The notes under the pieces: model-generated
The model's database searches: none
Told to the model about the DNA's origin: nothing
What the model saw: the letters and a program-made list of their open reading frames with translations, nothing else
Translations under genes and position numbers: made by a program
Part shown: positions 1 to 64,000 of the stretch, piece after piece
Layout of the letters: each line of letters starts with the position of its first letter
How positions within the stretch are numbered: the stretch's first letter is position 1
IMG/VR virus record: IMGVR_UViG_3300037346_000419
Coordinates: 1-64,000 of that record
Reading direction: 5' to 3' (one strand)
DNA length: 64,000 bases
Source: a virus

Positions 1-3000
1 TTAAAAGATATAGAACCAGTTTATGCTCCTTACAGTAATGAACAAATACAAGCTTTTATTGATAGTAAGATACCTAATAGTAAAGTTAAAGAAGTTGTGT
101 TTCATGATACAGATGTAAAATTTGATAAATTTGAATCTAAAAGAGGAATATATTTTAATTTAAGTACAGATTATGGATTTTCCAATGCTATATATAAAAT
201 TCCAGCAATAATAAATTTAATTAATCCTATTATAGAAGATATGGATAGTTATGGTGGCGAAAATACTAATTTAAAATTTCCAGACAATGATGGTGTTATA
301 GGTACTGACCCTACCAAAAAGTTTTATGGAGAATATATTGTAAAAAATCCTTCCCAAATCACCATTCTAAACACTCCAGAAACAATAAAAGAATTTAAAA
401 AGTTTGTTGGTAAGCAAAGTAATCTAACTCTAGAACAATCTAAAAACATAGATGATTTAAAATCTATAGAAAAAAAGCAACCTCAAGTAAATGTCCAAGA
501 TGTATTAGGTGCTAGACCTTTAAATAAAAATATAGTTGTAACTGACAAACAAAAACAAAATACTGTAGCTTTTGTAAAAGAGTTACAAAAAGATTTAGGT
601 TTTAAACCTGAACTAAAAGATGTAATCACTCATTTAATAAAAACAGCAGGATTAGAAAAAACAGAAGATATGTATAATATGATTGTTGCAAAAATTGCAA
701 CAACTGGTATTGATGTGTCTGATAGTGAATCTGTTTACTCTGCTTTCTTTGGTGTTACTGAAGAGTTTATGAATGACACAGATAACTTTTTTACAGAAGA
801 AGTTATTAAAGAAGATAATAAAAAACAAGAAACTGCTTTACAAAAAAGACCTGTAACTTTACCTAATGATGTAGATTTTAATCCTGGAGAAGATAGAAGA
901 TTAATGGATAGTAGTTTAAGATTAGCTTTTAACAAACAAGATGCTGTTAGAATTTCTGATACACAGTGGGAAGTTAAAAGAAACTTAAAAGATTCAAATG
1001 AAGACCATTATGTAAAAAATGATTTTATATTAGATTCTGAATTTTTACATAGCATAGAAGAAGAATCTAAACAAAATCCTGAAGTTTTAAGAGCTGTTCA
1101 ATATGATGATACTGATGGCCCATTTAAAAGAGTTAGAGAAAATCAAACTTCAGTAAATTTAGAAATCAATTCAAGTGGAGAAGTTAAGAAAATTTCTATA
1201 CCTGTAAATAAAGGAGAAACTATTGTAACTTGGGGTCAAGCTAAAGAAGCTGCTAAAAAAGTTTTAACAGAACAAGAATATACTGCTTGGTTTAATCAAT
1301 ATGTACCTGTAGCTATAGTTTATCAAGGTAAAAAATCCACTTCTCTTGTAAAGATTAGTATGATGCATGATAAGCATTACTTTTCTGAAGAAGCAAACAA
1401 CTTAAATGAATCAGACCCAGCTTTATTAGAACAAGTAAGGATGGCAGCTATTATTGAAATTTCTGAATTTAGAAATAGATTAGCTGTTAATAAGAATTTA
1501 AATGTTAGATTATCTGCAAGAGAATTTGGACAAATTCATAAAAATCCAAGTACTGTTTCAGTTAATGAAGCTAATCCTCAAAGTCAATTAGCTGTTTTAA
1601 AAGATGTTGTAGGAGATAAATTAATATTTGAAACTTCAGATAAAGTTGAATTTGATAGTAGTAGTATTTTAAATTTAAAGCCAGGCATCTATACTAAAGT
1701 TAATGCTAAAGGAGAAGTAGTTCCTAGAAAAGGTGTTGTAGTTCATATAAATGAAATTATGGTAGATGAAAATGGTAATAAAAAGTATATGGCTTTTATT
1801 ACTTCTACTAATAATCCTTCTAATAATGAGAACTTACCAGAGCAGTTACATGACCATTTAAGTCATGCTGTGGTAGCATCTATCATATTAAACAATAAAA
1901 ACAACGTAGAGCTTCTGAAAAGCTTAGAAGAAAAATACAATTTGACTTTAACTCAAGCTCAAGAAATAGGTAAACAAATTCAAGCTGATAGTAATGTCAA
2001 TATTGAAGTGAATATTGGAGCTTATCTTGGTAAATTTATAAATTTAAGTACAAGTATAGCTGATTTAAGTGAAAACAATTTAAAGAAAGATGGCCAAAAG
2101 TATAAAATAGGTAGAGGTTTTATAATGGATGCTGGGCAAGGCAAATTTCAATTCCAAATTTATGGAGCAGAAAAAACTTCAGATTCTAAAATGGCTTTTA
2201 CTTTAGGAGGAGTAAGTCAATTCCCTACTACAACTTTAAAATACCTAGAAAGCTTTTTAGATAAAGAGACAGGAGCTTTAAGTAAAAACACATTCAATTA
2301 TAATTTAAAAGATGCAGCATCTCAAAAACCTATGAAATTAGTGGGTAAAGATGGTACTTTTAATAATCAAAAATCTGAAAGTTATTCTTCTATAATGAAG
2401 AATTTCTATAAAACAAGAATATTATCACATGAAATAACTACTATTGATGGTAATAAAAAATGGATAACTGATGTTCAACCAATTTTAAAACCTGAAATAA
2501 TAAATGCAAATAATGAAAAAGTAAATTTAAAAATATCTGAAAAAGAAATTACACAAGATGTTCTTGAAAATAATACAGATTTAGAAGTTGTTTACAAAGA
2601 GATGCTTGAACAAGGTATGTCTGAAAAAGCTGCTTTAGAACTTATTGAAACTTTGAAAGCTACAAATGAAAATTATGTTTCAAACAATAGTAATAAATTA
2701 GGGAGTAGATTACAAGTTACAGAAAAATCTAAAGGTGTATTAAAAGATTACAATACAAATAAAATTGAAGGTTTATCAGAGTTACAAGAAAAAGAAATTG
2801 TAGATTTCATTAAACATAACATTCCTGTTGCTATTGAAGATATTAATAATATTACTGCTAAAGAATTAAGAGATAGAATAGTAGAAAAGATTAATAGTAT
2901 AATTAAAGAAGAGATTGAGAAAAAAGAAAGTCAAATAAAAATATTAGAAACTCTACCCTCTGCAACTGTATTCTTAGAACAACAAAATGCAGTCTCAGAG

Positions 3001-6000
3001 AAATTAAAAGCTGTAGATAGTCAAATAGATAAAATGGCAAATTCTGTATTAGAAGAGTTTGGGGCCATATTTAATTTAGACTTAGCACAGGATATTGCAG
3101 AAAATCAAGAAAGCTTTTCAAAAAGCTCTTTGGAAAATGATTTAGTTTTATCTTTTAGTAAAGCTTTACTATTTTCTTTTTATGGTTTTCAGAAAAAAAC
3201 AAATTTTGGAACAACTGTGAAAAACAGTTTTGGTTTACCCACATATCATACTGCTAATGAAGTTAAAACACAACTTTTAGATAAGACAAGTGATATTCCA
3301 AATTCTTGGCCAGCTTTAATGGAAACTTTAAATAATAGCTATCAAATGGCTTATTTTGGACAAGCTAATAATAAGAACATAACAGAAAGAATACATTTGT
3401 ATAAAGACTTAATGGATAAGTTAGAAGCTTTTCCTCAAAATTTAAAGAATGAGATTCTTAGTAAGATGGTTACTAATAAAGTAAGTCTTATAAAAATATT
3501 ATTGAGTCCTGGAAAACAACTCCAAACTGATAGAAAACTGGAAACTTTTTCAAATGGAGAACCTAAATATGCAAGTTATAGTTCTACAATCATTGATGAA
3601 AATTCAAAAAGAGCTGATATAAAACTAAAAGAAAAAATAAAAAAGAATTTTTATGAAGTTTTTGGTGTATTAGATAAAGGACAAATTTCTTTAAATCAAG
3701 AGTACATGACTAATATTATTAGTCAATTAGATACTATCATTAAAAGTCAAGATACAAATCCTGATACTATAATTGATTTATTACATAAAATAGGTTTTAG
3801 TGATATAGAAAAGAACTCTATAAAGTATCTGTTAAACTTACAAGGAATACAAGTAAAGAATAAAACTATAAACATTTTTAGTGATACAAGTGGTTTATTA
3901 GGATTGCTTAGAAAAGAAATGCAGAAAACTTTAGAAGCATCAAAAACAGAAGGTTTCAGTTTAGATAAATCAAATAATCCTTATGAAGAAATAAACAATG
4001 TATTGAAATTTTTAGTAAGTATTGAAATCAATCTTAATAGAAACCTTTTAGGTAGTAGTATATATGTAGGAGACAAAACAGTTTCTACAACTATGCCAAC
4101 TTCTGAATTTTTTGATACTAATAAAAGATTAGCTAATCCAGAAGAAGTTGAAAAATTATTATCTTTACCTTTTCAATCAAGAAACTTCATATTAAAAGCT
4201 TTACTAACTGATGAAGTCTTTAGAGAAAACTTTAATAAGTTATCTTTCCCTTCTTTAGAAGCTTTAGCTGTACACAAAAAAGATTCTTTTGGTGACACTT
4301 CTTATGATAAAATTTCACCTACTGATTCTTTATTAGTTGCTTTAAACTTATATAGTAATACTAGATTTGAAGAATTACAAAATAGTAATTTAAGTGAAGA
4401 TTTTCCTAGTTTAGTATTTAGAATAGGAATGATGCCAAGTTTAACAATAGCTGATAAAGGTAGGACTTTATATCAAACTATACCTCTATTAAACTTTACT
4501 CAAAAAGAAGCTAATTTTGAAAATGATACTTTATCTTTATCTGAAGATGTTTTATCTTTCATGTCTCAACAAACTTTTGAAGCTGAGTTAGCTAATATTT
4601 TAGAAATACAAAAAAACAAAACTAATTACAAAAACTATAATGAAGCATCTCAAATGTTTTACTCTATTAATGATTTCAACATTATTAGTATTGAAATAAA
4701 TGGAAAAAATACAAACATACATGAGATATTACAAAATTTAACAGATGGTTATTTAAGTGAAGATATAAAAGAACAATTAATTGCAAAAGCAAAAGAAAAA
4801 ATTAATAATTATGTTGCTCATGAAACAGATACAAAAATAAAAAAAGATAGTTTTAATGTTGTAAATGGAGAAGTAGTTGAAGCTAAAATATACAACTCAG
4901 AGTCTGATAAACATTTAAGTAATATAAATACAAATTATGTTTCCAGTAAAGTTGGAGAAACTAACTATGATAAGTTAAGAGTTGTTATGGCAGAACACGC
5001 TGTTAATAATTTATTAAATCATTTTTCTACTACTCAGATATATTTAGGTAACTCTGCTTTTTATTCTAAAGTAAAAGTATCAAAAGATATTAAAAAACTT
5101 AATGATATAAGGTACTGGAAAAAGAATATGGAAAAAACAGCAGCTCTTATACAAAAAAGAACTGCAAAACTTATTGCTCCAGGAAATAAAATAGCTGACT
5201 CTGATAACATCAATAGTCAATACTCTACTGAGTTTACTCATATAGCAATAGAAGATGTAGAAAGTATGTCTTCTTTTATAAAAGAGTTAATTGAAAATCA
5301 ATATGGAGTATTAACTACAGAACAAAACTTAGCTTTAGAAGAAATTTCTAGATTAAGAGAAATACTAAATAGTACAGATAACAAAGAAACTATAAAATCT
5401 GTATTAGAGAAAATAAGTAATATAAAAGAAGAACACTTTAGTGAAGTTGCAGATTACTTTAATATAACAGGAACTGATGCTCAAGGTTATGTAACTTGGA
5501 AAGGTTATTTAGAAATGCTTGTAAGACAAAATTTAATTACTGAACAAGAAAGTGAAGATTACACAAAAAAGATAGAAGAAGGAGAATTAAGTGAAAAAGC
5601 TTTAGATAAATTAATGAAACTTAATATGCAGCCTGTTAAACCTGTATATAGTGCTAGTATAATTCAAGGTAATCAATTAGTACCTGTATATATCAAAATG
5701 TCTGAGTTTCCATTGTTTCCTCAATTAACTGCTGGTCTTAAAATTGACAAGATTAGAAAAGTGATGGAAACTATACAAGATGAAAAAAGTAATTCAAAAT
5801 TACATCCTGTAAGAGCTTCTTATCAATCTGCAAATAAAATTGGTTCTGTTGATACTCAATTAACAACAAAAGAATTATATGAATTTGATGGAAATTTAAA
5901 GAATTTAAAGAGTTTAGAAAGTAGTCTAAGTGTTTTACCTATGTCTGGTTACAGAATACAACAAGCTACTCCTAGTAAAGAAGATAAAGCATTTAAAAAA

Positions 6001-9000
6001 GGTAAAGATTCTTATATTACTATGGGGTCACAATTTTTTAAAGTTCTTTTAGGAAACTTTGTAAATAAAATTACAGATAACATATTTCCAAATGTATTTA
6101 GTACTGAGGTATTAGAACTATCAGGAGTAGAAGTAAAAGAAAATCTATCAGGTGAAGACTTAGATAAAATATATTTTAAAATGTATAATATGTTTTCTGA
6201 CTTACTTTCTTTACAATTAGAAACTGAATTAGGTTTAACTGATGTATCTTTTAATGATATGTCTATAGGAGAACAAAATGAAGCTATACAAAAAATAAGT
6301 AAGATATTAACAAAAGAAATAAATGAAAGAAATTATCCAAAGTACTTAAAAAATTCTATAGCTTTAATTGAAGAAAACAATAGAGCTTTTATGGAAGGTA
6401 CATTAATGTTTGATAATAACAGACATAAATTTGAATCTTTGTTACAATCTGTAATAGCAAATAAAATTATTAGTCATTCATTACCTGGAAATGCTCATAT
6501 CTCAGCTTCTTCTGAAGGCTTTGAAGCTATTAAGGATATGGATAGTTTAGATGAAGTAACTAAATCTAAAATAATTTGGGTTACTGAAATTGATGGAGAA
6601 TTAAAAGGAACTTTTGTAAAAGATAATAATGGTAAAGACCAAATTCACACTTCACAAGTTTTACTTAAAGCTCATTGGAAATATACAGATGAAAATGGAG
6701 TACTCAAATATGTAGATTTAACAGATGAAAAATATTATACTTTAAATAAAGAGACAGGTAGAAAAATGTTAAATTTAGATATGATTGATAAGGAATTGTT
6801 GGCTATGTTCTCTTTTAGAATACCAACATCTTCTCACCAATCAGGAGCTTTATTAGAAGTAGTAGGATTTTTACCTTCTGATTGTCAAGATTTACTTATA
6901 GTTCCTAAAGAACACACAGTTCAATTAGGAGAAGATTATGATGTGGATAAAAGAAACATTTACAAATTAAATTATTATGTAGATAATGAAGGTAATATTA
7001 AAAAATTAACAAAAGAATACAAAGATGAAGTTTTAAATTCTGAAGAATTATTAACTTGGAAAGAAAAACATGACATATTGTATAGTGAATTAGAAGGATA
7101 TTTAAATGAAGTTAGATTAGGAAAAGATTCTGAAGATTTTAAATCTTATGTTAAAAGTATTAATCACAATATAAAAGAAATGATTTTAACAAAAACTTTT
7201 ATACTATATGATATTTTTAAAAATAAAAAAGATAATAACTCTTTAGAAGAATTTATAGATTCTGTATTTTCAGATAAAATTTTACAAAAAGAATTAGCAG
7301 ACACAAATTCTTTAATTAAAGATTATAAAAATGAACAAGAAGGTGTTAATGAAATTAAAAATTTAATAAGAGATTTGTACACAGCTTTTAATTATGAAAG
7401 AAGTAGAATAGAAGGTGTATCTGAAAAATTTAAAAAGAATTTAGAGGAGAAATTTCAAATCAAACTTTTAGAAAATGCCTTGATTGATTTATATACTTCT
7501 GTTTATTCTACAACGAATTTAGATGTACAAAGAAAAATATTTAAGCCTTTAACTACTGAAGTAGTTGATACTACTGCAAACTTGATTTTTGATAAAGTTT
7601 CTAAAAATAATAATAATGAAAACTTTAGTATGTTTTCAGAGAGTTATCAAAGAGAGTTATTAAAAAATGGAGCTGATGGTCAAATAGCTATTGGAGAGTC
7701 TTCTTTAGCAGTTGTATTTGAAGCCCAACTTCAAAGAAATGAAAACACAATTAAATTAACTGATTTAGAATACAATCAAGAAGGTGTTTTAGTAGATGTA
7801 CCATTTGCAGAAGTAATTGGAACACTTCAAAATAGTAATGATATTGGAAAACATTTAAAAACTATAGATGGTAAAAGAAATGTTAGTGATATTCATGGAG
7901 AAAATCAAAATAACAACACTGATGCAGTAAATAAAGGAAACATGAGTAAGAGAAATGAAAATACTGTTACTCTTAGGGTGTATAACTTTATGGCTCATTT
8001 ACGTTTTGATTTAACACCAGATAGAATTAACACAGGAATAGAAGTAGTTTATGATAAACAAGATGATAATGTAAGCATAGGTAAAGAAGTTAAAGTTACT
8101 TATAATAAAAACTCTGTTAATGCGATTATTTCTAGTCAAAATGAAGATGGTACTTATAATGCTATTATAAATGAACAATTAAGTGTTCCTTCTTTGATGA
8201 TAAGTCAACCAGTTATAAAAGATTATGTTAGATTGATGACTAGTTATAATTCTATAACTGCTAAATATTCTGCTGAAAAACAACAACAAATAATAACTGA
8301 TTTATCTAAAATATATGGTTTTAAAATTGTTAGAAAAGAAGATGGAACAATAGATACTGCTAAGTTTGTTGATGCCTTAACTTATAATGAAGAATCTACA
8401 AATTTAACAGGTAGTCATATGTGGGACACATTAGATAAAAACCAAGCTTTAAAATTCCCTAATTCTCAAGCTACAATTTTACAAAAATTTATTAGAATTG
8501 AAAATAAAGCTTTAGAAATGGCTAGAGTTAGAAAATTGATTAACTTTAGTTCTTCTAAGATGGGTATATCTTATTTTGAAGTATTAGATAAGATAAAAGA
8601 ATTAACTAGATTAGGAAGAAATCATTTATCTCAAATTGAAAATAAAAATGAAATAACAAATCATTCTAAGTTAATTGGAGAAGTAAGTAAAGAACAATTG
8701 CCAGGTTACAAAAAAATAGGCGAATTATATTGGAAACCTACAACTATTGAAGGTACAATGTTAATCAATGCATTATTTGCAACAGAAAAATTATTACCTG
8801 CTTTCTTTCCTTATGAATCTGGAACAATATTTACTATCATAAGTCAAATTACAAATAATGAACAATTACAAGAACCAAAATTAAACTTAAAAGATAATTA
8901 TAAAATTATGACTGAGTTTGTAAATTTTATAAATTCTGATATTGGTGTATTTGAAAATGATATTGAAAATGAAAGAGAAAGATTAATGTATGAAAATAAA

Positions 9001-11442
9001 TCTACAGGTAATGTTCCATTAGGAAGAATTATAAAAGATTTAAAAGCTAATAATCATCCTATTGTATCTACAGATTTCTTTAAAGATTTAGAAATTGAGT
9101 ATGATGTAACTACAGGTATTACAACTATAAAAAGTCCTTCTGTAGAAGAAACCATATTTGACTCTTCAAACAAGTATGATACTTTTTTAAGATTATTTCA
9201 AGATGACACTACAAACTTAGGAGAGTATAATGGTGAAGTATTAACACCTTTCAAGTTAGCTCAAGATTTAGTTTCTTATGCATATTTATCAGATGATAAA
9301 AATGGAGTGTTTGGTTTTAAAAACTTTATACCTGTAGAGTATCTTAAAGAAATAGGAACTACTAAAAAATATAGAGATTTATTAGATAACATAAAAAATC
9401 AATATGATACAGATGAATTAGTTAAAATAGTAGATAATTTTGTTACTCAATATTTTCAACATAATCCAAATAAAGCTTTTGTAATTGAAGCAAAAGAATT
9501 AACAGAATCTACAGAAGATAAAAAAATAATTCCTCAATTTGTATCAGTTAGAAATACTAAAAAAGCAGATGGCTTACATCAATGGGATTTACATAAATAC
9601 AACTACATTGCAAAAAAGTATGAGCAAATTAGTGTGTTAGGAGATTCAAAATCTACAAGAGAATATAACAAAAAAGTGTTTAGTAAAACTTCTTTAATAG
9701 CAAATAACAATGTTAAAAAAGTTACAAGAGAAGTTATAATGTTAAATGGTAATAAGTATATTCAAGTAAATGGTAAAAACACTTTAGTATCAAATATAGA
9801 TAAAAATCTAACTGAAATGGGTATGCAAGAATTTGTTAATTTAGTGAAAACTTCTAAACAAATTTCTGAAGCTAATAGTATTTTATTAGCAGAATACATG
9901 GAATATATTGATAAAGATACAAAAATAGTTTGGGAAGTTCCAAGTGAAAATAGAAATGCTGAGTATAATCATACAACAAATACTATTTCTATGCATCCAT
10001 CTATTTATTCAAATATATTAGCAAGTAATAATAATAATGCTGAAGAAGCTACTCAAACTTTGCATAATATTTTCTTAGAAGAAGTATTACATTCTCTTAC
10101 AGTTGGAAACTTAAAAGAACATATTGAAGTTGATGCTAATAATCAATTTTTAAAATATAAGACTGCTAATCCTCCTATATATGTAACAATGCTTGTAGAT
10201 ATGTTTAATCAAGCTAGAGAAGCTCTTCCTTATGATGAAAACAATGATTATGATACTTACTATTCAAAAAATATATTTGAGTTCATAGCAGGTATGTATA
10301 TAGCTCCTGATTATGTTGAAAAGCTAGAAAAAGCAAATAAAGGCTTCATAGAAAGATTTGCTAGGATGTTGAAAAATATGTTTACTCATTTGTGGAATAA
10401 GTCAGAAAGAGTTTTAGAAAAAAGTTATAAAGATTATTTTCATAGTGCAGTAAAAAGCTTAGTAACAAAAACAGATATGATTTCAGAGATTACACCAGAA
10501 AAAGAGCAAAAAGAAAAACTTAGTGTTTTAGATATAAAAAATGATGATGTAAAAGTTGATGAAGATATAAAAAGAAAAACTTTAATTCAACAAACTGAAC
10601 AACCTAAAAACATAGAAAATATTTATCCACAATTGGGAAATAAAACAGAGTCTGGTAATGTAATTCTTAAATCTGTATATCAACAAGAAGGTGTAACTTA
10701 TGCTAAATCTATTGGTGGTGTGTTTAGTATGAGAGTTAATAATTCTGAAAAACACTTCGGTAATCCTTTTAGTCCTGTACCTGCTGAAATAGCTAAAGGT
10801 CTAATAGCTGTTAAATCTACTAAAGAGGCAGTTGAGAAGTATATTGATTGGGTTTTAGATAAAGGCGGAAATAATTTAACTAAAGTTCAAATTACAACAA
10901 TAGCTAAAAATTTAATAGATAATAATTCTATAAAAGAAGTACTGTATACATTTAAAAACAGAATTGAATATAATGGAAAGCTAACTGGTTATTACTCTTC
11001 TTTAAAAAGTACTAAAGGTAATATTCCTAACTATTTATCAGATAATATTTATTTAACAAAACAAGATATACTTGATATAGAAAATGAATTAATAAATATA
11101 GGCGGAGAATCTGTTGTAGATACTGCTGTTAGTGGTTTTGATAATACCCAAGAACTAGACGATGATGCACAATATGGTAAATTGGGTGCTTTAGAAGAAC
11201 ATTATAAAAGAGCAGATTGGATTAGAGAACAACTTAAATCAGGAGCTTTAAAAGGTAAATCTATTGTTTATTATAAAGAGCTTCAAGAACCTTCTCACGC
11301 AACTGCTTTAGACTATTTAATTAATAAGTATGATTGGAATAAAGAAGCACAAAACAACTCTCAAAGTGAAAAAAACACTTTATTAACCAAAGAAATCACT
11401 CAAGAAGATATTGATAACTTACCAGAGACAGACTGTAAATAA
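1..11442 (+). CDS. Giant virion-packaged RNA polymerase polyprotein (crAss-like vRNAP), 5'-truncated by the window edge
   Basis: Frame 1 is open from base 1 (LKDIEPVY...PNSKVKEVVFH), so the true start is upstream of the window. Catalytic DxDxD motif GEDYDVDK at ~6930-6950, preceded by FRIPTSSHQS. TDAQGY motif at ~5473-5490. More than 3800 aa. Confidence 0.9.
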   Translation, partial: LKDIEPVYAPYSNEQIQAFIDSKIPNSKVKEVVFHDTDVKFDKFESKRGIYFNLSTDYGFSNAIYKIPAIINLINPIIEDMDSYGGENTNLKFPDNDGVIGTDPTKKFYGEYIVKNPSQITILNTPETIKEFKKFVGKQSNLTLEQSKNIDDLKSIEKKQPQVNVQDVLGARPLNKNIVVTDKQKQNTVAFVKELQKDLGFKPELKDVITHLIKTAGLEKTEDMYNMIVAKIATTGIDVSDSESVYSAFFGVTEEFMNDTDNFFTEEVIKEDNKKQETALQKRPVTLPNDVDFNPGEDRRLMDSSLRLAFNKQDAVRISDTQWEVKRNLKDSNEDHYVKNDFILDSEFLHSIEEESKQNPEVLRAVQYDDTDGPFKRVRENQTSVNLEINSSGEVKKISIPVNKGETIVTWGQAKEAAKKVLTEQEYTAWFNQYVPVAIVYQGKKSTSLVKISMMHDKHYFSEEANNLNESDPALLEQVRMAAIIEISEFRNRLAVNKNLNVRLSAREFGQIHKNPSTVSVNEANPQSQLAVLKDVVGDKLIFETSDKVEFDSSSILNLKPGIYTKVNAKGEVVPRKGVVVHINEIMVDENGNKKYMAFITSTNNPSNNENLPEQLHDHLSHAVVASIILNNKNNVELLKSLEEKYNLTLTQAQEIGKQIQADSNVNIEVNIGAYLGKFINLSTSIADLSENNLKKDGQKYKIGRGFIMDAGQGKFQFQIYGAEKTSDSKMAFTLGGVSQFPTTTLKYLESFLDKETGALSKNTFNYNLKDAASQKPMKLVGKDGTFNNQKSESYSSIMKNFYKTRILSHEITTIDGNKKWITDVQPILKPEIINANNEKVNLKISEKEITQDVLENNTDLEVVYKEMLEQGMSEKAALELIETLKATNENYVSNNSNKLGSRLQVTEKSKGVLKDYNTNKIEGLSELQEKEIVDFIKHNIPVAIEDINNITAKELRDRIVEKINSIIKEEIEKKESQIKILETLPSATVFLEQQNAVSEKLKAVDSQIDKMANSVLEEFGAIFNLDLAQDIAENQESFSKSSLENDLVLSFSKALLFSFYGFQKKTNFGTTVKNSFGLPTYHTANEVKTQLLDKTSDIPNSWPALMETLNNSYQMAYFGQANNKNITERIHLYKDLMDKLEAFPQNLKNEILSKMVTNKVSLIKILLSPGKQLQTDRKLETFSNGEPKYASYSSTIIDENSKRADIKLKEKIKKNFYEVFGVLDKGQISLNQEYMTNIISQLDTIIKSQDTNPDTIIDLLHKIGFSDIEKNSIKYLLNLQGIQVKNKTINIFSDTSGLLGLLRKEMQKTLEASKTEGFSLDKSNNPYEEINNVLKFLVSIEINLNRNLLGSSIYVGDKTVSTTMPTSEFFDTNKRLANPEEVEKLLSLPFQSRNFILKALLTDEVFRENFNKLSFPSLEALAVHKKDSFGDTSYDKISPTDSLLVALNLYSNTRFEELQNSNLSEDFPSLVFRIGMMPSLTIADKGRTLYQTIPLLNFTQKEANFENDTLSLSEDVLSFMSQQTFEAELANILEIQKNKTNYKNYNEASQMFYSINDFNIISIEINGKNTNIHEILQNLTDGYLSEDIKEQLIAKAKEKINNYVAHETDTKIKKDSFNVVNGEVVEAKIYNSESDKHLSNINTNYVSSKVGETNYDKLRVVMAEHAVNNLLNHFSTTQIYLGNSAFYSKVKVSKDIKKLNDIRYWKKNMEKTAALIQKRTAKLIAPGNKIADSDNINSQYSTEFTHIAIEDVESMSSFIKELIENQYGVLTTEQNLALEEISRLREILNSTDNKETIKSVLEKISNIKEEHFSEVADYFNITGTDAQGYVTWKGYLEMLVRQNLITEQESEDYTKKIEEGELSEKALDKLMKLNMQPVKPVYSASIIQGNQLVPVYIKMSEFPLFPQLTAGLKIDKIRKVMETIQDEKSNSKLHPVRASYQSANKIGSVDTQLTTKELYEFDGNLKNLKSLESSLSVLPMSGYRIQQATPSKEDKAFKKGKDSYITMGSQFFKVLLGNFVNKITDNIFPNVFSTEVLELSGVEVKENLSGEDLDKIYFKMYNMFSDLLSLQLETELGLTDVSFNDMSIGEQNEAIQKISKILTKEINERNYPKYLKNSIALIEENNRAFMEGTLMFDNNRHKFESLLQSVIANKIISHSLPGNAHISASSEGFEAIKDMDSLDEVTKSKIIWVTEIDGELKGTFVKDNNGKDQIHTSQVLLKAHWKYTDENGVLKYVDLTDEKYYTLNKETGRKMLNLDMIDKELLAMFSFRIPTSSHQSGALLEVVGFLPSDCQDLLIVPKEHTVQLGEDYDVDKRNIYKLNYYVDNEGNIKKLTKEYKDEVLNSEELLTWKEKHDILYSELEGYLNEVRLGKDSEDFKSYVKSINHNIKEMILTKTFILYDIFKNKKDNNSLEEFIDSVFSDKILQKELADTNSLIKDYKNEQEGVNEIKNLIRDLYTAFNYERSRIEGVSEKFKKNLEEKFQIKLLENALIDLYTSVYSTTNLDVQRKIFKPLTTEVVDTTANLIFDKVSKNNNNENFSMFSESYQRELLKNGADGQIAIGESSLAVVFEAQLQRNENTIKLTDLEYNQEGVLVDVPFAEVIGTLQNSNDIGKHLKTIDGKRNVSDIHGENQNNNTDAVNKGNMSKRNENTVTLRVYNFMAHLRFDLTPDRINTGIEVVYDKQDDNVSIGKEVKVTYNKNSVNAIISSQNEDGTYNAIINEQLSVPSLMISQPVIKDYVRLMTSYNSITAKYSAEKQQQIITDLSKIYGFKIVRKEDGTIDTAKFVDALTYNEESTNLTGSHMWDTLDKNQALKFPNSQATILQKFIRIENKALEMARVRKLINFSSSKMGISYFEVLDKIKELTRLGRNHLSQIENKNEITNHSKLIGEVSKEQLPGYKKIGELYWKPTTIEGTMLINALFATEKLLPAFFPYESGTIFTIISQITNNEQLQEPKLNLKDNYKIMTEFVNFINSDIGVFENDIENERERLMYENKSTGNVPLGRIIKDLKANNHPIVSTDFFKDLEIEYDVTTGITTIKSPSVEETIFDSSNKYDTFLRLFQDDTTNLGEYNGEVLTPFKLAQDLVSYAYLSDDKNGVFGFKNFIPVEYLKEIGTTKKYRDLLDNIKNQYDTDELVKIVDNFVTQYFQHNPNKAFVIEAKELTESTEDKKIIPQFVSVRNTKKADGLHQWDLHKYNYIAKKYEQISVLGDSKSTREYNKKVFSKTSLIANNNVKKVTREVIMLNGNKYIQVNGKNTLVSNIDKNLTEMGMQEFVNLVKTSKQISEANSILLAEYMEYIDKDTKIVWEVPSENRNAEYNHTTNTISMHPSIYSNILASNNNNAEEATQTLHNIFLEEVLHSLTVGNLKEHIEVDANNQFLKYKTANPPIYVTMLVDMFNQAREALPYDENNDYDTYYSKNIFEFIAGMYIAPDYVEKLEKANKGFIERFARMLKNMFTHLWNKSERVLEKSYKDYFHSAVKSLVTKTDMISEITPEKEQKEKLSVLDIKNDDVKVDEDIKRKTLIQQTEQPKNIENIYPQLGNKTESGNVILKSVYQQEGVTYAKSIGGVFSMRVNNSEKHFGNPFSPVPAEIAKGLIAVKSTKEAVEKYIDWVLDKGGNNLTKVQITTIAKNLIDNNSIKEVLYTFKNRIEYNGKLTGYYSSLKSTKGNIPNYLSDNIYLTKQDILDIENELINIGGESVVDTAVSGFDNTQELDDDAQYGKLGALEEHYKRADWIREQLKSGALKGKSIVYYKELQEPSHATALDYLINKYDWNKEAQNNSQSEKNTLLTKEITQEDIDNLPETDCK
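5405..5533 (+). repeat. 129-bp repeat, copy 1 (inside vRNAP)
   Basis: Base-by-base identical to the reverse complement of 22900-23028. Confidence 0.97.
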
Positions 11443-11449
11443 TTTGTAC

Positions 11450-11457
11450 TACCTTTG
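11450..11457 (+). promoter_or_regulatory. Bacteroidota-type -7 promoter box (TACCTTTG)
   Basis: Matches the TAnnTTTG consensus in the short gap before the 11470 ATG. Confidence 0.5.
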
Positions 11458-11469
11458 TAAAAGAATAAA

Positions 11470-14400
11470 ATGAGTTGTATCGTAAATAAAGTTAAAAAGC
11501 TTATAGTAGGAAAAGCTACTTCATATATTATAAAAGACAATGAAGTTATAATACCTGTAGAAGGTGAAAGAACTTTAAAAATGGCTTATAAAATAGCAGA
11601 AGGTAAAGTCTCTGCTATTAATGAAGCTTATAATGCTGAAAAATTTGGAGCAGTTGTTTCTATAAACAATACTTATAGTGATGGAGTTGGTATAAATATT
11701 CATCCTTCAAAAATTCTTGAATCTGCAAATGAAGTAAGAATAAAGAAAAAAAGCTTAGAAGAATTTAATAGAGACTTAAAGTATTTTAATGGAGATGCTG
11801 CTTTAAAAGAGCAAGAAGATAGAGATAATACATTTGGAGCAAGAGTAAAAAAAAACAAGTCAGAAACTGAAGAAAATCCTACTCCATTAGGTGATAATTA
11901 TGTTGAAGTTTTAAATTGGAAAATTAAAAAACTTGAAGCAAAAGAAAAAGAAATTCAAAAAGTAAAATTTGTATTATCAGTACCAAATGCAAATAAAAAA
12001 GAAAATTTAAAAAGGAAAAAAATATTAGAAAAAGAAGCTCAAAAATTAGAAAATCAAATTGAATATTTAAAACAAAATAAAAATGAACTCTTATATCATG
12101 CTGTGTTAGAAGATTTAGAAGAAATTAAACAAGCTATACAAAATGATTTAATTCATAATATTGATTCAGTTAGGCAAACTTTAGAATTTTATACAAAGTT
12201 TCAAAATAAATTAGATTCTCAAGATGAAGTAGTAAGAGATATTAAAGCTATGATTACAGATTTAATAGCTACAAATGAAGCTGTTAATTACAAAGAAACT
12301 ATAAAATTATTAGAAAATAATGATAATTTAATAAAGACTATTGAAAATTATAATGAAGAAAAAGGGACAGAAATATCTGTTCAAGATACTTTAGCAGCTT
12401 TATCTGATATTGATTTAGTAACTGCTCAAACTTTAGGTTTATCTTCTTCTCAAACTGGAGATACAGTTATACCTCAATTTGTTTTAACTGAGTTTATGAA
12501 GTTGGTTAATAGAAAGCAAAACAGTGTTATTGCTATGATTGACAAACTTAGAGAGTTTAATAATCTTAATCCAAATTTAAAAAACAAAAATCTAATTTTT
12601 GAAGATGATACTACAGGACAAAAACTAACTGGTTTATATAGTTCTAAATGGGATGCAGAGATTAGTAAAAGAAACAAACTAGAATATTCTTATAGAATTT
12701 CTACTAACCCTAAAGAAAAAGCTGCTGCATACAGAAGGGTAATTGAGTGGCATCAAAAAAACACTGATGTTATTAATTTCTTTAAGATAAAAGAAATTAG
12801 AGATTTATATTTTGGAGAAAGTGCTTATAATAAGTACTTTATATATGAAGACTCTGAAATGAGTAATTATGAAATGGAACTAAGAGAAAAACTGGGGCTA
12901 TTATATGAAGAAACATTAAATACCTTAAAAGAAAAATTAGCTAACTTTGAAGAAAGAAAATTAGATGTTGATAACACTTATTTTGCAAGAAATATAGCTC
13001 AGAATGACATATGGAGTTTCTTAGATAAATATTTAAATTCAGATTTTTCTCCAATATCATTTGAATATGAAGGCCAAGAAAGAAAAGTTTATTTTAATTC
13101 TTTTTATAATGTTCCTTTTACAGCAAAAGAAGAAACTGTTAATCCTATAGGTTATGATGATGTAAAAAATGAAGTAATATATAAGACAACAAAAACAAAT
13201 TTTTATTCAGACAACTTTAAAAGTTTGAAAAAAGACCCCAAGTTACTTGAACTTTGGAGTATATACAGAGAAATGGGTAATTATATTAACACTACTTATG
13301 CTTTACAAACAAATGGTAAAGTAACTTTACCTAAAGTAAAACAAGTGTTTGCTGACCATATTCAAAAGAATTTTGAAAGTATTAGAAAAGGTGGAATAAA
13401 AGATGGAATAAAAAACTTATTTTCTGAAAGTGTACAAGTTATGAAAAGCATGTATTATGAAAAAGGAGAATATAAACCTAATCCAGATGGAGAAGTAGTT
13501 TCAAATTATGGAGATAGTGTAAGTAAAGAAATACAAAACTTAAAAGAAACATACATAGCACAAGGTATGAGTTCTGAAGCCGCTTTGGAAAAAGCTAAAA
13601 AACAAACTTTAAACTTATATTCAGATGATGTAGATAGAAATTTTACAGCAGTATTATTAAATGCAGCTTTACATGATGCAAGAGAAGAAATGGCCCCAAA
13701 AGCTAAATTATTATTAGCCACCTACTCAAAAATAAAAGATGCAAATGGAAATGATAGAGTTAATGGTATACAAAGATTAACTGCTCAAATTAATAAAATC
13801 ATTTTAAATCAAAGTTTAGATGCAAGAGGTAAACCAGGAAAATTACATAAAGAAATAAAAGGTAAAATAAAAGGTGTAGGAATACCTAAGTATTTTTCTG
13901 AATATGAAAAATTATTACTAGAGCAATTTAAAGAACTTAAAAAAGGAGAATATAAAGGAGAATTTACTTTAAGTAATGATGAAATATATTTAAGTAGAGT
14001 TTATGATAAAAAAGCTAAAAAGTTTATTCACACTCTTGAAAAAGAAGGAGAACTAAAAGAAGTAGAAGAAAGTGAATTTAATGCAGTTTATGAAAAATAC
14101 ATAGATGATAAAATTGAATCTCTTGGTATATATGCAAATATAGCAGGTATGGTTACAGGAGCTTTAAAAACAAATATTATTAAGAGTATGGTGTTATCTC
14201 CTATTAGTGGTATATATAACAGAGTAGAGGGTGTTATATCTTTAATGATTATGGATATGACAGGAGAATATTGGACACCAGGTAATAATGATAAATCAAA
14301 AGATACTATGGCTTTTGCAAATATCATGAATATGTCTTCTAAAAAGTATAAAACCAAAAAGATGGGTAAAAGAAGAGAAACAATGGAGATATTTAAACAA

Positions 14401-16086
14401 GTAGTAAAAAAGTTAGGGGATTTTCAAGATAGAAAAGATGTATTGCAAGAAAGTGCAGGTAATCAAGATGTTGGAAATAACTTAATGAAATTTTTATATA
14501 GTTGGGCTATTCATGCTCCTGAATTTAAAAATCAAGGTCAAGCAATGTTAAATGTAATGCAAGATGAAACAATACTTGATAATAATGGAAAAGAGCATCA
14601 ATTTTTTAACGGTGATAGTAAAGAATTTGCAGCTTTTGAAATAGTAAATGGAATAGTAAAAATAAAAGACAATTTTAATAAAAGTTTTTCTTTTGAGAGT
14701 TCTCAAATGGAAAATTTAATGGTAAAAGCTTCTGATACAATTAGTCACGTTAATGGTAACTACAATCAGTATGATATAATGTTATTAAAAAATAAATTAG
14801 GTGGTAGAGCTTTAGCAGCTTTTAAAACTTGGTTGCCAGAACAAGCTTATGCTAGATTTGGTGGAATGACTAAAACTGATGAAAATATTACTTTAAATTT
14901 AGCTAATCAAAAAGAAAAAAGACAAGGTAGATTTGTAGAAGGTTATAGAGGAAGTAAAGCAGCAACTTTAGCTTATGGAGCTGGTGTAGTTGCAATTTCT
15001 TATGGAGTATTACCTGGAATTGTTGGAGCATCATTAGTATTAGGAACAAGTGTGGGTCTAGCTTATGTTTATAAAAAATATATAAAGAAACTAGTAAATG
15101 ATAAAAGTACAGTAGAAGATATTGCCAGTCTTTTACATATTGCAGAGTTTCTTAAAAGTACTTTAATTGACAGTTTAAATTTTCCTTCTCGAATAGCTTC
15201 TTCTATTCCTGGAGTAAAAAAATTAAGAATTAACACTATTGATAATAAGATTAAGTTTTTTAATTCTATGAATGGTTTAGTTGCCACTGAAGGAAATAAG
15301 AGTGTTTATAAGTCTTTAACTGAAGAAGAAGCAGCTTCTTTGAGAGCTATGTCAATGGAATTAGGAGCTATGCTATCTGTTTTATTAGTTAAAATAGGAC
15401 TCGGAGTATTAATGTATGATGATGATGATGAAGAAGCAATTAAACAATATAATTTTGTACAAAATCAATTAAGTAAAAGTATAAATACTTTAAATTTTTA
15501 CACTTCTCCTCAAGCTATGTTTAGTGATGTTCAAAGAATAGGGCTTTTAAAGTATTTAGAAAATATGGCAGATGTACCTCTAGGTATAGTAGATTTAGAT
15601 GGTGAAAGAGTTATGGTGGGTTTAGGAGGAATTACGCCTATACCTACTAATTTATTAAAAATAGATAAAAATGGGATGCATGTAATGAAAAATTCTCTTA
15701 AAAATGATTATCTAATAGACAATTTTGCAGGTAAATATGGTTCTTTAAATTGGACTCAAGATTATATAAAAGATGTAGCAACTGATAGTAAATTCTCAGA
15801 AGAAAAAGATTATAAAGAGGATAGGGCAGAGTTTAGAAAACAAATAAAAGATGAATTTAGAGACATTACAAGTAGTAAAGCAATTTTATCTTCAATAGCT
15901 GATGCTCATTCAGTTAATAAATATGGACAAAAAAGAAATGGTGTAGTAAAGTTCAAATCTAAAAGTGCCATTAAAAATAGTTTAAAAAGAAGTTTAATAA
16001 AAGATTTTATAGAGCTTGGAATGACAAATAAAGAAGCTAATGAAAAGATGAAAGAAATCTTAGATAAAACTGATGAAACATGGTAA
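11470..16086 (+). CDS. Large virion cargo/ejection protein next to vRNAP
   Basis: 1538 aa, coiled-coil rich, with hydrophobic C-terminal segments (AATLAYGAGVVAISYGVLPGIVGASLVLGTSVGLAYVY). Position matches crAss-like giant virion genes. Confidence 0.6.
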   Translation: MSCIVNKVKKLIVGKATSYIIKDNEVIIPVEGERTLKMAYKIAEGKVSAINEAYNAEKFGAVVSINNTYSDGVGINIHPSKILESANEVRIKKKSLEEFNRDLKYFNGDAALKEQEDRDNTFGARVKKNKSETEENPTPLGDNYVEVLNWKIKKLEAKEKEIQKVKFVLSVPNANKKENLKRKKILEKEAQKLENQIEYLKQNKNELLYHAVLEDLEEIKQAIQNDLIHNIDSVRQTLEFYTKFQNKLDSQDEVVRDIKAMITDLIATNEAVNYKETIKLLENNDNLIKTIENYNEEKGTEISVQDTLAALSDIDLVTAQTLGLSSSQTGDTVIPQFVLTEFMKLVNRKQNSVIAMIDKLREFNNLNPNLKNKNLIFEDDTTGQKLTGLYSSKWDAEISKRNKLEYSYRISTNPKEKAAAYRRVIEWHQKNTDVINFFKIKEIRDLYFGESAYNKYFIYEDSEMSNYEMELREKLGLLYEETLNTLKEKLANFEERKLDVDNTYFARNIAQNDIWSFLDKYLNSDFSPISFEYEGQERKVYFNSFYNVPFTAKEETVNPIGYDDVKNEVIYKTTKTNFYSDNFKSLKKDPKLLELWSIYREMGNYINTTYALQTNGKVTLPKVKQVFADHIQKNFESIRKGGIKDGIKNLFSESVQVMKSMYYEKGEYKPNPDGEVVSNYGDSVSKEIQNLKETYIAQGMSSEAALEKAKKQTLNLYSDDVDRNFTAVLLNAALHDAREEMAPKAKLLLATYSKIKDANGNDRVNGIQRLTAQINKIILNQSLDARGKPGKLHKEIKGKIKGVGIPKYFSEYEKLLLEQFKELKKGEYKGEFTLSNDEIYLSRVYDKKAKKFIHTLEKEGELKEVEESEFNAVYEKYIDDKIESLGIYANIAGMVTGALKTNIIKSMVLSPISGIYNRVEGVISLMIMDMTGEYWTPGNNDKSKDTMAFANIMNMSSKKYKTKKMGKRRETMEIFKQVVKKLGDFQDRKDVLQESAGNQDVGNNLMKFLYSWAIHAPEFKNQGQAMLNVMQDETILDNNGKEHQFFNGDSKEFAAFEIVNGIVKIKDNFNKSFSFESSQMENLMVKASDTISHVNGNYNQYDIMLLKNKLGGRALAAFKTWLPEQAYARFGGMTKTDENITLNLANQKEKRQGRFVEGYRGSKAATLAYGAGVVAISYGVLPGIVGASLVLGTSVGLAYVYKKYIKKLVNDKSTVEDIASLLHIAEFLKSTLIDSLNFPSRIASSIPGVKKLRINTIDNKIKFFNSMNGLVATEGNKSVYKSLTEEEAASLRAMSMELGAMLSVLLVKIGLGVLMYDDDDEEAIKQYNFVQNQLSKSINTLNFYTSPQAMFSDVQRIGLLKYLENMADVPLGIVDLDGERVMVGLGGITPIPTNLLKIDKNGMHVMKNSLKNDYLIDNFAGKYGSLNWTQDYIKDVATDSKFSEEKDYKEDRAEFRKQIKDEFRDITSSKAILSSIADAHSVNKYGQKRNGVVKFKSKSAIKNSLKRSLIKDFIELGMTNKEANEKMKEILDKTDETW

Positions 16087-16110
16087 GCAAAATTTTTTAT
16101 TGAACCATAT

Positions 16111-16145
16111 AAAAAGGCTAGTATTTCTACTAGCCTTATTTATTT
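16111..16145. terminator. Bidirectional intrinsic terminator between convergent modules
   Basis: AAGGCTAGTA-tttc-TACTAGCCTT perfect 10-bp stem, A-run on the left and T-rich on the right. Confidence 0.8.
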
Positions 16146-16509
16146 ACAAATCTAATTTTAGTTGATTTGTTTCATCTAAATAATTTATTGTAATATATGC
16201 TTTATTTTTCCAAGCTACAAATCCTAAATTTTCATTTTCAAATCTAGCATCTGACTCTTTTAAAATCATAACATTTTCTTTCAATATACTTGCTAATTGT
16301 TCTAATTTACTTTTATCTTTAGTGTAATTTATATCTCCATACCAAACTTTACCTTGAGAAGTTATAACATTTGCATTAAATATTATAATATCATCAGGAT
16401 ATTTTTCTTTGTATGCAGATTTAGAACCTAACAACATTGTACCATTGTGTCCTAGTGTAGAAATTAAAAGTTGTTTATGGTCTAATACTCTATTCTCCTG
16501 TACTTCCAT
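16144..16509 (-). CDS. Hypothetical phage protein
   Basis: 121-aa ORF overlapping the end of dut, last gene of the - strand block. Confidence 0.6.
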   Translation of the reverse strand: MEVQENRVLDHKQLLISTLGHNGTMLLGSKSAYKEKYPDDIIIFNANVITSQGKVWYGDINYTKDKSKLEQLASILKENVMILKESDARFENENLGFVAWKNKAYITINYLDETNQLKLDL

Positions 16510-17002
16510 ATCCTTTTTCTCCTCTTTCTGTATCTATTGTGTAATCTTCAGCTTGAATCTCTTCTATAGCTGGTCTTATTACTTCTTTAGGTACTAATTG
16601 TGCTATTCTTTCACCTTTAATAATAGTATTCAATTGTGAAGTAGTATTTGAAATAATAATTCCAATTTCTCCTTTATAATCAGGGTCTATTGTTCCTGGA
16701 GAATTTGTAACTATTAAACCTTTTTTTAATGAGAAACCACTACGAGGTCTTACCTGAAGTTCTATATTTTCTGGTATATCTGCATATAAGCCAGTTCCAA
16801 ATAAAATTCTCTCGTAACCTCTTATTTTTATGTAATTGTTTCTCTCAAAACTATGCTGAACTTTTTCTAATCTCTCTCCAGTGATTTCTTCATCACCTTT
16901 ATAGACTTTAAGAATTGTATTAGCTGTTATATCCATTCCAACAGCTTTCTCTGTTTCATATTGAGGGAGTTTAACTCCCTCATTTAATTTAAATTTTATC
17001 AT
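16490..17002 (-). CDS. dut: Trimeric dUTPase
   Basis: Motifs AVGMDI, RPRSG, NSPGTIDPDYKGEI, RIAQL and RGEKGYGSTG. Confidence 0.95.
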   Translation of the reverse strand: MIKFKLNEGVKLPQYETEKAVGMDITANTILKVYKGDEEITGERLEKVQHSFERNNYIKIRGYERILFGTGLYADIPENIELQVRPRSGFSLKKGLIVTNSPGTIDPDYKGEIGIIISNTTSQLNTIIKGERIAQLVPKEVIRPAIEEIQAEDYTIDTERGEKGYGSTGE

Positions 17003-17007
17003 TTATT

Positions 17008-19659
17008 TTAACCACATTTTGAATGCCCACACTCTTTACAAGTAGAACATCCTTCTTCAAAAACTACACTTCCTTTTGTTTTACAATTATCACATTCCAA
17101 AGTTGAAGTTTCTCCTTTTGGAATATATTTTTTTAGTACTCTAGCAAGAGATTTAGAAAAAGATGTAATATCTCCCTCTCCTTTATTCAATTGCTCTACA
17201 ATATATTTGTTATTAACTCCATGTCTTAAACTAATACTAGTTAATCTCAATAATAAAGCTTGTTCATTTGTTAAATTACAAGTAATATCATGAAATATAT
17301 CATTTTGTTTGAAAAAATAACTATTACTAGTTTTTTTATAAATGATACCAGGACCTGAAAATTTACCTTCTGATTCATCTAAGAAAACTTCATAAGGTTT
17401 ATTATTTAATAATCCTACAATCCATTTATAGACATGTCCTTGTGAGTGGCTTATAAATGCTTCTCCTTCTAATTCTCTAGGTCTTTTTATAGCATCATGT
17501 TCTTTAAAAGCAACTTCATCTTTAATATCAGTATTAACTAATACACCAGTTCTACAGCCATCTCTATAAACAGTTACACCTTTAAGTCCCATTTCCCAAG
17601 ATTTCATATAGATATTTGCTACTTCTTCTTTAGTTACGGTATTTGGTAGATTAATTGTGGAGCTTATTGCACTAGTAGTATATTTTTGTAAAATACTTTG
17701 CATTTTAACTCTTTTTGTCCAATCAATATCATTTGCTGTGCTACCATACCAAGGTGACACTTTGAAATATAGTTCTAAAGAATCCTTAGTTAAAGCTTTT
17801 ACATAAAGGTAAGCATTTTCCTTAGTTTTATTAGTACCTTTTAATAAAGGATTAACATCAAAAGCTACTTCATTTTGAATTTGTATAATCATCCAATCTT
17901 TAAATTTAGGATGTAAAACAGAATATTCTGTCCAAGAATCTTTATTTTGGTCAATAAAATCTATTCTAACTCCTTCTTCTCCTGGATTAACTTTCTTTCT
18001 CCTAGTATAAAAAGGCATAAATAAAGGCTCACAACCAGATGTTGTTTGAGTCATAATTGAAGTTGTTCCAGCAGGTGCAATTGTATTCCAATTTACATTT
18101 CTTCTACCATATTTCATCATTCTTAACTTTTGCTCTGGAAATTCTTCTATAAGCATTTGATAAAAATCATTTGCACCTTGAGTTTCTTTATCAGAAAAAA
18201 TATTGGTGAATTCTAAATTTTTATCCCAACCTTTAAAAGGTCCTCTAAGAATAGCTAAATCAATACTACAATCAAGTTCTGCCTTCATTTTTGTATGCAT
18301 TACAAGTTCAACAGTATCTAAAGCTACTTCTGAATCAAATTTTAAATTTAAAGCAGCTAACATATCTCCTAAAGCAGTTATACCACATCCAACTCTTCTA
18401 CCTGATTCTGCAATATCTTTAACATTTAACCATAGAGTTTTTTCAATAGCTTTTTCTTCTTCAGGTAAATTATCAGATTCTATTTTTAATAGAATTCTTT
18501 CAATATACTCAATTTCTAAATCAACTAAATTATCTCCTTGTCTCATCATTTCATAAGTGATTTTATATAATAAATCATAGTCAATTACAGCTTCTTCAGT
18601 AAATGGGTTTTGTACCATATTAAATAGATTTAATAAAATTAATCTACAAGTATCATAAACTGCCATTGGCTGTTCTCCACAAGCATTTGTTCCATCAATA
18701 AAATATTTAGAATACACAGAGGAAGGGTCGTAATTAATAACTCTATCCCAGAAAAATAGTCCTGGTTCTGCATTTTCCCAAGCATTTTGTACAATTGCAT
18801 CAAAATACTCTTTTGCTCTGATTTTTTTAGCATATATTTTAAAATCTAATGAAGAATCTTGTATTATTGTCAGTGTATTATACTCTAAATCCTCTCTTTG
18901 ACATTCTACAATTTCAGAATTTATATCACAAGGAAATCTAAGAATATAATCCTCATCATTTTTTACAGCTTCAAAAAATTTATCTCTTGTTTTTACAGAA
19001 ATATTAGCTCCTGTAATCATAGTTCTATCAATTTTTGAATTGATAAAATCTAAACTGTCAGGATGATTAATATCAATATCAAGAAGACAAGCTCCTCTTC
19101 TACCATCTTGAGCTACTTCTCTTGTTGAATTAGAATATCTTGACATAAATGATACTGGACCTGTTGAAGTACTTGAAGCATTTTTAACTTCAATTCCTTT
19201 TGGTCTAATATTAGAAATACCTAATCCATAACCACATCCTCTTTTAGCTGCTGATATCAGCATTGTGTCAGTGTACATTATACTAGAATAAGAATCTTTA
19301 GGTGGTGGTAATCTAAGGCAATTACTAAGGCTTCTATAACCTTCTTTATAACCTAAAGATGCCATAATTCTACCTTGTGGTACAATGTATTTAAAATCTT
19401 TAAACATATCAAAGATTTTTTCTTCTGTTAAAGGTATTCTTTGTAAAGCATAATCAGACATAATTTCTAAGTTAAAAGAAGCATCTTCATAATAATTTTT
19501 TTCTTTTTCAATATACTTAGATTCTACTTTAGCAAATTCTTTTGCTAGTCTTCTGTGCATGTCATTAGGTGTTATATCATTTTCTTGTGCATATTTATTA
19601 AGCCACACATCTGAAGCTAATTCATCATTATTAAAATATTCTAATAATTCTTTATTCAT
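17008..19659 (-). CDS. nrdJ: Class II (adenosylcobalamin-dependent) ribonucleotide reductase
   Basis: PQGRIM, SLSNC, TNACGEQ, TIAPAGT, C-terminal CxxC...CxxCGHSKCG. No beta-subunit gene nearby. Confidence 0.9.
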   Translation of the reverse strand: MNKELLEYFNNDELASDVWLNKYAQENDITPNDMHRRLAKEFAKVESKYIEKEKNYYEDASFNLEIMSDYALQRIPLTEEKIFDMFKDFKYIVPQGRIMASLGYKEGYRSLSNCLRLPPPKDSYSSIMYTDTMLISAAKRGCGYGLGISNIRPKGIEVKNASSTSTGPVSFMSRYSNSTREVAQDGRRGACLLDIDINHPDSLDFINSKIDRTMITGANISVKTRDKFFEAVKNDEDYILRFPCDINSEIVECQREDLEYNTLTIIQDSSLDFKIYAKKIRAKEYFDAIVQNAWENAEPGLFFWDRVINYDPSSVYSKYFIDGTNACGEQPMAVYDTCRLILLNLFNMVQNPFTEEAVIDYDLLYKITYEMMRQGDNLVDLEIEYIERILLKIESDNLPEEEKAIEKTLWLNVKDIAESGRRVGCGITALGDMLAALNLKFDSEVALDTVELVMHTKMKAELDCSIDLAILRGPFKGWDKNLEFTNIFSDKETQGANDFYQMLIEEFPEQKLRMMKYGRRNVNWNTIAPAGTTSIMTQTTSGCEPLFMPFYTRRKKVNPGEEGVRIDFIDQNKDSWTEYSVLHPKFKDWMIIQIQNEVAFDVNPLLKGTNKTKENAYLYVKALTKDSLELYFKVSPWYGSTANDIDWTKRVKMQSILQKYTTSAISSTINLPNTVTKEEVANIYMKSWEMGLKGVTVYRDGCRTGVLVNTDIKDEVAFKEHDAIKRPRELEGEAFISHSQGHVYKWIVGLLNNKPYEVFLDESEGKFSGPGIIYKKTSNSYFFKQNDIFHDITCNLTNEQALLLRLTSISLRHGVNNKYIVEQLNKGEGDITSFSKSLARVLKKYIPKGETSTLECDNCKTKGSVVFEEGCSTCKECGHSKCG

Positions 19660-19957
19660 GAGTCCCTAAAATTTCATCATAATTAATAAGACTATATGTA
19701 TGAATCTCTTTTTCAGAAATTTTATCATGTTTTATGATATTACTACCTGAATAAGAGCTTATAAAAATTTTGTCTCCTTCTTTTACACCATTTTGTGGAC
19801 ATTCATTTCCTAAATTTAAAACAGTCCTTGTAATTTCAAACAAGTCTTCATCTGTTTCTTTTACATTATCCAATAGAATAATGTCTTTCTTTTTTTTAAG
19901 TGCTATAGTTTTAATTAGCACATTTTTTCCTATCGCTTTCATTTTGTGAACTTGCAA
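19652..19957 (-). CDS. GroES/Cpn10-like co-chaperonin
   Basis: MKAIGKNVLIK...IILLD...VLNLG...VKEGDKI...INYDEILG fits the GroES pattern. TAACTTTG box just upstream. Confidence 0.7.
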   Translation of the reverse strand: MQVHKMKAIGKNVLIKTIALKKKKDIILLDNVKETDEDLFEITRTVLNLGNECPQNGVKEGDKIFISSYSGSNIIKHDKISEKEIHTYSLINYDEILGTHE

Positions 19958-19970
19958 AGTTAATATAACT

Positions 19971-21997
19971 TTACATATTTAAAAAATACAATTCATGTTT
20001 TGCTCTAGTTCTTGCAACATACTTTAAGTTTTGCTCTTGTTGTAGTTGCTCTTTACTTTTAGCAAATTTTGAAGGTATTAAATTCTCATTTAGTATATAA
20101 ACTACATCAGATTCCAAACCTTTTGATTTATGAATTGTACATAGCATTATACCATTTTCTTTTTCTTCAAATAGAGATTTTAATTTCTCTAATAAAACAC
20201 TAACTAAATCATAGTCTCCACAAAAATGCTTATATAATAAGGTAAAATTATTAAGATTCTCTTTAAAAACATAAAATTTAATTTTTCCTTCTTCAGAATA
20301 ATCTTTTTCTAATTCTTCTGTTCTATAAGTCATTTCAATAAAAGCTTGAGTAACTGTGTTTGTGGAATAAGCTTTTAAAAATCTAATTAAAGAATTTAAA
20401 ATGTCTTCTCCTTTTAAATATACATTTTTATCTTCAGCTAACAACTGAAAATAAAGCTCTATTAAAGGATTTGTATTCCTGCAAATTACCATTGCTCCAT
20501 TTTGTATCAATTTATAGTCAGTTATAGTCTTTACAATACCTTCTGAAGAATTAAAAGGTGTCATTACATCATAGACTTCATTTGCTTTCTTTATAATTGA
20601 GTCATCGCATCTGTAACAAATATCTAAAGGTAATTGTTTTACATTTGGTTTAGATAAAAATAAATCAAAAGAAGAGGTTGAAGCCCCAGAAAAACCATAA
20701 ATAGCTTGATTTTTATCTCCAACACAAATAAATCTTTTAACTGATTGTTCAATTAACTTATCTACAATTTTATGTTGACAAATATTCAAATCCTGACATT
20801 CCGTTTTTTTGTATAGTTTTAAAACATGATAAAGATTAATTATTATCATTATACTATACCTTATACTTTCATATAAGACTAGACTATATCTTAAAAATTT
20901 CTAATTTTACATTTTTAATATTTAGATTTTTTATTGTATGAGAATTTATCCAATTTCTTTTGTAAGTATTCTCCCTTTTAGAATCATATATATGCTGAGA
21001 TAATCTTGCTTTTAAACTTGTGCAAGTTACCCCTACATACCTTACTTCTAATGTTTCTGGATTTTTTAAAACATATATTAAAAACTCTCTTTGTTTAATA
21101 TTTTTTATTCTCTACATGTTAAATCTTGTGTTATGCAAAAACAGTAATTTTTCTCCCCGTTTCCAAATAAAATAATCAATTTTAAATGTACGTATTTCTA
21201 CTAGTCGTTGAACCTTACCCATTTTAAAAGGTCTTGGCTGCTGATTGCCTATTTGACATCTCAATTATTTTTAACATTCACACTTATCTTTTCAGATTAT
21301 GTTGTAGTTAATTGAGCTTTAAGGTATTCCAGCAATTAAAGGAGTTTTAAGTGAACTAAATTTAATCCACCATTAGATAATGAGGATATATTGGAATTTG
21401 AAGGCTTTTTACAACTGGTAAATAAATCATATCATTAAAATCTATTAAAACTAAGTTTGATTCATAACTAGCATTTCTTAATTCTAAAAATCTTTGCCAT
21501 AAAACTTTTAAATCAGGTGTGATAACTAAACTTTTATCCATAGTTATAAAACAATCTCTAATAGATTCTACATCATCAATTAAAAATAATCTAGATATAT
21601 CATTCATATCCATTAAATCATAACTCATTTTAAGTTTATCTTTCCAAACTAGCTTTTTAAATATTCTTTTATTTTGAAATTGTAATTTTTTAATTAAACT
21701 AAAATTTTTACCATTATCTATTTTTATATTCTTATAACTATTTCTTATTGCACTTAAACCTAAACTATGAATTGTCATAGCTTTTCCTTGAGTTAAATTT
21801 TTACTTTCTATTTTATTTTGAATTTCTTCTTTGATTGATTTATTAAAAGCTAAAAAAAGAGTTTTTTCTTGACAATGTTCTAATAACAGTAACAAAGTGG
21901 TAGTTTTACTACCACCTGCTACAGCATTTATTAAAATATTACAATCTTCATTATTCCAAACATCTAAAATGTTTTGTTGTTTTTCACTTAGAATCAT
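19971..21997 (-). CDS. UvrD/Rep-like SF1 helicase, split by a group I intron (exons 21365-21997 and 19971-20801, 487 aa spliced)
   Basis: Walker A-like AVAGGSKTTT. Splicing restores MVD|ECQD. Also VGDKNQAIYGF, YRC, TIHKSKGLE and YVARTRAK. Confidence 0.9.
20802..21364 (-). mobile_element. Group I self-splicing intron (563 nt) in the helicase gene
   Basis: Core elements AATTGCTGGAA, AATCAGCAG, GTTCAACGACTA and AAGATATAGTCT. Exon ends in U and intron ends in G. P1 pairing GGUGGAU/GUUCACU. Confidence 0.92.
20884..21117 (-). pseudogene. Truncated GIY-YIG homing endonuclease remnant inside the intron
   Basis: Frame reads ATG TAG then RIKNIKQREFLIYVLKNPETLEVRYVGVTCTSLKARLSQH...KRNWI...FKI*. GIY-YIG-type motifs present, with an immediate stop and no C-terminal part. 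Confidence 0.75.
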
Positions 21998-22113
21998 TTT
22001 TTAATATTTTTATAATTTCTTCAATTTCAAACTTTTCATCAGTACCTAACCTATCAGACCAACTTACTAAGTTTTCTAATCTTTCGATACCTATTTTTAC
22101 ATTTTTTGGCATA

Positions 22114-22362
22114 TTATAATATTTCTATAGTTAAATGAACCCATTCATCAATTATTTCAACTTCTGTTTTAACTTTATCTTTAAAAGTAACTATAACTTC
22201 ATGTTGAATCTGTCTAGCATCTTCTATATCAATTCTTGATGCTTTTTCTCTTCCTACATCTCCATTTTCTCTGGTTATATAAGTTATTGTGTTTTCATCT
22301 GCATCATCTAAATATAGATTAGTCATTAATGTATCAATGAACTTTTTTATATCTTCTTTCAT
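22114..22362 (-). CDS. Hypothetical protein
   Basis: 82-aa ORF in the co-directional gene run. Confidence 0.55.
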   Translation of the reverse strand: MKEDIKKFIDTLMTNLYLDDADENTITYITRENGDVGREKASRIDIEDARQIQHEVIVTFKDKVKTEVEIIDEWVHLTIEIL

Positions 22363-22598
22363 GGTCTTTTTTTAAGTGCTAAAGCAAATCCTCTTTTATA
22401 CCCATCTTTATAGGTATCTTCATCTAAAACAATCATTGGACACATTGGAACAATTCCTAAAAAAGTACAATTATATTTATCAAAACACCAACCTTCAGTA
22501 TAACCTTTTTTAAATCCTTCACAATAAGTTCCTGTTGTGTTATAAGCGTTTATATTTAACATATAAACGCTTAAACATATTAATATTAATTTTCGCAT
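22359..22598 (-). CDS. Small secreted Cys-containing protein
   Basis: N-terminal signal-like hydrophobic segment, 4 Cys in the mature part, GFxxGY repeats. Confidence 0.55.
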   Translation of the reverse strand: MRKLILICLSVYMLNINAYNTTGTYCEGFKKGYTEGWCFDKYNCTFLGIVPMCPMIVLDEDTYKDGYKRGFALALKKRP

Positions 22599-23530
22599 AA
22601 TTTTTTTATTTTAGCATATATTTCAGTCCAAGTTGGTAAACCCATAATACACTTATCATCAATATAAACATCTGCTGAAATTTTTCTACAATCTGCTCCA
22701 AACTTTTGAATAAGATGTGGCATATTACAATTTATATAATCATATTGTATGTCATTTTTATCTAAAAAAGCTATTGCAGCTCGTATTGTTGAAAATCTTT
22801 TCATATCATCTTTATAATTTTGAGTATTACAAGCTTTTACTGAAAGTATATCACCATTTAATGAAGAAATCCAATAATAATAATCTTCCTGATAAATTGA
22901 ATTTTGTCTTACAAGCATTTCTAAATAACCTTTCCAAGTTACATAACCTTGAGCATCAGTTCCTGTTATATTAAAGTAATCTGCAACTTCACTAAAGTGT
23001 TCTTCTTTTATATTACTTATTTTCTCTATAGCTTTTCCATCATATGTTCTAAATAAAAATTTATCTAATAACTTAATAGAATGACCATCATTATAAAACA
23101 TCATATGCTTTTGATTTTCAGCTTTACCAATATAAAAATTTCTTATATAATCACAATCCTTGATGATTTCACCAACAGTAAATACTACACCATCTGACAA
23201 TCTTTTTATAGAGTGAATATGATGGGAAAAATTTGAATTTAAATAATATTCTGCATTATATAGACCATCTCCTTTTCCATAAAAGCTCATTAATCCACTC
23301 ACAGGATTAAGTATATAATGACCATTATATCCATTTATTTCTATTATCTCATAATCTTTTTCAACAACTTTTTCCCAAAATTCTGGATTGTTTTCTACTA
23401 AATGAGAAGAAATTTCTGAAAACGTACCACTTCCATTAAAATTGTAAATATTTCTACCTTCTAAGAAATTTACTACAGTATTTAATTTAACACTTCCTGG
23501 ATATTTTTTAATTAATTTATATTTTTTCAT
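22586..23530 (-). CDS. Mosaic hypothetical protein carrying an in-frame vRNAP-derived segment and a HAD-like C-terminal fragment
   Basis: EKISNIKEEH...MLVRQN is identical to the vRNAP. C-terminal RKISADVYIDDK resembles HAD motifs III/IV. Confidence 0.6.
   Translation of the reverse strand: MKKYKLIKKYPGSVKLNTVVNFLEGRNIYNFNGSGTFSEISSHLVENNPEFWEKVVEKDYEIIEINGYNGHYILNPVSGLMSFYGKGDGLYNAEYYLNSNFSHHIHSIKRLSDGVVFTVGEIIKDCDYIRNFYIGKAENQKHMMFYNDGHSIKLLDKFLFRTYDGKAIEKISNIKEEHFSEVADYFNITGTDAQGYVTWKGYLEMLVRQNSIYQEDYYYWISSLNGDILSVKACNTQNYKDDMKRFSTIRAAIAFLDKNDIQYDYINCNMPHLIQKFGADCRKISADVYIDDKCIMGLPTWTEIYAKIKKLCEN
22900..23028 (-). repeat. 129-bp repeat, copy 2 (inverted)
   Basis: Exact reverse complement of 5405-5533, no mismatches. 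Confidence 0.97.
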
Positions 23531-23708
23531 ATTTTATTTTTTCTAATTTAAATTCATATTTATCTCCAACTTTAGTTTCAATTATACCTGTCTTAAAGTC
23601 TATATTTTTTATTTCTTTATATATTTCACTATGAGGTATTTTTAATTTTTCACAAACTGCTTTTCTAAACATACTTCCTGCAATTCCATTTAATTTATAT
23701 GCGTTCAT
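23517..23708 (-). CDS. Hypothetical protein
   Basis: 63-aa ORF overlapping both neighbours. Confidence 0.5.
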   Translation of the reverse strand: MNAYKLNGIAGSMFRKAVCEKLKIPHSEIYKEIKNIDFKTGIIETKVGDKYEFKLEKIKYEKI

Positions 23709-24541
23709 ATTATTTTTTCTTTAATTAAAATTTCTTTTACTTTTTCGATTAACTTTTCAATAGTACCATTATTATCAATTACATAATCAAACTCTGCATT
23801 ATCTAAGCTTGCTTCGGATTTATGTTCATTAGACATTTCCACCATAGTTTTAGTACCTCTATTAACTCTAATAGTAATTCCATTTTCATCTTTAATAGCT
23901 TTTAACTCATTTGGGAAGCGCATATCAGTAATTATCCAATTAGGATAAATATCAATTATATCATTTTCATGAGGTTCATAATTTTCATTTACATTTTCTC
24001 CTGCTAGTTTGTGTTTTATATTTAAAAAAGATTTATACTCACTCATTAAAGCATTAACCCAAATATTTGGATGTATAATTTGTCTTCCACATTCAGTGCC
24101 TAATAATTGAAGTAAAAGTCTAGGTGTAAGTTTAACTATATACCATTTTAAATTATTAGCAATGTTTTTGTTGCCTCCTAAGTAAGGAACTAATACATTA
24201 TCTTCATTATAAAATAAAGTTTTAGTATAATACCACCATTCTTCTCCTAATTCTTTCTCTTTAAATTCTCTATCTTCTAGTTGTTCTCTAGTACAATTAA
24301 GTAATAAACAAACTATATCTTTTAATTTATCAGCAAATTTTTTATTTTCCCAATTTGTTTCTTCTGGAAAATTTAAAGGTTCATTAGATTGTAAAAAATC
24401 TACACAATCTTTTATTGTAGTGGGTTTTCCAAAAGGTGTATTTCCTATATAAGCTTGACCCTCTTGGTCAATTAACCACTGTATTATCTTTCCAACTGTA
24501 TCTTTTCCTGAACCTAGTTTCCCTGAAATTCCAATTATCAT
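23705..24541 (-). CDS. Deoxynucleoside monophosphate kinase
   Basis: IIGISGKLGSGKDT, FADKLK, PRLLLQLLGTECGR, ITDMRFPNE, HKSE and IDNNGT. Confidence 0.88.
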   Translation of the reverse strand: MIIGISGKLGSGKDTVGKIIQWLIDQEGQAYIGNTPFGKPTTIKDCVDFLQSNEPLNFPEETNWENKKFADKLKDIVCLLLNCTREQLEDREFKEKELGEEWWYYTKTLFYNEDNVLVPYLGGNKNIANNLKWYIVKLTPRLLLQLLGTECGRQIIHPNIWVNALMSEYKSFLNIKHKLAGENVNENYEPHENDIIDIYPNWIITDMRFPNELKAIKDENGITIRVNRGTKTMVEMSNEHKSEASLDNAEFDYVIDNNGTIEKLIEKVKEILIKEKII

Positions 24542-25158
24542 GTTATATCTCTCCCTCTATTAAAATATTTTTTATCACTTTCTGGCCAATTAAATATTTC
24601 TTCTACATTTACTAGAGGTAAATCTAATTCAATATCATCAAAATCTTCAACAGTCATTAATGTTCCAAAAGTTTCATTTATAGTATTAATATATTTTTGT
24701 TTATAATCTGAATTTTTTAAAAGAACATTTCTTTCTTTATCTTTAGAAACTGAAAATAATAATTTTAACTCTTCAGAATTATACATCTCACTATATTTTC
24801 CTTTTATAAAACTATCATAAGCTTTATGAAATCTTTCAGGAATTTCTATTACTAACATGTGTCTATTTGAATTAATAAAATCAGCTTCATAACTATAATC
24901 TGTTACATAAGATGGATGTTTTCTTAAATTCACTAAAGCTGTATTTGTTATTTCAGGTTTGTAATTTTTATTAAACATTACAATAATATTTTTACCTTGA
25001 TTTAAATTTGAACCATTTAGAGTAATATCATGAATACCAACTGCCATTTTCCAAAATATATTAAAATTTAACACAAAATCATCACCATAACCTCTCAAAC
25101 TTGGCATTAAATATTTATAAGTTTTATTTATATATGTGCCATTATCTAATAATTCCAT
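24538..25158 (-). CDS. Hypothetical phage protein
   Basis: 206-aa ORF translationally coupled to the kinase gene. Confidence 0.6.
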   Translation of the reverse strand: MELLDNGTYINKTYKYLMPSLRGYGDDFVLNFNIFWKMAVGIHDITLNGSNLNQGKNIIVMFNKNYKPEITNTALVNLRKHPSYVTDYSYEADFINSNRHMLVIEIPERFHKAYDSFIKGKYSEMYNSEELKLLFSVSKDKERNVLLKNSDYKQKYINTINETFGTLMTVEDFDDIELDLPLVNVEEIFNWPESDKKYFNRGRDIT

Positions 25159-25161
25159 ATT

Positions 25162-25989
25162 TTATATATTCATACATATTTCATAGGTTAAAGAATTATA
25201 ATAAACTTCAGACTTCTCTGTTCTTGATTTCAAAAATATAATATCTTCTGGCATATTATTTTCTAATTTGTAAGTTTTAATTCTTTGTTGAAGTGTTAGG
25301 TTTTTAATTGCTTCTTCTGAAGTGTAAAAAGCTTCTAACTCATAAGCACTTAAATTTCTAGTAGCTAATTCTAGTAATTCAGGAGGAGTTGGCATTAACA
25401 CATAATCTAAAAAAGCATCTAAAGCATCATATAAATGACAATAAGATATTAATTGCCATTTGTAAACACTATCAATTCCTGTTTTGTTCTTAAAACTTTT
25501 CCAAGTTTCAGGAACTTTACAATCCCTAATTATATCATGATACTTAATATCACACTCACCAGTTAAAAAACCTTTTGAAATTCTTTCAGTATTTTTAATA
25601 TATTCAGTATTATTTAATTGACTTATTATAGATATTGCTCCATCTTCACAATATCTGCCTTTCTGTAAACTAAAAGTACCTTCTAATAAACTTGCATCAA
25701 AGAATTTATAATTATTTTCTAACCACAGTTCTTGTAAGTAAGTTTTTGCCCCATCTGGTAAAGGGTCTTCTACACTATTTGTATAATCTTTTTGTAATTT
25801 AATAACATCTCTAGCAACTAACATTATACCATTAGTTTCAGAATAATCAATTAATTTATCTGGATTATAATCAGTTTTTAATTTTTCTTGGACTTTATTT
25901 TTCAATATATCCGTAGCTTTCTCTAATTCCATTTTATCAAAAAATGGCCTATTAGTACAAACTCTATGTGAACTTGAAGCTCTAATCAT
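25162..25989 (-). CDS. YqaJ/lambda-exonuclease-like PD-(D/E)xK nuclease
   Basis: KGxxxE, LTGECDI, RDCK and YKWQLISY. Confidence 0.75.
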   Translation of the reverse strand: MIRASSSHRVCTNRPFFDKMELEKATDILKNKVQEKLKTDYNPDKLIDYSETNGIMLVARDVIKLQKDYTNSVEDPLPDGAKTYLQELWLENNYKFFDASLLEGTFSLQKGRYCEDGAISIISQLNNTEYIKNTERISKGFLTGECDIKYHDIIRDCKVPETWKSFKNKTGIDSVYKWQLISYCHLYDALDAFLDYVLMPTPPELLELATRNLSAYELEAFYTSEEAIKNLTLQQRIKTYKLENNMPEDIIFLKSRTEKSEVYYNSLTYEICMNI

Positions 25990-26377
25990 TTTTGTTTTTT
26001 ATATCTAAGATTTTTTTAAAATCTTCAAAACTCATATACACTAAATCATCTAACTCTTGTCTTTTATTGCCTTGACCTACTGTTTTTCTATGAATTACTA
26101 TTGTAGGTAATTCGTGTTCTATTTTTGTAGGTGGCATAAGTTCTTTTATTTGATTTTTTGTGTATTCTATAACATTTTTAATATTTAAACCTCTGTCATA
26201 CCCCACTTTTACTTGAACATTAAATGGTAAATTTGTTAAATCTATACCACAATTGTCATGTAATCTGCTTTCTAACCTAGAAGTTTGACAGAAAATGTAG
26301 CCAAGTTCTCTAAATAACTTGGCATACAATCTTTCTCCATTACTTCCTTTTCTTTTATTTGTTTTTCCTTGTCCCAT
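25982..26377 (-). CDS. Hjc-like Holliday junction resolvase / PD-(D/E)xK nuclease
   Basis: KRKGSNGER...LGY...GIDL...VQVK. Confidence 0.7.
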   Translation of the reverse strand: MGQGKTNKRKGSNGERLYAKLFRELGYIFCQTSRLESRLHDNCGIDLTNLPFNVQVKVGYDRGLNIKNVIEYTKNQIKELMPPTKIEHELPTIVIHRKTVGQGNKRQELDDLVYMSFEDFKKILDIKNKND

Positions 26378-26380
26378 GTT

Positions 26381-27274
26381 TTAAAAAGGTAAATCTATTG
26401 GATTAATACTATTAGTACTGCTAGAATCAATAGGGTCAATTCCAGCTATATATGCTGGATGAGGTAGATTTATATTATTAATATCATCAGAAAGATTATT
26501 AGATATTATATCTGAATTAAAAAAGCTATTTATTGCATCACTATTTAAATTCATTTGAAATAACGCTTTTTTAATTTCTTTAAGTTTACTTCTTTCTGTG
26601 TCTCGAAATGACAAAACAACTAAATTTTCTTCTTTACAAAAATCAGATAATATATCATTTTCAACTATATTGTTTAATTCTGTTATACTATTAAAATTTT
26701 CTTCAAAACCTTTTGAAAACAACTCTTCATCTATACTTTTTGTACTTTTAAATTGTACTGAAATACCTTTTTCATAACAACTATTTATTAAGTCTTTTTC
26801 TACTTTTTTATAAAAACTTTTATATATAGGATTTAATAAAAACTCAGTTGCTACAAGTAATTTAAAATATTTATATATGGGGACATCATTATCAAAAATT
26901 TGGTTTCTTTCATAATTTTTACAACACAAAATTAATAAGATGTTTTCTTTATCATCTAAAATAGAATAGTGACCTGAAGAAATTTCAACATCTTTCCCTT
27001 GAACTTTAAATCCATATTTTCGTATTCTATCTTTATATTTAAAGTTTTTTAAAAATTCACTATAAGTTTTTGTTTTATAAAATCTAATACTTAAATGTTT
27101 ATAATAAAATTTAATATCAGTTAAAACAGGAAGAAAAACTGAGATGTTAAAAGGGCTTATATACATAGTATCATCACAAATTGTATAATAAGGCATATAT
27201 TCTCCCAAACTTTTCACTCCTATTTTTAAAATATCAGGGTGTGCTTGAGCATCATAAATTTTGTCTATAATCAT
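26381..27274 (-). CDS. Hypothetical protein coupled to the E1-like gene
   Basis: 297 aa, 4-nt ATGA overlap with the ThiF gene, no recognisable motif. Confidence 0.6.
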   Translation of the reverse strand: MIIDKIYDAQAHPDILKIGVKSLGEYMPYYTICDDTMYISPFNISVFLPVLTDIKFYYKHLSIRFYKTKTYSEFLKNFKYKDRIRKYGFKVQGKDVEISSGHYSILDDKENILLILCCKNYERNQIFDNDVPIYKYFKLLVATEFLLNPIYKSFYKKVEKDLINSCYEKGISVQFKSTKSIDEELFSKGFEENFNSITELNNIVENDILSDFCKEENLVVLSFRDTERSKLKEIKKALFQMNLNSDAINSFFNSDIISNNLSDDINNINLPHPAYIAGIDPIDSSSTNSINPIDLPF

Positions 27275-27957
27275 GATATAACATTTGTATATGTGACTGG
27301 AATAAAAAACTCATAAAAAAATGGTATATCCCTAACTTTTTCTCTTTCATGAATATTTGTTAAATGATTTGTAAAAAAAGCTGTCATTAAAGAACCTATC
27401 ATTGCTGCACAATGACTTGTCTGTTTTAATGTGCATGGTGCATCTTCTACTTCATCATCATCAAAAAGATATTTTTCATACTCTTCAATTTTATCTGGAG
27501 TCACACAAAATATTTGTAATTGTTCTAATTCCAATCTACCATCTATGAAAATAGGAGTTACAGGACAATTAGGAATACTTTTTTTCCAAACTTCAAACAT
27601 ATCTTTTCTAGCTTTCATATTATCAAAAGCAGAAAACATAAAATAATGTGTAGGAGAATTTCTATCAATTTTTTCATTAAAAATATGAGGTGTTTTACCA
27701 CAAAATTCATAAATAATATTACTAATAGCATTTACTTTTGGTATGCCTAAATCTTTTACTTTAAACATTTGACCTCCCATATTATGTTCTTCTATTAAAT
27801 CATCATCATAAATAACACAATTATTTCCTATTCTACTAAGAAAAAAACTTAACCATGTGCCAATACCTCCTGCACCCCCTATCATTACTGTTTCAGGATT
27901 TTCAGAAAACCATAAAGCATCTTTAAATCTATTATACTGCGCTTCCATATTCTTCAA
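27271..27957 (-). CDS. E1/ThiF-family adenylyltransferase
   Basis: GAGGIG, DDDLIEEHNMGGQ, K...AFDNMKAR, IDGR and candidate catalytic Cys in DAPCTLKQT. No Zn-binding CxxC pairs. Confidence 0.9.
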   Translation of the reverse strand: MKNMEAQYNRFKDALWFSENPETVMIGGAGGIGTWLSFFLSRIGNNCVIYDDDLIEEHNMGGQMFKVKDLGIPKVNAISNIIYEFCGKTPHIFNEKIDRNSPTHYFMFSAFDNMKARKDMFEVWKKSIPNCPVTPIFIDGRLELEQLQIFCVTPDKIEEYEKYLFDDDEVEDAPCTLKQTSHCAAMIGSLMTAFFTNHLTNIHEREKVRDIPFFYEFFIPVTYTNVIS

Positions 27958-29182
27958 ATTTTTGTAAGAAAAACTTTATTGCTAATTTTATTTTACTAAC
28001 AACTTTATATTCTATTTCTAACTCTTCAAGTTCTTCAACTATACGATTTGTAATGTAAATAAAATTTTCATCGTCTTCTTCTTCTGTAAACATATTTTTA
28101 TATAAAGGTACAAAATTCTCTAATATTTGTCTACAAATTTCTTCTATTTTTACTGCTCCAATTGTCACATTTAATTCTAAATCTTCTAAAACATCATCAA
28201 TAGTTTTTGTATCATCTTCTTTAGTATTAGTATAATTTAATAAAGCATAAATAAAATCTTGTATTAAATCTAATTCATCTTCTTCTAAAAAAGTATCATT
28301 ATCAATTTCTTCAAAATCTATGTCATCAACAAATTCTTGAAATAAATCAATTTGTTTTTTATTTGTAGTGACAACTTTTGTTAAAGGACTATTAGGAATT
28401 ATAGGATTATTTGGGATAATGTTTGCAAAACCTTTAATAGGATTTCTATTTTGAGGAGGAAAAGTTTGAACATAAATAGGTTTTTCAGCTTTCTTTATAA
28501 TAGCTTCTACTCCTTCTTTAAATTCTTGATTAACTATTATTTCTTCTTGTTCAGATATAATGTCACAATTATAAATAAATAATTTTTCTTTTTTAAATTT
28601 TAAATCTTCTTTAGATATTGTATATTTTTTACCATTTTCATCTAAAGAAATATATGGTGTTTTTGTAATATCTTTTTGTATAGCTCCTCTAAAAGCAACT
28701 TTAGCTTCAAAATCCATATAGTTATTTACTATTAAAGAAAGATAAAAATTGTGAGAATCTGAATTATCATTTAATTCACTCATATCTGTTCCAGAGAAAA
28801 AAACATTCATTGTATTGTGGCTATGTATATGCCCAATTTTCCAATTCATTCTTTCTTCATCTTTCATCATATAATCTACAAATCTATTATCAAATTCGTA
28901 TTCTGTAAAAGCTTGTGTGCCTTTATCCATTGGTAAAATATCTCTTATAATAAGAAGCATATTTTCGGGTTTTCTTATAGAGCCTATTATTTCATAAAAT
29001 AATATTCCTGACCACTCTACCTTTGCTATTTTTTTACACAGGTACTTGATTTTGAATAATATTTCTTTGGATATTTCTAATTTTATTCTCTTTTCTAATT
29101 GCTCTATTGACAACGACTTGTTTATATAAATGTTGTTCGAGGGCATTACTTGCGGATTTTGTGTATTTTGGTAATAATTCAT
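27932..29182 (-). CDS. JAB/JAMM (MPN+) metalloprotease with acidic C-terminal region
   Basis: EWSG...GHIHSHNTMNVFFSGTD matches E-xn-HSH-x7-S-x2-D. Confidence 0.9.
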   Translation of the reverse strand: MNYYQNTQNPQVMPSNNIYINKSLSIEQLEKRIKLEISKEILFKIKYLCKKIAKVEWSGILFYEIIGSIRKPENMLLIIRDILPMDKGTQAFTEYEFDNRFVDYMMKDEERMNWKIGHIHSHNTMNVFFSGTDMSELNDNSDSHNFYLSLIVNNYMDFEAKVAFRGAIQKDITKTPYISLDENGKKYTISKEDLKFKKEKLFIYNCDIISEQEEIIVNQEFKEGVEAIIKKAEKPIYVQTFPPQNRNPIKGFANIIPNNPIIPNSPLTKVVTTNKKQIDLFQEFVDDIDFEEIDNDTFLEEDELDLIQDFIYALLNYTNTKEDDTKTIDDVLEDLELNVTIGAVKIEEICRQILENFVPLYKNMFTEEEDDENFIYITNRIVEELEELEIEYKVVSKIKLAIKFFLQKFEEYGSAV

Positions 29183-30275
29183 ATTTTACTTTTATTTCTT
29201 CTTTTGTTTCTTGTTTTTTTTCATAAACTTTAAAATCTATAATTTTACTTCTAAAAATTATAGAAGGAATTAAATTTTGATTTTTCAAATCTTTATTTAT
29301 TTCTTTTACGTTTTCTTTATAATCATCTTTATTAAATTGATAGTATATATCTTCTATTTTTGTTACAATAAGATTTTTTATATTGTCATAATCAAACTTT
29401 TTAATTATATTTATTATTGTGTTTTTAAAATTATCATTTATTATAAATTTAAGACTTCTATTTTGTACTATAACACGTAAATTTTTTATATCATTCTCAT
29501 TTATATTTTTAATTAATTGAATATTTACTATATTAAACATATTTTTAGCATCAGTTCTATCTATTGATATACTACTACTTTCTGCATTTGTTATAACATC
29601 TCTCATTTTTATATGGGGGCCACCTTCTAAGGATTCCCAAGATAAATAGTTATCTAAAGTAATAATAAATAATTCAAATGCTTCAGGAGTACATTCATTT
29701 CTATTTATAGATATTATATCAGAAATTTCACTTTCTCCATAACAAAAACTTGAACTATAAAAATTTTTATTATATTTATAACTCATTGTATTAGTATGAG
29801 AGTGTCTATAAGCATTGTGAAATTCTTGTTTATTAACTGATAATCTAATACCTTTAAAATCTTTAAAAAAGATGGATGAAGTAAATTTATGTATAGGTAA
29901 AACTATTAATAAATCTTTTATAAGATGTTCTTCTTCTACACTATTTTTAATTGTGATAGAAGGATATAATATAAAAATATTTATTTGTATAGAATTTATT
30001 AAAGTATTATCTTGCTTATTAGAAAAATTATCTATAATACTTAAATTAATATCCCAATTATCTTTATGATGTGCATTTAAAATTGGAGTAATTAAATTTA
30101 TAAAATTAGAAAATCTTATTTTATTTCTAACCCCTATACCACATACATAATCTTTTTGTATTAAAGTTTTTAAAAAATTTATGTCTCTTGATTTTCCTGA
30201 TTTGTTCCAATTATTGCATAATTTAATAATTGTATTTTCATAAGTAGTTCCTATTGTGTTTATATTTAACTGCAT
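29034..30275 (-). CDS. Putative E2 (UBC-fold)-like conjugating enzyme
   Basis: YRHSH...SFCYG (His then Cys, resembling the E2 HPN...C site), followed by helix FELFIITLDNYLSWES. Lies between the Ubl-like and JAB genes. Confidence 0.6.
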   Translation of the reverse strand: MQLNINTIGTTYENTIIKLCNNWNKSGKSRDINFLKTLIQKDYVCGIGVRNKIRFSNFINLITPILNAHHKDNWDINLSIIDNFSNKQDNTLINSIQINIFILYPSITIKNSVEEEHLIKDLLIVLPIHKFTSSIFFKDFKGIRLSVNKQEFHNAYRHSHTNTMSYKYNKNFYSSSFCYGESEISDIISINRNECTPEAFELFIITLDNYLSWESLEGGPHIKMRDVITNAESSSISIDRTDAKNMFNIVNIQLIKNINENDIKNLRVIVQNRSLKFIINDNFKNTIINIIKKFDYDNIKNLIVTKIEDIYYQFNKDDYKENVKEINKDLKNQNLIPSIIFRSKIIDFKVYEKKQETKEEIKVKYELLPKYTKSASNALEQHLYKQVVVNRAIRKENKIRNIQRNIIQNQVPV

Positions 30276-30285
30276 AATTTTTTAA

Positions 30286-30303
30286 AGGGGTGTTTCCACC
30301 CCT
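30286..30303 (-). terminator. Stem-loop between Ubl-like and E2-like genes (weak terminator or mRNA stabiliser)
   Basis: AGGGGTG-GAAA-CACCCCT on the - strand followed by a short U run. Confidence 0.55.
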
Positions 30304-30318
30304 ATCTAATTTGTTTTT

Positions 30319-30978
30319 TTAAAAACCTTTATTAATTTCTGCTAATTCTCTAGTTAATCTTTCAGTTTCTTCTCTGTCATCAATAGCTGCTTGGGCTGAC
30401 TCAGAATTACTATAAGTTTCAATTAAATTTAACACTCTGTTATATTTTCTTGAATCTACTAAGTCTTCCCAAGCTGTTGTCAAATCATTTTTATCAATTA
30501 CTAAAACAACTTCTGCTAGATTATTCTCAACAGAAAGAATAGCTAAAGAAGATTGAGAAGGACTAATTTGTTCTGAAACTGCTTCTGGCTCTGGAGTTTG
30601 AGTTAAATTGTTAAAATAGTTTTTTAAATCTAAAGTTGAACATTGTGTCCAACTAACTTTACAGTTGAATTTAGCCACTCCAATTTTATCAGCAGGACTT
30701 AGTTGATTTCTTAAATCATTATAATTCATATTGTTATAATCTACTCCAGATTTAGTTTTAATAGGACTGATAAACAAAGTAAAAGCTGTAGTAGGCAATA
30801 TTGCTATACTACTTTCTAAACTTGTTCTATTTACACTTTCTAAAGCTTTGAATTGATTCATATCAAATCCTTTATTTTCTACAACACTTTTCAATTCACC
30901 CCAAGTTGTTGCTGATGATTGAATTTTAATTTTTTCACCTTTTGTGGTGAATATGGTGATTTCTCTTTCGTTACTCAT
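30319..30978 (-). CDS. Putative ubiquitin-like (beta-grasp) precursor protein
   Basis: Residues 1-78 show a beta-beta-alpha-beta...beta pattern (EITIFT / KIKIQS / TWGELKSVVE / FKALE / FTLFIS) ending KTKSG78, followed by a ~140-aa extension. Confidence 0.6.
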   Translation of the reverse strand: MSNEREITIFTTKGEKIKIQSSATTWGELKSVVENKGFDMNQFKALESVNRTSLESSIAILPTTAFTLFISPIKTKSGVDYNNMNYNDLRNQLSPADKIGVAKFNCKVSWTQCSTLDLKNYFNNLTQTPEPEAVSEQISPSQSSLAILSVENNLAEVVLVIDKNDLTTAWEDLVDSRKYNRVLNLIETYSNSESAQAAIDDREETERLTRELAEINKGF

Positions 30979-31017
30979 TTTATTTTTTATTTATTTTTTA
31001 TTTATTTTTATTACTCT

Positions 31018-32052
31018 TTATAGAAGATTTATATTTTTATCTCTTAAAAAATCTATTAAATTTTGTTTTCCTTTATTTTCTATTAAATCTGATGCATCTG
31101 AAATTTTATCTTTTAATAAATTTTCATTTAACCATATTTTTTCTATATTATTAATACCTAATGATATTAATAAATCATATAGTTTTATAGAAGCTTTTAT
31201 TCCAGCTTTATCATTATCAAAAAAAATAATAATTTTATTAAAAGAATTTAATAAATTTTTTAATATTTCCTTATCAGGAAACATTCCTTCATTTTGAAAC
31301 CAAATTACATTTAAATTTAGATTTTTTAATACTCTATAATCTTTATAAGATTTAGTAATTATTATATTATCTGAATTATTATCTATGAAATTTATTCCCC
31401 CAATATCATTATTATCACAATTAGTTATAAATTTTTTAACTTTTTGCTCAGGTCTATAGATTTTCTTTTTATTATCTTTAAAATCTGTATAGCAATAACA
31501 TAAATCGATGGGTCTAACAGTTATATCTCCTTTTCTTGTATTCAATAGTTTGAATTTTTGAATTGGAAAAACTTTATCATCTATTAAATTTTGTTTAGTA
31601 ATTTCATAAGGAGTCCAATAAAGACCATCTATTTTACTGAAATTTCTTGTTGCAATTAGAATCTTAAAATCTTTTTTAATAACATTGACTTTTTTGACTT
31701 TTTTTACAACTGGTTTTATAACAAAATTTTTATTTTTTATGATATTTTTATTTATAAAAGCTAAAGTTTCATAAAAATTCTTTAAATTGTATTTTAGTTT
31801 GATTGCATCAAAACAATCAATTTTTAGATTATCTGCATAATCAACAAATCTTAGGGTGTTAGCATCTAATTCAAACCAACACCCTGGATTTGTATCATCT
31901 CTAAAAGGAGATATGATATATTCAAATTCTATAGGTTCAAAACCAAATACATAAGCAAATATATCTTGTTCAGATACTTTATTAAGTATAGATTCTTTAC
32001 TAATAAAACCTTTAACTTCTATATTATCTGTTATTTTATCATAAATAGACAT
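31018..32052 (-). CDS. DNA primase (Toprim)
   Basis: SPFRDDTNPGC N-terminal region, IITKSYKD, FFDNDKAG and SDASD. Confidence 0.8.
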   Translation of the reverse strand: MSIYDKITDNIEVKGFISKESILNKVSEQDIFAYVFGFEPIEFEYIISPFRDDTNPGCWFELDANTLRFVDYADNLKIDCFDAIKLKYNLKNFYETLAFINKNIIKNKNFVIKPVVKKVKKVNVIKKDFKILIATRNFSKIDGLYWTPYEITKQNLIDDKVFPIQKFKLLNTRKGDITVRPIDLCYCYTDFKDNKKKIYRPEQKVKKFITNCDNNDIGGINFIDNNSDNIIITKSYKDYRVLKNLNLNVIWFQNEGMFPDKEILKNLLNSFNKIIIFFDNDKAGIKASIKLYDLLISLGINNIEKIWLNENLLKDKISDASDLIENKGKQNLIDFLRDKNINLL

Positions 32053-32077
32053 CTAACAAAGTTAAGGAATATATTTG

Positions 32078-32803
32078 TCACCCCCAAGAAGCTTTACTAG
32101 AATCTGTTATAGGACTATCAGTAGGTTTAACTTTATCGTTTTGCTCATTAGCTTTTGGGCTTTCCATGTAATTAGTATTTCTAGTAATTACATGTGTTTC
32201 TCCTTTTGAATTAACATATTTTAATCCATCAGCATCAACAACTTTTTCCCAAGGCCCTGGCATAGCAGGAGATAAAAATTTACCACCTTTCATGTTTTGA
32301 GGTAATTGAAGAAAAGTTCTTGTGTTATCAGCTTTTATAGCCCATTGATATTCTAAAAACACATCTACATCTCTATCTGCAAAATTTGCTGGTAATAAAG
32401 ATACTAAGATTTGCGCCCAAGATTTAAAATCTGTAGGAGGAGTTGCTAAAGATTTCTTAATTTGTTCATCTGTAACTCCAAGAGCTTTTAAAGCATGGAT
32501 TACTACTGCTCCATTTTGAGTCATTTCAGCTATTTTAGCTTCTTCATAACCTTCTCCACCTGGCTCTGTTAAAGCTCCACTTACATATAAAGCTCCAGTA
32601 ATATCATAAATTCTATTTCTGTATTCTTTATTAGGTGTAGTAACAGTTAATAGGATAGCATCTGCTGCTGCTCCATCTTTTCCTGCTGTTTCACTAAATT
32701 CAAAAGTTGTAATTTTACCTGAAGTTAAACCAAAAGTATCATAACTTGAAGATTTACCTTGAAGATTTTCATCTTCATCATTTACATATCCAAATACTGA
32801 CAT
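32078..32803 (-). CDS. Putative single-stranded DNA-binding protein
   Basis: Position next to primase, highly expressed-type composition, flexible tail ending in Trp-Gly. Call is from context only. Confidence 0.5.
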   Translation of the reverse strand: MSVFGYVNDEDENLQGKSSSYDTFGLTSGKITTFEFSETAGKDGAAADAILLTVTTPNKEYRNRIYDITGALYVSGALTEPGGEGYEEAKIAEMTQNGAVVIHALKALGVTDEQIKKSLATPPTDFKSWAQILVSLLPANFADRDVDVFLEYQWAIKADNTRTFLQLPQNMKGGKFLSPAMPGPWEKVVDADGLKYVNSKGETHVITRNTNYMESPKANEQNDKVKPTDSPITDSSKASWG

Positions 32804-33108
32804 TATGCTTCTTCTCTTTCTTGTAATATTGAACTTAAATGAACTACTTCTCTTTCTGGTTGTAATTCTTCTGTGATTTCATTTTCATTTTCAATTTGCG
32901 TATCTGATATAGATTCTTCATCTGTATCATCCACTAAAACTGAAGTTAATGGTTTGTGCATTCTTAACCCTTTTAATTTAGGATGTTTAAAATGTTTTTT
33001 TAATTCGCCTAAAGTAATACCATACTCATTTGCGATTTCTTGTCTTGTTTTTCCTTGCTCTAAGAGAGATTTAATCCCACTTATGCTTATTTTAACTGGT
33101 TCTTGCAT
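32803..33108 (-). CDS. Small HTH-like protein with acidic tail
   Basis: LLEQGKTRQEIANEYGITLGELKKHF. Confidence 0.6.
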   Translation of the reverse strand: MQEPVKISISGIKSLLEQGKTRQEIANEYGITLGELKKHFKHPKLKGLRMHKPLTSVLVDDTDEESISDTQIENENEITEELQPEREVVHLSSILQEREEA

Positions 33109-33137
33109 TAGTTTTATTATTTATTATTTATTGTTTA

Positions 33138-34211
33138 TTAATATGTTAGTAATTTTTCAATTATAAAATTGTAGTCATTATCAATTATAGGTTCAAATAG
33201 TTCCATTGGACTTCTAACTGTATTAAAACCATCATTTTGAGTTTCTAATATATATTTTGATTCACTATTTTCTTTAATAACTTTGGCATAAAGTACAGTT
33301 TCATATTTACCTTCAAGTTGCATTTTAGTTGCCATATTACCTAAAGTTTTCAATCTATATCTCATGTCATTTCCATGTTTATACTCTTCAAGATGTGCTG
33401 TTAAAATAGCATATCTCTCTTCTTCAAACATATTTTTTGATAGTCCCATTTTTATGTGATTTGTAATATCATCATAAGTTTTAGGTATTACATGATAGGG
33501 TATTATAGGGTTATTTTTTTTACCATACTCTTCTTTTCCTCCTACCCAAACAGGATTCTTATTATCTGCATTAAACCATATATTAGTTTTACTAGGTAGT
33601 GTTCTCATACCAGTACTTTTTCCTGTCTTTATATTCTTTTAAGTTCGTTACTTCTTAAAATGTTCTCTAATGAACTACTTGTATTCTCACACAAGAATAG
33701 ACTATATCTTTATCCTATAAGGATAATCCCCTTTTCCACCCACTTGGGTGTACAGCTTCCAACAGCTTAGTCGTTGAACCTTACCCTTATTATTTTCATA
33801 ACTTAGAGTCTTGGCTGCTGATTGTCACATAATAAGAAATTTTCAAACATTCATAGTGTAATTTCTTCACTATTGTAGTTTTCTTATCTTCGAGATATTC
33901 CAGCAATTAAAGGATTTCATTATATAGATTACTCTATATAAGGGCTATATTTTAAATATTTATTGTATTTTCTATCTAAATAAATTGTAGCATTATCAAA
34001 TATACAATAATTAATTAACATAACCTGGACTACCCACAATTAGAATTGTTTCAAAACCTAAAGATTGTAAATCAGATTGTAATTGCCATATTGACATACC
34101 ATAGTCTTTCCACTTATCGTGTCCTGGCTTTTTTAATGAAGTCATGTATTCTTCATTTTGAATACCTGTTAAGGTATCAATACAGACTGTTCTTATTTTT
34201 GTTTCATTCAT
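33138..34211 (-). CDS. AAA_24/Sak4-like P-loop ATPase, split by a group I intron (exons 34023-34211 and 33138-33626, 225 aa spliced)
   Basis: Splicing restores Walker A GSPG|TGKST. Also ILTAH, KTLG, EGKYETVL, NTVRSPMELF and IDND. Confidence 0.85.
33627..34022 (-). mobile_element. Group I self-splicing intron (396 nt, no ORF) in the ATPase gene
   Basis: AATTGCTGGAA, AATCAGCAGCC, GTTCAACGACTA and AAGATATAGTCT. U at the exon end and terminal G. Confidence 0.92.
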
Positions 34212-34225
34212 TTATTTTTTTATTT

Positions 34226-35356
34226 TTATTTATTTGGTATTATTAATGGTTCAAAATTTTTCCAACCCCCATACATATTAACTCTAAAGTGTTGTGGAAA
34301 CTCACAATGTCTGCTTTCCACTAAATGTAAAGTTCTTAGTTTAGGATATAAAGGATTACCTTTACTGTCTTTTATTTCTGCACCAAAATGTTTCATTAAA
34401 TTATATCTTGTATCATTTGGATTTAACATAGTTATTAGATAATCACAATCTTCAGCTACATTACCCGAATCTTTCACATCATCACTTGAGGGATGTAATT
34501 CATCTCCAAATTGTTTAAATCTTTCTACACTTGTTAAACTTCTATTTAAATGTATTACATTTACAAAGTTATAATTTATTAAATTTTTTAATATTACACT
34601 GTATTCAGACATTTTATCTACAGTTTGTTTCATTTGCATTTGCCTTTCAGGAATCAGTTTTCTTAAATGGTCTATTAATACAACAGTGAATTTTTTTGAA
34701 TCGTTTTCAACATAACTTGTTAATCTTTCATATCCTTTTTCACCTGTATATATGAGTTTACCATTTGCTTCTGCATGTTTTAAAAGGTTTTTATAAACTC
34801 CTGTAGGATTATCTGTACTTGTAATAAAAATTATTGCTCCTCTTTTAGTTAAAATATTACTATCATTATATTCTCCAAATAAAGGTATTATTCTATCTGG
34901 ATATATTTTAAATAGTAACTCTTCAATCTTTTCATCTACTTTAATTAATTCATCATTATCATCTAATAATTTCCCAAGTAAGTAATCTGCATCTAATTCT
35001 ATTACATTCTTACCTTTTTTTGTAATCCCTGGGGGTAAAGTAATATATGTAATATTGTAATCATGATACAAAAAATAACAAGCAAAATTAAATTCTTGTG
35101 TTATCCTATCCATTTCTAATGAGTAATATATAAATTCAATAGGAATGTTATTAGCTAAACAAAATAGATAAGGTTGAATGATAAAAGCATAATTTATAAA
35201 AGTGGATTTACCTGTTTTAGGAGGAGAAGCAATACCATAGTACCTAGCTTTTTGCAAACCGTTTAACGCTTTAGTAAACGGAGCTAAACCTGGCCCAAAG
35301 GGTATTCCTCTATTTTCTCCTAATTGACCTTTTTTGTAATTTTTTATAAAAGTCAT
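34226..35356 (-). CDS. DnaB-like (SF4) replicative helicase
   Basis: ASPPKTGKST, YSLEM, LIDH, HLNR and DVKDSGNVAEDCD. Confidence 0.85.
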   Translation of the reverse strand: MTFIKNYKKGQLGENRGIPFGPGLAPFTKALNGLQKARYYGIASPPKTGKSTFINYAFIIQPYLFCLANNIPIEFIYYSLEMDRITQEFNFACYFLYHDYNITYITLPPGITKKGKNVIELDADYLLGKLLDDNDELIKVDEKIEELLFKIYPDRIIPLFGEYNDSNILTKRGAIIFITSTDNPTGVYKNLLKHAEANGKLIYTGEKGYERLTSYVENDSKKFTVVLIDHLRKLIPERQMQMKQTVDKMSEYSVILKNLINYNFVNVIHLNRSLTSVERFKQFGDELHPSSDDVKDSGNVAEDCDYLITMLNPNDTRYNLMKHFGAEIKDSKGNPLYPKLRTLHLVESRHCEFPQHFRVNMYGGWKNFEPLIIPNK

Positions 35357-35886
35357 TATTGCATAGTGTTAGTTATGTTGTTTCTACCTAAAATATCTGT
35401 ATTTAAATTTTTATATTTATTAATCCAAGTTAATATATCACATATTTTATTAACACCTGCTCCTTTCTCAATAAAATAATGAGGTAATCTTATAAAATTT
35501 AAATCTGAACTTCTTAAATACAAATTTGTACCTTGAATAACATCTTCTTTTCTTATTTCAGGGTTGTTTGCAAAGAGTTTTTTCATTCTAATTACAGATT
35601 CTTTTTCATAACTAGCTTTTTTAGGGTTAGCTTTTTCAAATAATTTTATATATTCTTTTTCTACCCATTCAAAATTTGTTTCTGATTCTTCATATAAACC
35701 TACTTTCCAAGTTAAGCCTTTAGAATCTCCAGTAACAATATTTGTTACATTAATTTTTTTCTTTAATTCATCTGGAATATAACTTGGTTTATATCCGTAA
35801 TATAAAGATATTAAATAACAAATAGCATCATCTTTATTTATATTGTAAGCTCTTAATGTTTCAATTATTTTTTCATTAATTTTCAT
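35356..35886 (-). CDS. Hypothetical replication-module protein
   Basis: 176-aa ORF coupled to the helicase gene. Confidence 0.6.
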   Translation of the reverse strand: MKINEKIIETLRAYNINKDDAICYLISLYYGYKPSYIPDELKKKINVTNIVTGDSKGLTWKVGLYEESETNFEWVEKEYIKLFEKANPKKASYEKESVIRMKKLFANNPEIRKEDVIQGTNLYLRSSDLNFIRLPHYFIEKGAGVNKICDILTWINKYKNLNTDILGRNNITNTMQ

Positions 35887-36056
35887 TCTTCATCTGTCCC
35901 ATGTATTTCATTAATATTAATTATAATTCCTAATTTAAAAGAATTATTAGCTTCTTCTATACTATTAGCTTTTATATTAATCCACTCTTTATCTTGTTTA
36001 CCAATAGGTAAATATATTATTCTATAAGTTTTCATAATTTTTTTAGTATTAATTCT

Positions 36057-37163
36057 CTAAATTTTCTCATTTATATATTTTATTTTTTCTTTATTAAAAT
36101 TTTCTAATGTGGAAGCTACCCACTTTTCATCTTGTGTGTTTTTTAAACAAATTATCCATATAGTAGCTTTATAATTGATTTGTTCTAATAATACTCTACT
36201 AATTTTTTGACTTGTCATACCATTTTTATCTGAATCAGCTTGTATTAAAATTAAATGGTCAATGTTCTTATAAGTAAATCCTATACCTCCAGAATTTACC
36301 ATAGCAATTGTGTCAATTTCTCCTGATTGAAATTTTTTTAAATCCTCATTTGTAGTTTTACTATGATAAGTATTTTTACAAATATCTTCAGCTTGTTTAA
36401 TATTTGCTGTAAATATTAATTTCTTACCTTTCAACTGACTTATTAAAATTTTTGCAGCTTTAAATTTACTTGTAGAATTATGAATTAATCTCATTCTATT
36501 TAGTATTTTAAATTTTAAAAATTTATTCTCATTATTTTCTATTGCTATTGCTATACTTTGAGATAAATAATTATAATTAGCTAGTTCTGAAGTTAAAAAA
36601 GTATTGTTTTTATTTCCTACTTTTAAATTCTTTTCATTACTAAGATTCACATTTAAAACTTTAATTTCATAATTAGATAATATTCCAATATTAACAGCTT
36701 CATTTATAGATAATCTATATAATAAAGGTAGTTTTAATTTTCTATACAAATCTTTCTTATTTTCATGTTTTGTTTGTGTTCCTGTCATAAAAATTGTTTG
36801 ATTACTTTTTAATTTACCATTTAACATAGTTTCTAAATTATTTTCAGTAGCAAATTGTTCTTCATCACCTATAATTATATCGTAGTGTCCTTCAATTTTA
36901 TTTAAAGATGCCCAGGTAACAGTTGTTAACTTTTTAAGATAAGCTTTAGCTTTCCACTTTACAAATTCTTGAGGTATATCTTCTTCAGCTAATTTAGCAG
37001 AAGGAGTAATCCAAAGAATTGTTTTTGGTTTTACTTTTTTGATAATATCAATCGCAATTTTTGTTTTTCCACATCTAGGAGCTAATAGAAGTCTACCATG
37101 TAATTTTGAAGGTAAACTATCTAATATTTCTTTTTGAGTTTGATTTTTTTCTTTACTTGTCAT
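36057..37163 (-). CDS. SF2 helicase-like ATPase
   Basis: APRCGKT, IGDEEQ, MTGT and a degenerate QxxxRxL motif VI. Confidence 0.8.
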   Translation of the reverse strand: MTSKEKNQTQKEILDSLPSKLHGRLLLAPRCGKTKIAIDIIKKVKPKTILWITPSAKLAEEDIPQEFVKWKAKAYLKKLTTVTWASLNKIEGHYDIIIGDEEQFATENNLETMLNGKLKSNQTIFMTGTQTKHENKKDLYRKLKLPLLYRLSINEAVNIGILSNYEIKVLNVNLSNEKNLKVGNKNNTFLTSELANYNYLSQSIAIAIENNENKFLKFKILNRMRLIHNSTSKFKAAKILISQLKGKKLIFTANIKQAEDICKNTYHSKTTNEDLKKFQSGEIDTIAMVNSGGIGFTYKNIDHLILIQADSDKNGMTSQKISRVLLEQINYKATIWIICLKNTQDEKWVASTLENFNKEKIKYINEKI

Positions 37164-37363
37164 GCTATAGCTGTTATTCGATATTTAATTGTTATTAAAA
37201 AACACTCTGGTTTAAAGTCTTCAGGTAACATAGGAGAAGTAAACAAATCACTATTCTTATCTGTTATAATAAGAATAGGAATTTGCATATTTTTTAAAAG
37301 TATATCTGGTAAAAGATTTAATTGTTCTGTATTAAATACAGCATAAATATTTACATCAAACAT
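37160..37363 (-). CDS. Hypothetical protein
   Basis: 67-aa co-directional ORF. Confidence 0.4.
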   Translation of the reverse strand: MFDVNIYAVFNTEQLNLLPDILLKNMQIPILIITDKNSDLFTSPMLPEDFKPECFLITIKYRITAIA

Positions 37364-37596
37364 CTTTTTTAATTAAATTAAGTGCTTTTTGTAATCCTTT
37401 TTCTTTAGTTAAAACTGTTGTTTCAAATTTTATAATTTCATCTTTCATTTTAAATAATTTTTAATTTTTCATTTTGCTGCTGTACTTTTTCTACACATTT
37501 ACCACATAAGTCTCGCATATAAAATAGGTAGTAAGAAACATAAAATGGTTTACCACAAAGACATTGTTTTAATCTATCTTTCGTATCTTTCATATC

Positions 37597-39594
37597 TTAA
37601 TGGCAATCTGCATAATTTAAACCCCAATCCATACTAATATTAATTTCTACATTTAACTTAATTTGTTCATTTGTTTCTATAATACTTTTCTCTAATATTT
37701 TTTCCATTTTTTCTTTTTTATCTTTTTTACATAAAAGTAATATTTCATCATGATACTGTAAAAGTATATTCATATAATTAGTATCTAATTTATTTTTTAC
37801 ATTTCTAACCCAAGTATCAAAAAAATAAACTCCTGCACTCTGATTGAGGGTCGAAAATTTATCTTTATCTGCTTTAAGAAAATAATAAAAACCACTAACA
37901 GGGTTATATAACCATTTTTGTTTTTGGTTTATTACTACATATTCTTTTTTATAAACTTTATTACCTTTTTCATCTACAAAATCTAAAACTAATTTTTGTA
38001 CCCAATTTTTACTATCAACTATTATTACTTTTGTGTCTTTTGCAGTCTGTTTAACTGCTTTATTTCTTTCCCAATAAGTTTTATGTAATATTGTAGCAAA
38101 AGCTATATCACATTTAAGTGTTAAAGCTATTTTAGCTGGGCCAGCACCATAAGTTGCAGAAAAATTAACTACTTTAGCTTTATTTCTAACAACTTTAATA
38201 ATTTTTAATCTACCCTGTTCATCAGAGGTAAAAATATAAGTTTTATCTTTAGATTCACACCATTTAAAAAATACTTCATCATCTTTAGTTAGCATACCTG
38301 CTAAAACAGCTATATCAATATGAGGGTCAAATCCTGGTACTCTCATTGCATTTACATAATCAGGGTCATAAAAATATATAAAATGCTGTTTGGTATTATC
38401 CTCTAAACCACTAACATCACTACCACACATAATATAAGAATCATCAGGTACTATTAAAGCCCCTCTAATTTGTTCTCCATAATATGTATTTACTTTTGGT
38501 AAATTTGATATAGGTTTCTTATGTTTTAACCTTATAGTATTAGTAAAACCTTGAGCAGAAGCATAAACTTTGTTATTTTCATCTTTATTTTCTATATAAG
38601 ATTTAAATAATCCATATCTATGTTTTGCTTTATACAAACCTTCAAGAGATTCTAAATAAGGATAATCTTCAAATAAATATTTTACACTTTGACATAATCC
38701 TCCTCCAAATGGTAAAGATACTTGAGGTAAATTTTCACCTGTACTTTTACTAATTTTAAAAGTTTGAGGTTGCCAATTTAAACTAAATAACCAAGTTTGT
38801 AATTGTTTATGAGAACCTGGATTAGGTCTTTCTCTTACTTCTTCAGTTTCTTTAGGTAAATTATTCTCTTTTAAATAATCAAACCATTTTTCTCCATAAT
38901 TAGATAATGTTCCATCTATTTTATATAGTTTTTTTGGTTTAGATTTTAACAATTTACCTAATTCTTTTGGCATATTTAAAGATAATTCTTCTATTTTTTC
39001 TTCAATTTCAAACTCTAAGTTTAACATTGATTCTTGAATTAAATTAATATCTAAATCAATACCAATACTTTCTTGGTCTTTTAAACAAAGCATTTTAAAA
39101 TTTAAGTAAGAAAACACTCTATTTATTTTATCTAAATTTCCATAGACATTCATAGCATAATCCATTTGATAGTGGAACAATCTAGTGTTTATTTCAACAT
39201 CAGATTCACACCTATTAATATAAACAGCTACTGGTTGATTTCCCCAATCAGTTATTTTAGGTTTTAAAAAACCTAATCTTTCTCCCCAAAATTCTAAACC
39301 ATGTTTGAAACCTTTTACAGGATATTGATACCAAGATATAGCTAGAGTATCATATACTTTATTAAGAATTTTAATATTTAATATTTTTTCTAAAGCTGGT
39401 ATATCATATCTTATAATATTATGTCCAACTAAAATATAATCTTTTTGTATAAATTCAATTATATCTTTATGTAACACTAGACTGTTTTTTTCAATTAAAG
39501 TTTTGTTTTCATAAATAGCATAAGAAAAACAGTGTGTTTTAGTGATTTTATCTAGTAAGTTATCAGCTTCAATATCAAATATACAATACTTCAT
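37597..39594 (-). CDS. Family A DNA polymerase with 3'-5' exonuclease
   Basis: Exonuclease motifs FDIEAD, GHNIIRYD and RCESDV. Polymerase motifs DVSGLE, AKVVNFSATYG, LNQSAG and YHDE. Confidence 0.95.
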   Translation of the reverse strand: MKYCIFDIEADNLLDKITKTHCFSYAIYENKTLIEKNSLVLHKDIIEFIQKDYILVGHNIIRYDIPALEKILNIKILNKVYDTLAISWYQYPVKGFKHGLEFWGERLGFLKPKITDWGNQPVAVYINRCESDVEINTRLFHYQMDYAMNVYGNLDKINRVFSYLNFKMLCLKDQESIGIDLDINLIQESMLNLEFEIEEKIEELSLNMPKELGKLLKSKPKKLYKIDGTLSNYGEKWFDYLKENNLPKETEEVRERPNPGSHKQLQTWLFSLNWQPQTFKISKSTGENLPQVSLPFGGGLCQSVKYLFEDYPYLESLEGLYKAKHRYGLFKSYIENKDENNKVYASAQGFTNTIRLKHKKPISNLPKVNTYYGEQIRGALIVPDDSYIMCGSDVSGLEDNTKQHFIYFYDPDYVNAMRVPGFDPHIDIAVLAGMLTKDDEVFFKWCESKDKTYIFTSDEQGRLKIIKVVRNKAKVVNFSATYGAGPAKIALTLKCDIAFATILHKTYWERNKAVKQTAKDTKVIIVDSKNWVQKLVLDFVDEKGNKVYKKEYVVINQKQKWLYNPVSGFYYFLKADKDKFSTLNQSAGVYFFDTWVRNVKNKLDTNYMNILLQYHDEILLLCKKDKKEKMEKILEKSIIETNEQIKLNVEINISMDWGLNYADCH

Positions 39595-39596
39595 AT

Positions 39597-39866
39597 TTAT
39601 ACTATTTCAAAACCATGTATTACATTACCATCTGTAAGTGTTACATTATTTATATATTTATTTCTTGGAGATAATTGAATTTCTTCATTAGTCCAACATA
39701 AAAATATTTCTTTTTCAATATAATTATCTTCTTCATTATTTATTAAAGCATATACATATATTTTATTATTATGGGTTGTAAGTTTTAAAATTTCATGTTG
39801 AATTGGTAGCTTAATTATATTTTTTCCTCTTATTTTAAGAAGATATTTATGTATTTTTTGTGACAT
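39597..39866 (-). CDS. Hypothetical small phage protein
   Basis: 89 aa, IHKYLL...LP...VIHGFE pattern seen in small phage proteins. Confidence 0.55.
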   Translation of the reverse strand: MSQKIHKYLLKIRGKNIIKLPIQHEILKLTTHNNKIYVYALINNEEDNYIEKEIFLCWTNEEIQLSPRNKYINNVTLTDGNVIHGFEIV

Positions 39867-40125
39867 TTTCTTTTTTTAATTTATCTAATTTAATAATTTG
39901 TGGTCTACCCTTAAAAAATAAAGAGGTCATATTACCTTTTGGTCTACTACGATAAAAAATTTTATATTCATTATTGTATATAATATGACTGCTTAGTAAA
40001 TATATACCTCTTATTTTTCTAGGTCTCATAAACATTTTACTTTTATTCCAGTTATTTACTTTAAATAGTAAACAGTAAATAAAACAATTTCCGTATTTAA
40101 GATTAAATGTCTTGATGTTTCTCAT
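39847..40125 (-). CDS. Hypothetical basic protein
   Basis: 92-aa co-directional ORF. Confidence 0.5.
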   Translation of the reverse strand: MRNIKTFNLKYGNCFIYCLLFKVNNWNKSKMFMRPRKIRGIYLLSSHIIYNNEYKIFYRSRPKGNMTSLFFKGRPQIIKLDKLKKENVTKNT

Positions 40126-40465
40126 TGGCTAATTTTTATTTTCAGAATACCTATCTATAATAGATACTAACATTTTTAGGTTTTTTCTATACGTTTTTCT
40201 ATTTTCTTTTGCATACTTTAACTGTAGTTCAAGGTTTTTAATTTTATCATTAAACTCATTTTCCATTTTACTAATAGTTACACTTACACCAGTCATAAAA
40301 CTTTTTTTATTTTCAGCTTCATTGTAGCATATTTGCGAAGGGCAAACCTGCGCCTATACCCGATACGTTATATATCAATCGTAAATAGTTTAACTTCCTG
40401 TCCATCCAAAAGGCCTTTTTTATTGGCTAACTTAGCACTAACTTTTTTTATTGGCTTGCGTGGTT

Positions 40466-41041
40466 TCATAATGCTAATTTTAAAGCTGCAACTATTGCTA
40501 ATCCGCTTCTCCAAAACCAATTCTCTTTTTTACTGGCTTTTAACTTCTTACTTTTTTTGGCTAACTCACTATCTTTGGTCAAAACCTTATTAGCTAAAAT
40601 TTGGTTTTGTTTTGTTACCAATGCTATGCTGCTATCCTGATAACGTATTATTTTTGTTTTGGCTCGGCTTTCTACTTTGCACCCCTCATTACTTTCAAAG
40701 TAGTATAAGGCAGTTTGTTGGCAGCTATCCAGCTCACTCATTAAGTAATCAGTATCAAAAAGCAATTCATCAATTTTGCCCTCATTTTCTATGGTGTAAT
40801 ACTTCCAAATGACTTTGGGTATCTCTTTGTACCTTTTAATAGCTTGTGTACGTGATAGCGTTCTTAATGCGCTATCCTTTAATCTGTTTTGCTCTATGTA
40901 GAAGATTAAGCTATCCTTGCTTATTGTGATGCTATCCTTGTAGTGGTTTTTTATTATTGGCTCAACTGGCTTTTTGCAGTACATCACACCGCAAAATATT
41001 GTAAGCAAGCCAAGGATTATAATTATTGTTCTATTGCTCAT
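40466..41041 (-). CDS. Membrane-anchored coiled-coil protein, possibly spanin-like
   Basis: N-terminal hydrophobic segment with Cys, coiled coil and C-terminal hydrophobic tail. DNA looks more GC-rich than its neighbours. Confidence 0.5.
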   Translation of the reverse strand: MSNRTIIIILGLLTIFCGVMYCKKPVEPIIKNHYKDSITISKDSLIFYIEQNRLKDSALRTLSRTQAIKRYKEIPKVIWKYYTIENEGKIDELLFDTDYLMSELDSCQQTALYYFESNEGCKVESRAKTKIIRYQDSSIALVTKQNQILANKVLTKDSELAKKSKKLKASKKENWFWRSGLAIVAALKLAL

Positions 41042-41195
41042 ATACTTTCTTAATCAAAATTTCCTCACCACTTGATTATGGTGTCTGTTTGGCTAATCGA
41101 GCCAAGAACACCACTTAAATTTGTTGTTGTTGCACTCACACTTACTGCAATTAGCATGGTGAAAATTAATATTATCTTTTTCATTTTGTTTATTA

Positions 41196-41408
41196 TTAAT
41201 AGTTTTTTAAAAAATTCTCTGTTCTTTTAAAATAACCTCTAGTAACAGATATAAAGTGTCCTGAGTTTTCATTTATATCTAATTTTTTTTTAGTTGTTTT
41301 AAACATCTTTGGTAAAGATGGATATTTGTTTTTATCTTTTGGTAATGCTTTTAACATTTTATGTATTTTAAATACATTTTTTACTTTAAATTCTCTTTCT
41401 ATTTTCAT
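41196..41408 (-). CDS. Hypothetical basic protein
   Basis: 70-aa ORF downstream of the tmRNA. Confidence 0.4.
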   Translation of the reverse strand: MKIEREFKVKNVFKIHKMLKALPKDKNKYPSLPKMFKTTKKKLDINENSGHFISVTRGYFKRTENFLKNY

Positions 41409-41431
41409 TTTTATTTATTTTAATTTTTTTG

Positions 41432-41811
41432 AGGAGCTGGAGGGTATTGAACCCTCGTCTAGCCTAACTTTTAGTAATAAAATTATACAAGTTTTTATTA
41501 TATTTCTTTTAATTCTTTATATTAGAATATAGGGGTCAACCAGTTAAGATTAACTTTCACCAATTGATTTCTTTTATACTTATAAATCAATAAATAAGTT
41601 TTTTGTCATAAGAACTACTACGCAGCAGTTAACACTAACTCTTCTGTTTCTACCTGAGCTAAGGCAATCGTTTTAGGATTAGAAATCTCTAAAGACGAAA
41701 TGATTACATTACTGTTGCCATTTAAAATTTAATAATCAATTTTTAATGTGTAGATTATCAACCACATACTTGTTTTATTACCTATATTATCTATCAAATC
41801 CATTCAGCCCC
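41432..41811 (-). ncRNA. ssrA: tmRNA
   Basis: 5' GGGGCTGAATGGATTTGA. 3' GAGGGTTCAATACCCTC-CAGCTCC. G3:U70 pair. Tag ORF 41719-41621 ends LTAA followed by TAG TAG. Confidence 0.9.
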
Positions 41812-41924
41812 TGATAATAAAATACATGTTTGTTTATAAGTTTTTCTCATTAATTTCTTGAGTAAACAACCTGGTATTAATTTTTGATAAGCTACCAGAA
41901 CTTTCTCTTATCTACATGTATTAA

Positions 41925-41963
41925 ATTAGTGCAAAGATAAGTAAAATTTATCTTTGCACTAAT
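41925..41963. promoter_or_regulatory. Perfect 16-bp inverted repeat containing TATCTTTG -7 boxes on both strands, upstream of the tmRNA
   Basis: ATTAGTGCAAAGATAA-n7-TTATCTTTGCACTAAT. Confidence 0.6.
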
Positions 41964-42144
41964 ATTTTTAAAGTCTTTGCATACTATTTATAGCAGAAAG
42001 ATTAAGTTTTTCAATGTAAGTAGAATTTAATCTCTTACTGATTTTTGTTCCAAGCTCTTTCATATCCATGATGGCTTGTTTTTTTGCTTGTTTAAAAGCT
42101 GTGTCTGTGTTAATTTTTGTTAAGTTTTGCATTTTATTTTTTAT

Positions 42145-42351
42145 TTATAATTCTTCAATATTTAAATTTGTTACTTCTTCACTAATAGATTCTAAATATT
42201 CTATAGTTTCTCGTTGTGTTTCTGTAAAATTTTCTTCATAAAACTTTTTATATTCATGAATTTCATCCTGTAATAAAGCGTTTAAATTTTTAATTTCTTT
42301 TAAAAGAATTACAAATTTTTTAGCATACTTTATTTTTTCGTAGTTTATTGC
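42145..42351 (-). CDS. Hypothetical coiled-coil protein (approximate start at MAINYEK, downstream of the tRNA)
   Basis: The ORF-track start overlaps tRNA-Leu, so the internal ATG is more plausible. Confidence 0.5.
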   Translation of the reverse strand, partial: AINYEKIKYAKKFVILLKEIKNLNALLQDEIHEYKKFYEENFTETQRETIEYLESISEEVTNLNIEEL

Positions 42352-42370
42352 CATGTTATTTTTTATTTTG

Positions 42371-42453
42371 TGGTCAAAGCGAGAATCGAACTCGCACTCC
42401 AAATTGGAACAAGATTTTAAGTCTTGCGTGTCTACCTATTCCACCATTTGACC
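42371..42453 (-). tRNA. tRNA-Leu(TAA)
   Basis: GGTCAAA/TTTGACC acceptor stem, CAAGA-CTTAAAA-TCTTG anticodon arm, long variable arm, GTTCGATTC T-loop, no encoded CCA. Confidence 0.93.
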
Positions 42454-42460
42454 AACTTAC

Positions 42461-42697
42461 TTATTGTAAGTTTTCTTTTAAATCTGATATACTAATTAAA
42501 GTCATTTCAGTTTTAAAATCTTTAAGATTATTATAAGCATTATATCCTCTATGAACATTTGAATTATCAAATCCATAATAAGTATATAAGTGTGTTACAA
42601 TAATACCTGAATTATCTCTAAACCATCTTGCAAACCATGTTGCATCAGGATTAATAGAATCTATTATAACAACCCAATTTTCTGGAAACTTATTCAT
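42461..42697 (-). CDS. Hypothetical protein
   Basis: 78-aa ORF in the early gene run. Confidence 0.55.
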   Translation of the reverse strand: MNKFPENWVVIIDSINPDATWFARWFRDNSGIIVTHLYTYYGFDNSNVHRGYNAYNNLKDFKTEMTLISISDLKENLQ

Positions 42698-42699
42698 AT

Positions 42700-43098
42700 T
42701 TAAAATTTAAAATCCCAAGATTTACCCAAATTTAAATGAGCATCAAAAGAATCTATTAATTTTCCCGTTTGAATATTTTTAATCTTCCAGGATATATAGA
42801 CTTTATTACCTGTTGGTACACCTACATATAAATATTTAGTTTCTAAAGGTATATTAAAAGTTGTAAAAGAACTATCAGAGTAGTCTTTTTGAACTAGAGT
42901 TTCAGTCCAACCTGATTTATACTCAACTTGAGCTGAAACTCTGTAAATAGCTTTATTATCTTTAACTTTTATTGAAAAAACAAGTTCTTCTTGAGGAAGT
43001 AATGTTTTTTGTGGTATAACTTCTTTTTGACAAGAAGTTAAAATAAAAGCTACTGACAATATTGTTATTAATTTTAGTAAGTTATTTATTTTTTTCAT
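42700..43098 (-). CDS. Putative lipoprotein
   Basis: Signal peptide with lipobox ILTS-CQKE. Confidence 0.7.
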   Translation of the reverse strand: MKKINNLLKLITILSVAFILTSCQKEVIPQKTLLPQEELVFSIKVKDNKAIYRVSAQVEYKSGWTETLVQKDYSDSSFTTFNIPLETKYLYVGVPTGNKVYISWKIKNIQTGKLIDSFDAHLNLGKSWDFKF

Positions 43099-43109
43099 GT
43101 TATTTATTT

Positions 43110-43499
43110 TTACGAATTTAACATTTTTAAGATATAATCTGTAAATTTCTTTTGAAGTTTTCTAGCTTGTTCATGAGAAATTTCTATAATTAAGTTTGAC
43201 CAACCTCTAACAATAAACATATCTATTTTATTTTGATTTTCATCTAAAATATAAAAATCTGTGTTGTTTTCTAAATAAAACTTTTTATTAAGACTGTTAG
43301 GGCCACCATTAATTATATTTACTATTTGTTTACAAATGTCTTCTTCTAAATCAAACTCAAACATTAAAGATACATTTCCTGTATCTGACATAGCAAAACT
43401 TCCAAATTCATCATACTCTAAAGGAAGTTTGTAATAATTTTTTACTTTTATACACATTAATACTTCTGTATTAACTAATTGATTTTCTTTTTGTTCCAT
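43110..43499 (-). CDS. Hypothetical protein
   Basis: 129-aa ORF. Confidence 0.6.
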   Translation of the reverse strand: MEQKENQLVNTEVLMCIKVKNYYKLPLEYDEFGSFAMSDTGNVSLMFEFDLEEDICKQIVNIINGGPNSLNKKFYLENNTDFYILDENQNKIDMFIVRGWSNLIIEISHEQARKLQKKFTDYILKMLNS

Positions 43500-43533
43500 T
43501 TTTTTATTATATGTTTAAGTTTTTATTTTAAAT

Positions 43534-43803
43534 TTAATTAACTGTTTGATATATTGGGTACTTTGGACTTCTATCTATTTCAATTCTTATATCTATAGTC
43601 TTTTGAATAAAGATTGGATATAAAGGTTTTAAATTTGATTTAATTATTTTTTCTCCTTTGTAATTCTCTCTTTCTATCCAATATTTTCTTAATCTGGATA
43701 AATTTATTGAGCAAATTCTCTTGCTTTCAATATTTTCCACTTCTTTTTCAGAAAATTCCCAATTTTTGGATTTTATATTTTTTACACTCATTTTATTAGT
43801 CAA
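43534..43803 (-). CDS. Hypothetical protein
   Basis: 89-aa ORF. Confidence 0.45.
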   Translation of the reverse strand: MTNKMSVKNIKSKNWEFSEKEVENIESKRICSINLSRLRKYWIERENYKGEKIIKSNLKPLYPIFIQKTIDIRIEIDRSPKYPIYQTVN

Positions 43804-43947
43804 TTATTTTAAATGTGGAACAATCAAAGGCTTTGCAAATTTCTGCTTTGGTTAGTTTTTTTGGCTCGTTACCTTGCGCCACTTGTTCTACTAATGCCAT
43901 TTCTTTGTATGGGCTTATTAAATCTTTAATTTTCATATTTTTAATTA

Positions 43948-44172
43948 TTATTTCTTTATTATTACACCATTTGGATAAAGTTCTTTTTGAACTCCTATAT
44001 ACAAGTCATTTATTTCTTCCCAATCCTCTTCTACTGGTAATATTATTGTTTGATTTAAAATTTCTTCATATATTTCTATATAACTATGATACTCATATTT
44101 TCTTTCACTTTTAAGTTTAGCTATTTTAGAATCTAGTTCTTCTTTTCTTTCTTTTGTTATGTATATACTCAT
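43948..44172 (-). CDS. Hypothetical protein
   Basis: 74-aa ORF. Confidence 0.55.
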   Translation of the reverse strand: MSIYITKERKEELDSKIAKLKSERKYEYHSYIEIYEEILNQTIILPVEEDWEEINDLYIGVQKELYPNGVIIKK

Positions 44173-44210
44173 AATATTTTATTTTTCATATTTTCTATTT
44201 AATTTATTTG

Positions 44211-44340
44211 TAGTGAGGACAGGACTCGAACCTGCACTGCTGTTTTTACCCCAAGGTCAAGCCATTTCTGACACGGCAACCTTTATCGAAATTATTTTGG
44301 GTAGGTTGATAATTGCGTTTACCAGTTCCGCCACCTCACT
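44211..44340 (-). ncRNA. tRNA-like RNA (130 nt) with an expanded central region
   Basis: Acceptor stem AGTGAGG/CCTCACT-A, D-arm TGGCGGAACTGGTAAACGC, T-arm GCAGGTTCGAGTCCTGT. About 78 nt replace the anticodon and variable arms. Confidence 0.75.
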
Positions 44341-44403
44341 ATTTAAAATAAAACCACTTTGTCTTTCTAATTGAGAGTATTAAATAATAAATGTTATTAA
44401 CAA

Positions 44404-44949
44404 TTACTCAACACATATATCTAATTTACCTTTTTTTTGTTTAGCTAATTCAATGTATTTATCTAAATCTTTTTGAGTGTAATTATCTTCAAGTTTAGGC
44501 AATTTAATTTTAAGGTTAGGTTCTATTTCAGACATATTTATATGTCTTGCTATATGATTATAATCAGTAAGAAGCCCTTGTCTTAAATAATTAATAGCTA
44601 CTTCAAAATATTTTACATATAATTTATTATCTGAATTATTTATTTTTAGTAAATTATATAAAGATGTACGATATCTAATAATTGAGTCGTCATATCTAAT
44701 AATTGAGTCGTTATAAGGCTTACATATCTGTTTTTGTAAGTTTTTATGTAAGTTTTCAGAGTTTATATTACAAATTTTTAATATAGTATTGGTTGCAGCA
44801 CAACCATAGCATATTTTTTTATTGTTATTATAGTTTCCAAATGTGAACATGTCAATTTCAGTTATTGGATTTTGAAGTCCTTCTACCATTGCCATAATGA
44901 TTTCTTTTGCAGTCATTGACTGGATTGTTTTTTTAAATGTTTTTTTCAT
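44404..44949 (-). CDS. Hypothetical protein with a CYGCAATN motif
   Basis: 181 aa. Contains a 21-bp-period tandem duplication (YNDSIIR/YDDSIIR) at ~44671-44711. Confidence 0.6.
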   Translation of the reverse strand: MKKTFKKTIQSMTAKEIIMAMVEGLQNPITEIDMFTFGNYNNNKKICYGCAATNTILKICNINSENLHKNLQKQICKPYNDSIIRYDDSIIRYRTSLYNLLKINNSDNKLYVKYFEVAINYLRQGLLTDYNHIARHINMSEIEPNLKIKLPKLEDNYTQKDLDKYIELAKQKKGKLDICVE

Positions 44950-45355
44950 GTTTAATTTACATGTTTATGAGTTTAAATAATTGTGAATAAAAGGCTATTA
45001 TTAATATGGCTATAGAAAAGCTATATTTTAAATAGTTTAAAAAAGTGTGAATGGGGTTAGCACAACACTCACTTAACAAACTGATTATAAACAAGTTACA
45101 ACTGAAAAATCAACATAAAATTGACTCAATTTAACACTTATTTATTGCATACCATGACATATTGTTAATAAAATGTTAGTAAAATAATCTATGAATAAGA
45201 AAAACTATGAAATAATTGAAATAAAACAATTATTTTACATACCTCATTTATAATCAGTAACTAACCCCGAAATTTTCACACCGTTATCTTGATTGGATTT
45301 AATTGTTTACATTCAAAAACAAAAAAATAAAAATTAGTAAGGCGTTTTAATAAAA

Positions 45356-45385
45356 ATAACAGCAGAGATTACTCCCTGCTGTTAT
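45356..45385 (-). terminator. Intrinsic terminator
   Basis: ATAACAGCAG...CTGCTGTTAT stem followed by a U run on the - strand, just after the 45396 stop. Confidence 0.7.
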
Positions 45386-45395
45386 CATTTAATTA

Positions 45396-45827
45396 CTACA
45401 AAGCATTTGTAGCTGCGTTTTCAGCTTCTGTGGTAACAGACTCTGCAACATCTTCAGTAATCCAAGTATCAAAAGCATTCATGTCCTCAGTATACACTGT
45501 TTTCATAAATGATTCTTTACCATTTGTCAAAACTGATTCACCTGTTGTTGGGTTAATCTTTGGTGCTTGACCTGGAATAAAAGGCTCAAAAGATTGCAAA
45601 AGAATAATCTTACCTGGAAGGATTTGACCATCTTTTAAGTCACGAGATTGCATTGATTTGGTTTTACCCATAATCATAGCACTGCGATTGGATTCTACTT
45701 CCCAACCATTTTTGTCATAAGATAAGCTCTTAGACTTTACAACATAATAGCTAAACTCTGGGTTTGCTGTTTGTGTAGTTACGGCTCCTGTTTCAGGATG
45801 CGCTGAGATTCTAACTGTATTCTTCAT
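45396..45827 (-). CDS. Hypothetical early protein (beta-rich)
   Basis: 143-aa ORF with its own terminator. Confidence 0.65.
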   Translation of the reverse strand: MKNTVRISAHPETGAVTTQTANPEFSYYVVKSKSLSYDKNGWEVESNRSAMIMGKTKSMQSRDLKDGQILPGKIILLQSFEPFIPGQAPKINPTTGESVLTNGKESFMKTVYTEDMNAFDTWITEDVAESVTTEAENAATNAL

Positions 45828-45892
45828 GTGATTCTATATATAACGCCTTATTGGCCTAAATTAGTAAGGGTAATTGCTGTGAGCTTTTTATG

Positions 45893-45925
45893 AAAAAAGA
45901 AAAAGAGAGGTTTTACCCTCTCTTT
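45893..45925 (-). terminator. Intrinsic terminator
   Basis: AAAGAGAGG...CCTCTCTTT stem with a long U tract on the - strand. Confidence 0.65.
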
Positions 45926-46173
45926 ATATATTGTTTTCATACATTACTTGTTATTAGCCAGGATTGTATTATCAATACAACAGTCAATGCTACTATTATA
46001 ATAGCAATGATTGTGGCTAATATTTTCTCTGATAGTGGTCTGTTATCTTCTTTCATAATCTAAGTTATAAATGGTAATACACAGAAACAGAACACTATTG
46101 TAGTTGTTACTACAAAGATTAGAAGTTGTCGGATTAATTCTTTCTTAGTCATATCTTTAATTAGTAAGGGTAA

Positions 46174-46398
46174 TTATTTGTTATGATGATAGATGTTATA
46201 CGCTAGTGGTATAATAGAACAAACCAAGAGCCATTTATATATGACAACAATAGATTGTTCTCTAGGAGACAGAGGATAGCAATCACTACACTCTTCAATT
46301 GGTAGAGATGTGTAGTGAAAATACATGATGATGATAGCTGAGATGATAGCTACCAATGCTAGTAGAATGAGTAGGATAATTTTTAAGTATTTATTCAT
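46174..46398 (-). CDS. Small two-TM membrane protein
   Basis: Two hydrophobic helices flanking a CSDC loop. First gene of the - strand block. Confidence 0.55.
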   Translation of the reverse strand: MNKYLKIILLILLALVAIISAIIIMYFHYTSLPIEECSDCYPLSPREQSIVVIYKWLLVCSIIPLAYNIYHHNK

Positions 46399-46809
46399 GA
46401 CTGTAAAATTTATTTATTATAGTAATTGGGTAGGGGGACTTTCCTTTTCCAAAAATTGGTTGGGGAAATTTATAGGGTACTCTACACTCTCATTAATTTT
46501 CAAAAATATCACACCTCTAAAAAATTTTTTACATAAATTTTTTTTTCATATTATACCTTTCTATAATATGCTAAAAGAAAAAGAACCAAAAAGAAAAACT
46601 AAATATGATACCCTATTAGGCTGAAGCCTAGTAGAGTTTCGCTTCTGCTAAGAAGCAGTAGTTGAAAAACTACGTTACGAAGTTACACTATATTTTTGAC
46701 ATTATTGCAAGAAATACGTAAAAGTTTTCCACATTATAATCTTTTAAGGTTTTTATCACTCAATAGTTGCATACTATTCAAATTTAACTTAACTTTGCTT
46801 CATAAATAT

Positions 46810-47079
46810 ATGAATACACAAAAAACATTAGGACAAAAAAGAGTTATGGCAGAGTTTAACCCAGCAAAGAATGGGGTTGTAGACCAGATTAAGAATAAGA
46901 CAGCAGAGCTTATTGATTTGTTAGAAGCTCTTAAAAATGATGAAGTTAGTAAAACTTATGAAGAATCTCCTACTCAATTACAAGCTACAAGTGGTGAGAA
47001 GTTAAGAGTTATAGCTTTAGCTCAAACTAAATATGAGACTGCTTGTATGTATGCAGTTAAATCAAATTTTGTAAATTAA
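46810..47079 (+). CDS. Acb2/Tad1-like helical-hairpin protein (candidate cyclic-nucleotide sponge)
   Basis: TLGQKRV..FNP....VDQIK...AELID...RVIALAQTKYETACMYAVK. ATG at 46810 follows a TAACTTTG box. Confidence 0.55.
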   Translation: MNTQKTLGQKRVMAEFNPAKNGVVDQIKNKTAELIDLLEALKNDEVSKTYEESPTQLQATSGEKLRVIALAQTKYETACMYAVKSNFVN

Positions 47080-47441
47080 TGATTATTACAAAGAGTTTAG
47101 AGTTAGAAAAGTATGATTACTATAAGTATCATATTTCTTTAACTAATGTATTATTGAATAAAGACTTATCTAGTAAGGAAATAGATGTATTAGCTGCTTT
47201 TTTATCTTTTGAAAAAAAGTATATTGAAGAGGATATGTTTAATACTTATGTTAGGAGAGAGGTAAGAAAGAAAATGGGCTTATCTCCAGGAGGTCTTGGC
47301 AATCATTTAAAAAGCTTATTATTAAAAAAGTGTATAGATAAAAATGAGATTACAGAAAAAATAACTGTAAAGCCTTATTTTATACCTACTGAATTTGGAC
47401 AAGGTTATCAAATAAAGTTAAAACTTAAAAATGAATTATAG
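47079..47441 (+). CDS. Putative winged-HTH protein
   Basis: LSSKEIDVL...VRREVRKKMGLSPGGLGNHLKSLLLKKCI. Confidence 0.6.
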   Translation: MIITKSLELEKYDYYKYHISLTNVLLNKDLSSKEIDVLAAFLSFEKKYIEEDMFNTYVRREVRKKMGLSPGGLGNHLKSLLLKKCIDKNEITEKITVKPYFIPTEFGQGYQIKLKLKNEL

Positions 47442-47655
47442 ATATACATTAGCTGCTGTGGATAGTTATTATTATAACACTGAAACAGGTAGAGATGAAT
47501 ATATGCACACAAAAGAAATTAGTCAAGATGTAATGGATTGGTTAGAAATTCATGATGTTAAAATTGATAATTCTGGAAATAAGGTTTATATTTGCAATGA
47601 TATACATTATGTTGTAACAGAAATGATATTACAATTAGATGGCCCTGAAGAGTAG
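47431..47655 (+). CDS. Hypothetical protein
   Basis: 74-aa overlapping ORF. Confidence 0.5.
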   Translation: MNYRYTLAAVDSYYYNTETGRDEYMHTKEISQDVMDWLEIHDVKIDNSGNKVYICNDIHYVVTEMILQLDGPEE

Positions 47656-47944
47656 AGATTTAATAATTGAGTATTACGAGAAAGAAAAAGATAAGTACTC
47701 CAATTTAGATTTTTCACATTTTGAAGAAATAGCTTCTACCCCCTGGAAAATGGTAAAAGAGGAGATGCAAAACAATAACTTTTTAAATGTGAGATTGAAA
47801 TACTTTGGGGTATTTAAAGTTTATAAGAAAAGAGTAGAGTTCATGCTTAAAAATATTAAAGAAAGATTTAATAATAATAAACTTTCTGAAACTGAGTATA
47901 ATGAGTTAAAAAATAAATTAGATAAATACATAAATGAAAATTGA
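47639..47944 (+). CDS. IHF/HU-like protein
   Basis: Helix-helix followed by NVRLKYFGVFKV. Such genes are typical upstream of crAss-like terL. Confidence 0.6.
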   Translation: MALKSRDLIIEYYEKEKDKYSNLDFSHFEEIASTPWKMVKEEMQNNNFLNVRLKYFGVFKVYKKRVEFMLKNIKERFNNNKLSETEYNELKNKLDKYINEN

Positions 47945-48251
47945 AGACATAAAACATTATTTTATAGGACACATAAGAAATAAAATTTACCAATCAAAAT
48001 ATAGGAATATTATTAGACAACATATAATAGAACAAATAGAATATAGATTAAAAGTAGTTGATAGAGTATGTTATAATAGCGGTTCTTGTAAAATGTGTGG
48101 TTGTGCAATGCCAGCTTTACAGATGGCGAATAAGATGTGTCACAAACCTTGTTACCCACCTATGATGTCAAAGAGTAAGTGGATAAAGTTTACTAATGGA
48201 GAAAAAATTAAAATAGATTATAAAATTTATGATTTGGGAATGTTCAAATAA
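47934..48251 (+). CDS. Cys-rich putative metal-binding protein
   Basis: CYNSGSCKMCGC...MCHKPCYP. Confidence 0.6.
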   Translation: MKIEDIKHYFIGHIRNKIYQSKYRNIIRQHIIEQIEYRLKVVDRVCYNSGSCKMCGCAMPALQMANKMCHKPCYPPMMSKSKWIKFTNGEKIKIDYKIYDLGMFK

Positions 48252-48534
48252 AGATTTAGGTGTTGTACCTAAAAATACTAAGCTAGAAGTAGAGTTTGCT
48301 TTTATAGGAAATAAAGAAGAAATAAATACTATCACTACTTCTTGTTCATGTGCAAATTATAAGTTACATAATAATAAGTTAGTTCTAAGACATACTACTG
48401 GAGCTGTACCATTTTATTTAAAAAGTGTAGGAGAATATACAACAGAAATATCAGCTAATGTATTTTACAAAGATGCTCCAAAACAAATATTAACCTTTAA
48501 AGTAACTGTAAAAGAAGATGTCATTCCTGTTTAA
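48229..48534 (+). CDS. DUF1573-like Ig-fold protein
   Basis: DLGVV...F.F...TSCSCA...LTFKVTV. Confidence 0.55.
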   Translation: MIWECSNKDLGVVPKNTKLEVEFAFIGNKEEINTITTSCSCANYKLHNNKLVLRHTTGAVPFYLKSVGEYTTEISANVFYKDAPKQILTFKVTVKEDVIPV

Positions 48535-49090
48535 AATAGAAGGTAAATTAATATTTCCAAATGAAGAGACTCTATTAATAGAACCTTTCAAAACTATATG
48601 GAAAAGAGATAAGTCAAAAAATAAAGAGTTTGCTATTGAAGATTTTGCTTACATAGAGTTTATGACTTCTATGAAAAAGAGTAATCCTTATAAGCAATAT
48701 CCTGAAGAGAGAAAGGAAAAAGTTATACTTGAAGAAATTATAACTAGGAAAGATTGGACTCCAGATGATTTAATAAAAGAAGGTATAGATAAGTTAATCA
48801 AATTTCAAAAAGAAGCATCAACTACATATAATTATTATATAGCAGCTAAGACTGCTGCTGAAGGAATGCAAAAATTCTTTCTTGAAGTGGATGTAACAGA
48901 AGTAAATGAGAAAACAAGAAATCCTATTTATAAACCTAGAGATATTACTTCAGCTTTAAATGATACTGAAAAAGTATTAAGTAATCTAAAAGCATTAGAA
49001 AAGAAAGTAGAAGAAGAGTTGTATGAAGAAACAAAAAACAGAAGTGACAAACAAATTAGTCCTTTTGCTAACCGAAACAGTTTAAAATAA
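48518..49090 (+). CDS. Packaging-module protein, possible terminase small subunit
   Basis: 190 aa, helical, located upstream of terL. Function inferred from position only. Confidence 0.45.
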   Translation: MSFLFKIEGKLIFPNEETLLIEPFKTIWKRDKSKNKEFAIEDFAYIEFMTSMKKSNPYKQYPEERKEKVILEEIITRKDWTPDDLIKEGIDKLIKFQKEASTTYNYYIAAKTAAEGMQKFFLEVDVTEVNEKTRNPIYKPRDITSALNDTEKVLSNLKALEKKVEEELYEETKNRSDKQISPFANRNSLK

Positions 49091-49091
49091 T

Positions 49092-50264
49092 ATGATAAGT
49101 AAGTGGAGTATATACGATAAAATAATTGAAGATACAGTTCTCGATGGAGATTCTAGGTCTTGGAATACAATAGCAAGAGACATATTTAAAAGTCAAAATA
49201 AAAAATTTATTAGAAAAGATGTAGATTTATTTAGAACTTATATAAAAAGAAAAGTTTTAAGAAATAGAAATACTATTATAGATGATACTTTAGATAAAAT
49301 AAATTTAGAGGAAAAAGATTGGAGTATAGGGTGGATAAAAGAAAAAGGTATATCTTTATTAGTTAAAAATCCTAAAGGGGGAGTAGGAATATCTCTTGAA
49401 CAAATGAGAGAAGATTTTGTAAAAGAAATGATAGAGTATTCTCCTAACTATGATGCACCTATATTAGATAAAGTAGAAGAAGCTCACTTATTAACTATAG
49501 ACATAGCTGATTTACATATAGGTAAATTATCTACTATAAGTGAACATGGAGAAACATATAATGTAAGTGTAGCTGTTGACAGAGCATTGACTGCTGTCAT
49601 GTCTTTAGTTGACAAAGCTAGTGGTTATAATATTGAACAAGTATTATTTGTTATAGGAAATGATGTTTTACACACAGATAATATAAACAGGCAAACTACA
49701 AATGGAACAAATCAAGATACAGATGGCACTTGGTATGATAATTTTAAAATGGCTAGAAACCTATATGTATCTATCTTAGAATATTTAAGTCGCAAGTTTA
49801 AAGTGCATGTAGTACATAATCCTAGTAATCATGATTTTGTAAGTGGTTATATGTTAGCTGATTCAGTGTATAGTTGGTTACATAAAAATAAAAATATTAC
49901 TTGGGATATATCTACTAGACATAGAAAATATTATAAGTATGGAGTTAATTTAATTGGAACATCTCATGGAGATGGTGCAGCTTTAGATAAATTACCATTA
50001 TTAATGGCTGAAGAAGCTAAAGAAATGTGGGGTACAACAATATTTAGATGTATATTTTTACATCATTTACATCACATGAAAAAATATAAATTTCAAACAG
50101 GAGCTGATTTTCCTGGAGTGACAGTTGAATATTTAAGAAGTCCAAGTGGTTCAGATAGTTGGCATCATAAAAATGGGTATCAACATGCTCCAAAAGCTAT
50201 AGAAGCTTTTATTAATAGTTATAAAAATGGGCCTGTAGCTAAATTAATACATATGTTTAGATAA
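49092..50264 (+). CDS. Calcineurin-like metallophosphoesterase
   Basis: ADLHIG, GND, SNHD, HGD and HLHH. Confidence 0.85.
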   Translation: MISKWSIYDKIIEDTVLDGDSRSWNTIARDIFKSQNKKFIRKDVDLFRTYIKRKVLRNRNTIIDDTLDKINLEEKDWSIGWIKEKGISLLVKNPKGGVGISLEQMREDFVKEMIEYSPNYDAPILDKVEEAHLLTIDIADLHIGKLSTISEHGETYNVSVAVDRALTAVMSLVDKASGYNIEQVLFVIGNDVLHTDNINRQTTNGTNQDTDGTWYDNFKMARNLYVSILEYLSRKFKVHVVHNPSNHDFVSGYMLADSVYSWLHKNKNITWDISTRHRKYYKYGVNLIGTSHGDGAALDKLPLLMAEEAKEMWGTTIFRCIFLHHLHHMKKYKFQTGADFPGVTVEYLRSPSGSDSWHHKNGYQHAPKAIEAFINSYKNGPVAKLIHMFR

Positions 50265-53200
50265 TGGAAGATTATTTAGAAGGAAAATTAGACTCAATTA
50301 GAAACCCTCAAGGAATTTGGATTAATTCTTCTGTTTTTCAAGAAGCAGGAAAAGAATTTATAAAGAAAGGATATTATTGTCCTGACCCTTGGGGTTCTCC
50401 TGCTTGGTTTAATTTTTGGACTAAAGAAAGAGAAAGAATAATAAATGGTTACTCAGTAGGAGGAGTAAAGATTACAGGAGACCATTATTTTTATTTAAAT
50501 TATTGTCCTATTCAAAAAGTTGAGAATACTTCTGGTCATAAGTCTGATAAAGTAAAAGGTTTTCCTGATTTTTGGGATGGAGATTATAATTACTTTTGGG
50601 TTAGAGAAATAGCAAGAAATGGAGTTGTTGACTCTATATATTCTGAAGGTGGAGAAGAAAGTGAAAAGATATTTAGTTTAAATTCTTTAGAAAAAACAGT
50701 AGCTTTAAAAAGATTATTTAAAGGTCTTCATTTAGAAGTAAAAATTGAAACAAATTTTTTAAATGGAGGTTTTAATCTTATTGTGGGAAAATCCAGGAGA
50801 AAGGGTTATCAACTTCCTCATTCTGAGGTAGTTATGACACCTTTTGGTAAGAAGACAATGGGTGATATAAAAGTTGGGGACATTGTTTCAACCCCCACAG
50901 GAGAAGCTAACATATTAGAAGTTTATCCTCAAGGATTAGATGATGTTTATAAAGTTACACTTTTTGATGGAAGAGAAGTTAGATGTGGAAAAGAACACTT
51001 ATGGAAAATATTTTCACAATCTTTTAGAAAAAATTACAGACAAGAAAAAGTAGTACAAACTGATTTTTTATTAAATGAAAAATTAAAAACTAAAAAAGGT
51101 TATAAGTGGTTTCTACCAATAAATGAAAAAGTTATAAATAAAAATATAAAAGCTCTTCCAATACCTGCTTATACTTTAGGGTGTATTTTAGGGGATGGTA
51201 ATGTAACTAAACAATTAAAAATATCTGGAGCTGATGAACAAATATTTGACAATATTATAAGTGAGTTAGGAAATAAATATTACTTTAAAGATTCGTACTT
51301 ATATAACAAACAATTAAAATATAATTTCACAAAAGAAGAAATTAAAGATTATAAAAGAAAAAACTTATTAAGTAAGTTTACCAGCCCTTTTAATCCTCTA
51401 TTTATAAAATTAAAAAATTTAAAGTTAAATTATAAATCTGATTTTAAATATATCCCTGATGTATATAAATATCATAGCTCTATAGAAGATAGATATAAAT
51501 TAGTCAAGGGCTTAATGGATACTGATGGCTCTATAAATGAAAATGGTGCATCTACTTTTGGAAATGTTTCTAAAAAATTAGTAGAAGATTTACAGGAAGT
51601 TTTATATTCTTTAGGTATAACTTCTACCCTCAGAAAAAGAAAAGATGATTTATTTATTATTTATATAAATACTAACAAAAATATATTTGGAATAGATAGA
51701 AAAATAAATAGAGTAAAAAATAAAGAATGTAGAAAATTTATACCAATAGTTAAAGTAGAAAAATTACAACAAAAAGAAGAATCTTCTTGTTTTTTATTAG
51801 ACTCTGAAGACCATTTATTTTTGACAAATAAATATGTAGTAACTCATAATAGTTATAAAAATGCTTCTGTTGGTGTAAGAAACTACTTTACAAAACCTGA
51901 TTCTTTAACTATATTAAATGCTTATGAAAAAAAGTTCTTGTACCCAAAAGGTATTATGACTATGGCAGTAAGTTATATTAATTTTATTAATAAACACACA
52001 GGTTTTATTATGCCAGCAGATGTTGTTAGTAAAACTGACCACATAAGAGCTTCTTATATTCAATATCAAAATGGAGTTAGAATAGAAGAAGGGTTTATGT
52101 CTGAAATAATTGCTTTAACTTGTAAAGATAACTCAGATGTAAATAGGGGGAAAGATGCAACAGATATTATTATAGAAGAATCAGGAGCATTTGGTACACC
52201 TGGATTATTAAAAGCTTTATATTCTGCATCTGAAGATTGTGTAAAAGCAGGGGCAATTCAAACAGGACAAATAACTATATTTGGAACATCGGGAGATATG
52301 GAAGGAGGTACAGCAGATTATGCTGATATGTATCAAAGACCTGAAGCTTTTGGTTTATTACCTTTTAATAACATATGGGATAAAGATAGTTATAAACAAA
52401 AAGTTGGTTTTTTCCATCCTATTCAATGGAATATGGAAGGATTTTATGATTCTGAAGGTAACTCTAATCAAGAAGATGCTAAGAATTTAGAATATGAAGC
52501 TAGAAAAAACCTAATTGAAAATGGAGCTACTTCTGAAGAAATACAAAGAAGACTACAAGAAAAACCTACAAGTCCTAGTGAAGCTTTTTCTGCTATATCT
52601 ACAAATAATTTCCCTGTAGTTGAATTAAAAGCTCAATTACATAAAGTCAAAGCTAACAATTGGCAGACTATAAAAGGTGTGCCTGTTACTTTTAAACATG
52701 AAAATGGAAAGTTAACAGCTAAACCTGTACTAGATGGTAAGAAAGAACCTATAACAAGTTTACATAATATACCAATAAATAAAAAAGGATGCGTAGTAAT
52801 ATATGAACAACCTGTTCCAGATGTTCCTAAAGGACTTTATAAAATTGGTTATGACCCTGTTAGACAAGATGAAGGTTCTTCATTAGCTGCAATAATTGTT
52901 TATAAAAGTAAACATATCGGAACAATTCATCATAGTATTATAGTTGCTGAATATGTTGGAAGAATGGAGACTCCAGAAGAAATGGATAAGATAGCTGAAA
53001 CTTTAGCTGATTATTATAACACAACTATAATGCATGAAAATGAAGTAACAGGTGTAAAGAATTATTTTAGAAGAATTAAAAGATTAAATCTATTAGCTGC
53101 ACAACCTGATGCAGTTATTAGTAAAAATATAAAGAAATCTAAAGTGGCTAGAGTATATGGATGTCATATGAATACTCAGTTAAAAGATGCAGGAGAAAGA

Positions 53201-53467
53201 TACACAAAAGAGTGGTTATTAACTATATTAGATTATGATGAAAATGGTAGTCCTATTTATGTTATTGATAAAATATATTCTATAAGATTATTAGAAGAAC
53301 TTATAAGTTATTACAGAAAAGGTAACTTTGATTTACTTTCAGCTTTATTTATGTGTTTATTTCAAGTACAAGAAGAAGAGTTAGGAATAGAGTATAATGA
53401 GAAGAAAGAAAATAAAAATGTAAAACTACTTTTAGAAATGGCTAAAGATATGCATAAAAAAGCTTAA
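50264..53467 (+). CDS. terL: Terminase large subunit with intein
   Basis: ITGDHYFYLNY, KSRRKGY|SYK Walker A, IIEESG Walker B, GYDP nuclease motif, HENE and GNFD. Confidence 0.93.
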   Translation: MEDYLEGKLDSIRNPQGIWINSSVFQEAGKEFIKKGYYCPDPWGSPAWFNFWTKERERIINGYSVGGVKITGDHYFYLNYCPIQKVENTSGHKSDKVKGFPDFWDGDYNYFWVREIARNGVVDSIYSEGGEESEKIFSLNSLEKTVALKRLFKGLHLEVKIETNFLNGGFNLIVGKSRRKGYQLPHSEVVMTPFGKKTMGDIKVGDIVSTPTGEANILEVYPQGLDDVYKVTLFDGREVRCGKEHLWKIFSQSFRKNYRQEKVVQTDFLLNEKLKTKKGYKWFLPINEKVINKNIKALPIPAYTLGCILGDGNVTKQLKISGADEQIFDNIISELGNKYYFKDSYLYNKQLKYNFTKEEIKDYKRKNLLSKFTSPFNPLFIKLKNLKLNYKSDFKYIPDVYKYHSSIEDRYKLVKGLMDTDGSINENGASTFGNVSKKLVEDLQEVLYSLGITSTLRKRKDDLFIIYINTNKNIFGIDRKINRVKNKECRKFIPIVKVEKLQQKEESSCFLLDSEDHLFLTNKYVVTHNSYKNASVGVRNYFTKPDSLTILNAYEKKFLYPKGIMTMAVSYINFINKHTGFIMPADVVSKTDHIRASYIQYQNGVRIEEGFMSEIIALTCKDNSDVNRGKDATDIIIEESGAFGTPGLLKALYSASEDCVKAGAIQTGQITIFGTSGDMEGGTADYADMYQRPEAFGLLPFNNIWDKDSYKQKVGFFHPIQWNMEGFYDSEGNSNQEDAKNLEYEARKNLIENGATSEEIQRRLQEKPTSPSEAFSAISTNNFPVVELKAQLHKVKANNWQTIKGVPVTFKHENGKLTAKPVLDGKKEPITSLHNIPINKKGCVVIYEQPVPDVPKGLYKIGYDPVRQDEGSSLAAIIVYKSKHIGTIHHSIIVAEYVGRMETPEEMDKIAETLADYYNTTIMHENEVTGVKNYFRRIKRLNLLAAQPDAVISKNIKKSKVARVYGCHMNTQLKDAGERYTKEWLLTILDYDENGSPIYVIDKIYSIRLLEELISYYRKGNFDLLSALFMCLFQVQEEELGIEYNEKKENKNVKLLLEMAKDMHKKA
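50810..51850 (+). mobile_element. Class 3 intein (347 aa) with LAGLIDADG homing endonuclease
   Basis: Starts with Gln (QLPHSEVVMTP) and ends VVTHN/S. WCT signature: HLW, SSCF, VTHN. Endonuclease blocks LGCILGDG and GLMDTDG. Confidence 0.88.
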
Positions 53468-53479
53468 TTTTGTAAAATT

Positions 53480-55927
53480 ATGAATGAAAAGAAAAATCCA
53501 AAAAATCAAATGCTTTCTACAAAAGAGAAAAATGCAGATGACAAAAGGTGGTATAAAGATTTTGCAGATGACTTAGATAGTCAACATAACTCTTTATTAT
53601 ATAGTGAAAACAATAGAAATAGTAGAATTTCAGAATTAAAAAGAATGAAAGTCAATTATGATTTATTTAATGACATATTAGATATTTCAGAATTAGCTTA
53701 TGTGTGTCAACCTTTTGGAGCTAGTGTAGGAGAACTTCCTGCAAGCATGGTAAATAGAGATATATCTTCTGGAAAGATTAAAGCTATCCTCGGTATGGAA
53801 AGTAAAAGACCTTTTGATTGGAAAGTTGTTGCAGTTAATCGAGAAGCCACAACAAGAAAAGAAGGAATTTATTTTTCTAAAATAAGAGAGTCTGTTGTAA
53901 ATGATATTATGCAACCTATTAGAGTAAGAGTAGAACAAGAATCTGAAGAACAAAATAGAGGTAAAGAATTAACTCAAGAAGAAAAAATTAAAATTCAAAA
54001 AGAGATTGAAGAGAGAATAAAATCTGAAACACCTGAAGAAGCAAAAAAGTATATGGAAAGGGAACATCAAGACCCTGCTGAAGTGTTATATCATCAATTA
54101 CTTGAATATTTAATTGAAAAATGTCAATTAAAAAGAAAATTTAATAAAGGTTTTAAACATTTAAATCTAAGTGCATCAGAAATTTATTATGTGGGAATAT
54201 TAAATAAAGAACCTGAAGCTTGGGTTGTTAATCCTATGAGATTTTCTTGTGACCCCAATTCTGAAAACGATTTTATTGAAGAAGGAGAGTGGGCTGTATG
54301 TGAATATAAAATGTCTCCTTCTATTATTATAAAATATTTAGGTGATGAATTATCTGAAGATGAAATAAAAACTATCTATGAATCTTGGCATGGAGATACT
54401 GCAATTAACTATAAAGATTTTTTTAGTATAGATGAAGGATATAATAATTACGATAATAATAATAATATATCTGTATTACACTGTGTTAAAAAATCTTTAA
54501 GAGAAGTAGCATTTTTAACTTACTTAGATGAAAATGATGAAGAGCAAGTAGTGCAAGTTAATGAAGAGTATGAGTTAAATGCTGATGCAGGAGATATTAG
54601 TCTAGAATATGAATGGCTACCTGAAGTTTATGAAGTTTGGAAAATAAAAACTTATGAACCAATTTATGTAAAAGCTAGACCTATACCTGGACAACTAAGA
54701 GATATGGATAATTTATATCATTGTCCTTTACCTTATTATGGTGCAAAAATAGATGCTCTAAACTCTAAAGCTACAGCATTAATGGATAGATTAAGAAACT
54801 ATCAATATTTTTATAATATTATTAGTTTTAGAGTAGAGCTGTTGATAGCGTCTGATAAAGGTAAAAAAGTATTAATGAATATAAATACTATACCAGATTC
54901 AGCAGGAATTAATATAAAACAGTGGCAATACTTTATGGAGTCTTCTCCTTATATGTGGTATGACCCAAGTGAAGAAGGTAATTCAGGAGGATATACAGAT
55001 GCAAGCACTGTAGCTAAAGTAATAGATTTATCTTTAATTTCAGACATACAAAAATACATAGACATACTAGAACATATTAGAATTAGTGCAGGAAAAAGTG
55101 TAGGTATAACAGATGCAGTAGAGGGGCAAATAGGGCCAAATGAAGCTGCATCAAATGCTAGACAAAACTTAACACAAACCTCTCATATATTAGAGCCTTA
55201 CTTTGAGTTGCATAATCATGTTAAAAAGAATGTGATGCAAGCTTTAATAGAAATGGCTAAAATTACTTATGCAGAACACAAACCTAAAAAATTAACTTAT
55301 TTATTAGATGATATGTCTTTGAGAACTTTAGAATTAGACATAGATTTACTAAGTGAAACTTCAATTGGTTTATTTGTTTCTAATTCTACTAAAGCTGAAG
55401 ATACTAGACAATTAATGATACAGTTAGCACATGCAGCTTTACAAACTCAAAAAATTGAATTATCTGATGTTATATCCACTATTAATCAAAGTAGTGCTAC
55501 TGAAGCTGAAGAAGTTTTAAAGGTTGCAGAACAAAACAGAAAAGAGTTTGAAATGTCTATGAGTCAACAAAATCAAAAAGCTGCTGCTGAAGAAGCTGAA
55601 AGAGAAAGACAAAGAGATAGAGAAAAACATGAAGAAAATTTAGAAAAAATTAAATTAAAAGGAGAAATTGATTTAAATAAAGAGATAGTAAAATCTTCTT
55701 TAATAGGAGCATCTTTTAATCCTGACCAAGATGCAGATAATGATGGTGTGAATGATTTTTTAGAAATAGCTAGAGATGGTCTAAATGCAGAAGTTAAAAG
55801 AGAAAATGTAAAACTTCAAAAAGATAAATTTGAACATCAAAAAGTTGTAGATGATAAAAAATTAAAACAAGTAGATAAAAAGTTAAAAATAGATGCTAAA
55901 AAAGCAGAACAAAAAAATAATAGTTAA
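53480..55927 (+). CDS. Portal protein
   Basis: 815 aa directly after terL, with a C-terminal coiled coil and DADNDGVND motif. Matches crAss-like gene order. Confidence 0.85.
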   Translation: MNEKKNPKNQMLSTKEKNADDKRWYKDFADDLDSQHNSLLYSENNRNSRISELKRMKVNYDLFNDILDISELAYVCQPFGASVGELPASMVNRDISSGKIKAILGMESKRPFDWKVVAVNREATTRKEGIYFSKIRESVVNDIMQPIRVRVEQESEEQNRGKELTQEEKIKIQKEIEERIKSETPEEAKKYMEREHQDPAEVLYHQLLEYLIEKCQLKRKFNKGFKHLNLSASEIYYVGILNKEPEAWVVNPMRFSCDPNSENDFIEEGEWAVCEYKMSPSIIIKYLGDELSEDEIKTIYESWHGDTAINYKDFFSIDEGYNNYDNNNNISVLHCVKKSLREVAFLTYLDENDEEQVVQVNEEYELNADAGDISLEYEWLPEVYEVWKIKTYEPIYVKARPIPGQLRDMDNLYHCPLPYYGAKIDALNSKATALMDRLRNYQYFYNIISFRVELLIASDKGKKVLMNINTIPDSAGINIKQWQYFMESSPYMWYDPSEEGNSGGYTDASTVAKVIDLSLISDIQKYIDILEHIRISAGKSVGITDAVEGQIGPNEAASNARQNLTQTSHILEPYFELHNHVKKNVMQALIEMAKITYAEHKPKKLTYLLDDMSLRTLELDIDLLSETSIGLFVSNSTKAEDTRQLMIQLAHAALQTQKIELSDVISTINQSSATEAEEVLKVAEQNRKEFEMSMSQQNQKAAAEEAERERQRDREKHEENLEKIKLKGEIDLNKEIVKSSLIGASFNPDQDADNDGVNDFLEIARDGLNAEVKRENVKLQKDKFEHQKVVDDKKLKQVDKKLKIDAKKAEQKNNS

Positions 55928-55931
55928 AAAG

Positions 55932-55962
55932 TTTGTAATATTAATATTTAACCTTAAATTTG
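55932..55962 (+). promoter_or_regulatory. Bacteroidota-type promoter (TTTG ... TAAATTTG)
   Basis: -33 and -7 boxes with ~19-nt spacing in the gap before 55969. Confidence 0.55.
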
Positions 55963-55968
55963 TAAGCA

Positions 55969-57003
<1,035 letters not shown>

Positions 57004-57023
57004 AATAACATATAAAAATAAAA

Positions 57024-58505
57024 ATGGCACAATTAATCAACCAACTACAAGTAAGACAGGCTAAGTTCGATTCTACAAGAATGACTGACCTCAATCATTG
57101 GAGCAAAAACATGGCCTTAAAACCTGAAGTTTTTGAAGGCCCAAATCGTGAACTATTTGCATCTAAGACAAACAGTTTAAATTTATCAAAAGGTAATATA
57201 CTGGAAAGTATATTTGGTTTAAGTAAAACTAAATACATTGATGATTTAACTTGGTCTTGGAAAATGAAAGCAAAAGGTTACAGACCTATCACTATTCTTG
57301 AAAACAGAACCACAGCTAATCCATCAACTCCAGGTAAATTTCGTTTACCAATAGTTGTTTTAGTAGATTCTGATTTAGGAGCAATTGGAGAATCTTGGGG
57401 GCCAGGCTCTTCTGATAAATCTCAAGTTGTTGTTATCAAAAATAAAGTAAAAGAATCTAGAGGTTATGTTTACACTTTGCAAACATATACTGATAGTAAT
57501 GAACATTATATTAAGCCAAATTATTTAGCTGCTGGTCAAAAGTGGACTAGAATGTATTCTATTCGTGGAGAAGCTGCTGAAAGTGGTGGACACACTGAAA
57601 TGTCTACAGACATTGAGTACAAAAACAATTTGGTTAAACTTCGTAAACAATATCAAGTTACTGATTTTGGTGCACAAGCTGTATTAGAAATTGCTTTTTC
57701 TGATGAAAATGGTAAAGTTTATCGTTCTTGGATGGATATGCAAGAAGCTGAATATCAAATGGCTATGAATAAAGAAGTTGCTATGTTAGCAATGTATTCT
57801 AGACTTAGTGATACTCCAATGACTGACCCTGATAGTGGTTATCCTATTGTTCCTGGAGCAGGTTTGCAACAGCAAATAGGTTTTGGTGGTAATGTTGAAA
57901 GATTTACTACTATGTCTGCTGAATTAATTGAAGCTTTTTTTGATAAGATGGTTTATTCTCGTATTAGCCCAGGTGATTTAGGCCAAGTAATTGGTTTTTC
58001 TGGACACTATGGTATGAAAGAATTTGCTAAAGCTCTTGATATTTGGACAGGTGGAAAAGCTATTGTTAGAAATAGTGAAGACTTTTTAGCTAAAGATGCA
58101 GAAGGAGTTAATAAAAATTCTTTAAGAACAGGGTATCAATTTACTGAATATGCTTTACCTAATGGTGGAACATTTAAGTTAGTTCATAATCCTATGAATG
58201 ATGATAAATCAATTCACAGAGATATTGACCCTCTAACAGGTTATCCTAAAGAGTCTCAAAGAATTACTATTCTTGATGTTACTGGTGGTAATGGTCAGTC
58301 TATTAACTCTAAAGATAACATCTGCCTTGTTAGAAAAAACAAAGTAGCAGGTACAACTATTGTTGAAGGTAGAGTAGGCCCAGGTGGAATACCAACTGGC
58401 TCAAATGCTAAACATTCAGGAGATTACTACAGAGTAGATATATCTGATAGTATCGGAGTTCAAATTACTGATTCAACTTGTACAGGAGAATTAGTTAAAG
58501 CATAG
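57024..58505 (+). CDS. Major capsid protein
   Basis: 493 aa, MTDLNHW N-terminal motif, GAGLQQQI. Position and size match a crAss-like MCP. Confidence 0.85.
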   Translation: MAQLINQLQVRQAKFDSTRMTDLNHWSKNMALKPEVFEGPNRELFASKTNSLNLSKGNILESIFGLSKTKYIDDLTWSWKMKAKGYRPITILENRTTANPSTPGKFRLPIVVLVDSDLGAIGESWGPGSSDKSQVVVIKNKVKESRGYVYTLQTYTDSNEHYIKPNYLAAGQKWTRMYSIRGEAAESGGHTEMSTDIEYKNNLVKLRKQYQVTDFGAQAVLEIAFSDENGKVYRSWMDMQEAEYQMAMNKEVAMLAMYSRLSDTPMTDPDSGYPIVPGAGLQQQIGFGGNVERFTTMSAELIEAFFDKMVYSRISPGDLGQVIGFSGHYGMKEFAKALDIWTGGKAIVRNSEDFLAKDAEGVNKNSLRTGYQFTEYALPNGGTFKLVHNPMNDDKSIHRDIDPLTGYPKESQRITILDVTGGNGQSINSKDNICLVRKNKVAGTTIVEGRVGPGGIPTGSNAKHSGDYYRVDISDSIGVQITDSTCTGELVKA

Positions 58506-58515
58506 AATTAATTAT

Positions 58516-59340
58516 ATGAGTTTAAAAGAAAATTTAATAATTGAAATTCGACCCATTCCAGGTAGAGATGGTATCCGAAAGTTTTCTGAAAATTTAGAAT
58601 ACTTTTCTGGAAGCCACACTATATCTGCTTTTGTTGACCCTGTAACAAGAAAGTTTGCTACAGGGTTATCAGAAGAAGACATTGCATATTTAAAGGATAA
58701 TAACTTTCCTTATGATATTGATAATAACTACACAGGTAAAGAGCCACATCCTTTTTGGGAAAGTCAGTTAATAAAAACTGATTTAAAAAATGGCCCTATA
58801 TTTTTATATCCATCTAAAAGTTTAATTGATTTCATTAAGTATAAATACTTACTTGTAAACGATTATATTTATAAATCAGAAAAAGAACTAGAAAGTGGGT
58901 CTAAAAGTGAAGCTACTCATTATATCTATAATGAAAGTGAAGAATTAGCTACAAAAGCTACAACTTTAAATAAAAAGAATAATTTACTTGCAAAAGTAAA
59001 TGATTTAAGTCCACAAAGAAAAAGAGATTTAATTCTTATCATATTAAACGAAGTTACTGAGAATAAAGATGAAAATTATTTAGTAGTTAGATTTGATGAT
59101 ATACTAAATAATAAAGACAACTCTAAACAATTAGAAACTTTATTAAATAGAAAAGAAGAAGAAACCACTTTAGCTGCGGAAATTAAACTAGCTATTCAAA
59201 AAAATGTCTTACAAAGAACTAAGCAAGGAATATTTTACTTTGAAAATAACTTAGGTTATGGAGAAGAAGATGTTTTTACTTTCTTAAACAAAAAAGAAAA
59301 TCAAGAAATTTTAATAAACATTAAAGAAAAATTACAATAA
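58516..59340 (+). CDS. Conserved capsid-module protein
   Basis: 274 aa directly after the MCP, as in crAss-like gene order. Confidence 0.6.
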   Translation: MSLKENLIIEIRPIPGRDGIRKFSENLEYFSGSHTISAFVDPVTRKFATGLSEEDIAYLKDNNFPYDIDNNYTGKEPHPFWESQLIKTDLKNGPIFLYPSKSLIDFIKYKYLLVNDYIYKSEKELESGSKSEATHYIYNESEELATKATTLNKKNNLLAKVNDLSPQRKRDLILIILNEVTENKDENYLVVRFDDILNNKDNSKQLETLLNRKEEETTLAAEIKLAIQKNVLQRTKQGIFYFENNLGYGEEDVFTFLNKKENQEILINIKEKLQ

Positions 59341-59342
59341 TC

Positions 59343-60548
59343 ATGAAAAGTACATTATCAGATAACAAACAGCTTTTTAACGTAAAAGCTATTGCAGTAG
59401 CTGGAAAAACTCCAGACCAACTTGTTGAAGGTGAGATGGGTATATTCCCTCTAACTGGTGGAACAAGTATTGCAGACACTACAGCTTTTGCAGCACTTCC
59501 TAGTGAAGTAATGCTGATTAGCAGAGTGGGAGGTAAAATATACATCTCAATAGACCCAATTAAAAAAAGTACAATTGCTAATCAATTAGCAAAAACTTAT
59601 ACAGCCCCTGTAGTAAACATATGGGAAACTGTTGTGGATAATTGTGAATGTATCACAAGTTTGCGTTTAAATCTTAATTTAAATGAACAAAGCTTAATTC
59701 AAAGAGATGGTTTAACCTGGACTCATAATGATTTCGTAGTTGAAGTTGCTCCTGAAGAATTGAAATGTCTTTGTGATTTAACTAAGAAACCTGAGTACCA
59801 TAACAACGTTATGACTCAATTATTAGATGCAAGTGTTAATGCAATTAACTCTCCATTTTATGAATCAGAAGTAAAAATTGATGTAACTGGTGTTACAGTA
59901 TATGCTGACCAAGCTGCTTTAGATATTGCAATTCCTTCTCCTACTGCTGGTGCTGTTGCTGTAGTTACAGCAGATTTAGCTACTAAAGTTTATGATGGAA
60001 GTGCATGGATTATAGCAGGAGATTTAACTGGACTTATAGCTGATGTTCCTGCTTATGTAGAAGCACTTAAAGCTGTAAACACAAATGAATCAGGTACTAC
60101 TTTTGGCCCTAAACTTACTTTTGTAATTAAAGGTAAAGTTCAAGCTGCAGGTTTATATAGAGATTTAGAAGTAAATTATATTTATCCAAGAGGAGTAGCT
60201 TTGTCTCCTGCAATGACAGTAAATTCTAATTCAGGTAATGCTTTCACTGAAACTCAAGCTATGGTGTTTGAAATAGGTGCAGGTTATGACCTTAGAGCTG
60301 AAGAATTTGAATGTATGTCTCTTTATACTAATTTGAACAACTATAATCGTCTTTGTGATGGTATAGCTGCTCCTGAGTTAGTATATCAATTCGAGAATAA
60401 CACAAATTATGATACTCTTACTTTTGAGTTTGATACTCTTAAAGTAGAAAGAAGTGGTAGTGCAGATACAAAACGTTTTAGTATGCTTTTAGGCTCTGAA
60501 GTAGGAAGTGGAGTCCATGCTAAATTAGTAACAATGTTTATACCCTAG
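59343..60548 (+). CDS. Virion structural protein (auxiliary capsid or tail)
   Basis: 401 aa, Ala/Thr/Val-rich, in the structural operon. Confidence 0.55.
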   Translation: MKSTLSDNKQLFNVKAIAVAGKTPDQLVEGEMGIFPLTGGTSIADTTAFAALPSEVMLISRVGGKIYISIDPIKKSTIANQLAKTYTAPVVNIWETVVDNCECITSLRLNLNLNEQSLIQRDGLTWTHNDFVVEVAPEELKCLCDLTKKPEYHNNVMTQLLDASVNAINSPFYESEVKIDVTGVTVYADQAALDIAIPSPTAGAVAVVTADLATKVYDGSAWIIAGDLTGLIADVPAYVEALKAVNTNESGTTFGPKLTFVIKGKVQAAGLYRDLEVNYIYPRGVALSPAMTVNSNSGNAFTETQAMVFEIGAGYDLRAEEFECMSLYTNLNNYNRLCDGIAAPELVYQFENNTNYDTLTFEFDTLKVERSGSADTKRFSMLLGSEVGSGVHAKLVTMFIP

Positions 60549-60556
60549 TTACTAAC

Positions 60557-61258
60557 ATGACAATAGAGGAAATGCAATATGACTTCAAACAGAAGTTAAA
60601 TAAAGGAGATAGCCAACAATATAAGAATCTTTTGATTCCTGAAATTGATTGGTTATTAAATGAAGCACAAGAACTCTTTGTCAAATTAGTAGCTAATCCA
60701 AGAGTAAGAAACCAATTAGGTTTTGAAACTTCTCAAAGAACCATAGATGATATTAGAACAATAGTTGTAAATAACTATTGTTCTACTGTCACTACTAACA
60801 TAGTAACTTTACCCGCAGATTATTGGTACTTCTTAAAAGGAGATGTAACAATGACAAAAGGCACTTGTGTAAATGTAAAAGGTAATTTTTATGTTAAACA
60901 ACATGATGATGAATTTGAAAAAAGTCCTTTTGACAAATCAAATTTTGAATGGAGACACGTAAATGGAGTATTCTATGAAGATGGAATAAGATTATTTACA
61001 GATGGGTCATTTACAATTTCAAATTTTTGTTTAAGTTATATAAAACGTTTACCATATATTCATAATGCAAAAGATTTTACAGGTGGTACATATACTTTGC
61101 CTAGTGGTGTTGTTTTAACCACTTTTGAAAATTGTCCTTTACCTGAAGGAACACATAGAGAAATAGTTGACTTAGCTGTGCTAATTGCAACTGGTAATCT
61201 TCAAATAGCTGATTACCAAAATAAATTAAATAAAATAAATTTAACTGAGTTAAAATAA
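60557..61258 (+). CDS. Tail ring / head-tail adaptor protein
   Basis: EIDWLLNEAQ...GFE...LSYIKR...LPEGTHREIVDLAV. Confidence 0.7.
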   Translation: MTIEEMQYDFKQKLNKGDSQQYKNLLIPEIDWLLNEAQELFVKLVANPRVRNQLGFETSQRTIDDIRTIVVNNYCSTVTTNIVTLPADYWYFLKGDVTMTKGTCVNVKGNFYVKQHDDEFEKSPFDKSNFEWRHVNGVFYEDGIRLFTDGSFTISNFCLSYIKRLPYIHNAKDFTGGTYTLPSGVVLTTFENCPLPEGTHREIVDLAVLIATGNLQIADYQNKLNKINLTELK

Positions 61259-61851
61259 TGGTTACTATAAACGAATTAAAAATAAGTGAAGACTGTAAAA
61301 CTATAGAAATTAATGTTAGTACTGAAGTAGCTAATACTATAGATAAAATTTTATTATGGAATCATTTAACTTATAAAAATGAAGCAAAAGCCTTTGATTT
61401 AAGTAGCCACTTAGTTCAAACTGGGCCAAATGAAGTTCTTTCAATACTTGCTACAGATATTGGATTAACTAATATATATGGAATATTTTATTTAGAATTT
61501 ACATCTTCTGAAGCTGCTTCAATAAATACTACTTTAGGTATAGCTACGAATTTTGTAAAAGTTCATAATTGTTTCTTAAATAAAATATTAAAAATTGAAA
61601 AAATAAAAGGTTGTTTATCTGTTTCTAGCAGTGATTGCTTTAGTTGTGAAAATGATATATTTTTACTTTCTGGATTATTAGAAAGTATATATGTTTCCAT
61701 ACCTTTACAATTTTTTGAAGAAACAAATAAAATATATACTTTAATAGAAGATACATGTGATATATGTGACACTTGTCCTGATTACACAGAATTAAATTTA
61801 GTGCCTGGTTTTGGCTTTAAAACAGTAAATAATCTTATAACCCTAGTTTAA
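61258..61851 (+). CDS. Structural-module protein, Cys-rich C-terminus
   Basis: 197-aa coupled ORF. Confidence 0.55.
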   Translation: MVTINELKISEDCKTIEINVSTEVANTIDKILLWNHLTYKNEAKAFDLSSHLVQTGPNEVLSILATDIGLTNIYGIFYLEFTSSEAASINTTLGIATNFVKVHNCFLNKILKIEKIKGCLSVSSSDCFSCENDIFLLSGLLESIYVSIPLQFFEETNKIYTLIEDTCDICDTCPDYTELNLVPGFGFKTVNNLITLV

Positions 61852-61852
61852 T

Positions 61853-62425
61853 ATGGAGCAAAAAGATAAAATATTAATGGGGAGTGTAATAAACTTAGTT
61901 AATAAACAATTAATTTTAGGTAACAATATAAATATTAAGTCTTTAATATTATTAGGAGGATTAAATTCTTCTATTAATTTTTGTGAGCAGCAATTTATAA
62001 GCACTCAAGATAATACATATACAGATAAAATAAAAACTTTGGAAAAAACTAGATTAGACCTAAGTAGTAAATGTGAAGACATTTGTGCTTACAATAAAAG
62101 AATAGAAAGTAAAATGACTTTCTTTAATACAGATGCAGAACATTTTATTGCTTTAGGAGATTGTTTTAATAATATAACTTCTTGGACACCTGTTTATTTA
62201 AGTGAAGGTGTAGATTTTGTAACAGGAACTACAATTTTATTTTTAGATAAAGAAAAAACAATTACCTTTGTGGGTAGTACCACATTACCTTTAACAGATG
62301 CAACAGATATTATTATTAATGAATATATTCTCGCCAAAAAAATTGATGGAGAATTATTTAAATTTATCGGAGCTTTATATAGTGTTACTGATGCAGGTTT
62401 AATATATACAGAAATAAATTGTTAA
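61853..62425 (+). CDS. Structural-module hypothetical protein
   Basis: 190-aa ORF in the operon. Confidence 0.55.
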   Translation: MEQKDKILMGSVINLVNKQLILGNNINIKSLILLGGLNSSINFCEQQFISTQDNTYTDKIKTLEKTRLDLSSKCEDICAYNKRIESKMTFFNTDAEHFIALGDCFNNITSWTPVYLSEGVDFVTGTTILFLDKEKTITFVGSTTLPLTDATDIIINEYILAKKIDGELFKFIGALYSVTDAGLIYTEINC

Positions 62426-62426
62426 G

Positions 62427-62849
62427 ATGAAAGAAATACAAAAACTAAGAAATGACATAAGATTGTTATTTAACGGAAAAAAGAATGTGAACACAACCCC
62501 TTCAGCTTTTATGGTAGTTTGTTCAGATGAAATAACAGCTTTAGAAGTAAACACTAATACTAGGACTTTTTCTTCTCCTTTTAATTTTAAATTAGAGAGT
62601 GTAGAAATATCTTTAACTGTTCCCCAAACAGGTGGTACAGTATTAACAGTGGATGTTTTTAAAAATGAGGTTAGTATTTTAACAACTAAAGTTACAATAA
62701 CAAATGGAGAATACGATAGTAGTACTTCTATAAAACCTATTATAAATTTTCCATTTTTTGAAAAAAATGATAAAATAAGAATTGCAATAACTCAAGTTGG
62801 AGATGGAACTGCTATGGGATTAAAAACAAACTTAATAGGAAAAATATAA
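62427..62849 (+). CDS. Tail/fibre-associated beta-sandwich protein
   Basis: CSDEITAL...LTVDV...SILTTKVTI...ITQVGDGTAMGLK. Confidence 0.55.
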   Translation: MKEIQKLRNDIRLLFNGKKNVNTTPSAFMVVCSDEITALEVNTNTRTFSSPFNFKLESVEISLTVPQTGGTVLTVDVFKNEVSILTTKVTITNGEYDSSTSIKPIINFPFFEKNDKIRIAITQVGDGTAMGLKTNLIGKI

Positions 62850-62850
62850 T

Positions 62851-63756
62851 ATGATTTGTTTAATAGATTCATATAATTTAGTAGACTATTCTGACCCTCC
62901 AAGTTACGATACTAATGCAAAACTATTTAGTGATACAATTTTTACTAATGAAGGAATATCACTTTTAAATTCTGAAAAAGTAGCAATTAACAATTTTGTA
63001 AAAAGAGCAAAAGGTTTAGACCCTGGATATGCCAATTTTGGTAGTTCTGCTATATGGGATGCAGGTATTTTATTTTGCCCTAATAGGGGAGGTAGTTTAG
63101 CTACAGCTAAATACAATGTATTTGACCCTACTATATTAATACAAAATTATTTTGGTGGTATTACTTATGACCCTGGATATGGAGTTAAAGGTAATGGAGT
63201 AAATGGAGGTATTAATTCACAAGTAGCTGTAAGGAATTATACAACAGGCCTTACACAATTAAATCAAGAAAAAGGATTAGTAGGAATTGTTTATAAAGAT
63301 ACTGTAAATGCTTCAAGAAGGGATTTTGGTAACTATGGAAGTAATGTAGGAATAGATGGAAACATGTGGTTAACAGCATCAAGAGGAGGAGTAGTATCTC
63401 CTGCAATGAGATACTATACTCATGATGAAAATATTACTATAGTACCTGCAAATACAAATGGACATTGGTGTCTTAAAGGTACACTAGGTAGTCCTAATTT
63501 AGGAAAAGTGTATTACAATAAAACATTAATACATACTTCCAATGGAAATAATCCTAGAACAGCAGCACAAGCACTTTCATTACCTAATGCAGAAATTCTA
63601 TTTTTATGTTTAAATTTTAATAGTAGAGCAGTAGTTAACTACGCAAATGCAACTGATATTTGTCATTATGTATTAGGAGATATAGGAGCAAACATAGGAG
63701 CTTGGAATGATATGATTGAAGATTTTTGCATAGAAACAGGAACAAAAACATGGTAG
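62851..63756 (+). CDS. Putative tail fibre / receptor-binding-type protein
   Basis: Gly/Asn-rich beta protein with KGNGVNG, in the tail region. Confidence 0.5.
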   Translation: MICLIDSYNLVDYSDPPSYDTNAKLFSDTIFTNEGISLLNSEKVAINNFVKRAKGLDPGYANFGSSAIWDAGILFCPNRGGSLATAKYNVFDPTILIQNYFGGITYDPGYGVKGNGVNGGINSQVAVRNYTTGLTQLNQEKGLVGIVYKDTVNASRRDFGNYGSNVGIDGNMWLTASRGGVVSPAMRYYTHDENITIVPANTNGHWCLKGTLGSPNLGKVYYNKTLIHTSNGNNPRTAAQALSLPNAEILFLCLNFNSRAVVNYANATDICHYVLGDIGANIGAWNDMIEDFCIETGTKTW

Positions 63757-63986
63757 TACAGGTATATAAATTTCCAGAGGGATTAACACCTGAAGAATTA
63801 ATCAATATTCTTAGTAGTGTTCAAACAAATATAAAAATAAATCCTATACAAGATATAGATGACAATTGGATTATATCTAAAGAAGAGTGGAATGAACCTA
63901 AATGGCAAGATTTTAAAAAAGAATATATAGAATTAACTTCACTTTTTACATTAATAGATTTTAAAGAAAAACCCTCTCCAATATAA
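63726..63986 (+). CDS. Small fibre-associated protein
   Basis: NPIQDIDDNWIISKEE. Likely starts at ATG 63750, overlapping the previous gene. Confidence 0.5.
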   Translation: MHRNRNKNMVVQVYKFPEGLTPEELINILSSVQTNIKINPIQDIDDNWIISKEEWNEPKWQDFKKEYIELTSLFTLIDFKEKPSPI

Positions 63987-64000
63987 TTATGATTTTACAA

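Follow-up and report, generated by a model that had tools for sequence, protein, structure and literature searches.

An exact inverted copy of a predicted virion RNA polymerase gene segment within a chimeric accessory gene of a crAss-like phage, probably a scar of recent illegitimate recombination

Results

An exact inverted repeat shared by two unrelated genes

A 129-nt stretch of a predicted virion RNA polymerase gene was found a second time, inverted, inside an unrelated accessory gene of the same phage. The best explanation (probability about 0.7) is that the second copy is the scar of a recent illegitimate recombination event, likely near-neutral, in a tolerant and already chimeric gene. 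The 81,326-bp IMG/VR virus record, of which the window analysed makes up the first 64 kb, is estimated to be 86% complete. When reverse-complemented, positions 22900-23028 (plus strand) are identical to 5405-5533 over all 129 nt, with 0 mismatches, confirming what the first-pass annotation had reported, and exactly two copies of the repeat are present in the whole record, in which the second-longest repeat measures 36 nt. BLAST extended the match to 134 nt at 99% with one mismatch (5405-5538 and 22895-23028), and a repeat search extended the arms to 145 nt at 96%. By estimate, at 26% G+C, about 1e-57 exact 129-mer matches would be expected by chance in the window. The zero mismatches support the earlier suggestion of a very recent event, or could alternatively reflect continuing gene conversion.

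As the donor and recipient genes lie on opposite strands, the inverted copies are read as the same peptide, EKISNIKEEHFSEVADYFNITGTDAQGYVTWKGYLEMLVRQN (EKISNIK…LVRQN), of 42 residues, corresponding to residues 169-210 of the 314-aa recipient ORF and to residues 1803-1844 of the giant donor ORF as truncated by the window. Translations of both genes bore out the earlier observation that the copies are read in the same frame and that the insert comprises exactly 43 codons, placed between TYDGKA and IYQED. Exact-pattern scans of viral_contigs and metagenome_contigs for the repeat core, in which entries from the phage's own genome may be masked, returned zero other carriers, and among the proteins of 172-550 aa in a collection of 5.8 billion proteins the segment was found in none besides the product of the 314-aa ORF. 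Both copies encode Gly in T-D-A-Q-G-Y (5476-5478 and 22955-22957). Of the 103 giant-protein homologues that have the motif, 101 carry Glu at this position (TDAQEY), one Met and one Gln. Gly for Glu is therefore an unusual change at a near-invariant polymerase position.

The phage is crAss-like. The best annotated relatives of its giant protein are from crAss-like Flavobacterium phages (FpV4 group), with weaker matches to gut crAss-like phages. A salt-lake metagenome was the sole sequencing run found to contain its DNA, and a search for related loci carrying the polymerase region yielded zero relatives. In a blastn search against INPHARED phages a match was obtained from the HAD-like tail of the recipient gene (see below) alone, to phage phi14:2. 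Across the window, G+C content ranges from 22 to 31%; the giant ORF (1-11442, plus strand) is followed by an ORF of 1538 aa and then by a converging block of minus-strand genes. The single tRNA gene found in the window by ARAGORN encodes tRNA-Leu with anticodon TAA (42370-42453, minus strand). A long GAA-rich, low-complexity repeat coding for a Glu/Lys-rich stretch (55970-56260, plus strand; 15 overlapping copies of a 72-nt unit) sits within a 344-aa ORF of the structural block. Beyond the window the record holds an exact 36-nt direct repeat (record positions 74882-74917 and 75539-75574) and, near it, a second 36-nt pair with 94% identity (record positions 75095 and 75502); after the 129-nt repeat these rank next in length in the record.

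The donor is a predicted gp66-type virion RNA polymerase gene

The giant ORF was recognised from the ORF list, its match to phrog_16227 and its homologues. Its 5' end is cut off by the contig start, leaving 3813 aa in the window, compared with 4000-5300 aa in homologues. The duplicated segment lies at approximately residues 2600-3300 in homologues, and hence roughly 850 or more upstream residues are missing from the giant ORF; some homologues of 2400-3200 aa begin just ~950-1150 residues ahead of the segment. With residues 1650-2000 as query, 121 proteins of 2400-5800 aa were retrieved. In an alignment of 29 homologues the segment was the best conserved stretch locally (DYFNITGTDAQEYTTWK.HLD.L.RQG) and was colinear, with homology carrying on at both flanks in these 29 and in 118 matched homologues, indicating that it is native to the giant gene. 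The donor copy (5405-5533, plus strand; residues 1803-1844 with partial codons) contains the motif DYFNITGTDAQ(G)YVTWK, and residues D176, A177, Q178, Y180 and T182 were invariant in two polymerase alignments (A3 and A4).

The giant ORF contains a single DxDxD motif, DYDVD, at residues 2312-2316 (6934-6948, plus strand); its context, GEDYDVDKR, is near-invariant in homologues as QLGEDYDIDKR (17-29 homologues). DYDVD is presumed to be the catalytic metal-binding motif of the polymerase. The motif described for crAss-like virion RNA polymerases (vRNAPs) is DFDxD, its fourth residue being Ile or Val (10.1101/2020.03.07.982082), and the giant ORF has Val there. An AlphaFold (AF2) model of residues 1651-2000 (pLDDT 76) matched phi14:2 gp66 (6VR4_A, residues 670-1104) with a Foldseek E-value of 1.5e-7 and a VIA Z-score of 17.9 (234 residues aligned, rmsd 8.6), the next row having a Z of 5.7; this structural similarity pertains to the 350-aa part that was modelled. 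When PDB sequences were searched by phmmer with the giant ORF as query, zero matches were obtained, the likeness to gp66 being found by fold alone. The giant protein also has a weak match to the crAss002 'putative RNAP catalytic subunit', and phrog_16227 carries, as annotation alone, the label 'virion structural protein'. Together, homologue alignments, the DYDVD motif and the gp66 fold match bear out the first-pass description of the repeat as a conserved vRNAP segment, and the donor is predicted to be a crAss-like virion RNA polymerase of the gp66 type.

The Connector between the two barrel domains of gp66 spans residues 1095-1238 (10.1101/2020.03.07.982082), which places the segment within the first barrel or immediately ahead of it, the catalytic motif following ~470 residues downstream. 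The two phages resemble each other in the fold of gp66 (PDB 6VR4) residues 670-1104 around the donor segment, in having a DxDxD-type motif, with Val fourth in the giant ORF, and in gene order, namely a large plus-strand gene, a second large gene and a converging block. They differ in polymerase length, the giant ORF (at least 3813 aa) being about twice as long as gp66 (2180 aa).

The recipient is a patchwork gene interrupted within a conserved motif

The recipient ORF, P0001 (22586-23530, minus strand; 314 aa), lies in a nucleotide-metabolism and replication block together with genes for a dUTPase, RNR, a GroES-like protein, a split UvrD helicase, a dNMP kinase and an exonuclease. The helicase gene is represented by two minus-strand ORFs (19971-20849 and 21362-21997) that are consecutive parts of UvrD-type phrog_1967 (positions 371-668 and 151-370, respectively), with ~510 nt between the halves. 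P0001 is a singleton protein; its closest relative shares 53% identity with it, over the N-terminal 40% alone. The conserved N-terminal part (residues 1-167(168); 23029-23530, minus strand) belongs to the phage protein family phrog_11079 (E 3e-26), a string of small SH3-like beta modules, and was modelled by AF2 with a pLDDT of about 90. It has the family pattern MKKYKLIKKYPGS…PEFWE..EKDYEI…IHSIKRLSDG.VFTVG and retains all invariant and near-invariant family columns (alignments A1 and A2). As to the function of this family, P0001 had no Pfam match, fold searches returned weak SH3-like matches and uncharacterised viral proteins, and all Atlas matches scored below 0.9.

The inverted copy (22900-23028, minus strand; residues 168/169-210/211) splits the family motif 'TEDGvdIfeGD'. 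The polymerase segment is absent from ~200 homologues of the recipient family, including alignments of 18 and 104 homologues; this comparison, proposed in the first-pass annotation, upheld its view of an insert within an unrelated gene. A family HMM built from 103 homologues aligned to P0001 in two pieces (140.8 and 10.7 bits) when the insert was present, and without a break (160.8 bits, ~20 bits higher) when it was deleted, the family sequence FtTeDgv.dIfegdkvwv pairing with FRTYDGKa|SIYQEDYYYWI across the restored junction (vertical bar). The unbroken profile after removal of the insert indicates that a conserved motif is truly interrupted. Past the insert the family sequence continues at residues 211-248 (22787-22899, minus strand; …IYQEDYYYWISS…KRFST), HMM positions 184-235 aligning to residues 211-260, and tblastn searches with longer family members extended this part as far as 22742-22775. 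The C-terminus typical of the family (…NKPCLSIND…LK.LVK.KL) was not found in P0001, the HMM alignment ending at position 235 of 275.

In place of the family C-terminus, residues 249-312 (22595-22786, minus strand) form a HAD-like tail of the phrog_1238, phi14:2 g060 type. This C-terminus, which had not been described in the first-pass annotation, is a second and older graft, a piece of a small HAD-like hydrolase comprising its C-terminal ~64 residues. The tail matched phrog_1238 (E 5e-11) and phi14:2 g060 (43% identity, E 7e-22), a protein labelled 'phosphoheptose isomerase'. An exhaustive search gave 475 relatives, most of whose alignments begin at query position ~37-44, and a HAD HMM covered the tail at positions 76-139 of 157 (97-101 bits). 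The DFDGT nucleophile (motif I) and TCR (motif II) are both missing from the tail, whereas in g060 DFDGT occupies residues 14-18 and NTCRS residues 51-55, and every long relative retains (A/S)(V/I)DFD(G/N)TI; lacking both motifs, the tail cannot work as a HAD enzyme. The N-family domain was present in 0 of 149 HAD-like representatives, and a g060-like gene lay within 3 kb of an N-family gene in 0 of 80 viral loci; on these comparisons the fusion looks like a one-off.

Two other accounts of the C-terminus were considered. A fusion by deletion between adjacent genes was unsupported, the two genes lying within 3 kb of each other in 0 of the 80 loci and phi14:2 g061, beside g060, being unrelated to the N-family. 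A layout of N-domain, polymerase filler and HAD sequence from residue 214 onwards, suggested by the BLAST match to g060 starting at 214, was rejected because the exhaustive search and the HAD profile start at ~249 and the N-family profile covers 211-260. P0001 is thus a patchwork gene that has withstood two or more illegitimate joins.

Reading frame, fold and junctions of the insert

The native frame of the 129 nt is the only open one, the other five frames holding one to seven stops each, so that any insert keeping the recipient open must read the polymerase peptide. The first-pass annotation had noted the shared frame; with five of six frames closed, the identical peptide is an effect of survivorship and no sign of design. 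A random insert would stay open in an estimated ~1 in 18 cases (1/3 for length multiplied by 1/6 for frame and orientation), odds that imply either luck or selection acting on the part of the ORF that follows the insert, in which case the ORF would not be junk. Given these odds, a function for the new peptide is possible.

In the polymerase model the segment begins with the final ten residues of helix 145-162 and continues through a short helix, the ITGTDAQ loop and strand 178-182 to helix 183-192. The N-terminal end of the segment falls within a helix, and the strand depends on partners located beyond the segment. In the model of P0001 the insert has a pLDDT of 40-53, against 67-93 for its flanks, and the pasted peptide is probably a disordered or loosely folded loop with no autonomous fold. 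The cut helix, the poor model and the finding of no other carrier protein favour an accident over a transferred module.

No target-site duplication or direct repeat was found between the flanks GATAAATTG and TAGCTTTTCC, and no homology at the 23028/23029 junction. Junction homology is confined to a 4-nt AATT, located one base beyond the 22899/22900 junction. Insertion of a transposon or homing element does not fit these observations: there are no target-site duplication, terminal repeats or mobility gene, and the insert is pure polymerase coding sequence.

The second copy is supported by a separate assembly

The record was assembled from the metagenome of a single sample, and the second copy might in principle be an assembly or library artefact that is absent from the phage DNA, an alternative raised in the first-pass annotation as an assembly chimera. 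The junctions were examined in the Logan k=31 contigs of the single run, a separate assembly that is independent of the assembler and shares the library; the run is the sole one with the DNA and is probably the source of the IMG/VR record, so that the comparison would share any library artefact. The Logan contigs comprised one covering 4800-5434, a 17,426-bp contig covering 5504-22929, a unitig of the 129-nt repeat and a contig covering 22999-23700. At all four junctions the flanking contigs reach from unique sequence into an arm by exactly 30 nt, and 31-mers spanning each junction therefore exist in the reads; the contig breaks show the pattern expected of a true repeat longer than k. The three flanking contigs had equal depths of 14.0-14.5 and the repeat unitig was deeper, at 39.1 (2.75x), where two copies predict ~28.5. 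This excess, ~2-2.5 standard deviations by rough estimate, may be noise or hint at a third copy or context. No contig joining 22899 directly to 23029 was present among the Logan k=31 contigs of this run, meaning that an insert-free allele was not assembled, and the insert appears to be fixed in the sampled population. In-frame joins at both ends within one gene would also not be expected of an artefact. With all four junctions contained in the k=31 contigs, an assembly chimera is very unlikely, and an artefact of any kind is highly improbable.

Discussion

Would the repeat act as an inversion switch?

The first-pass annotation had predicted that recombination between the arms would invert ~17.4 kb and produce two in-frame hybrids, one with the catalytic half of the polymerase behind the N-terminus of P0001, and flipping 5405-23028 in silico reproduced this. 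Hybrid 1 joins residues 1-1844 of the giant ORF to residues 211-314 of P0001 and is open over 1948 aa within the window; hybrid 2 joins residues 1-210 of P0001 to residues 1845-3813 of the giant ORF, is open over 2179 aa and carries DYDVD. An inversion polymorphism, in which the arms flip the 17.4 kb in part of the population and thereby switch between two gene arrangements, would be compatible with these open hybrids and with the k=31 graph, which fits either orientation. The phage also encodes an exonuclease, making recombination on 129 bp plausible, and homologous recombination between the arms may occur as a by-product. However, it is in the recorded orientation that both genes are colinear with their homologues, and the inversion break falls within the region resembling gp66 670-1104, stripping the catalytic half of the parts that align to gp66 670-~850 and of a confident strand (model residues 94-100). 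A break inside the polymerase body, in or next to the first barrel, makes it unlikely that the hybrid would be active.

Site-specific recombination is likewise poorly matched to the gene content. No match to resolvase/invertase (PF00239) or tyrosine recombinase (PF00589) was found in the 81-kb record (86% complete), with positive controls, nor to reverse transcriptase (PF00078) in the same record, and the swapped parts belong to unrelated genes where a programmed invertible segment would have an encoded recombinase and exchange versions of one protein. The G segment of phage Mu (Gin) and the C segment of P1 (Cin) resemble the present arrangement in having inverted repeats within coding sequence and in that a flip would yield in-frame hybrids. 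They differ in that the record described here has no invertase gene, its arms are 129 nt of ordinary coding sequence rather than short crossover sites, the segment spans 17.4 kb with half an essential enzyme and six or more genes, and the partners are unrelated proteins. The earlier idea of a working switch is thus unsupported, and an inversion polymorphism is an unlikely account of the repeat; should isomers of the 17.4 kb arise, they would probably be defective dead ends.

Would the grafted peptide be functional?

A further reading is that the 42-residue peptide has been kept as a mimic that binds a polymerase partner, or as a decoy for a host factor, with gene conversion keeping the copies identical. 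It would agree with the choice of segment, the most conserved of its polymerase neighbourhood, with an ORF left open despite the ~1-in-18 odds, with an insert at full depth for which an insert-free allele was not seen, and with the unusual Gly shared by both copies. The event is unique, however, no protein of similar size and none of the ~200 family members carrying the segment, and the piece is no folding unit, its boundary cutting a helix and its model being of low confidence. Identity at the DNA level that includes synonymous sites also fits recency better than long-term selection on the peptide. We regard a functional graft as improbable, to about the same degree as the inversion polymorphism, and consider it somewhat less probable again that the insert is at present active in either way, with arms that flip the 17.4 kb usefully or a peptide that serves as mimic or decoy of a polymerase surface, and with the excess depth of the repeat unitig perhaps reflecting extra copies or forms.

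Origin of the insert by illegitimate recombination

A scar of recent illegitimate recombination accounts for the repeat best. From the observed copy, donor, recipient, junctions, frames, absence of recombinase genes from the record and chimeric anatomy we infer the copying mechanism, recency and near-neutrality as follows. The 129 nt would have been copied from the phage's own polymerase gene, from the conserved stretch in or next to the first barrel domain, and placed in inverted orientation 17.4 kb away in the opposite-strand accessory gene. The route may have been illegitimate recombination, either non-homologous or guided by microhomology, or template switching during replication or break repair. 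The insert would have survived because its length is a multiple of three and its sole stop-free frame keeps the recipient ORF open. The recipient is seen as a modular gene with a conserved N-terminal domain and a variable tail, having already lost its own C-terminus to the HAD-like fragment, and the presence of this second C-terminal graft shows that the gene tolerates such events. Against this origin, a 129-nt inverted repeat able to break an essential gene should be costly, yet the insert looks fixed; the ~1-in-18 odds, the alternative of gene conversion and the excess depth of the repeat unitig also weigh against it. The phage being known from a single sample, no insert-free relative is available by which the event could be dated.

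According to the model of Hendrix and Hatfull, mosaicism of tailed phages arises by illegitimate recombination followed by selection. The present case agrees with it in having junctions with little or no homology and survival through intact reading frames, and in a recipient that is a variable accessory gene, here already with a HAD graft. It differs in that the piece came from an essential polymerase gene of the phage itself instead of from another phage, measures just 129 nt, is no domain and retains 100% identity to the donor sequence, the event being seen nearly in the act. Templated 'filler' insertions at repaired breaks and microhomology template switching (MMBIR/SDSA-type) are also comparable, since a short stretch has its ectopic template elsewhere in the genome and lies in inverted orientation, with no target-site duplication and at most 4 nt of microhomology at one end. 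The source of a break is putative in the present case, unlike in those systems; the split UvrD helicase gene lies 1.5 kb away, a link that is speculative, and a nuclease cut as the start of the event is likewise speculation. Diversity-generating retroelements likewise have two copies of ~100-150 nt, one of which lies in a target gene. They differ in that the copies described here are inverted, have 0 differences in 129 nt, and so no adenine-specific ones, and do not lie at the 3' end of a lectin-fold gene; together with the lack of a PF00078 match in the record, these features do not fit such an element.

Implications for gene mosaicism in crAss-like phages

The insert is a further example of a type of event already known and reveals no novel mechanism or system. 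Its value is as a clean and datable snapshot of phage gene mosaicism, in which the transferred piece retains 100% identity to the sequence it came from, the donor, recipient, junctions and selective filter (one open frame in six) can be read directly, and an older graft adjoins the new one. Were the flip to prove true, the phage would exist in two genome forms, one of them expressing the 2179-aa C-terminal half of the polymerase from the promoter of a replication-block gene. In either case, a recombination-prone inverted repeat across an essential gene would provide a natural test of the tolerance of ectopic recombination in a crAss-like phage.

Follow-up and report, generated by a model that had tools for sequence, protein, structure and literature searches.

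The window analysed here, a 64,000-nt stretch of DNA from a crAss-like phage of a salt lake, contains a row of genes resembling the parts of ubiquitin-like conjugation systems, which raises the question of whether the phage carries such a system itself. Based on sequence, comparison and predicted structure, the cassette probably encodes a system of the phage's own for conjugating a ubiquitin-like protein, which would be transcribed together with the replication genes. To date, work on gene sets of this kind has been confined to cells and to bacterial defence against phages; the one described here is a phage-borne candidate. No paper describing the cassette was found in the literature.

Layout and conservation of the cassette

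The ORF listing of the window revealed five co-directional minus-strand ORFs (26381-30978; Table 1), with a primase upstream (31018-32052; PHROG DNA primase, 1e-81; Toprim) and a RusA-like resolvase downstream (25982-26377; PHROG, 3e-8), as an earlier, sequence-only reading had described. A gap of 43 nt separated the 219-aa and 413-aa ORFs, and the last four genes overlapped, as that reading held, by 149 nt (413-/416-aa), 26 nt (416-/228-aa) and 4 nt (228-/297-aa). The motifs that it quoted were all present (SPIKTKSG at aa 71-78 of the 219-aa protein; H158-S159-H160...F177-C178-Y179-G180 in the 413-aa protein; JAMM; GGAGGIG; C175), and it had placed both cysteine codons correctly. In the PADLOC defence library, only E1-E2 and JAB models matched the cassette. 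The surrounding genes were those of nucleotide metabolism and replication.

The order Ubl-E2-JAB-E1(-fifth) was found in 72 of 82 non-redundant viral loci in IMG/VR, the other 10 being without one or more cassette genes in a count for which contig ends were unchecked. It also occurred in crAss001 (gp79-gp75), DAC15 and Flavobacterium phage FpV4, which bears out the earlier suggestion of conservation in crAss-like phages, and the set was present in one Chitinophaga chromosome. The position next to the primase was fixed among relatives. This gene order, together with the 3,284 cluster representatives (at 50% identity) of the 413-aa family, places the cassette far beyond chance.

Table 1. Coordinates of the cassette genes, domains and key codons in the window.
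Feature	Position	Strand	Basis
Ubl precursor gene, 219 aa (ubiquitin-like domain and C-terminal extension)	30319..30978	-	PHROG 15560 (unknown function) 2.5e-19; AF2 mean pLDDT 82
Predicted beta-grasp (ubiquitin-like) domain, aa 1-78, end K74-T-K76-S77-G78	30745..30978	-	Model, Foldseek, VIA-wide, conservation
Gly78 codon	30745-30747	-	
Extension after Gly78, 141 aa: three-helix domain aa 80-128, disordered linker, acidic helical tail	30319..30744	-	AF2 model
E2-candidate gene, 413 aa	29034..30275	-	AF2, 136-sequence alignment: pLDDT 89.3, pTM 0.83
UBC-like domain, about aa 28-232	29580..30194	-	VIA-wide, Foldseek, AF2 secondary structure
H160 codon	29796-29798	-	
C178 codon	29742-29744	-	
JAB/JAMM metallopeptidase gene, 416 aa	27932..29182	-	PADLOC JAB 2.2e-7 over aa 27-147
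JAB catalytic domain, about aa 27-160	28703-29104	-	
Minimal ThiF-type E1 gene, 228 aa, one adenylation domain, TTG start	27271..27957	-	Pfam ThiF 4.2e-10, 39.6 bits, over cut-off
Candidate catalytic Cys175 codon	27433-27435	-	
Fifth gene, 297 aa	26381..27274	-	PHROG 15446 (unknown function) 5.6e-14; 4-nt overlap with E1 stop

The Ubl precursor and the JAB peptidase

Structure prediction and Foldseek, proposed earlier as a check on residues 1-78 of the 219-aa protein, returned a ubiquitin-type beta-grasp. In the AF2 model, residues 1-70 had a pLDDT of 93-97 and a bb-a-bb topology. Foldseek against the PDB retrieved ubiquitin, SUMO, UBX and ISG15 (E 2e-4, target TM about 0.7, rmsd 2.2 A), and the VIA-wide search reached Z 9.9, 58 chains having a Z of at least 8; ubiquitin, SUMO, FAT10 and UBX outscored MoaD (5mpo_B, Z 8.4). 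The domain-end glycine was found in all 79 unique relatives and was the last residue in none, and K76 was invariant. The Ubl assignment, flagged as one of the weaker calls in the first reading, is thus strongly supported by the modelled fold and by this glycine.

Past the glycine, relatives had either 1-4 residues (13/79) or more than 50 (66/79), with a longest tail of 267 aa; the residue preceding it was Ser in 65, Ala in 11 and Gly in only 2. The tails belonged to at least six unrelated sequence families, the largest of which was modelled as a confident small helical domain, while matches to SAP domains were weak (2 members, E 0.05). A variable tail after an invariant glycine is the pattern expected for a removable pro-sequence, and the JAB peptidase is predicted to cut the extension off. 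Type II BilA has a like pattern, with BilC cleaving past the conserved glycine (PMC10557695).

The JAMM motif of the 416-aa protein was intact, as had been read from the sequence, comprising E56, H120-x-H122 and S130-x-x-D133, and E56, H120, H122, S130 and D133 were each kept in at least 90% of 30 JAB relatives. The C-terminal half was acidic, helical and poorly conserved, and the matches of the protein to Pfam Prok-JAB and PRTRC_A were weak. The crAss001 counterpart, gp77, carries a metalloprotease annotation.

The E1, the E2 candidate and the fifth protein

The ThiF/E1 call held for the 228-aa protein. The PDB matches of its profile were MccB, UBA5, SAE2, ThiF, UBA6, UBA3, MoeB and Cap2, of which MccB was the best sequence match (2.6e-10), covering only the Rossmann part (aa 20-92); the best NCBIfam match, the ThiS adenylyltransferase model PRK08644 (1e-11), was far under cut-off. 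Residues invariant in 24 sequences were R10, G27-G28-x-G30-G31-I32-G33, D51, D53, N59, Q63, K74, D112, R117, D139, R141 and C175, the last aligning with a Cys conserved among PRTRC ThiF proteins. The Arg finger and all nucleotide-site residues except one were kept; the phage E1s all had Gly in place of the Arg of the N-L-x-R-Q motif found in E1, ThiF, MccB and PRTRC ThiF, so adenylation may be altered. A separate catalytic-cysteine domain and an E2-binding domain were absent. The ORF also has an ATG at codon 4.

The 413-aa protein had no profile match in Pfam, NCBIfam, PADLOC or the PDB. Its UBC-like domain was ordered as a helix, a four-strand meander, the loop with H160 and C178, further helices and a W-E-S-x-E-G-x-P loop (aa 213-220), and in the model His160 and Cys178 sat in the loop joining the fourth strand to the next helix. 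The best VIA-wide match was the TSG101 UEV (Z 6.4, 136 aa, rmsd 3.7), followed by the Vps23 UEV, RWD domains and many E2s (Z 4.4-5.1), Cap2 (Z 4.5) and chain 9eav_D of the Citrobacter BubCD-BubB-BubA entry 9eav (Z 5.1), which we take to be its E2 part; Z values of 4.4-6.4 may, by the tool's own guidance, mirror a common arrangement. E2, UEV, RWD, Cap2 or Bub titles made up 33 of 50 among the matches listed, and Foldseek gave a weak match (TSG101 UEV, E 0.08). S159, H160, C178, E214 and S215 were invariant in 136 representatives that were about 17-29% identical to the window protein. With these moderate structural scores, the protein is probably a UBC-fold E2 candidate, and the E2 call, likewise flagged as weak at the outset, is supported at the level of the fold and by the invariant His and Cys.

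The fifth protein consisted of a rapidly evolving core (about 210 aa), a low-complexity linker and an acidic tip with PIDLPF at its end. An iterated profile placed it directly after the E1 in 24 ORFs, including crAss001 gp75, with P28 as its only invariant residue. It had no recognisable fold, and the ESM Atlas offered no usable model or neighbour.

Proposed pathway, alternatives and known systems

In the proposed pathway, the JAMM peptidase would cut the precursor right after Gly78, giving a 78-aa modifier and a freed extension, and the minimal ThiF-type E1, acting as a dimer, would adenylate Gly78 with ATP and take up the modifier as a thioester on Cys175. The UBC-fold protein would next accept the modifier on Cys178, with help from His160 and the Glu214/Ser215 loop, and hand it on to lysines of target proteins, either through its own 180-aa C-terminal domain or with the fifth protein serving as adaptor; the JAMM peptidase could also reverse the tag. 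Sequence, comparison and predicted structure support the Ubl and E2-candidate folds, the intactness of the JAB and E1 catalytic motifs, a Gly that is invariant and always masked, a Cys that is likewise invariant in the E1 and in the E2 candidate, and the strict co-inheritance of the genes; the chemical steps, the targets and what the phage gains we infer. Our best guess at the role is modification of phage or host replication and repair proteins early in infection, or neutralising of host defence. The cascade had been called complete; its four component assignments stand, but the wording was generous because no E3 was recognisable and the fifth protein is without assignment. No target was recognisable either.

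The long tails in 66 of the 79 relatives, their several unrelated families and the confident helical domain of the largest would also suit the release of a pro-protein without conjugation, in which the N-terminal beta-grasp would serve folding or solubility and a variable C-terminal cargo would be freed by the JAB, as in ubiquitin-ribosomal-protein fusions or lambda TAPI/TAPK, the E1 and Cys protein being otherwise employed. JAB processing of a Ubl-fused tail-assembly protein has indeed been proposed for lambdoid phages (Iyer et al., 2006; PMC1779556). We consider this unlikely: the 13 relatives with 1-4 residues past the glycine have no cargo there and still keep the E2 candidate, JAB and E1, the Ubl domain and glycine are invariant while the tails vary, and an always-adjacent E1 with adenylation residues and an invariant Cys would be left functionless. 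A sulfur-carrier role is less probable again. Here the E1-adenylated Ubl would become a thiocarboxylate, as do ThiS, MoaD, CysO and TtuB, and supply sulfur for nucleotide, tRNA or DNA modification in phage replication, with the JAB merely unmasking the glycine (as Mec+ does for CysO) and the 413-aa Cys protein acting as a sulfurtransferase or modification enzyme. The PRK08644 match of the E1, under cut-off as it is, the MoaD match of the Ubl and the nucleotide-metabolism and replication genes nearby favour it, and E1, Ubl and JAB sets without conjugation have been described (Iyer et al., 2006; PMC1779556). However, the co-inherited Cys protein resembles a UBC fold, the leading fold matches of the Ubl are not ThiS or MoaD, and a Pfam scan of 20 neighbouring ORFs found no sulfur-transfer gene, rhodanese, cysteine desulfurase or PP-loop enzyme, and no thiamine or molybdopterin gene, in agreement with the sequence-only reading. 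The sulfur carriers ThiS and MoaD terminate in Gly-Gly, an ending at odds with the Ser or Ala that mostly precedes the glycine here.

The activated Gly78 might instead be joined to a nucleotide, a DNA end, a lipid or a Ser/Thr ester during replication. The fixed location beside the primase, the odd Gly at the N-L-x-R-Q position, which hints at changed chemistry, and the non-thioester chemistry of Bub relatives (PMC11601596) point that way, as does the match to MccB, the maker of a peptide-nucleotide conjugate; yet that match is limited to the Rossmann part, the E1 lacks the peptide-clamp domain of MccB, the invariant Cys of the E1 and that of the E2 candidate suit an ordinary thioester relay, and nothing points to any specific non-protein acceptor, so we rate such an acceptor below the sulfur carrier. 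Least probable of all, in our judgement, is a counter-defence device in which the JAB strips host-made conjugates, such as Bil tags on virion proteins or type II CBASS CD-NTase conjugates, and the Ubl is a decoy or inhibitor. PADLOC JAB models do recognise the JAB best (2.2e-7), and phage structural proteins are tagged by host Bil systems (PMC11601596), but this similarity is one that JAMM folds share in general, and neither the strict co-inheritance of the E1 and the Cys-bearing UBC-fold protein nor the masked glycine of the phage's own Ubl would be explained.

The preferred reading, a phage conjugation system, was compared with known ones. The cassette had been likened to Bil, CBASS and PRTRC; that it may work like them stands, whereas membership does not, the defining features of each having been looked for and not found. 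Type II CBASS shares the E1, E2 and JAB folds through Cap2, a structural match of the E2 candidate, and Cap3 (JAB), and is without a Ubl because the CD-NTase itself is conjugated. In Cap2, the E2 and E1 are fused, whereas those of the phage are separate, and the neighbouring ORFs scanned included no CD-NTase or effector gene.

Eukaryotic ubiquitin precursors are fused to ribosomal proteins or carry an extra C-terminal residue, and need a deubiquitinase to mature. Similarly, the reactive glycine is always masked in the phage Ubls, by caps as short as one residue or by whole fused proteins; however, where ubiquitin ends in R-G-G, the phage Ubl has only one Gly at its end (K-x-K-S-G), the two have no sequence relation, and the phage tails are diverse. 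The lambda/T1 TAPI (Ubl) and TAPK (JAB and NlpC) proteins offer another phage beta-grasp, in which a further domain comes after a conserved Gly, and the TAPI-adjacent JAB has been proposed to cleave at that Gly (Iyer et al., 2006; PMC1779556). They belong to the tail module and are without E1 and E2, whereas the cassette lies in the replication module and has both.

The PRTRC cassette (NCBIfam TIGR03735-03738), which we take to be operon type 6d of Iyer et al. 2006, is carried on mobile elements, including in Bacteroidota (8/301 genomes sampled). It has five similar parts: a small Gly-ended Ubl, a JAB, a single-domain ThiF-type E1, an E2-like Cys protein and a fast-evolving extra protein. The E1 profiles match (98.6% probability) with the Cys aligned, but PRTRC ThiF retains the N-x-G-R-Q Arg where the phage E1 has Gly, and the PRTRC Ubl stops exactly at G-T-K-G, without an extension. 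The NCBIfam PRTRC models scored far under cut-off or not at all, and hhalign gave <1% probability in a subset of pairings of the phage Ubl, E2 candidate, JAB and fifth protein with the PRTRC Ubl, 390-aa protein and PRTRC_B. In type 6d, the conserved His of the E2-like protein lies downstream of the Cys, and the JAB has an N-terminal extra domain (PMC1779556).

Bub (6E / DUF6527; Ye et al., PMC11601596) likewise combines a Ubl, E2, E1 and peptidase, with a precursor cleaved to a functional Ubl, and the E2 candidate matches 9eav_D in structure. Nevertheless, Bub forms oxyesters with an E1 lacking a catalytic Cys, and has Ubl-E2 and JAB-E1 fusions and the DUF6527 serine protease BubE, whereas the phage proteins are separate, the E1 and the E2 candidate each keep an invariant Cys, and none of the five matched DUF6527.

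BilABCD (Type I/II; Chambers et al., PMC10557695; PMC11601596) shares the four functions and the gene order Ubl-E2-JAB-E1, as well as a single beta-grasp Ubl (as in Type II) that is nearer ubiquitin/SUMO than ThiS/MoaD, with a universal Gly and extra residues for JAB removal, and the lack of an E3. No sequence-level match to Bil was found for the phage Ubl or E2 candidate. BilD has IAD and AAD domains, a mobile helical CYS domain and a Zn site, in contrast to the single 228-aa adenylation domain of the phage E1; BilB has C...E.H....H, with His downstream, whereas the E2 candidate has His upstream of the Cys and the W-E-S-x-E-G-x-P loop; and extensions past the Gly reach 9 aa in BilA, far shorter than in the phage relatives. 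The fifth conserved gene has no place in Bil, and Bil is bacterial and anti-phage while the cassette is phage-carried. Membership in Bil, Bub, PRTRC and CBASS was rejected on sequence and architecture. Judged from its sequence, the cassette is a separate phage-borne variant of the bacterial ubiquitination-like systems.

A crAss-like phage carrying a conserved five-gene cassette

The window belongs to an 81,326-bp virus contig in IMG/VR with an estimated completeness of 86%. It had a G+C content of about 22–31%, and its ORFs included two giant ones of 3,781 and 1,538 aa. The virus is a crAss-like phage, with a minus-strand replication module comprising ribonucleotide reductase, a split UvrD-type helicase, dNMP kinase, an exonuclease, a RusA-like resolvase, primase, a DnaB-type helicase, a family A DNA polymerase and dUTPase. 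The nearest deposited relatives were the Flavobacterium psychrophilum phages FpV4 and Fpv1-3 (E1 identity 69%), followed at about 32–36% identity in E1 by Bacteroides phage crAss001, the PhiCrAssBcn phages, DAC15/17 and uncultured 'cr' phages. Near-identical DNA was not found in the phage collection searched. The sole match in a search of sequencing runs was one DNA run from a salt lake metagenome, probably the source sample of the contig, and no RNA run was listed there as matching the phage.

The UvrD-type helicase was encoded in two adjacent ORFs, one for each part of the protein and ∼500 nt apart, which would fit a gene interrupted by an intervening element. Between the helicase and ribonucleotide reductase genes lay a short ORF with a marginal match to Cpn10 (GroES; E 2e-4), its 21.6 bits barely exceeding the cut-off of 21.1.

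Coordinates of the features of the phage window discussed in the text
Feature	Position	Strand	Description
Candidate Ubl precursor	30319-30978	-	219 aa; predicted beta-grasp at aa 1-78 ending at Gly78, then C-terminal extension
E2 candidate	29034-30275	-	413 aa
Overlap of E2-candidate and JAB frames	29034-29182	-	149 nt
JAB	27932-29182	-	416 aa; JAMM metallopeptidase
E1	27271-27957	-	ThiF-type protein
Codon of E1 Gly62	27772-27774	-
Fifth protein	26381-27274	-	297 aa
C-terminal end of fifth protein	26381-26440	-	acidic tip ...PIDLPF
UvrD-type helicase, N-terminal part	21362-21997	-
UvrD-type helicase, C-terminal part	19971-20849	-
Cpn10-like ORF	19652-19957		101 aa
ORF with homologue in Chitinophaga	53480-55927		815 aa

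Between primase and the resolvase, the sequence-only reading had described five genes, for a ubiquitin-like (Ubl) modifier precursor, an E2, a JAB metallopeptidase, an E1 and a partner protein; its five ORFs, their overlaps, the motifs quoted and the two Cys codons were all confirmed in the sequence. The cassette locus is real, conserved and large. In crAss001 the same five genes occurred 3' of primase in identical order (gp79, gp78, gp77, gp76 and gp75), with gp77 annotated as 'metalloprotease domain' and gp76 as 'thiamine biosynthesis protein ThiF', and all five were also present in FpV4. IMG/VR loci fetched via E1 (33) and via the 413-aa protein (80) were scanned with the five family profiles. 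Among the 82 loci counted as distinct by E2-candidate sequence, 72 had the order Ubl-E2-JAB-E1, with or without the fifth gene, and the remaining 10 lacked at least one cassette gene, for which contig ends may be the cause. The 413-aa family had 3,284 representatives at 50% identity in a library of 1.8 billion proteins, 3,107 of them with E<=1e-10. In public records the cassette genes were named 'thiamine biosynthesis protein', 'metalloprotease domain protein' or 'hypothetical protein'.

Genome contigs were scanned for the cassette with the E1 alignment as query. The whole five-gene cassette was present on a chromosome contig (4.83 Mb) of the cultured Bacteroidota Chitinophaga sp. YR573 (NZ_FOJF01000001.1:3748682-3761353). 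The proteins encoded there measured 80 aa (a standalone Ubl), 390 aa (E2 candidate), 311 aa (JAB), 248 aa (E1) and 211 aa (fifth protein). About 50 kb from the cassette, the same contig carried a homologue of the 815-aa ORF of the window (E 3e-25), and the locus has the appearance of a crAss-like element, integrated or co-assembled, in a host that can be cultured. Cassette-bearing contigs also turned up in MAGs assigned to Promethearchaeia, Thermotogaceae, Fusobacteriaceae and Sediminibacterium. Misbinning of crAss-like phage contigs with unrelated genomes is the most likely reason, so the taxonomy of these MAGs is no reliable guide to the host.

The modifier precursor, E1 and JAB

All structures of cassette proteins described here are predictions. 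Residues 1–72 of the Ubl precursor, modelled with AlphaFold2 from a 25-sequence alignment, formed a strand-strand-helix-strand-strand arrangement (bb-a-bb) with a pLDDT of 93–97. Foldseek matched this model in the PDB to ubiquitin, SUMO, ISG15 and UBX (47 matches at E<=1e-3; E 2e-4 for ubiquitin, SUMO and UBX), with a TM by target of about 0.7 and an rmsd of about 2.2 Å. In the Foldseek-independent VIA search, 58 chains reached Z>=8, the highest score being 9.9. As modelled, the domain of about 75 aa would have a beta-grasp fold. A PDB profile search with the Ubl family returned noise only, and Pfam and NCBIfam searches on members of the Ubl alignment gave scattered chance matches and no E2, UEV, RWD, Prok-E2 or PRTRC family.

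A Gly closed the beta-grasp in 79 of 79 unique relatives and was the terminal residue of the protein in none of them. The preceding residue was Ser (65 relatives), Ala (11), Gly (2) or Asn (1), and the position two residues before the Gly was almost always Lys. Thirteen relatives, counted from IMG/VR loci, had only 1–4 residues beyond the Gly (e.g., ...KQTKSG-E or ...KMKSG-K), and the other 66 carried tails of 51–267 aa. By sequence these tails formed at least six families unrelated to one another, besides some singletons. The largest tail family (34 of the 66, window included) was a confidently modelled small helical domain with weak SAP-like matches. An invariant, reactive-looking Gly, always masked and placed before an exchangeable tail, is the pattern of a processed modifier precursor, and a conserved C-terminal Gly would become available for adenylation after the predicted processing. 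This comparative pattern provided the strongest argument for a candidate Ubl. Type II BilA has the same masked Gly, and BilC has been shown to cut after it (Chambers et al., PMC10557695).

The ThiF family (PF00899) matched E1 with 39.6 bits against a cut-off of 28.1. In the PDB, the E1 family profile retrieved MccB, UBA5, SAE2, PaaA, TcdA, ThiF, UBA6, UBA3, MoeB, Cap2, Uba4 and Uba1; the single sequence gave no match there. Residues invariant in 24 diverse members were R10 (at the Arg-finger position), G27-G28-x-G30-G31-I32-G33, D51, D53, N59, Q63, K74, D112-N113-M114, R117, D139-G140-R141 and C175. The predicted Rossmann domain, with its Gly-rich loop, Asp residues, Lys and Arg finger, points to a ThiF-type adenylyltransferase. 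An otherwise conserved Arg of the ATP site was missing: MccB, ThiF, MoeB, PRTRC ThiF and other E1s have N-L-x-R-Q, whereas all 24 phage E1s had N-x-G-G-Q, with an invariant Gly62. The candidate catalytic Cys175 was situated in a short loop and aligned with the conserved Cys of Bacteroidota PRTRC ThiF (context P-x-C-[ST]-[LM]), which would make it a putative thioester Cys of the crossover region. At 228 aa, E1 consisted of one adenylation domain and nothing more, and it is presumably a homodimer, by analogy with ThiF and MoeB.

Of 30 JAB relatives, at least 90% retained each of E56, H120-x-H122, S130 and D133, corresponding to a predicted zinc site of the form E ... H-x-H-x7-S-x2-D. Residues 27–147 matched the PADLOC JAB models (2.2e-7), and Pfam Prok-JAB scored 13.3 bits, below its cut-off of 25. 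The C-terminal 250 aa were acidic, helical and poorly conserved.

The JAB reading frame overlapped that of the E2 candidate, with a median overlap of 77 nt across 79 distinct loci (62 nt from the first residue aligned to the JAB profile), and both frames looked coding within the overlap. In Fpv1, Fpv2, Fpv20, FpV21 and the FPSV series, the JAB gene was in two pieces about 1 kb apart (e.g., NC_031931.1:65896-67621). An annotated endonuclease lay between the pieces in these Flavobacterium phages, which points to an intron or a homing endonuclease inserted within the gene. Gaps of 1–2 kb between JAB and E1 were found in some IMG/VR loci.

The E2 candidate and the fifth protein

None of the sequence libraries used (Pfam, NCBIfam, PADLOC and PDB profiles) recognized the 413-aa protein, and Pfam and NCBIfam searches on the members of its alignment returned scattered chance matches, with no E2, UEV, RWD, Prok-E2 or PRTRC family among them. 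Its model, based on 136 diverse relatives (pLDDT 89.3, pTM 0.83), comprised a long helix (49–70), four long antiparallel strands (74–148) and helices at 183–193 and 197–211. The loop after the last strand (141–148) contained Y156, H158, S159 and H160, then F177-C178-x-G180, and a W-E-S-x-E-G-x-P loop followed the two helices. In the model, this order of elements corresponds to the UBC topology of an N-terminal helix, a four-strand meander and C-terminal helices. S159, H160, C178, E214 and S215 were invariant in the 136 sequences, whose identity to the window protein was about 17–29%. The active-site geometry was read from the predicted secondary structure, which placed both H160 and C178, 18 aa apart, between strand 141–148 and helix 183–193; in classical E2s, the distance from the conserved upstream His (HPN-like) to the catalytic Cys of the loop that follows strand 4 is about 8–10 aa.

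Foldseek matches of the E2-candidate model in the PDB were weak but coherent, namely the UEV domains of TSG101 and Vps23 as well as Cap2 (E 0.08–0.9). An exhaustive VIA search placed the TSG101 UEV first (Z 6.4, 136 residues, rmsd 3.7 Å), followed by UEV/RWD domains, a Citrobacter BubCD-BubB-BubA chain (Z 5.1), some thirty eukaryotic E2s (Z 4.4–5.1) and Cap2 (Z 4.5). By title, UBC-superfamily entries (E2, UEV, RWD, Cap2 and Bub) made up 33 of the best 50 VIA matches, with Z only 4.4–6.4, and a Z below 8 may reflect just a common arrangement. Since the fold searches agreed in direction, not in strength, a UBC fold is judged likely for the modelled 413-aa protein and, with somewhat less confidence, E2 function probable. 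The C-terminal 180 aa had no clear match, and a BFVD fold search with the model returned uncharacterised crAss-like proteins only. Identity with the 'CEHH' protein of Type II Bil was considered and dropped; C, E, H and H are conserved, but the order of the residues differs.

An iterated profile detected the fifth protein directly 3' of E1 in 24 ORFs, crAss001 gp75 included, and loci outside these had an unassigned ORF of 214–330 aa at the same position. P28 was its sole invariant residue, and conservation did not extend to any polar set that looked catalytic, a pattern more in keeping with an adaptor, scaffold or substrate than with an enzyme. Alignment with the E2 candidate by hhalign gave nothing, a homologous-protein search with the family found 3 proteins only, and the ESM Atlas models of two fifth-gene proteins were too poor (pLDDT 0.31 and 0.37), with no feature neighbours. 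Profile searches yielded 33 unique relatives, and the 20 of at least 257 aa were, like the window protein, nearly all acidic-ended. An acidic stretch with an aromatic end occurred in 10 relatives and in the window protein, 4 of the 10 (and the window protein) ending in [LIVM]-P-F; another ending, ...E-L-I-D-D-[TE]-[EG] or a close variant, was found in 7. The 13 shorter relatives were without such a tail. Presumably this acidic tip resembles the C-terminal tip of bacterial SSB, a docking peptide, and the likeness offers a lead to the role of the fifth protein.

Possible roles of the cassette and comparison with known systems

In the boldest reading of these components, Crassvirales and their relatives would run their own Ubl tagging during genome replication, as a third prokaryotic ubiquitination lineage whose E2 would form a new family and whose E1 would be the smallest known in such a cascade. 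JAB would release the interchangeable C-terminal cargo from the modifier, and the fifth protein would use its SSB-like acidic ...D-L-P-F tip to steer the charged E2 onto SSB-docking host replication and repair enzymes, which would be rewired or disabled. This reading is speculative and, as a whole, unlikely to be correct. Pure release of a pro-protein, with no conjugation at all, appears quite unlikely too, and is disfavoured by the 13 tail-less Ubl forms, which are still accompanied by E1, the E2 candidate and JAB. A role of the Ubl as a sulfur carrier is very improbable. Carriers of the ThiS/MoaD type have a C-terminal Gly-Gly and linked sulfur-transfer or cofactor genes, whereas the phage Ubl has a Ser-Gly end, ubiquitin-like rather than ThiS-like fold matches and a partner with a predicted UBC fold, and sulfur-transfer or cofactor genes were not found among the 20 neighbours scanned. 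Nothing specific favoured either the joining of the Ubl to non-protein acceptors, which is less probable still, or a deconjugase-only role, the least likely of these alternatives.

Experimental demonstrations of ubiquitin-type conjugation in prokaryotes have so far come from bacterial anti-phage systems (CBASS Cap2, Bil and Bub), and a complete set carried by a virus would turn this picture around. A large branch of the crAss-like phages has kept the cassette, and this branch includes some of the most abundant human gut viruses. The E2 of the cassette would represent a new family and its E1 a minimal form, and both would help in studying cascade evolution. Its roles are testable, as the cassette is present in the cultured pairs crAss001/Bacteroides intestinalis, DAC15/B. 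thetaiotaomicron and FpV4/Flavobacterium psychrophilum, and in a cultured Chitinophaga genome. In the open-access literature searched, crAss-like phages and ThiF were not mentioned together, and crAss combined with JAB, ubiquitin or gp77 gave nothing relevant; the 2023 Crassvirales review mentioned neither ubiquitin, thiamine nor metalloprotease.

Among known systems, Bil resembled the cassette in its functions, the gene order Ubl-E2-JAB-E1, the masked Gly and the lack of an E3. As in BilABCD, the Ubl would be processed by JAB, as the masked Gly suggests. The BilD E1 is an IAD-AAD pseudo-dimer with a mobile helical CYS domain (PMC10557695), whereas the phage E1 consists of one adenylation domain without this architecture. 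In BilB the catalytic Cys precedes a conserved His, with the Type II order C-E-H-H (PMC10557695); the order in the phage E2 candidate was instead H158/H160 - C178 - E214/S215, with no invariant His after the Cys.

PRTRC cassettes shared with the phage cassette the number of five parts and a single-domain E1. We take them to be the operon type 6d of Iyer et al. The PRTRC_ThiF model scored 32.8 bits on E1 against a cut-off of 144.75, and PRTRC_A scored 14.2 on JAB against 101.8, while PRTRC_B and PRTRC_C gave no match among 26 E2-candidate and 25 Ubl members. In selected hhalign pairings with Bacteroidota PRTRC proteins, probabilities remained below 1% for four of the phage proteins (Ubl, E2 candidate, JAB and the fifth), E1 being the exception. 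The PRTRC Ubl also differs in stopping at its Gly, with no extension. In a sample of 301 Bacteroidota genomes, eight had a PRTRC cassette, with a 72-aa Ubl ending exactly in ...GTKG, a ∼390-aa protein, PRTRC_B (∼240 aa) and ThiF (∼265 aa); its sizes and order recall the phage cassette, with profile homology for E1 only.

Bub (6E) is characterized by a DUF6527 serine protease, oxyesters, an E1 without a catalytic Cys and Ubl-E2 or E2-E1 fusions (PMC11601596), whereas the phage genes are separate and an invariant Cys is kept in both E1 and the E2 candidate. DUF6527 had no match in any of the five cassette proteins. CBASS differs in having no Ubl. The cassette is best regarded as a phage-borne variant in its own right among bacterial ubiquitination-like systems, distinct from Bil, PRTRC, Bub and CBASS.
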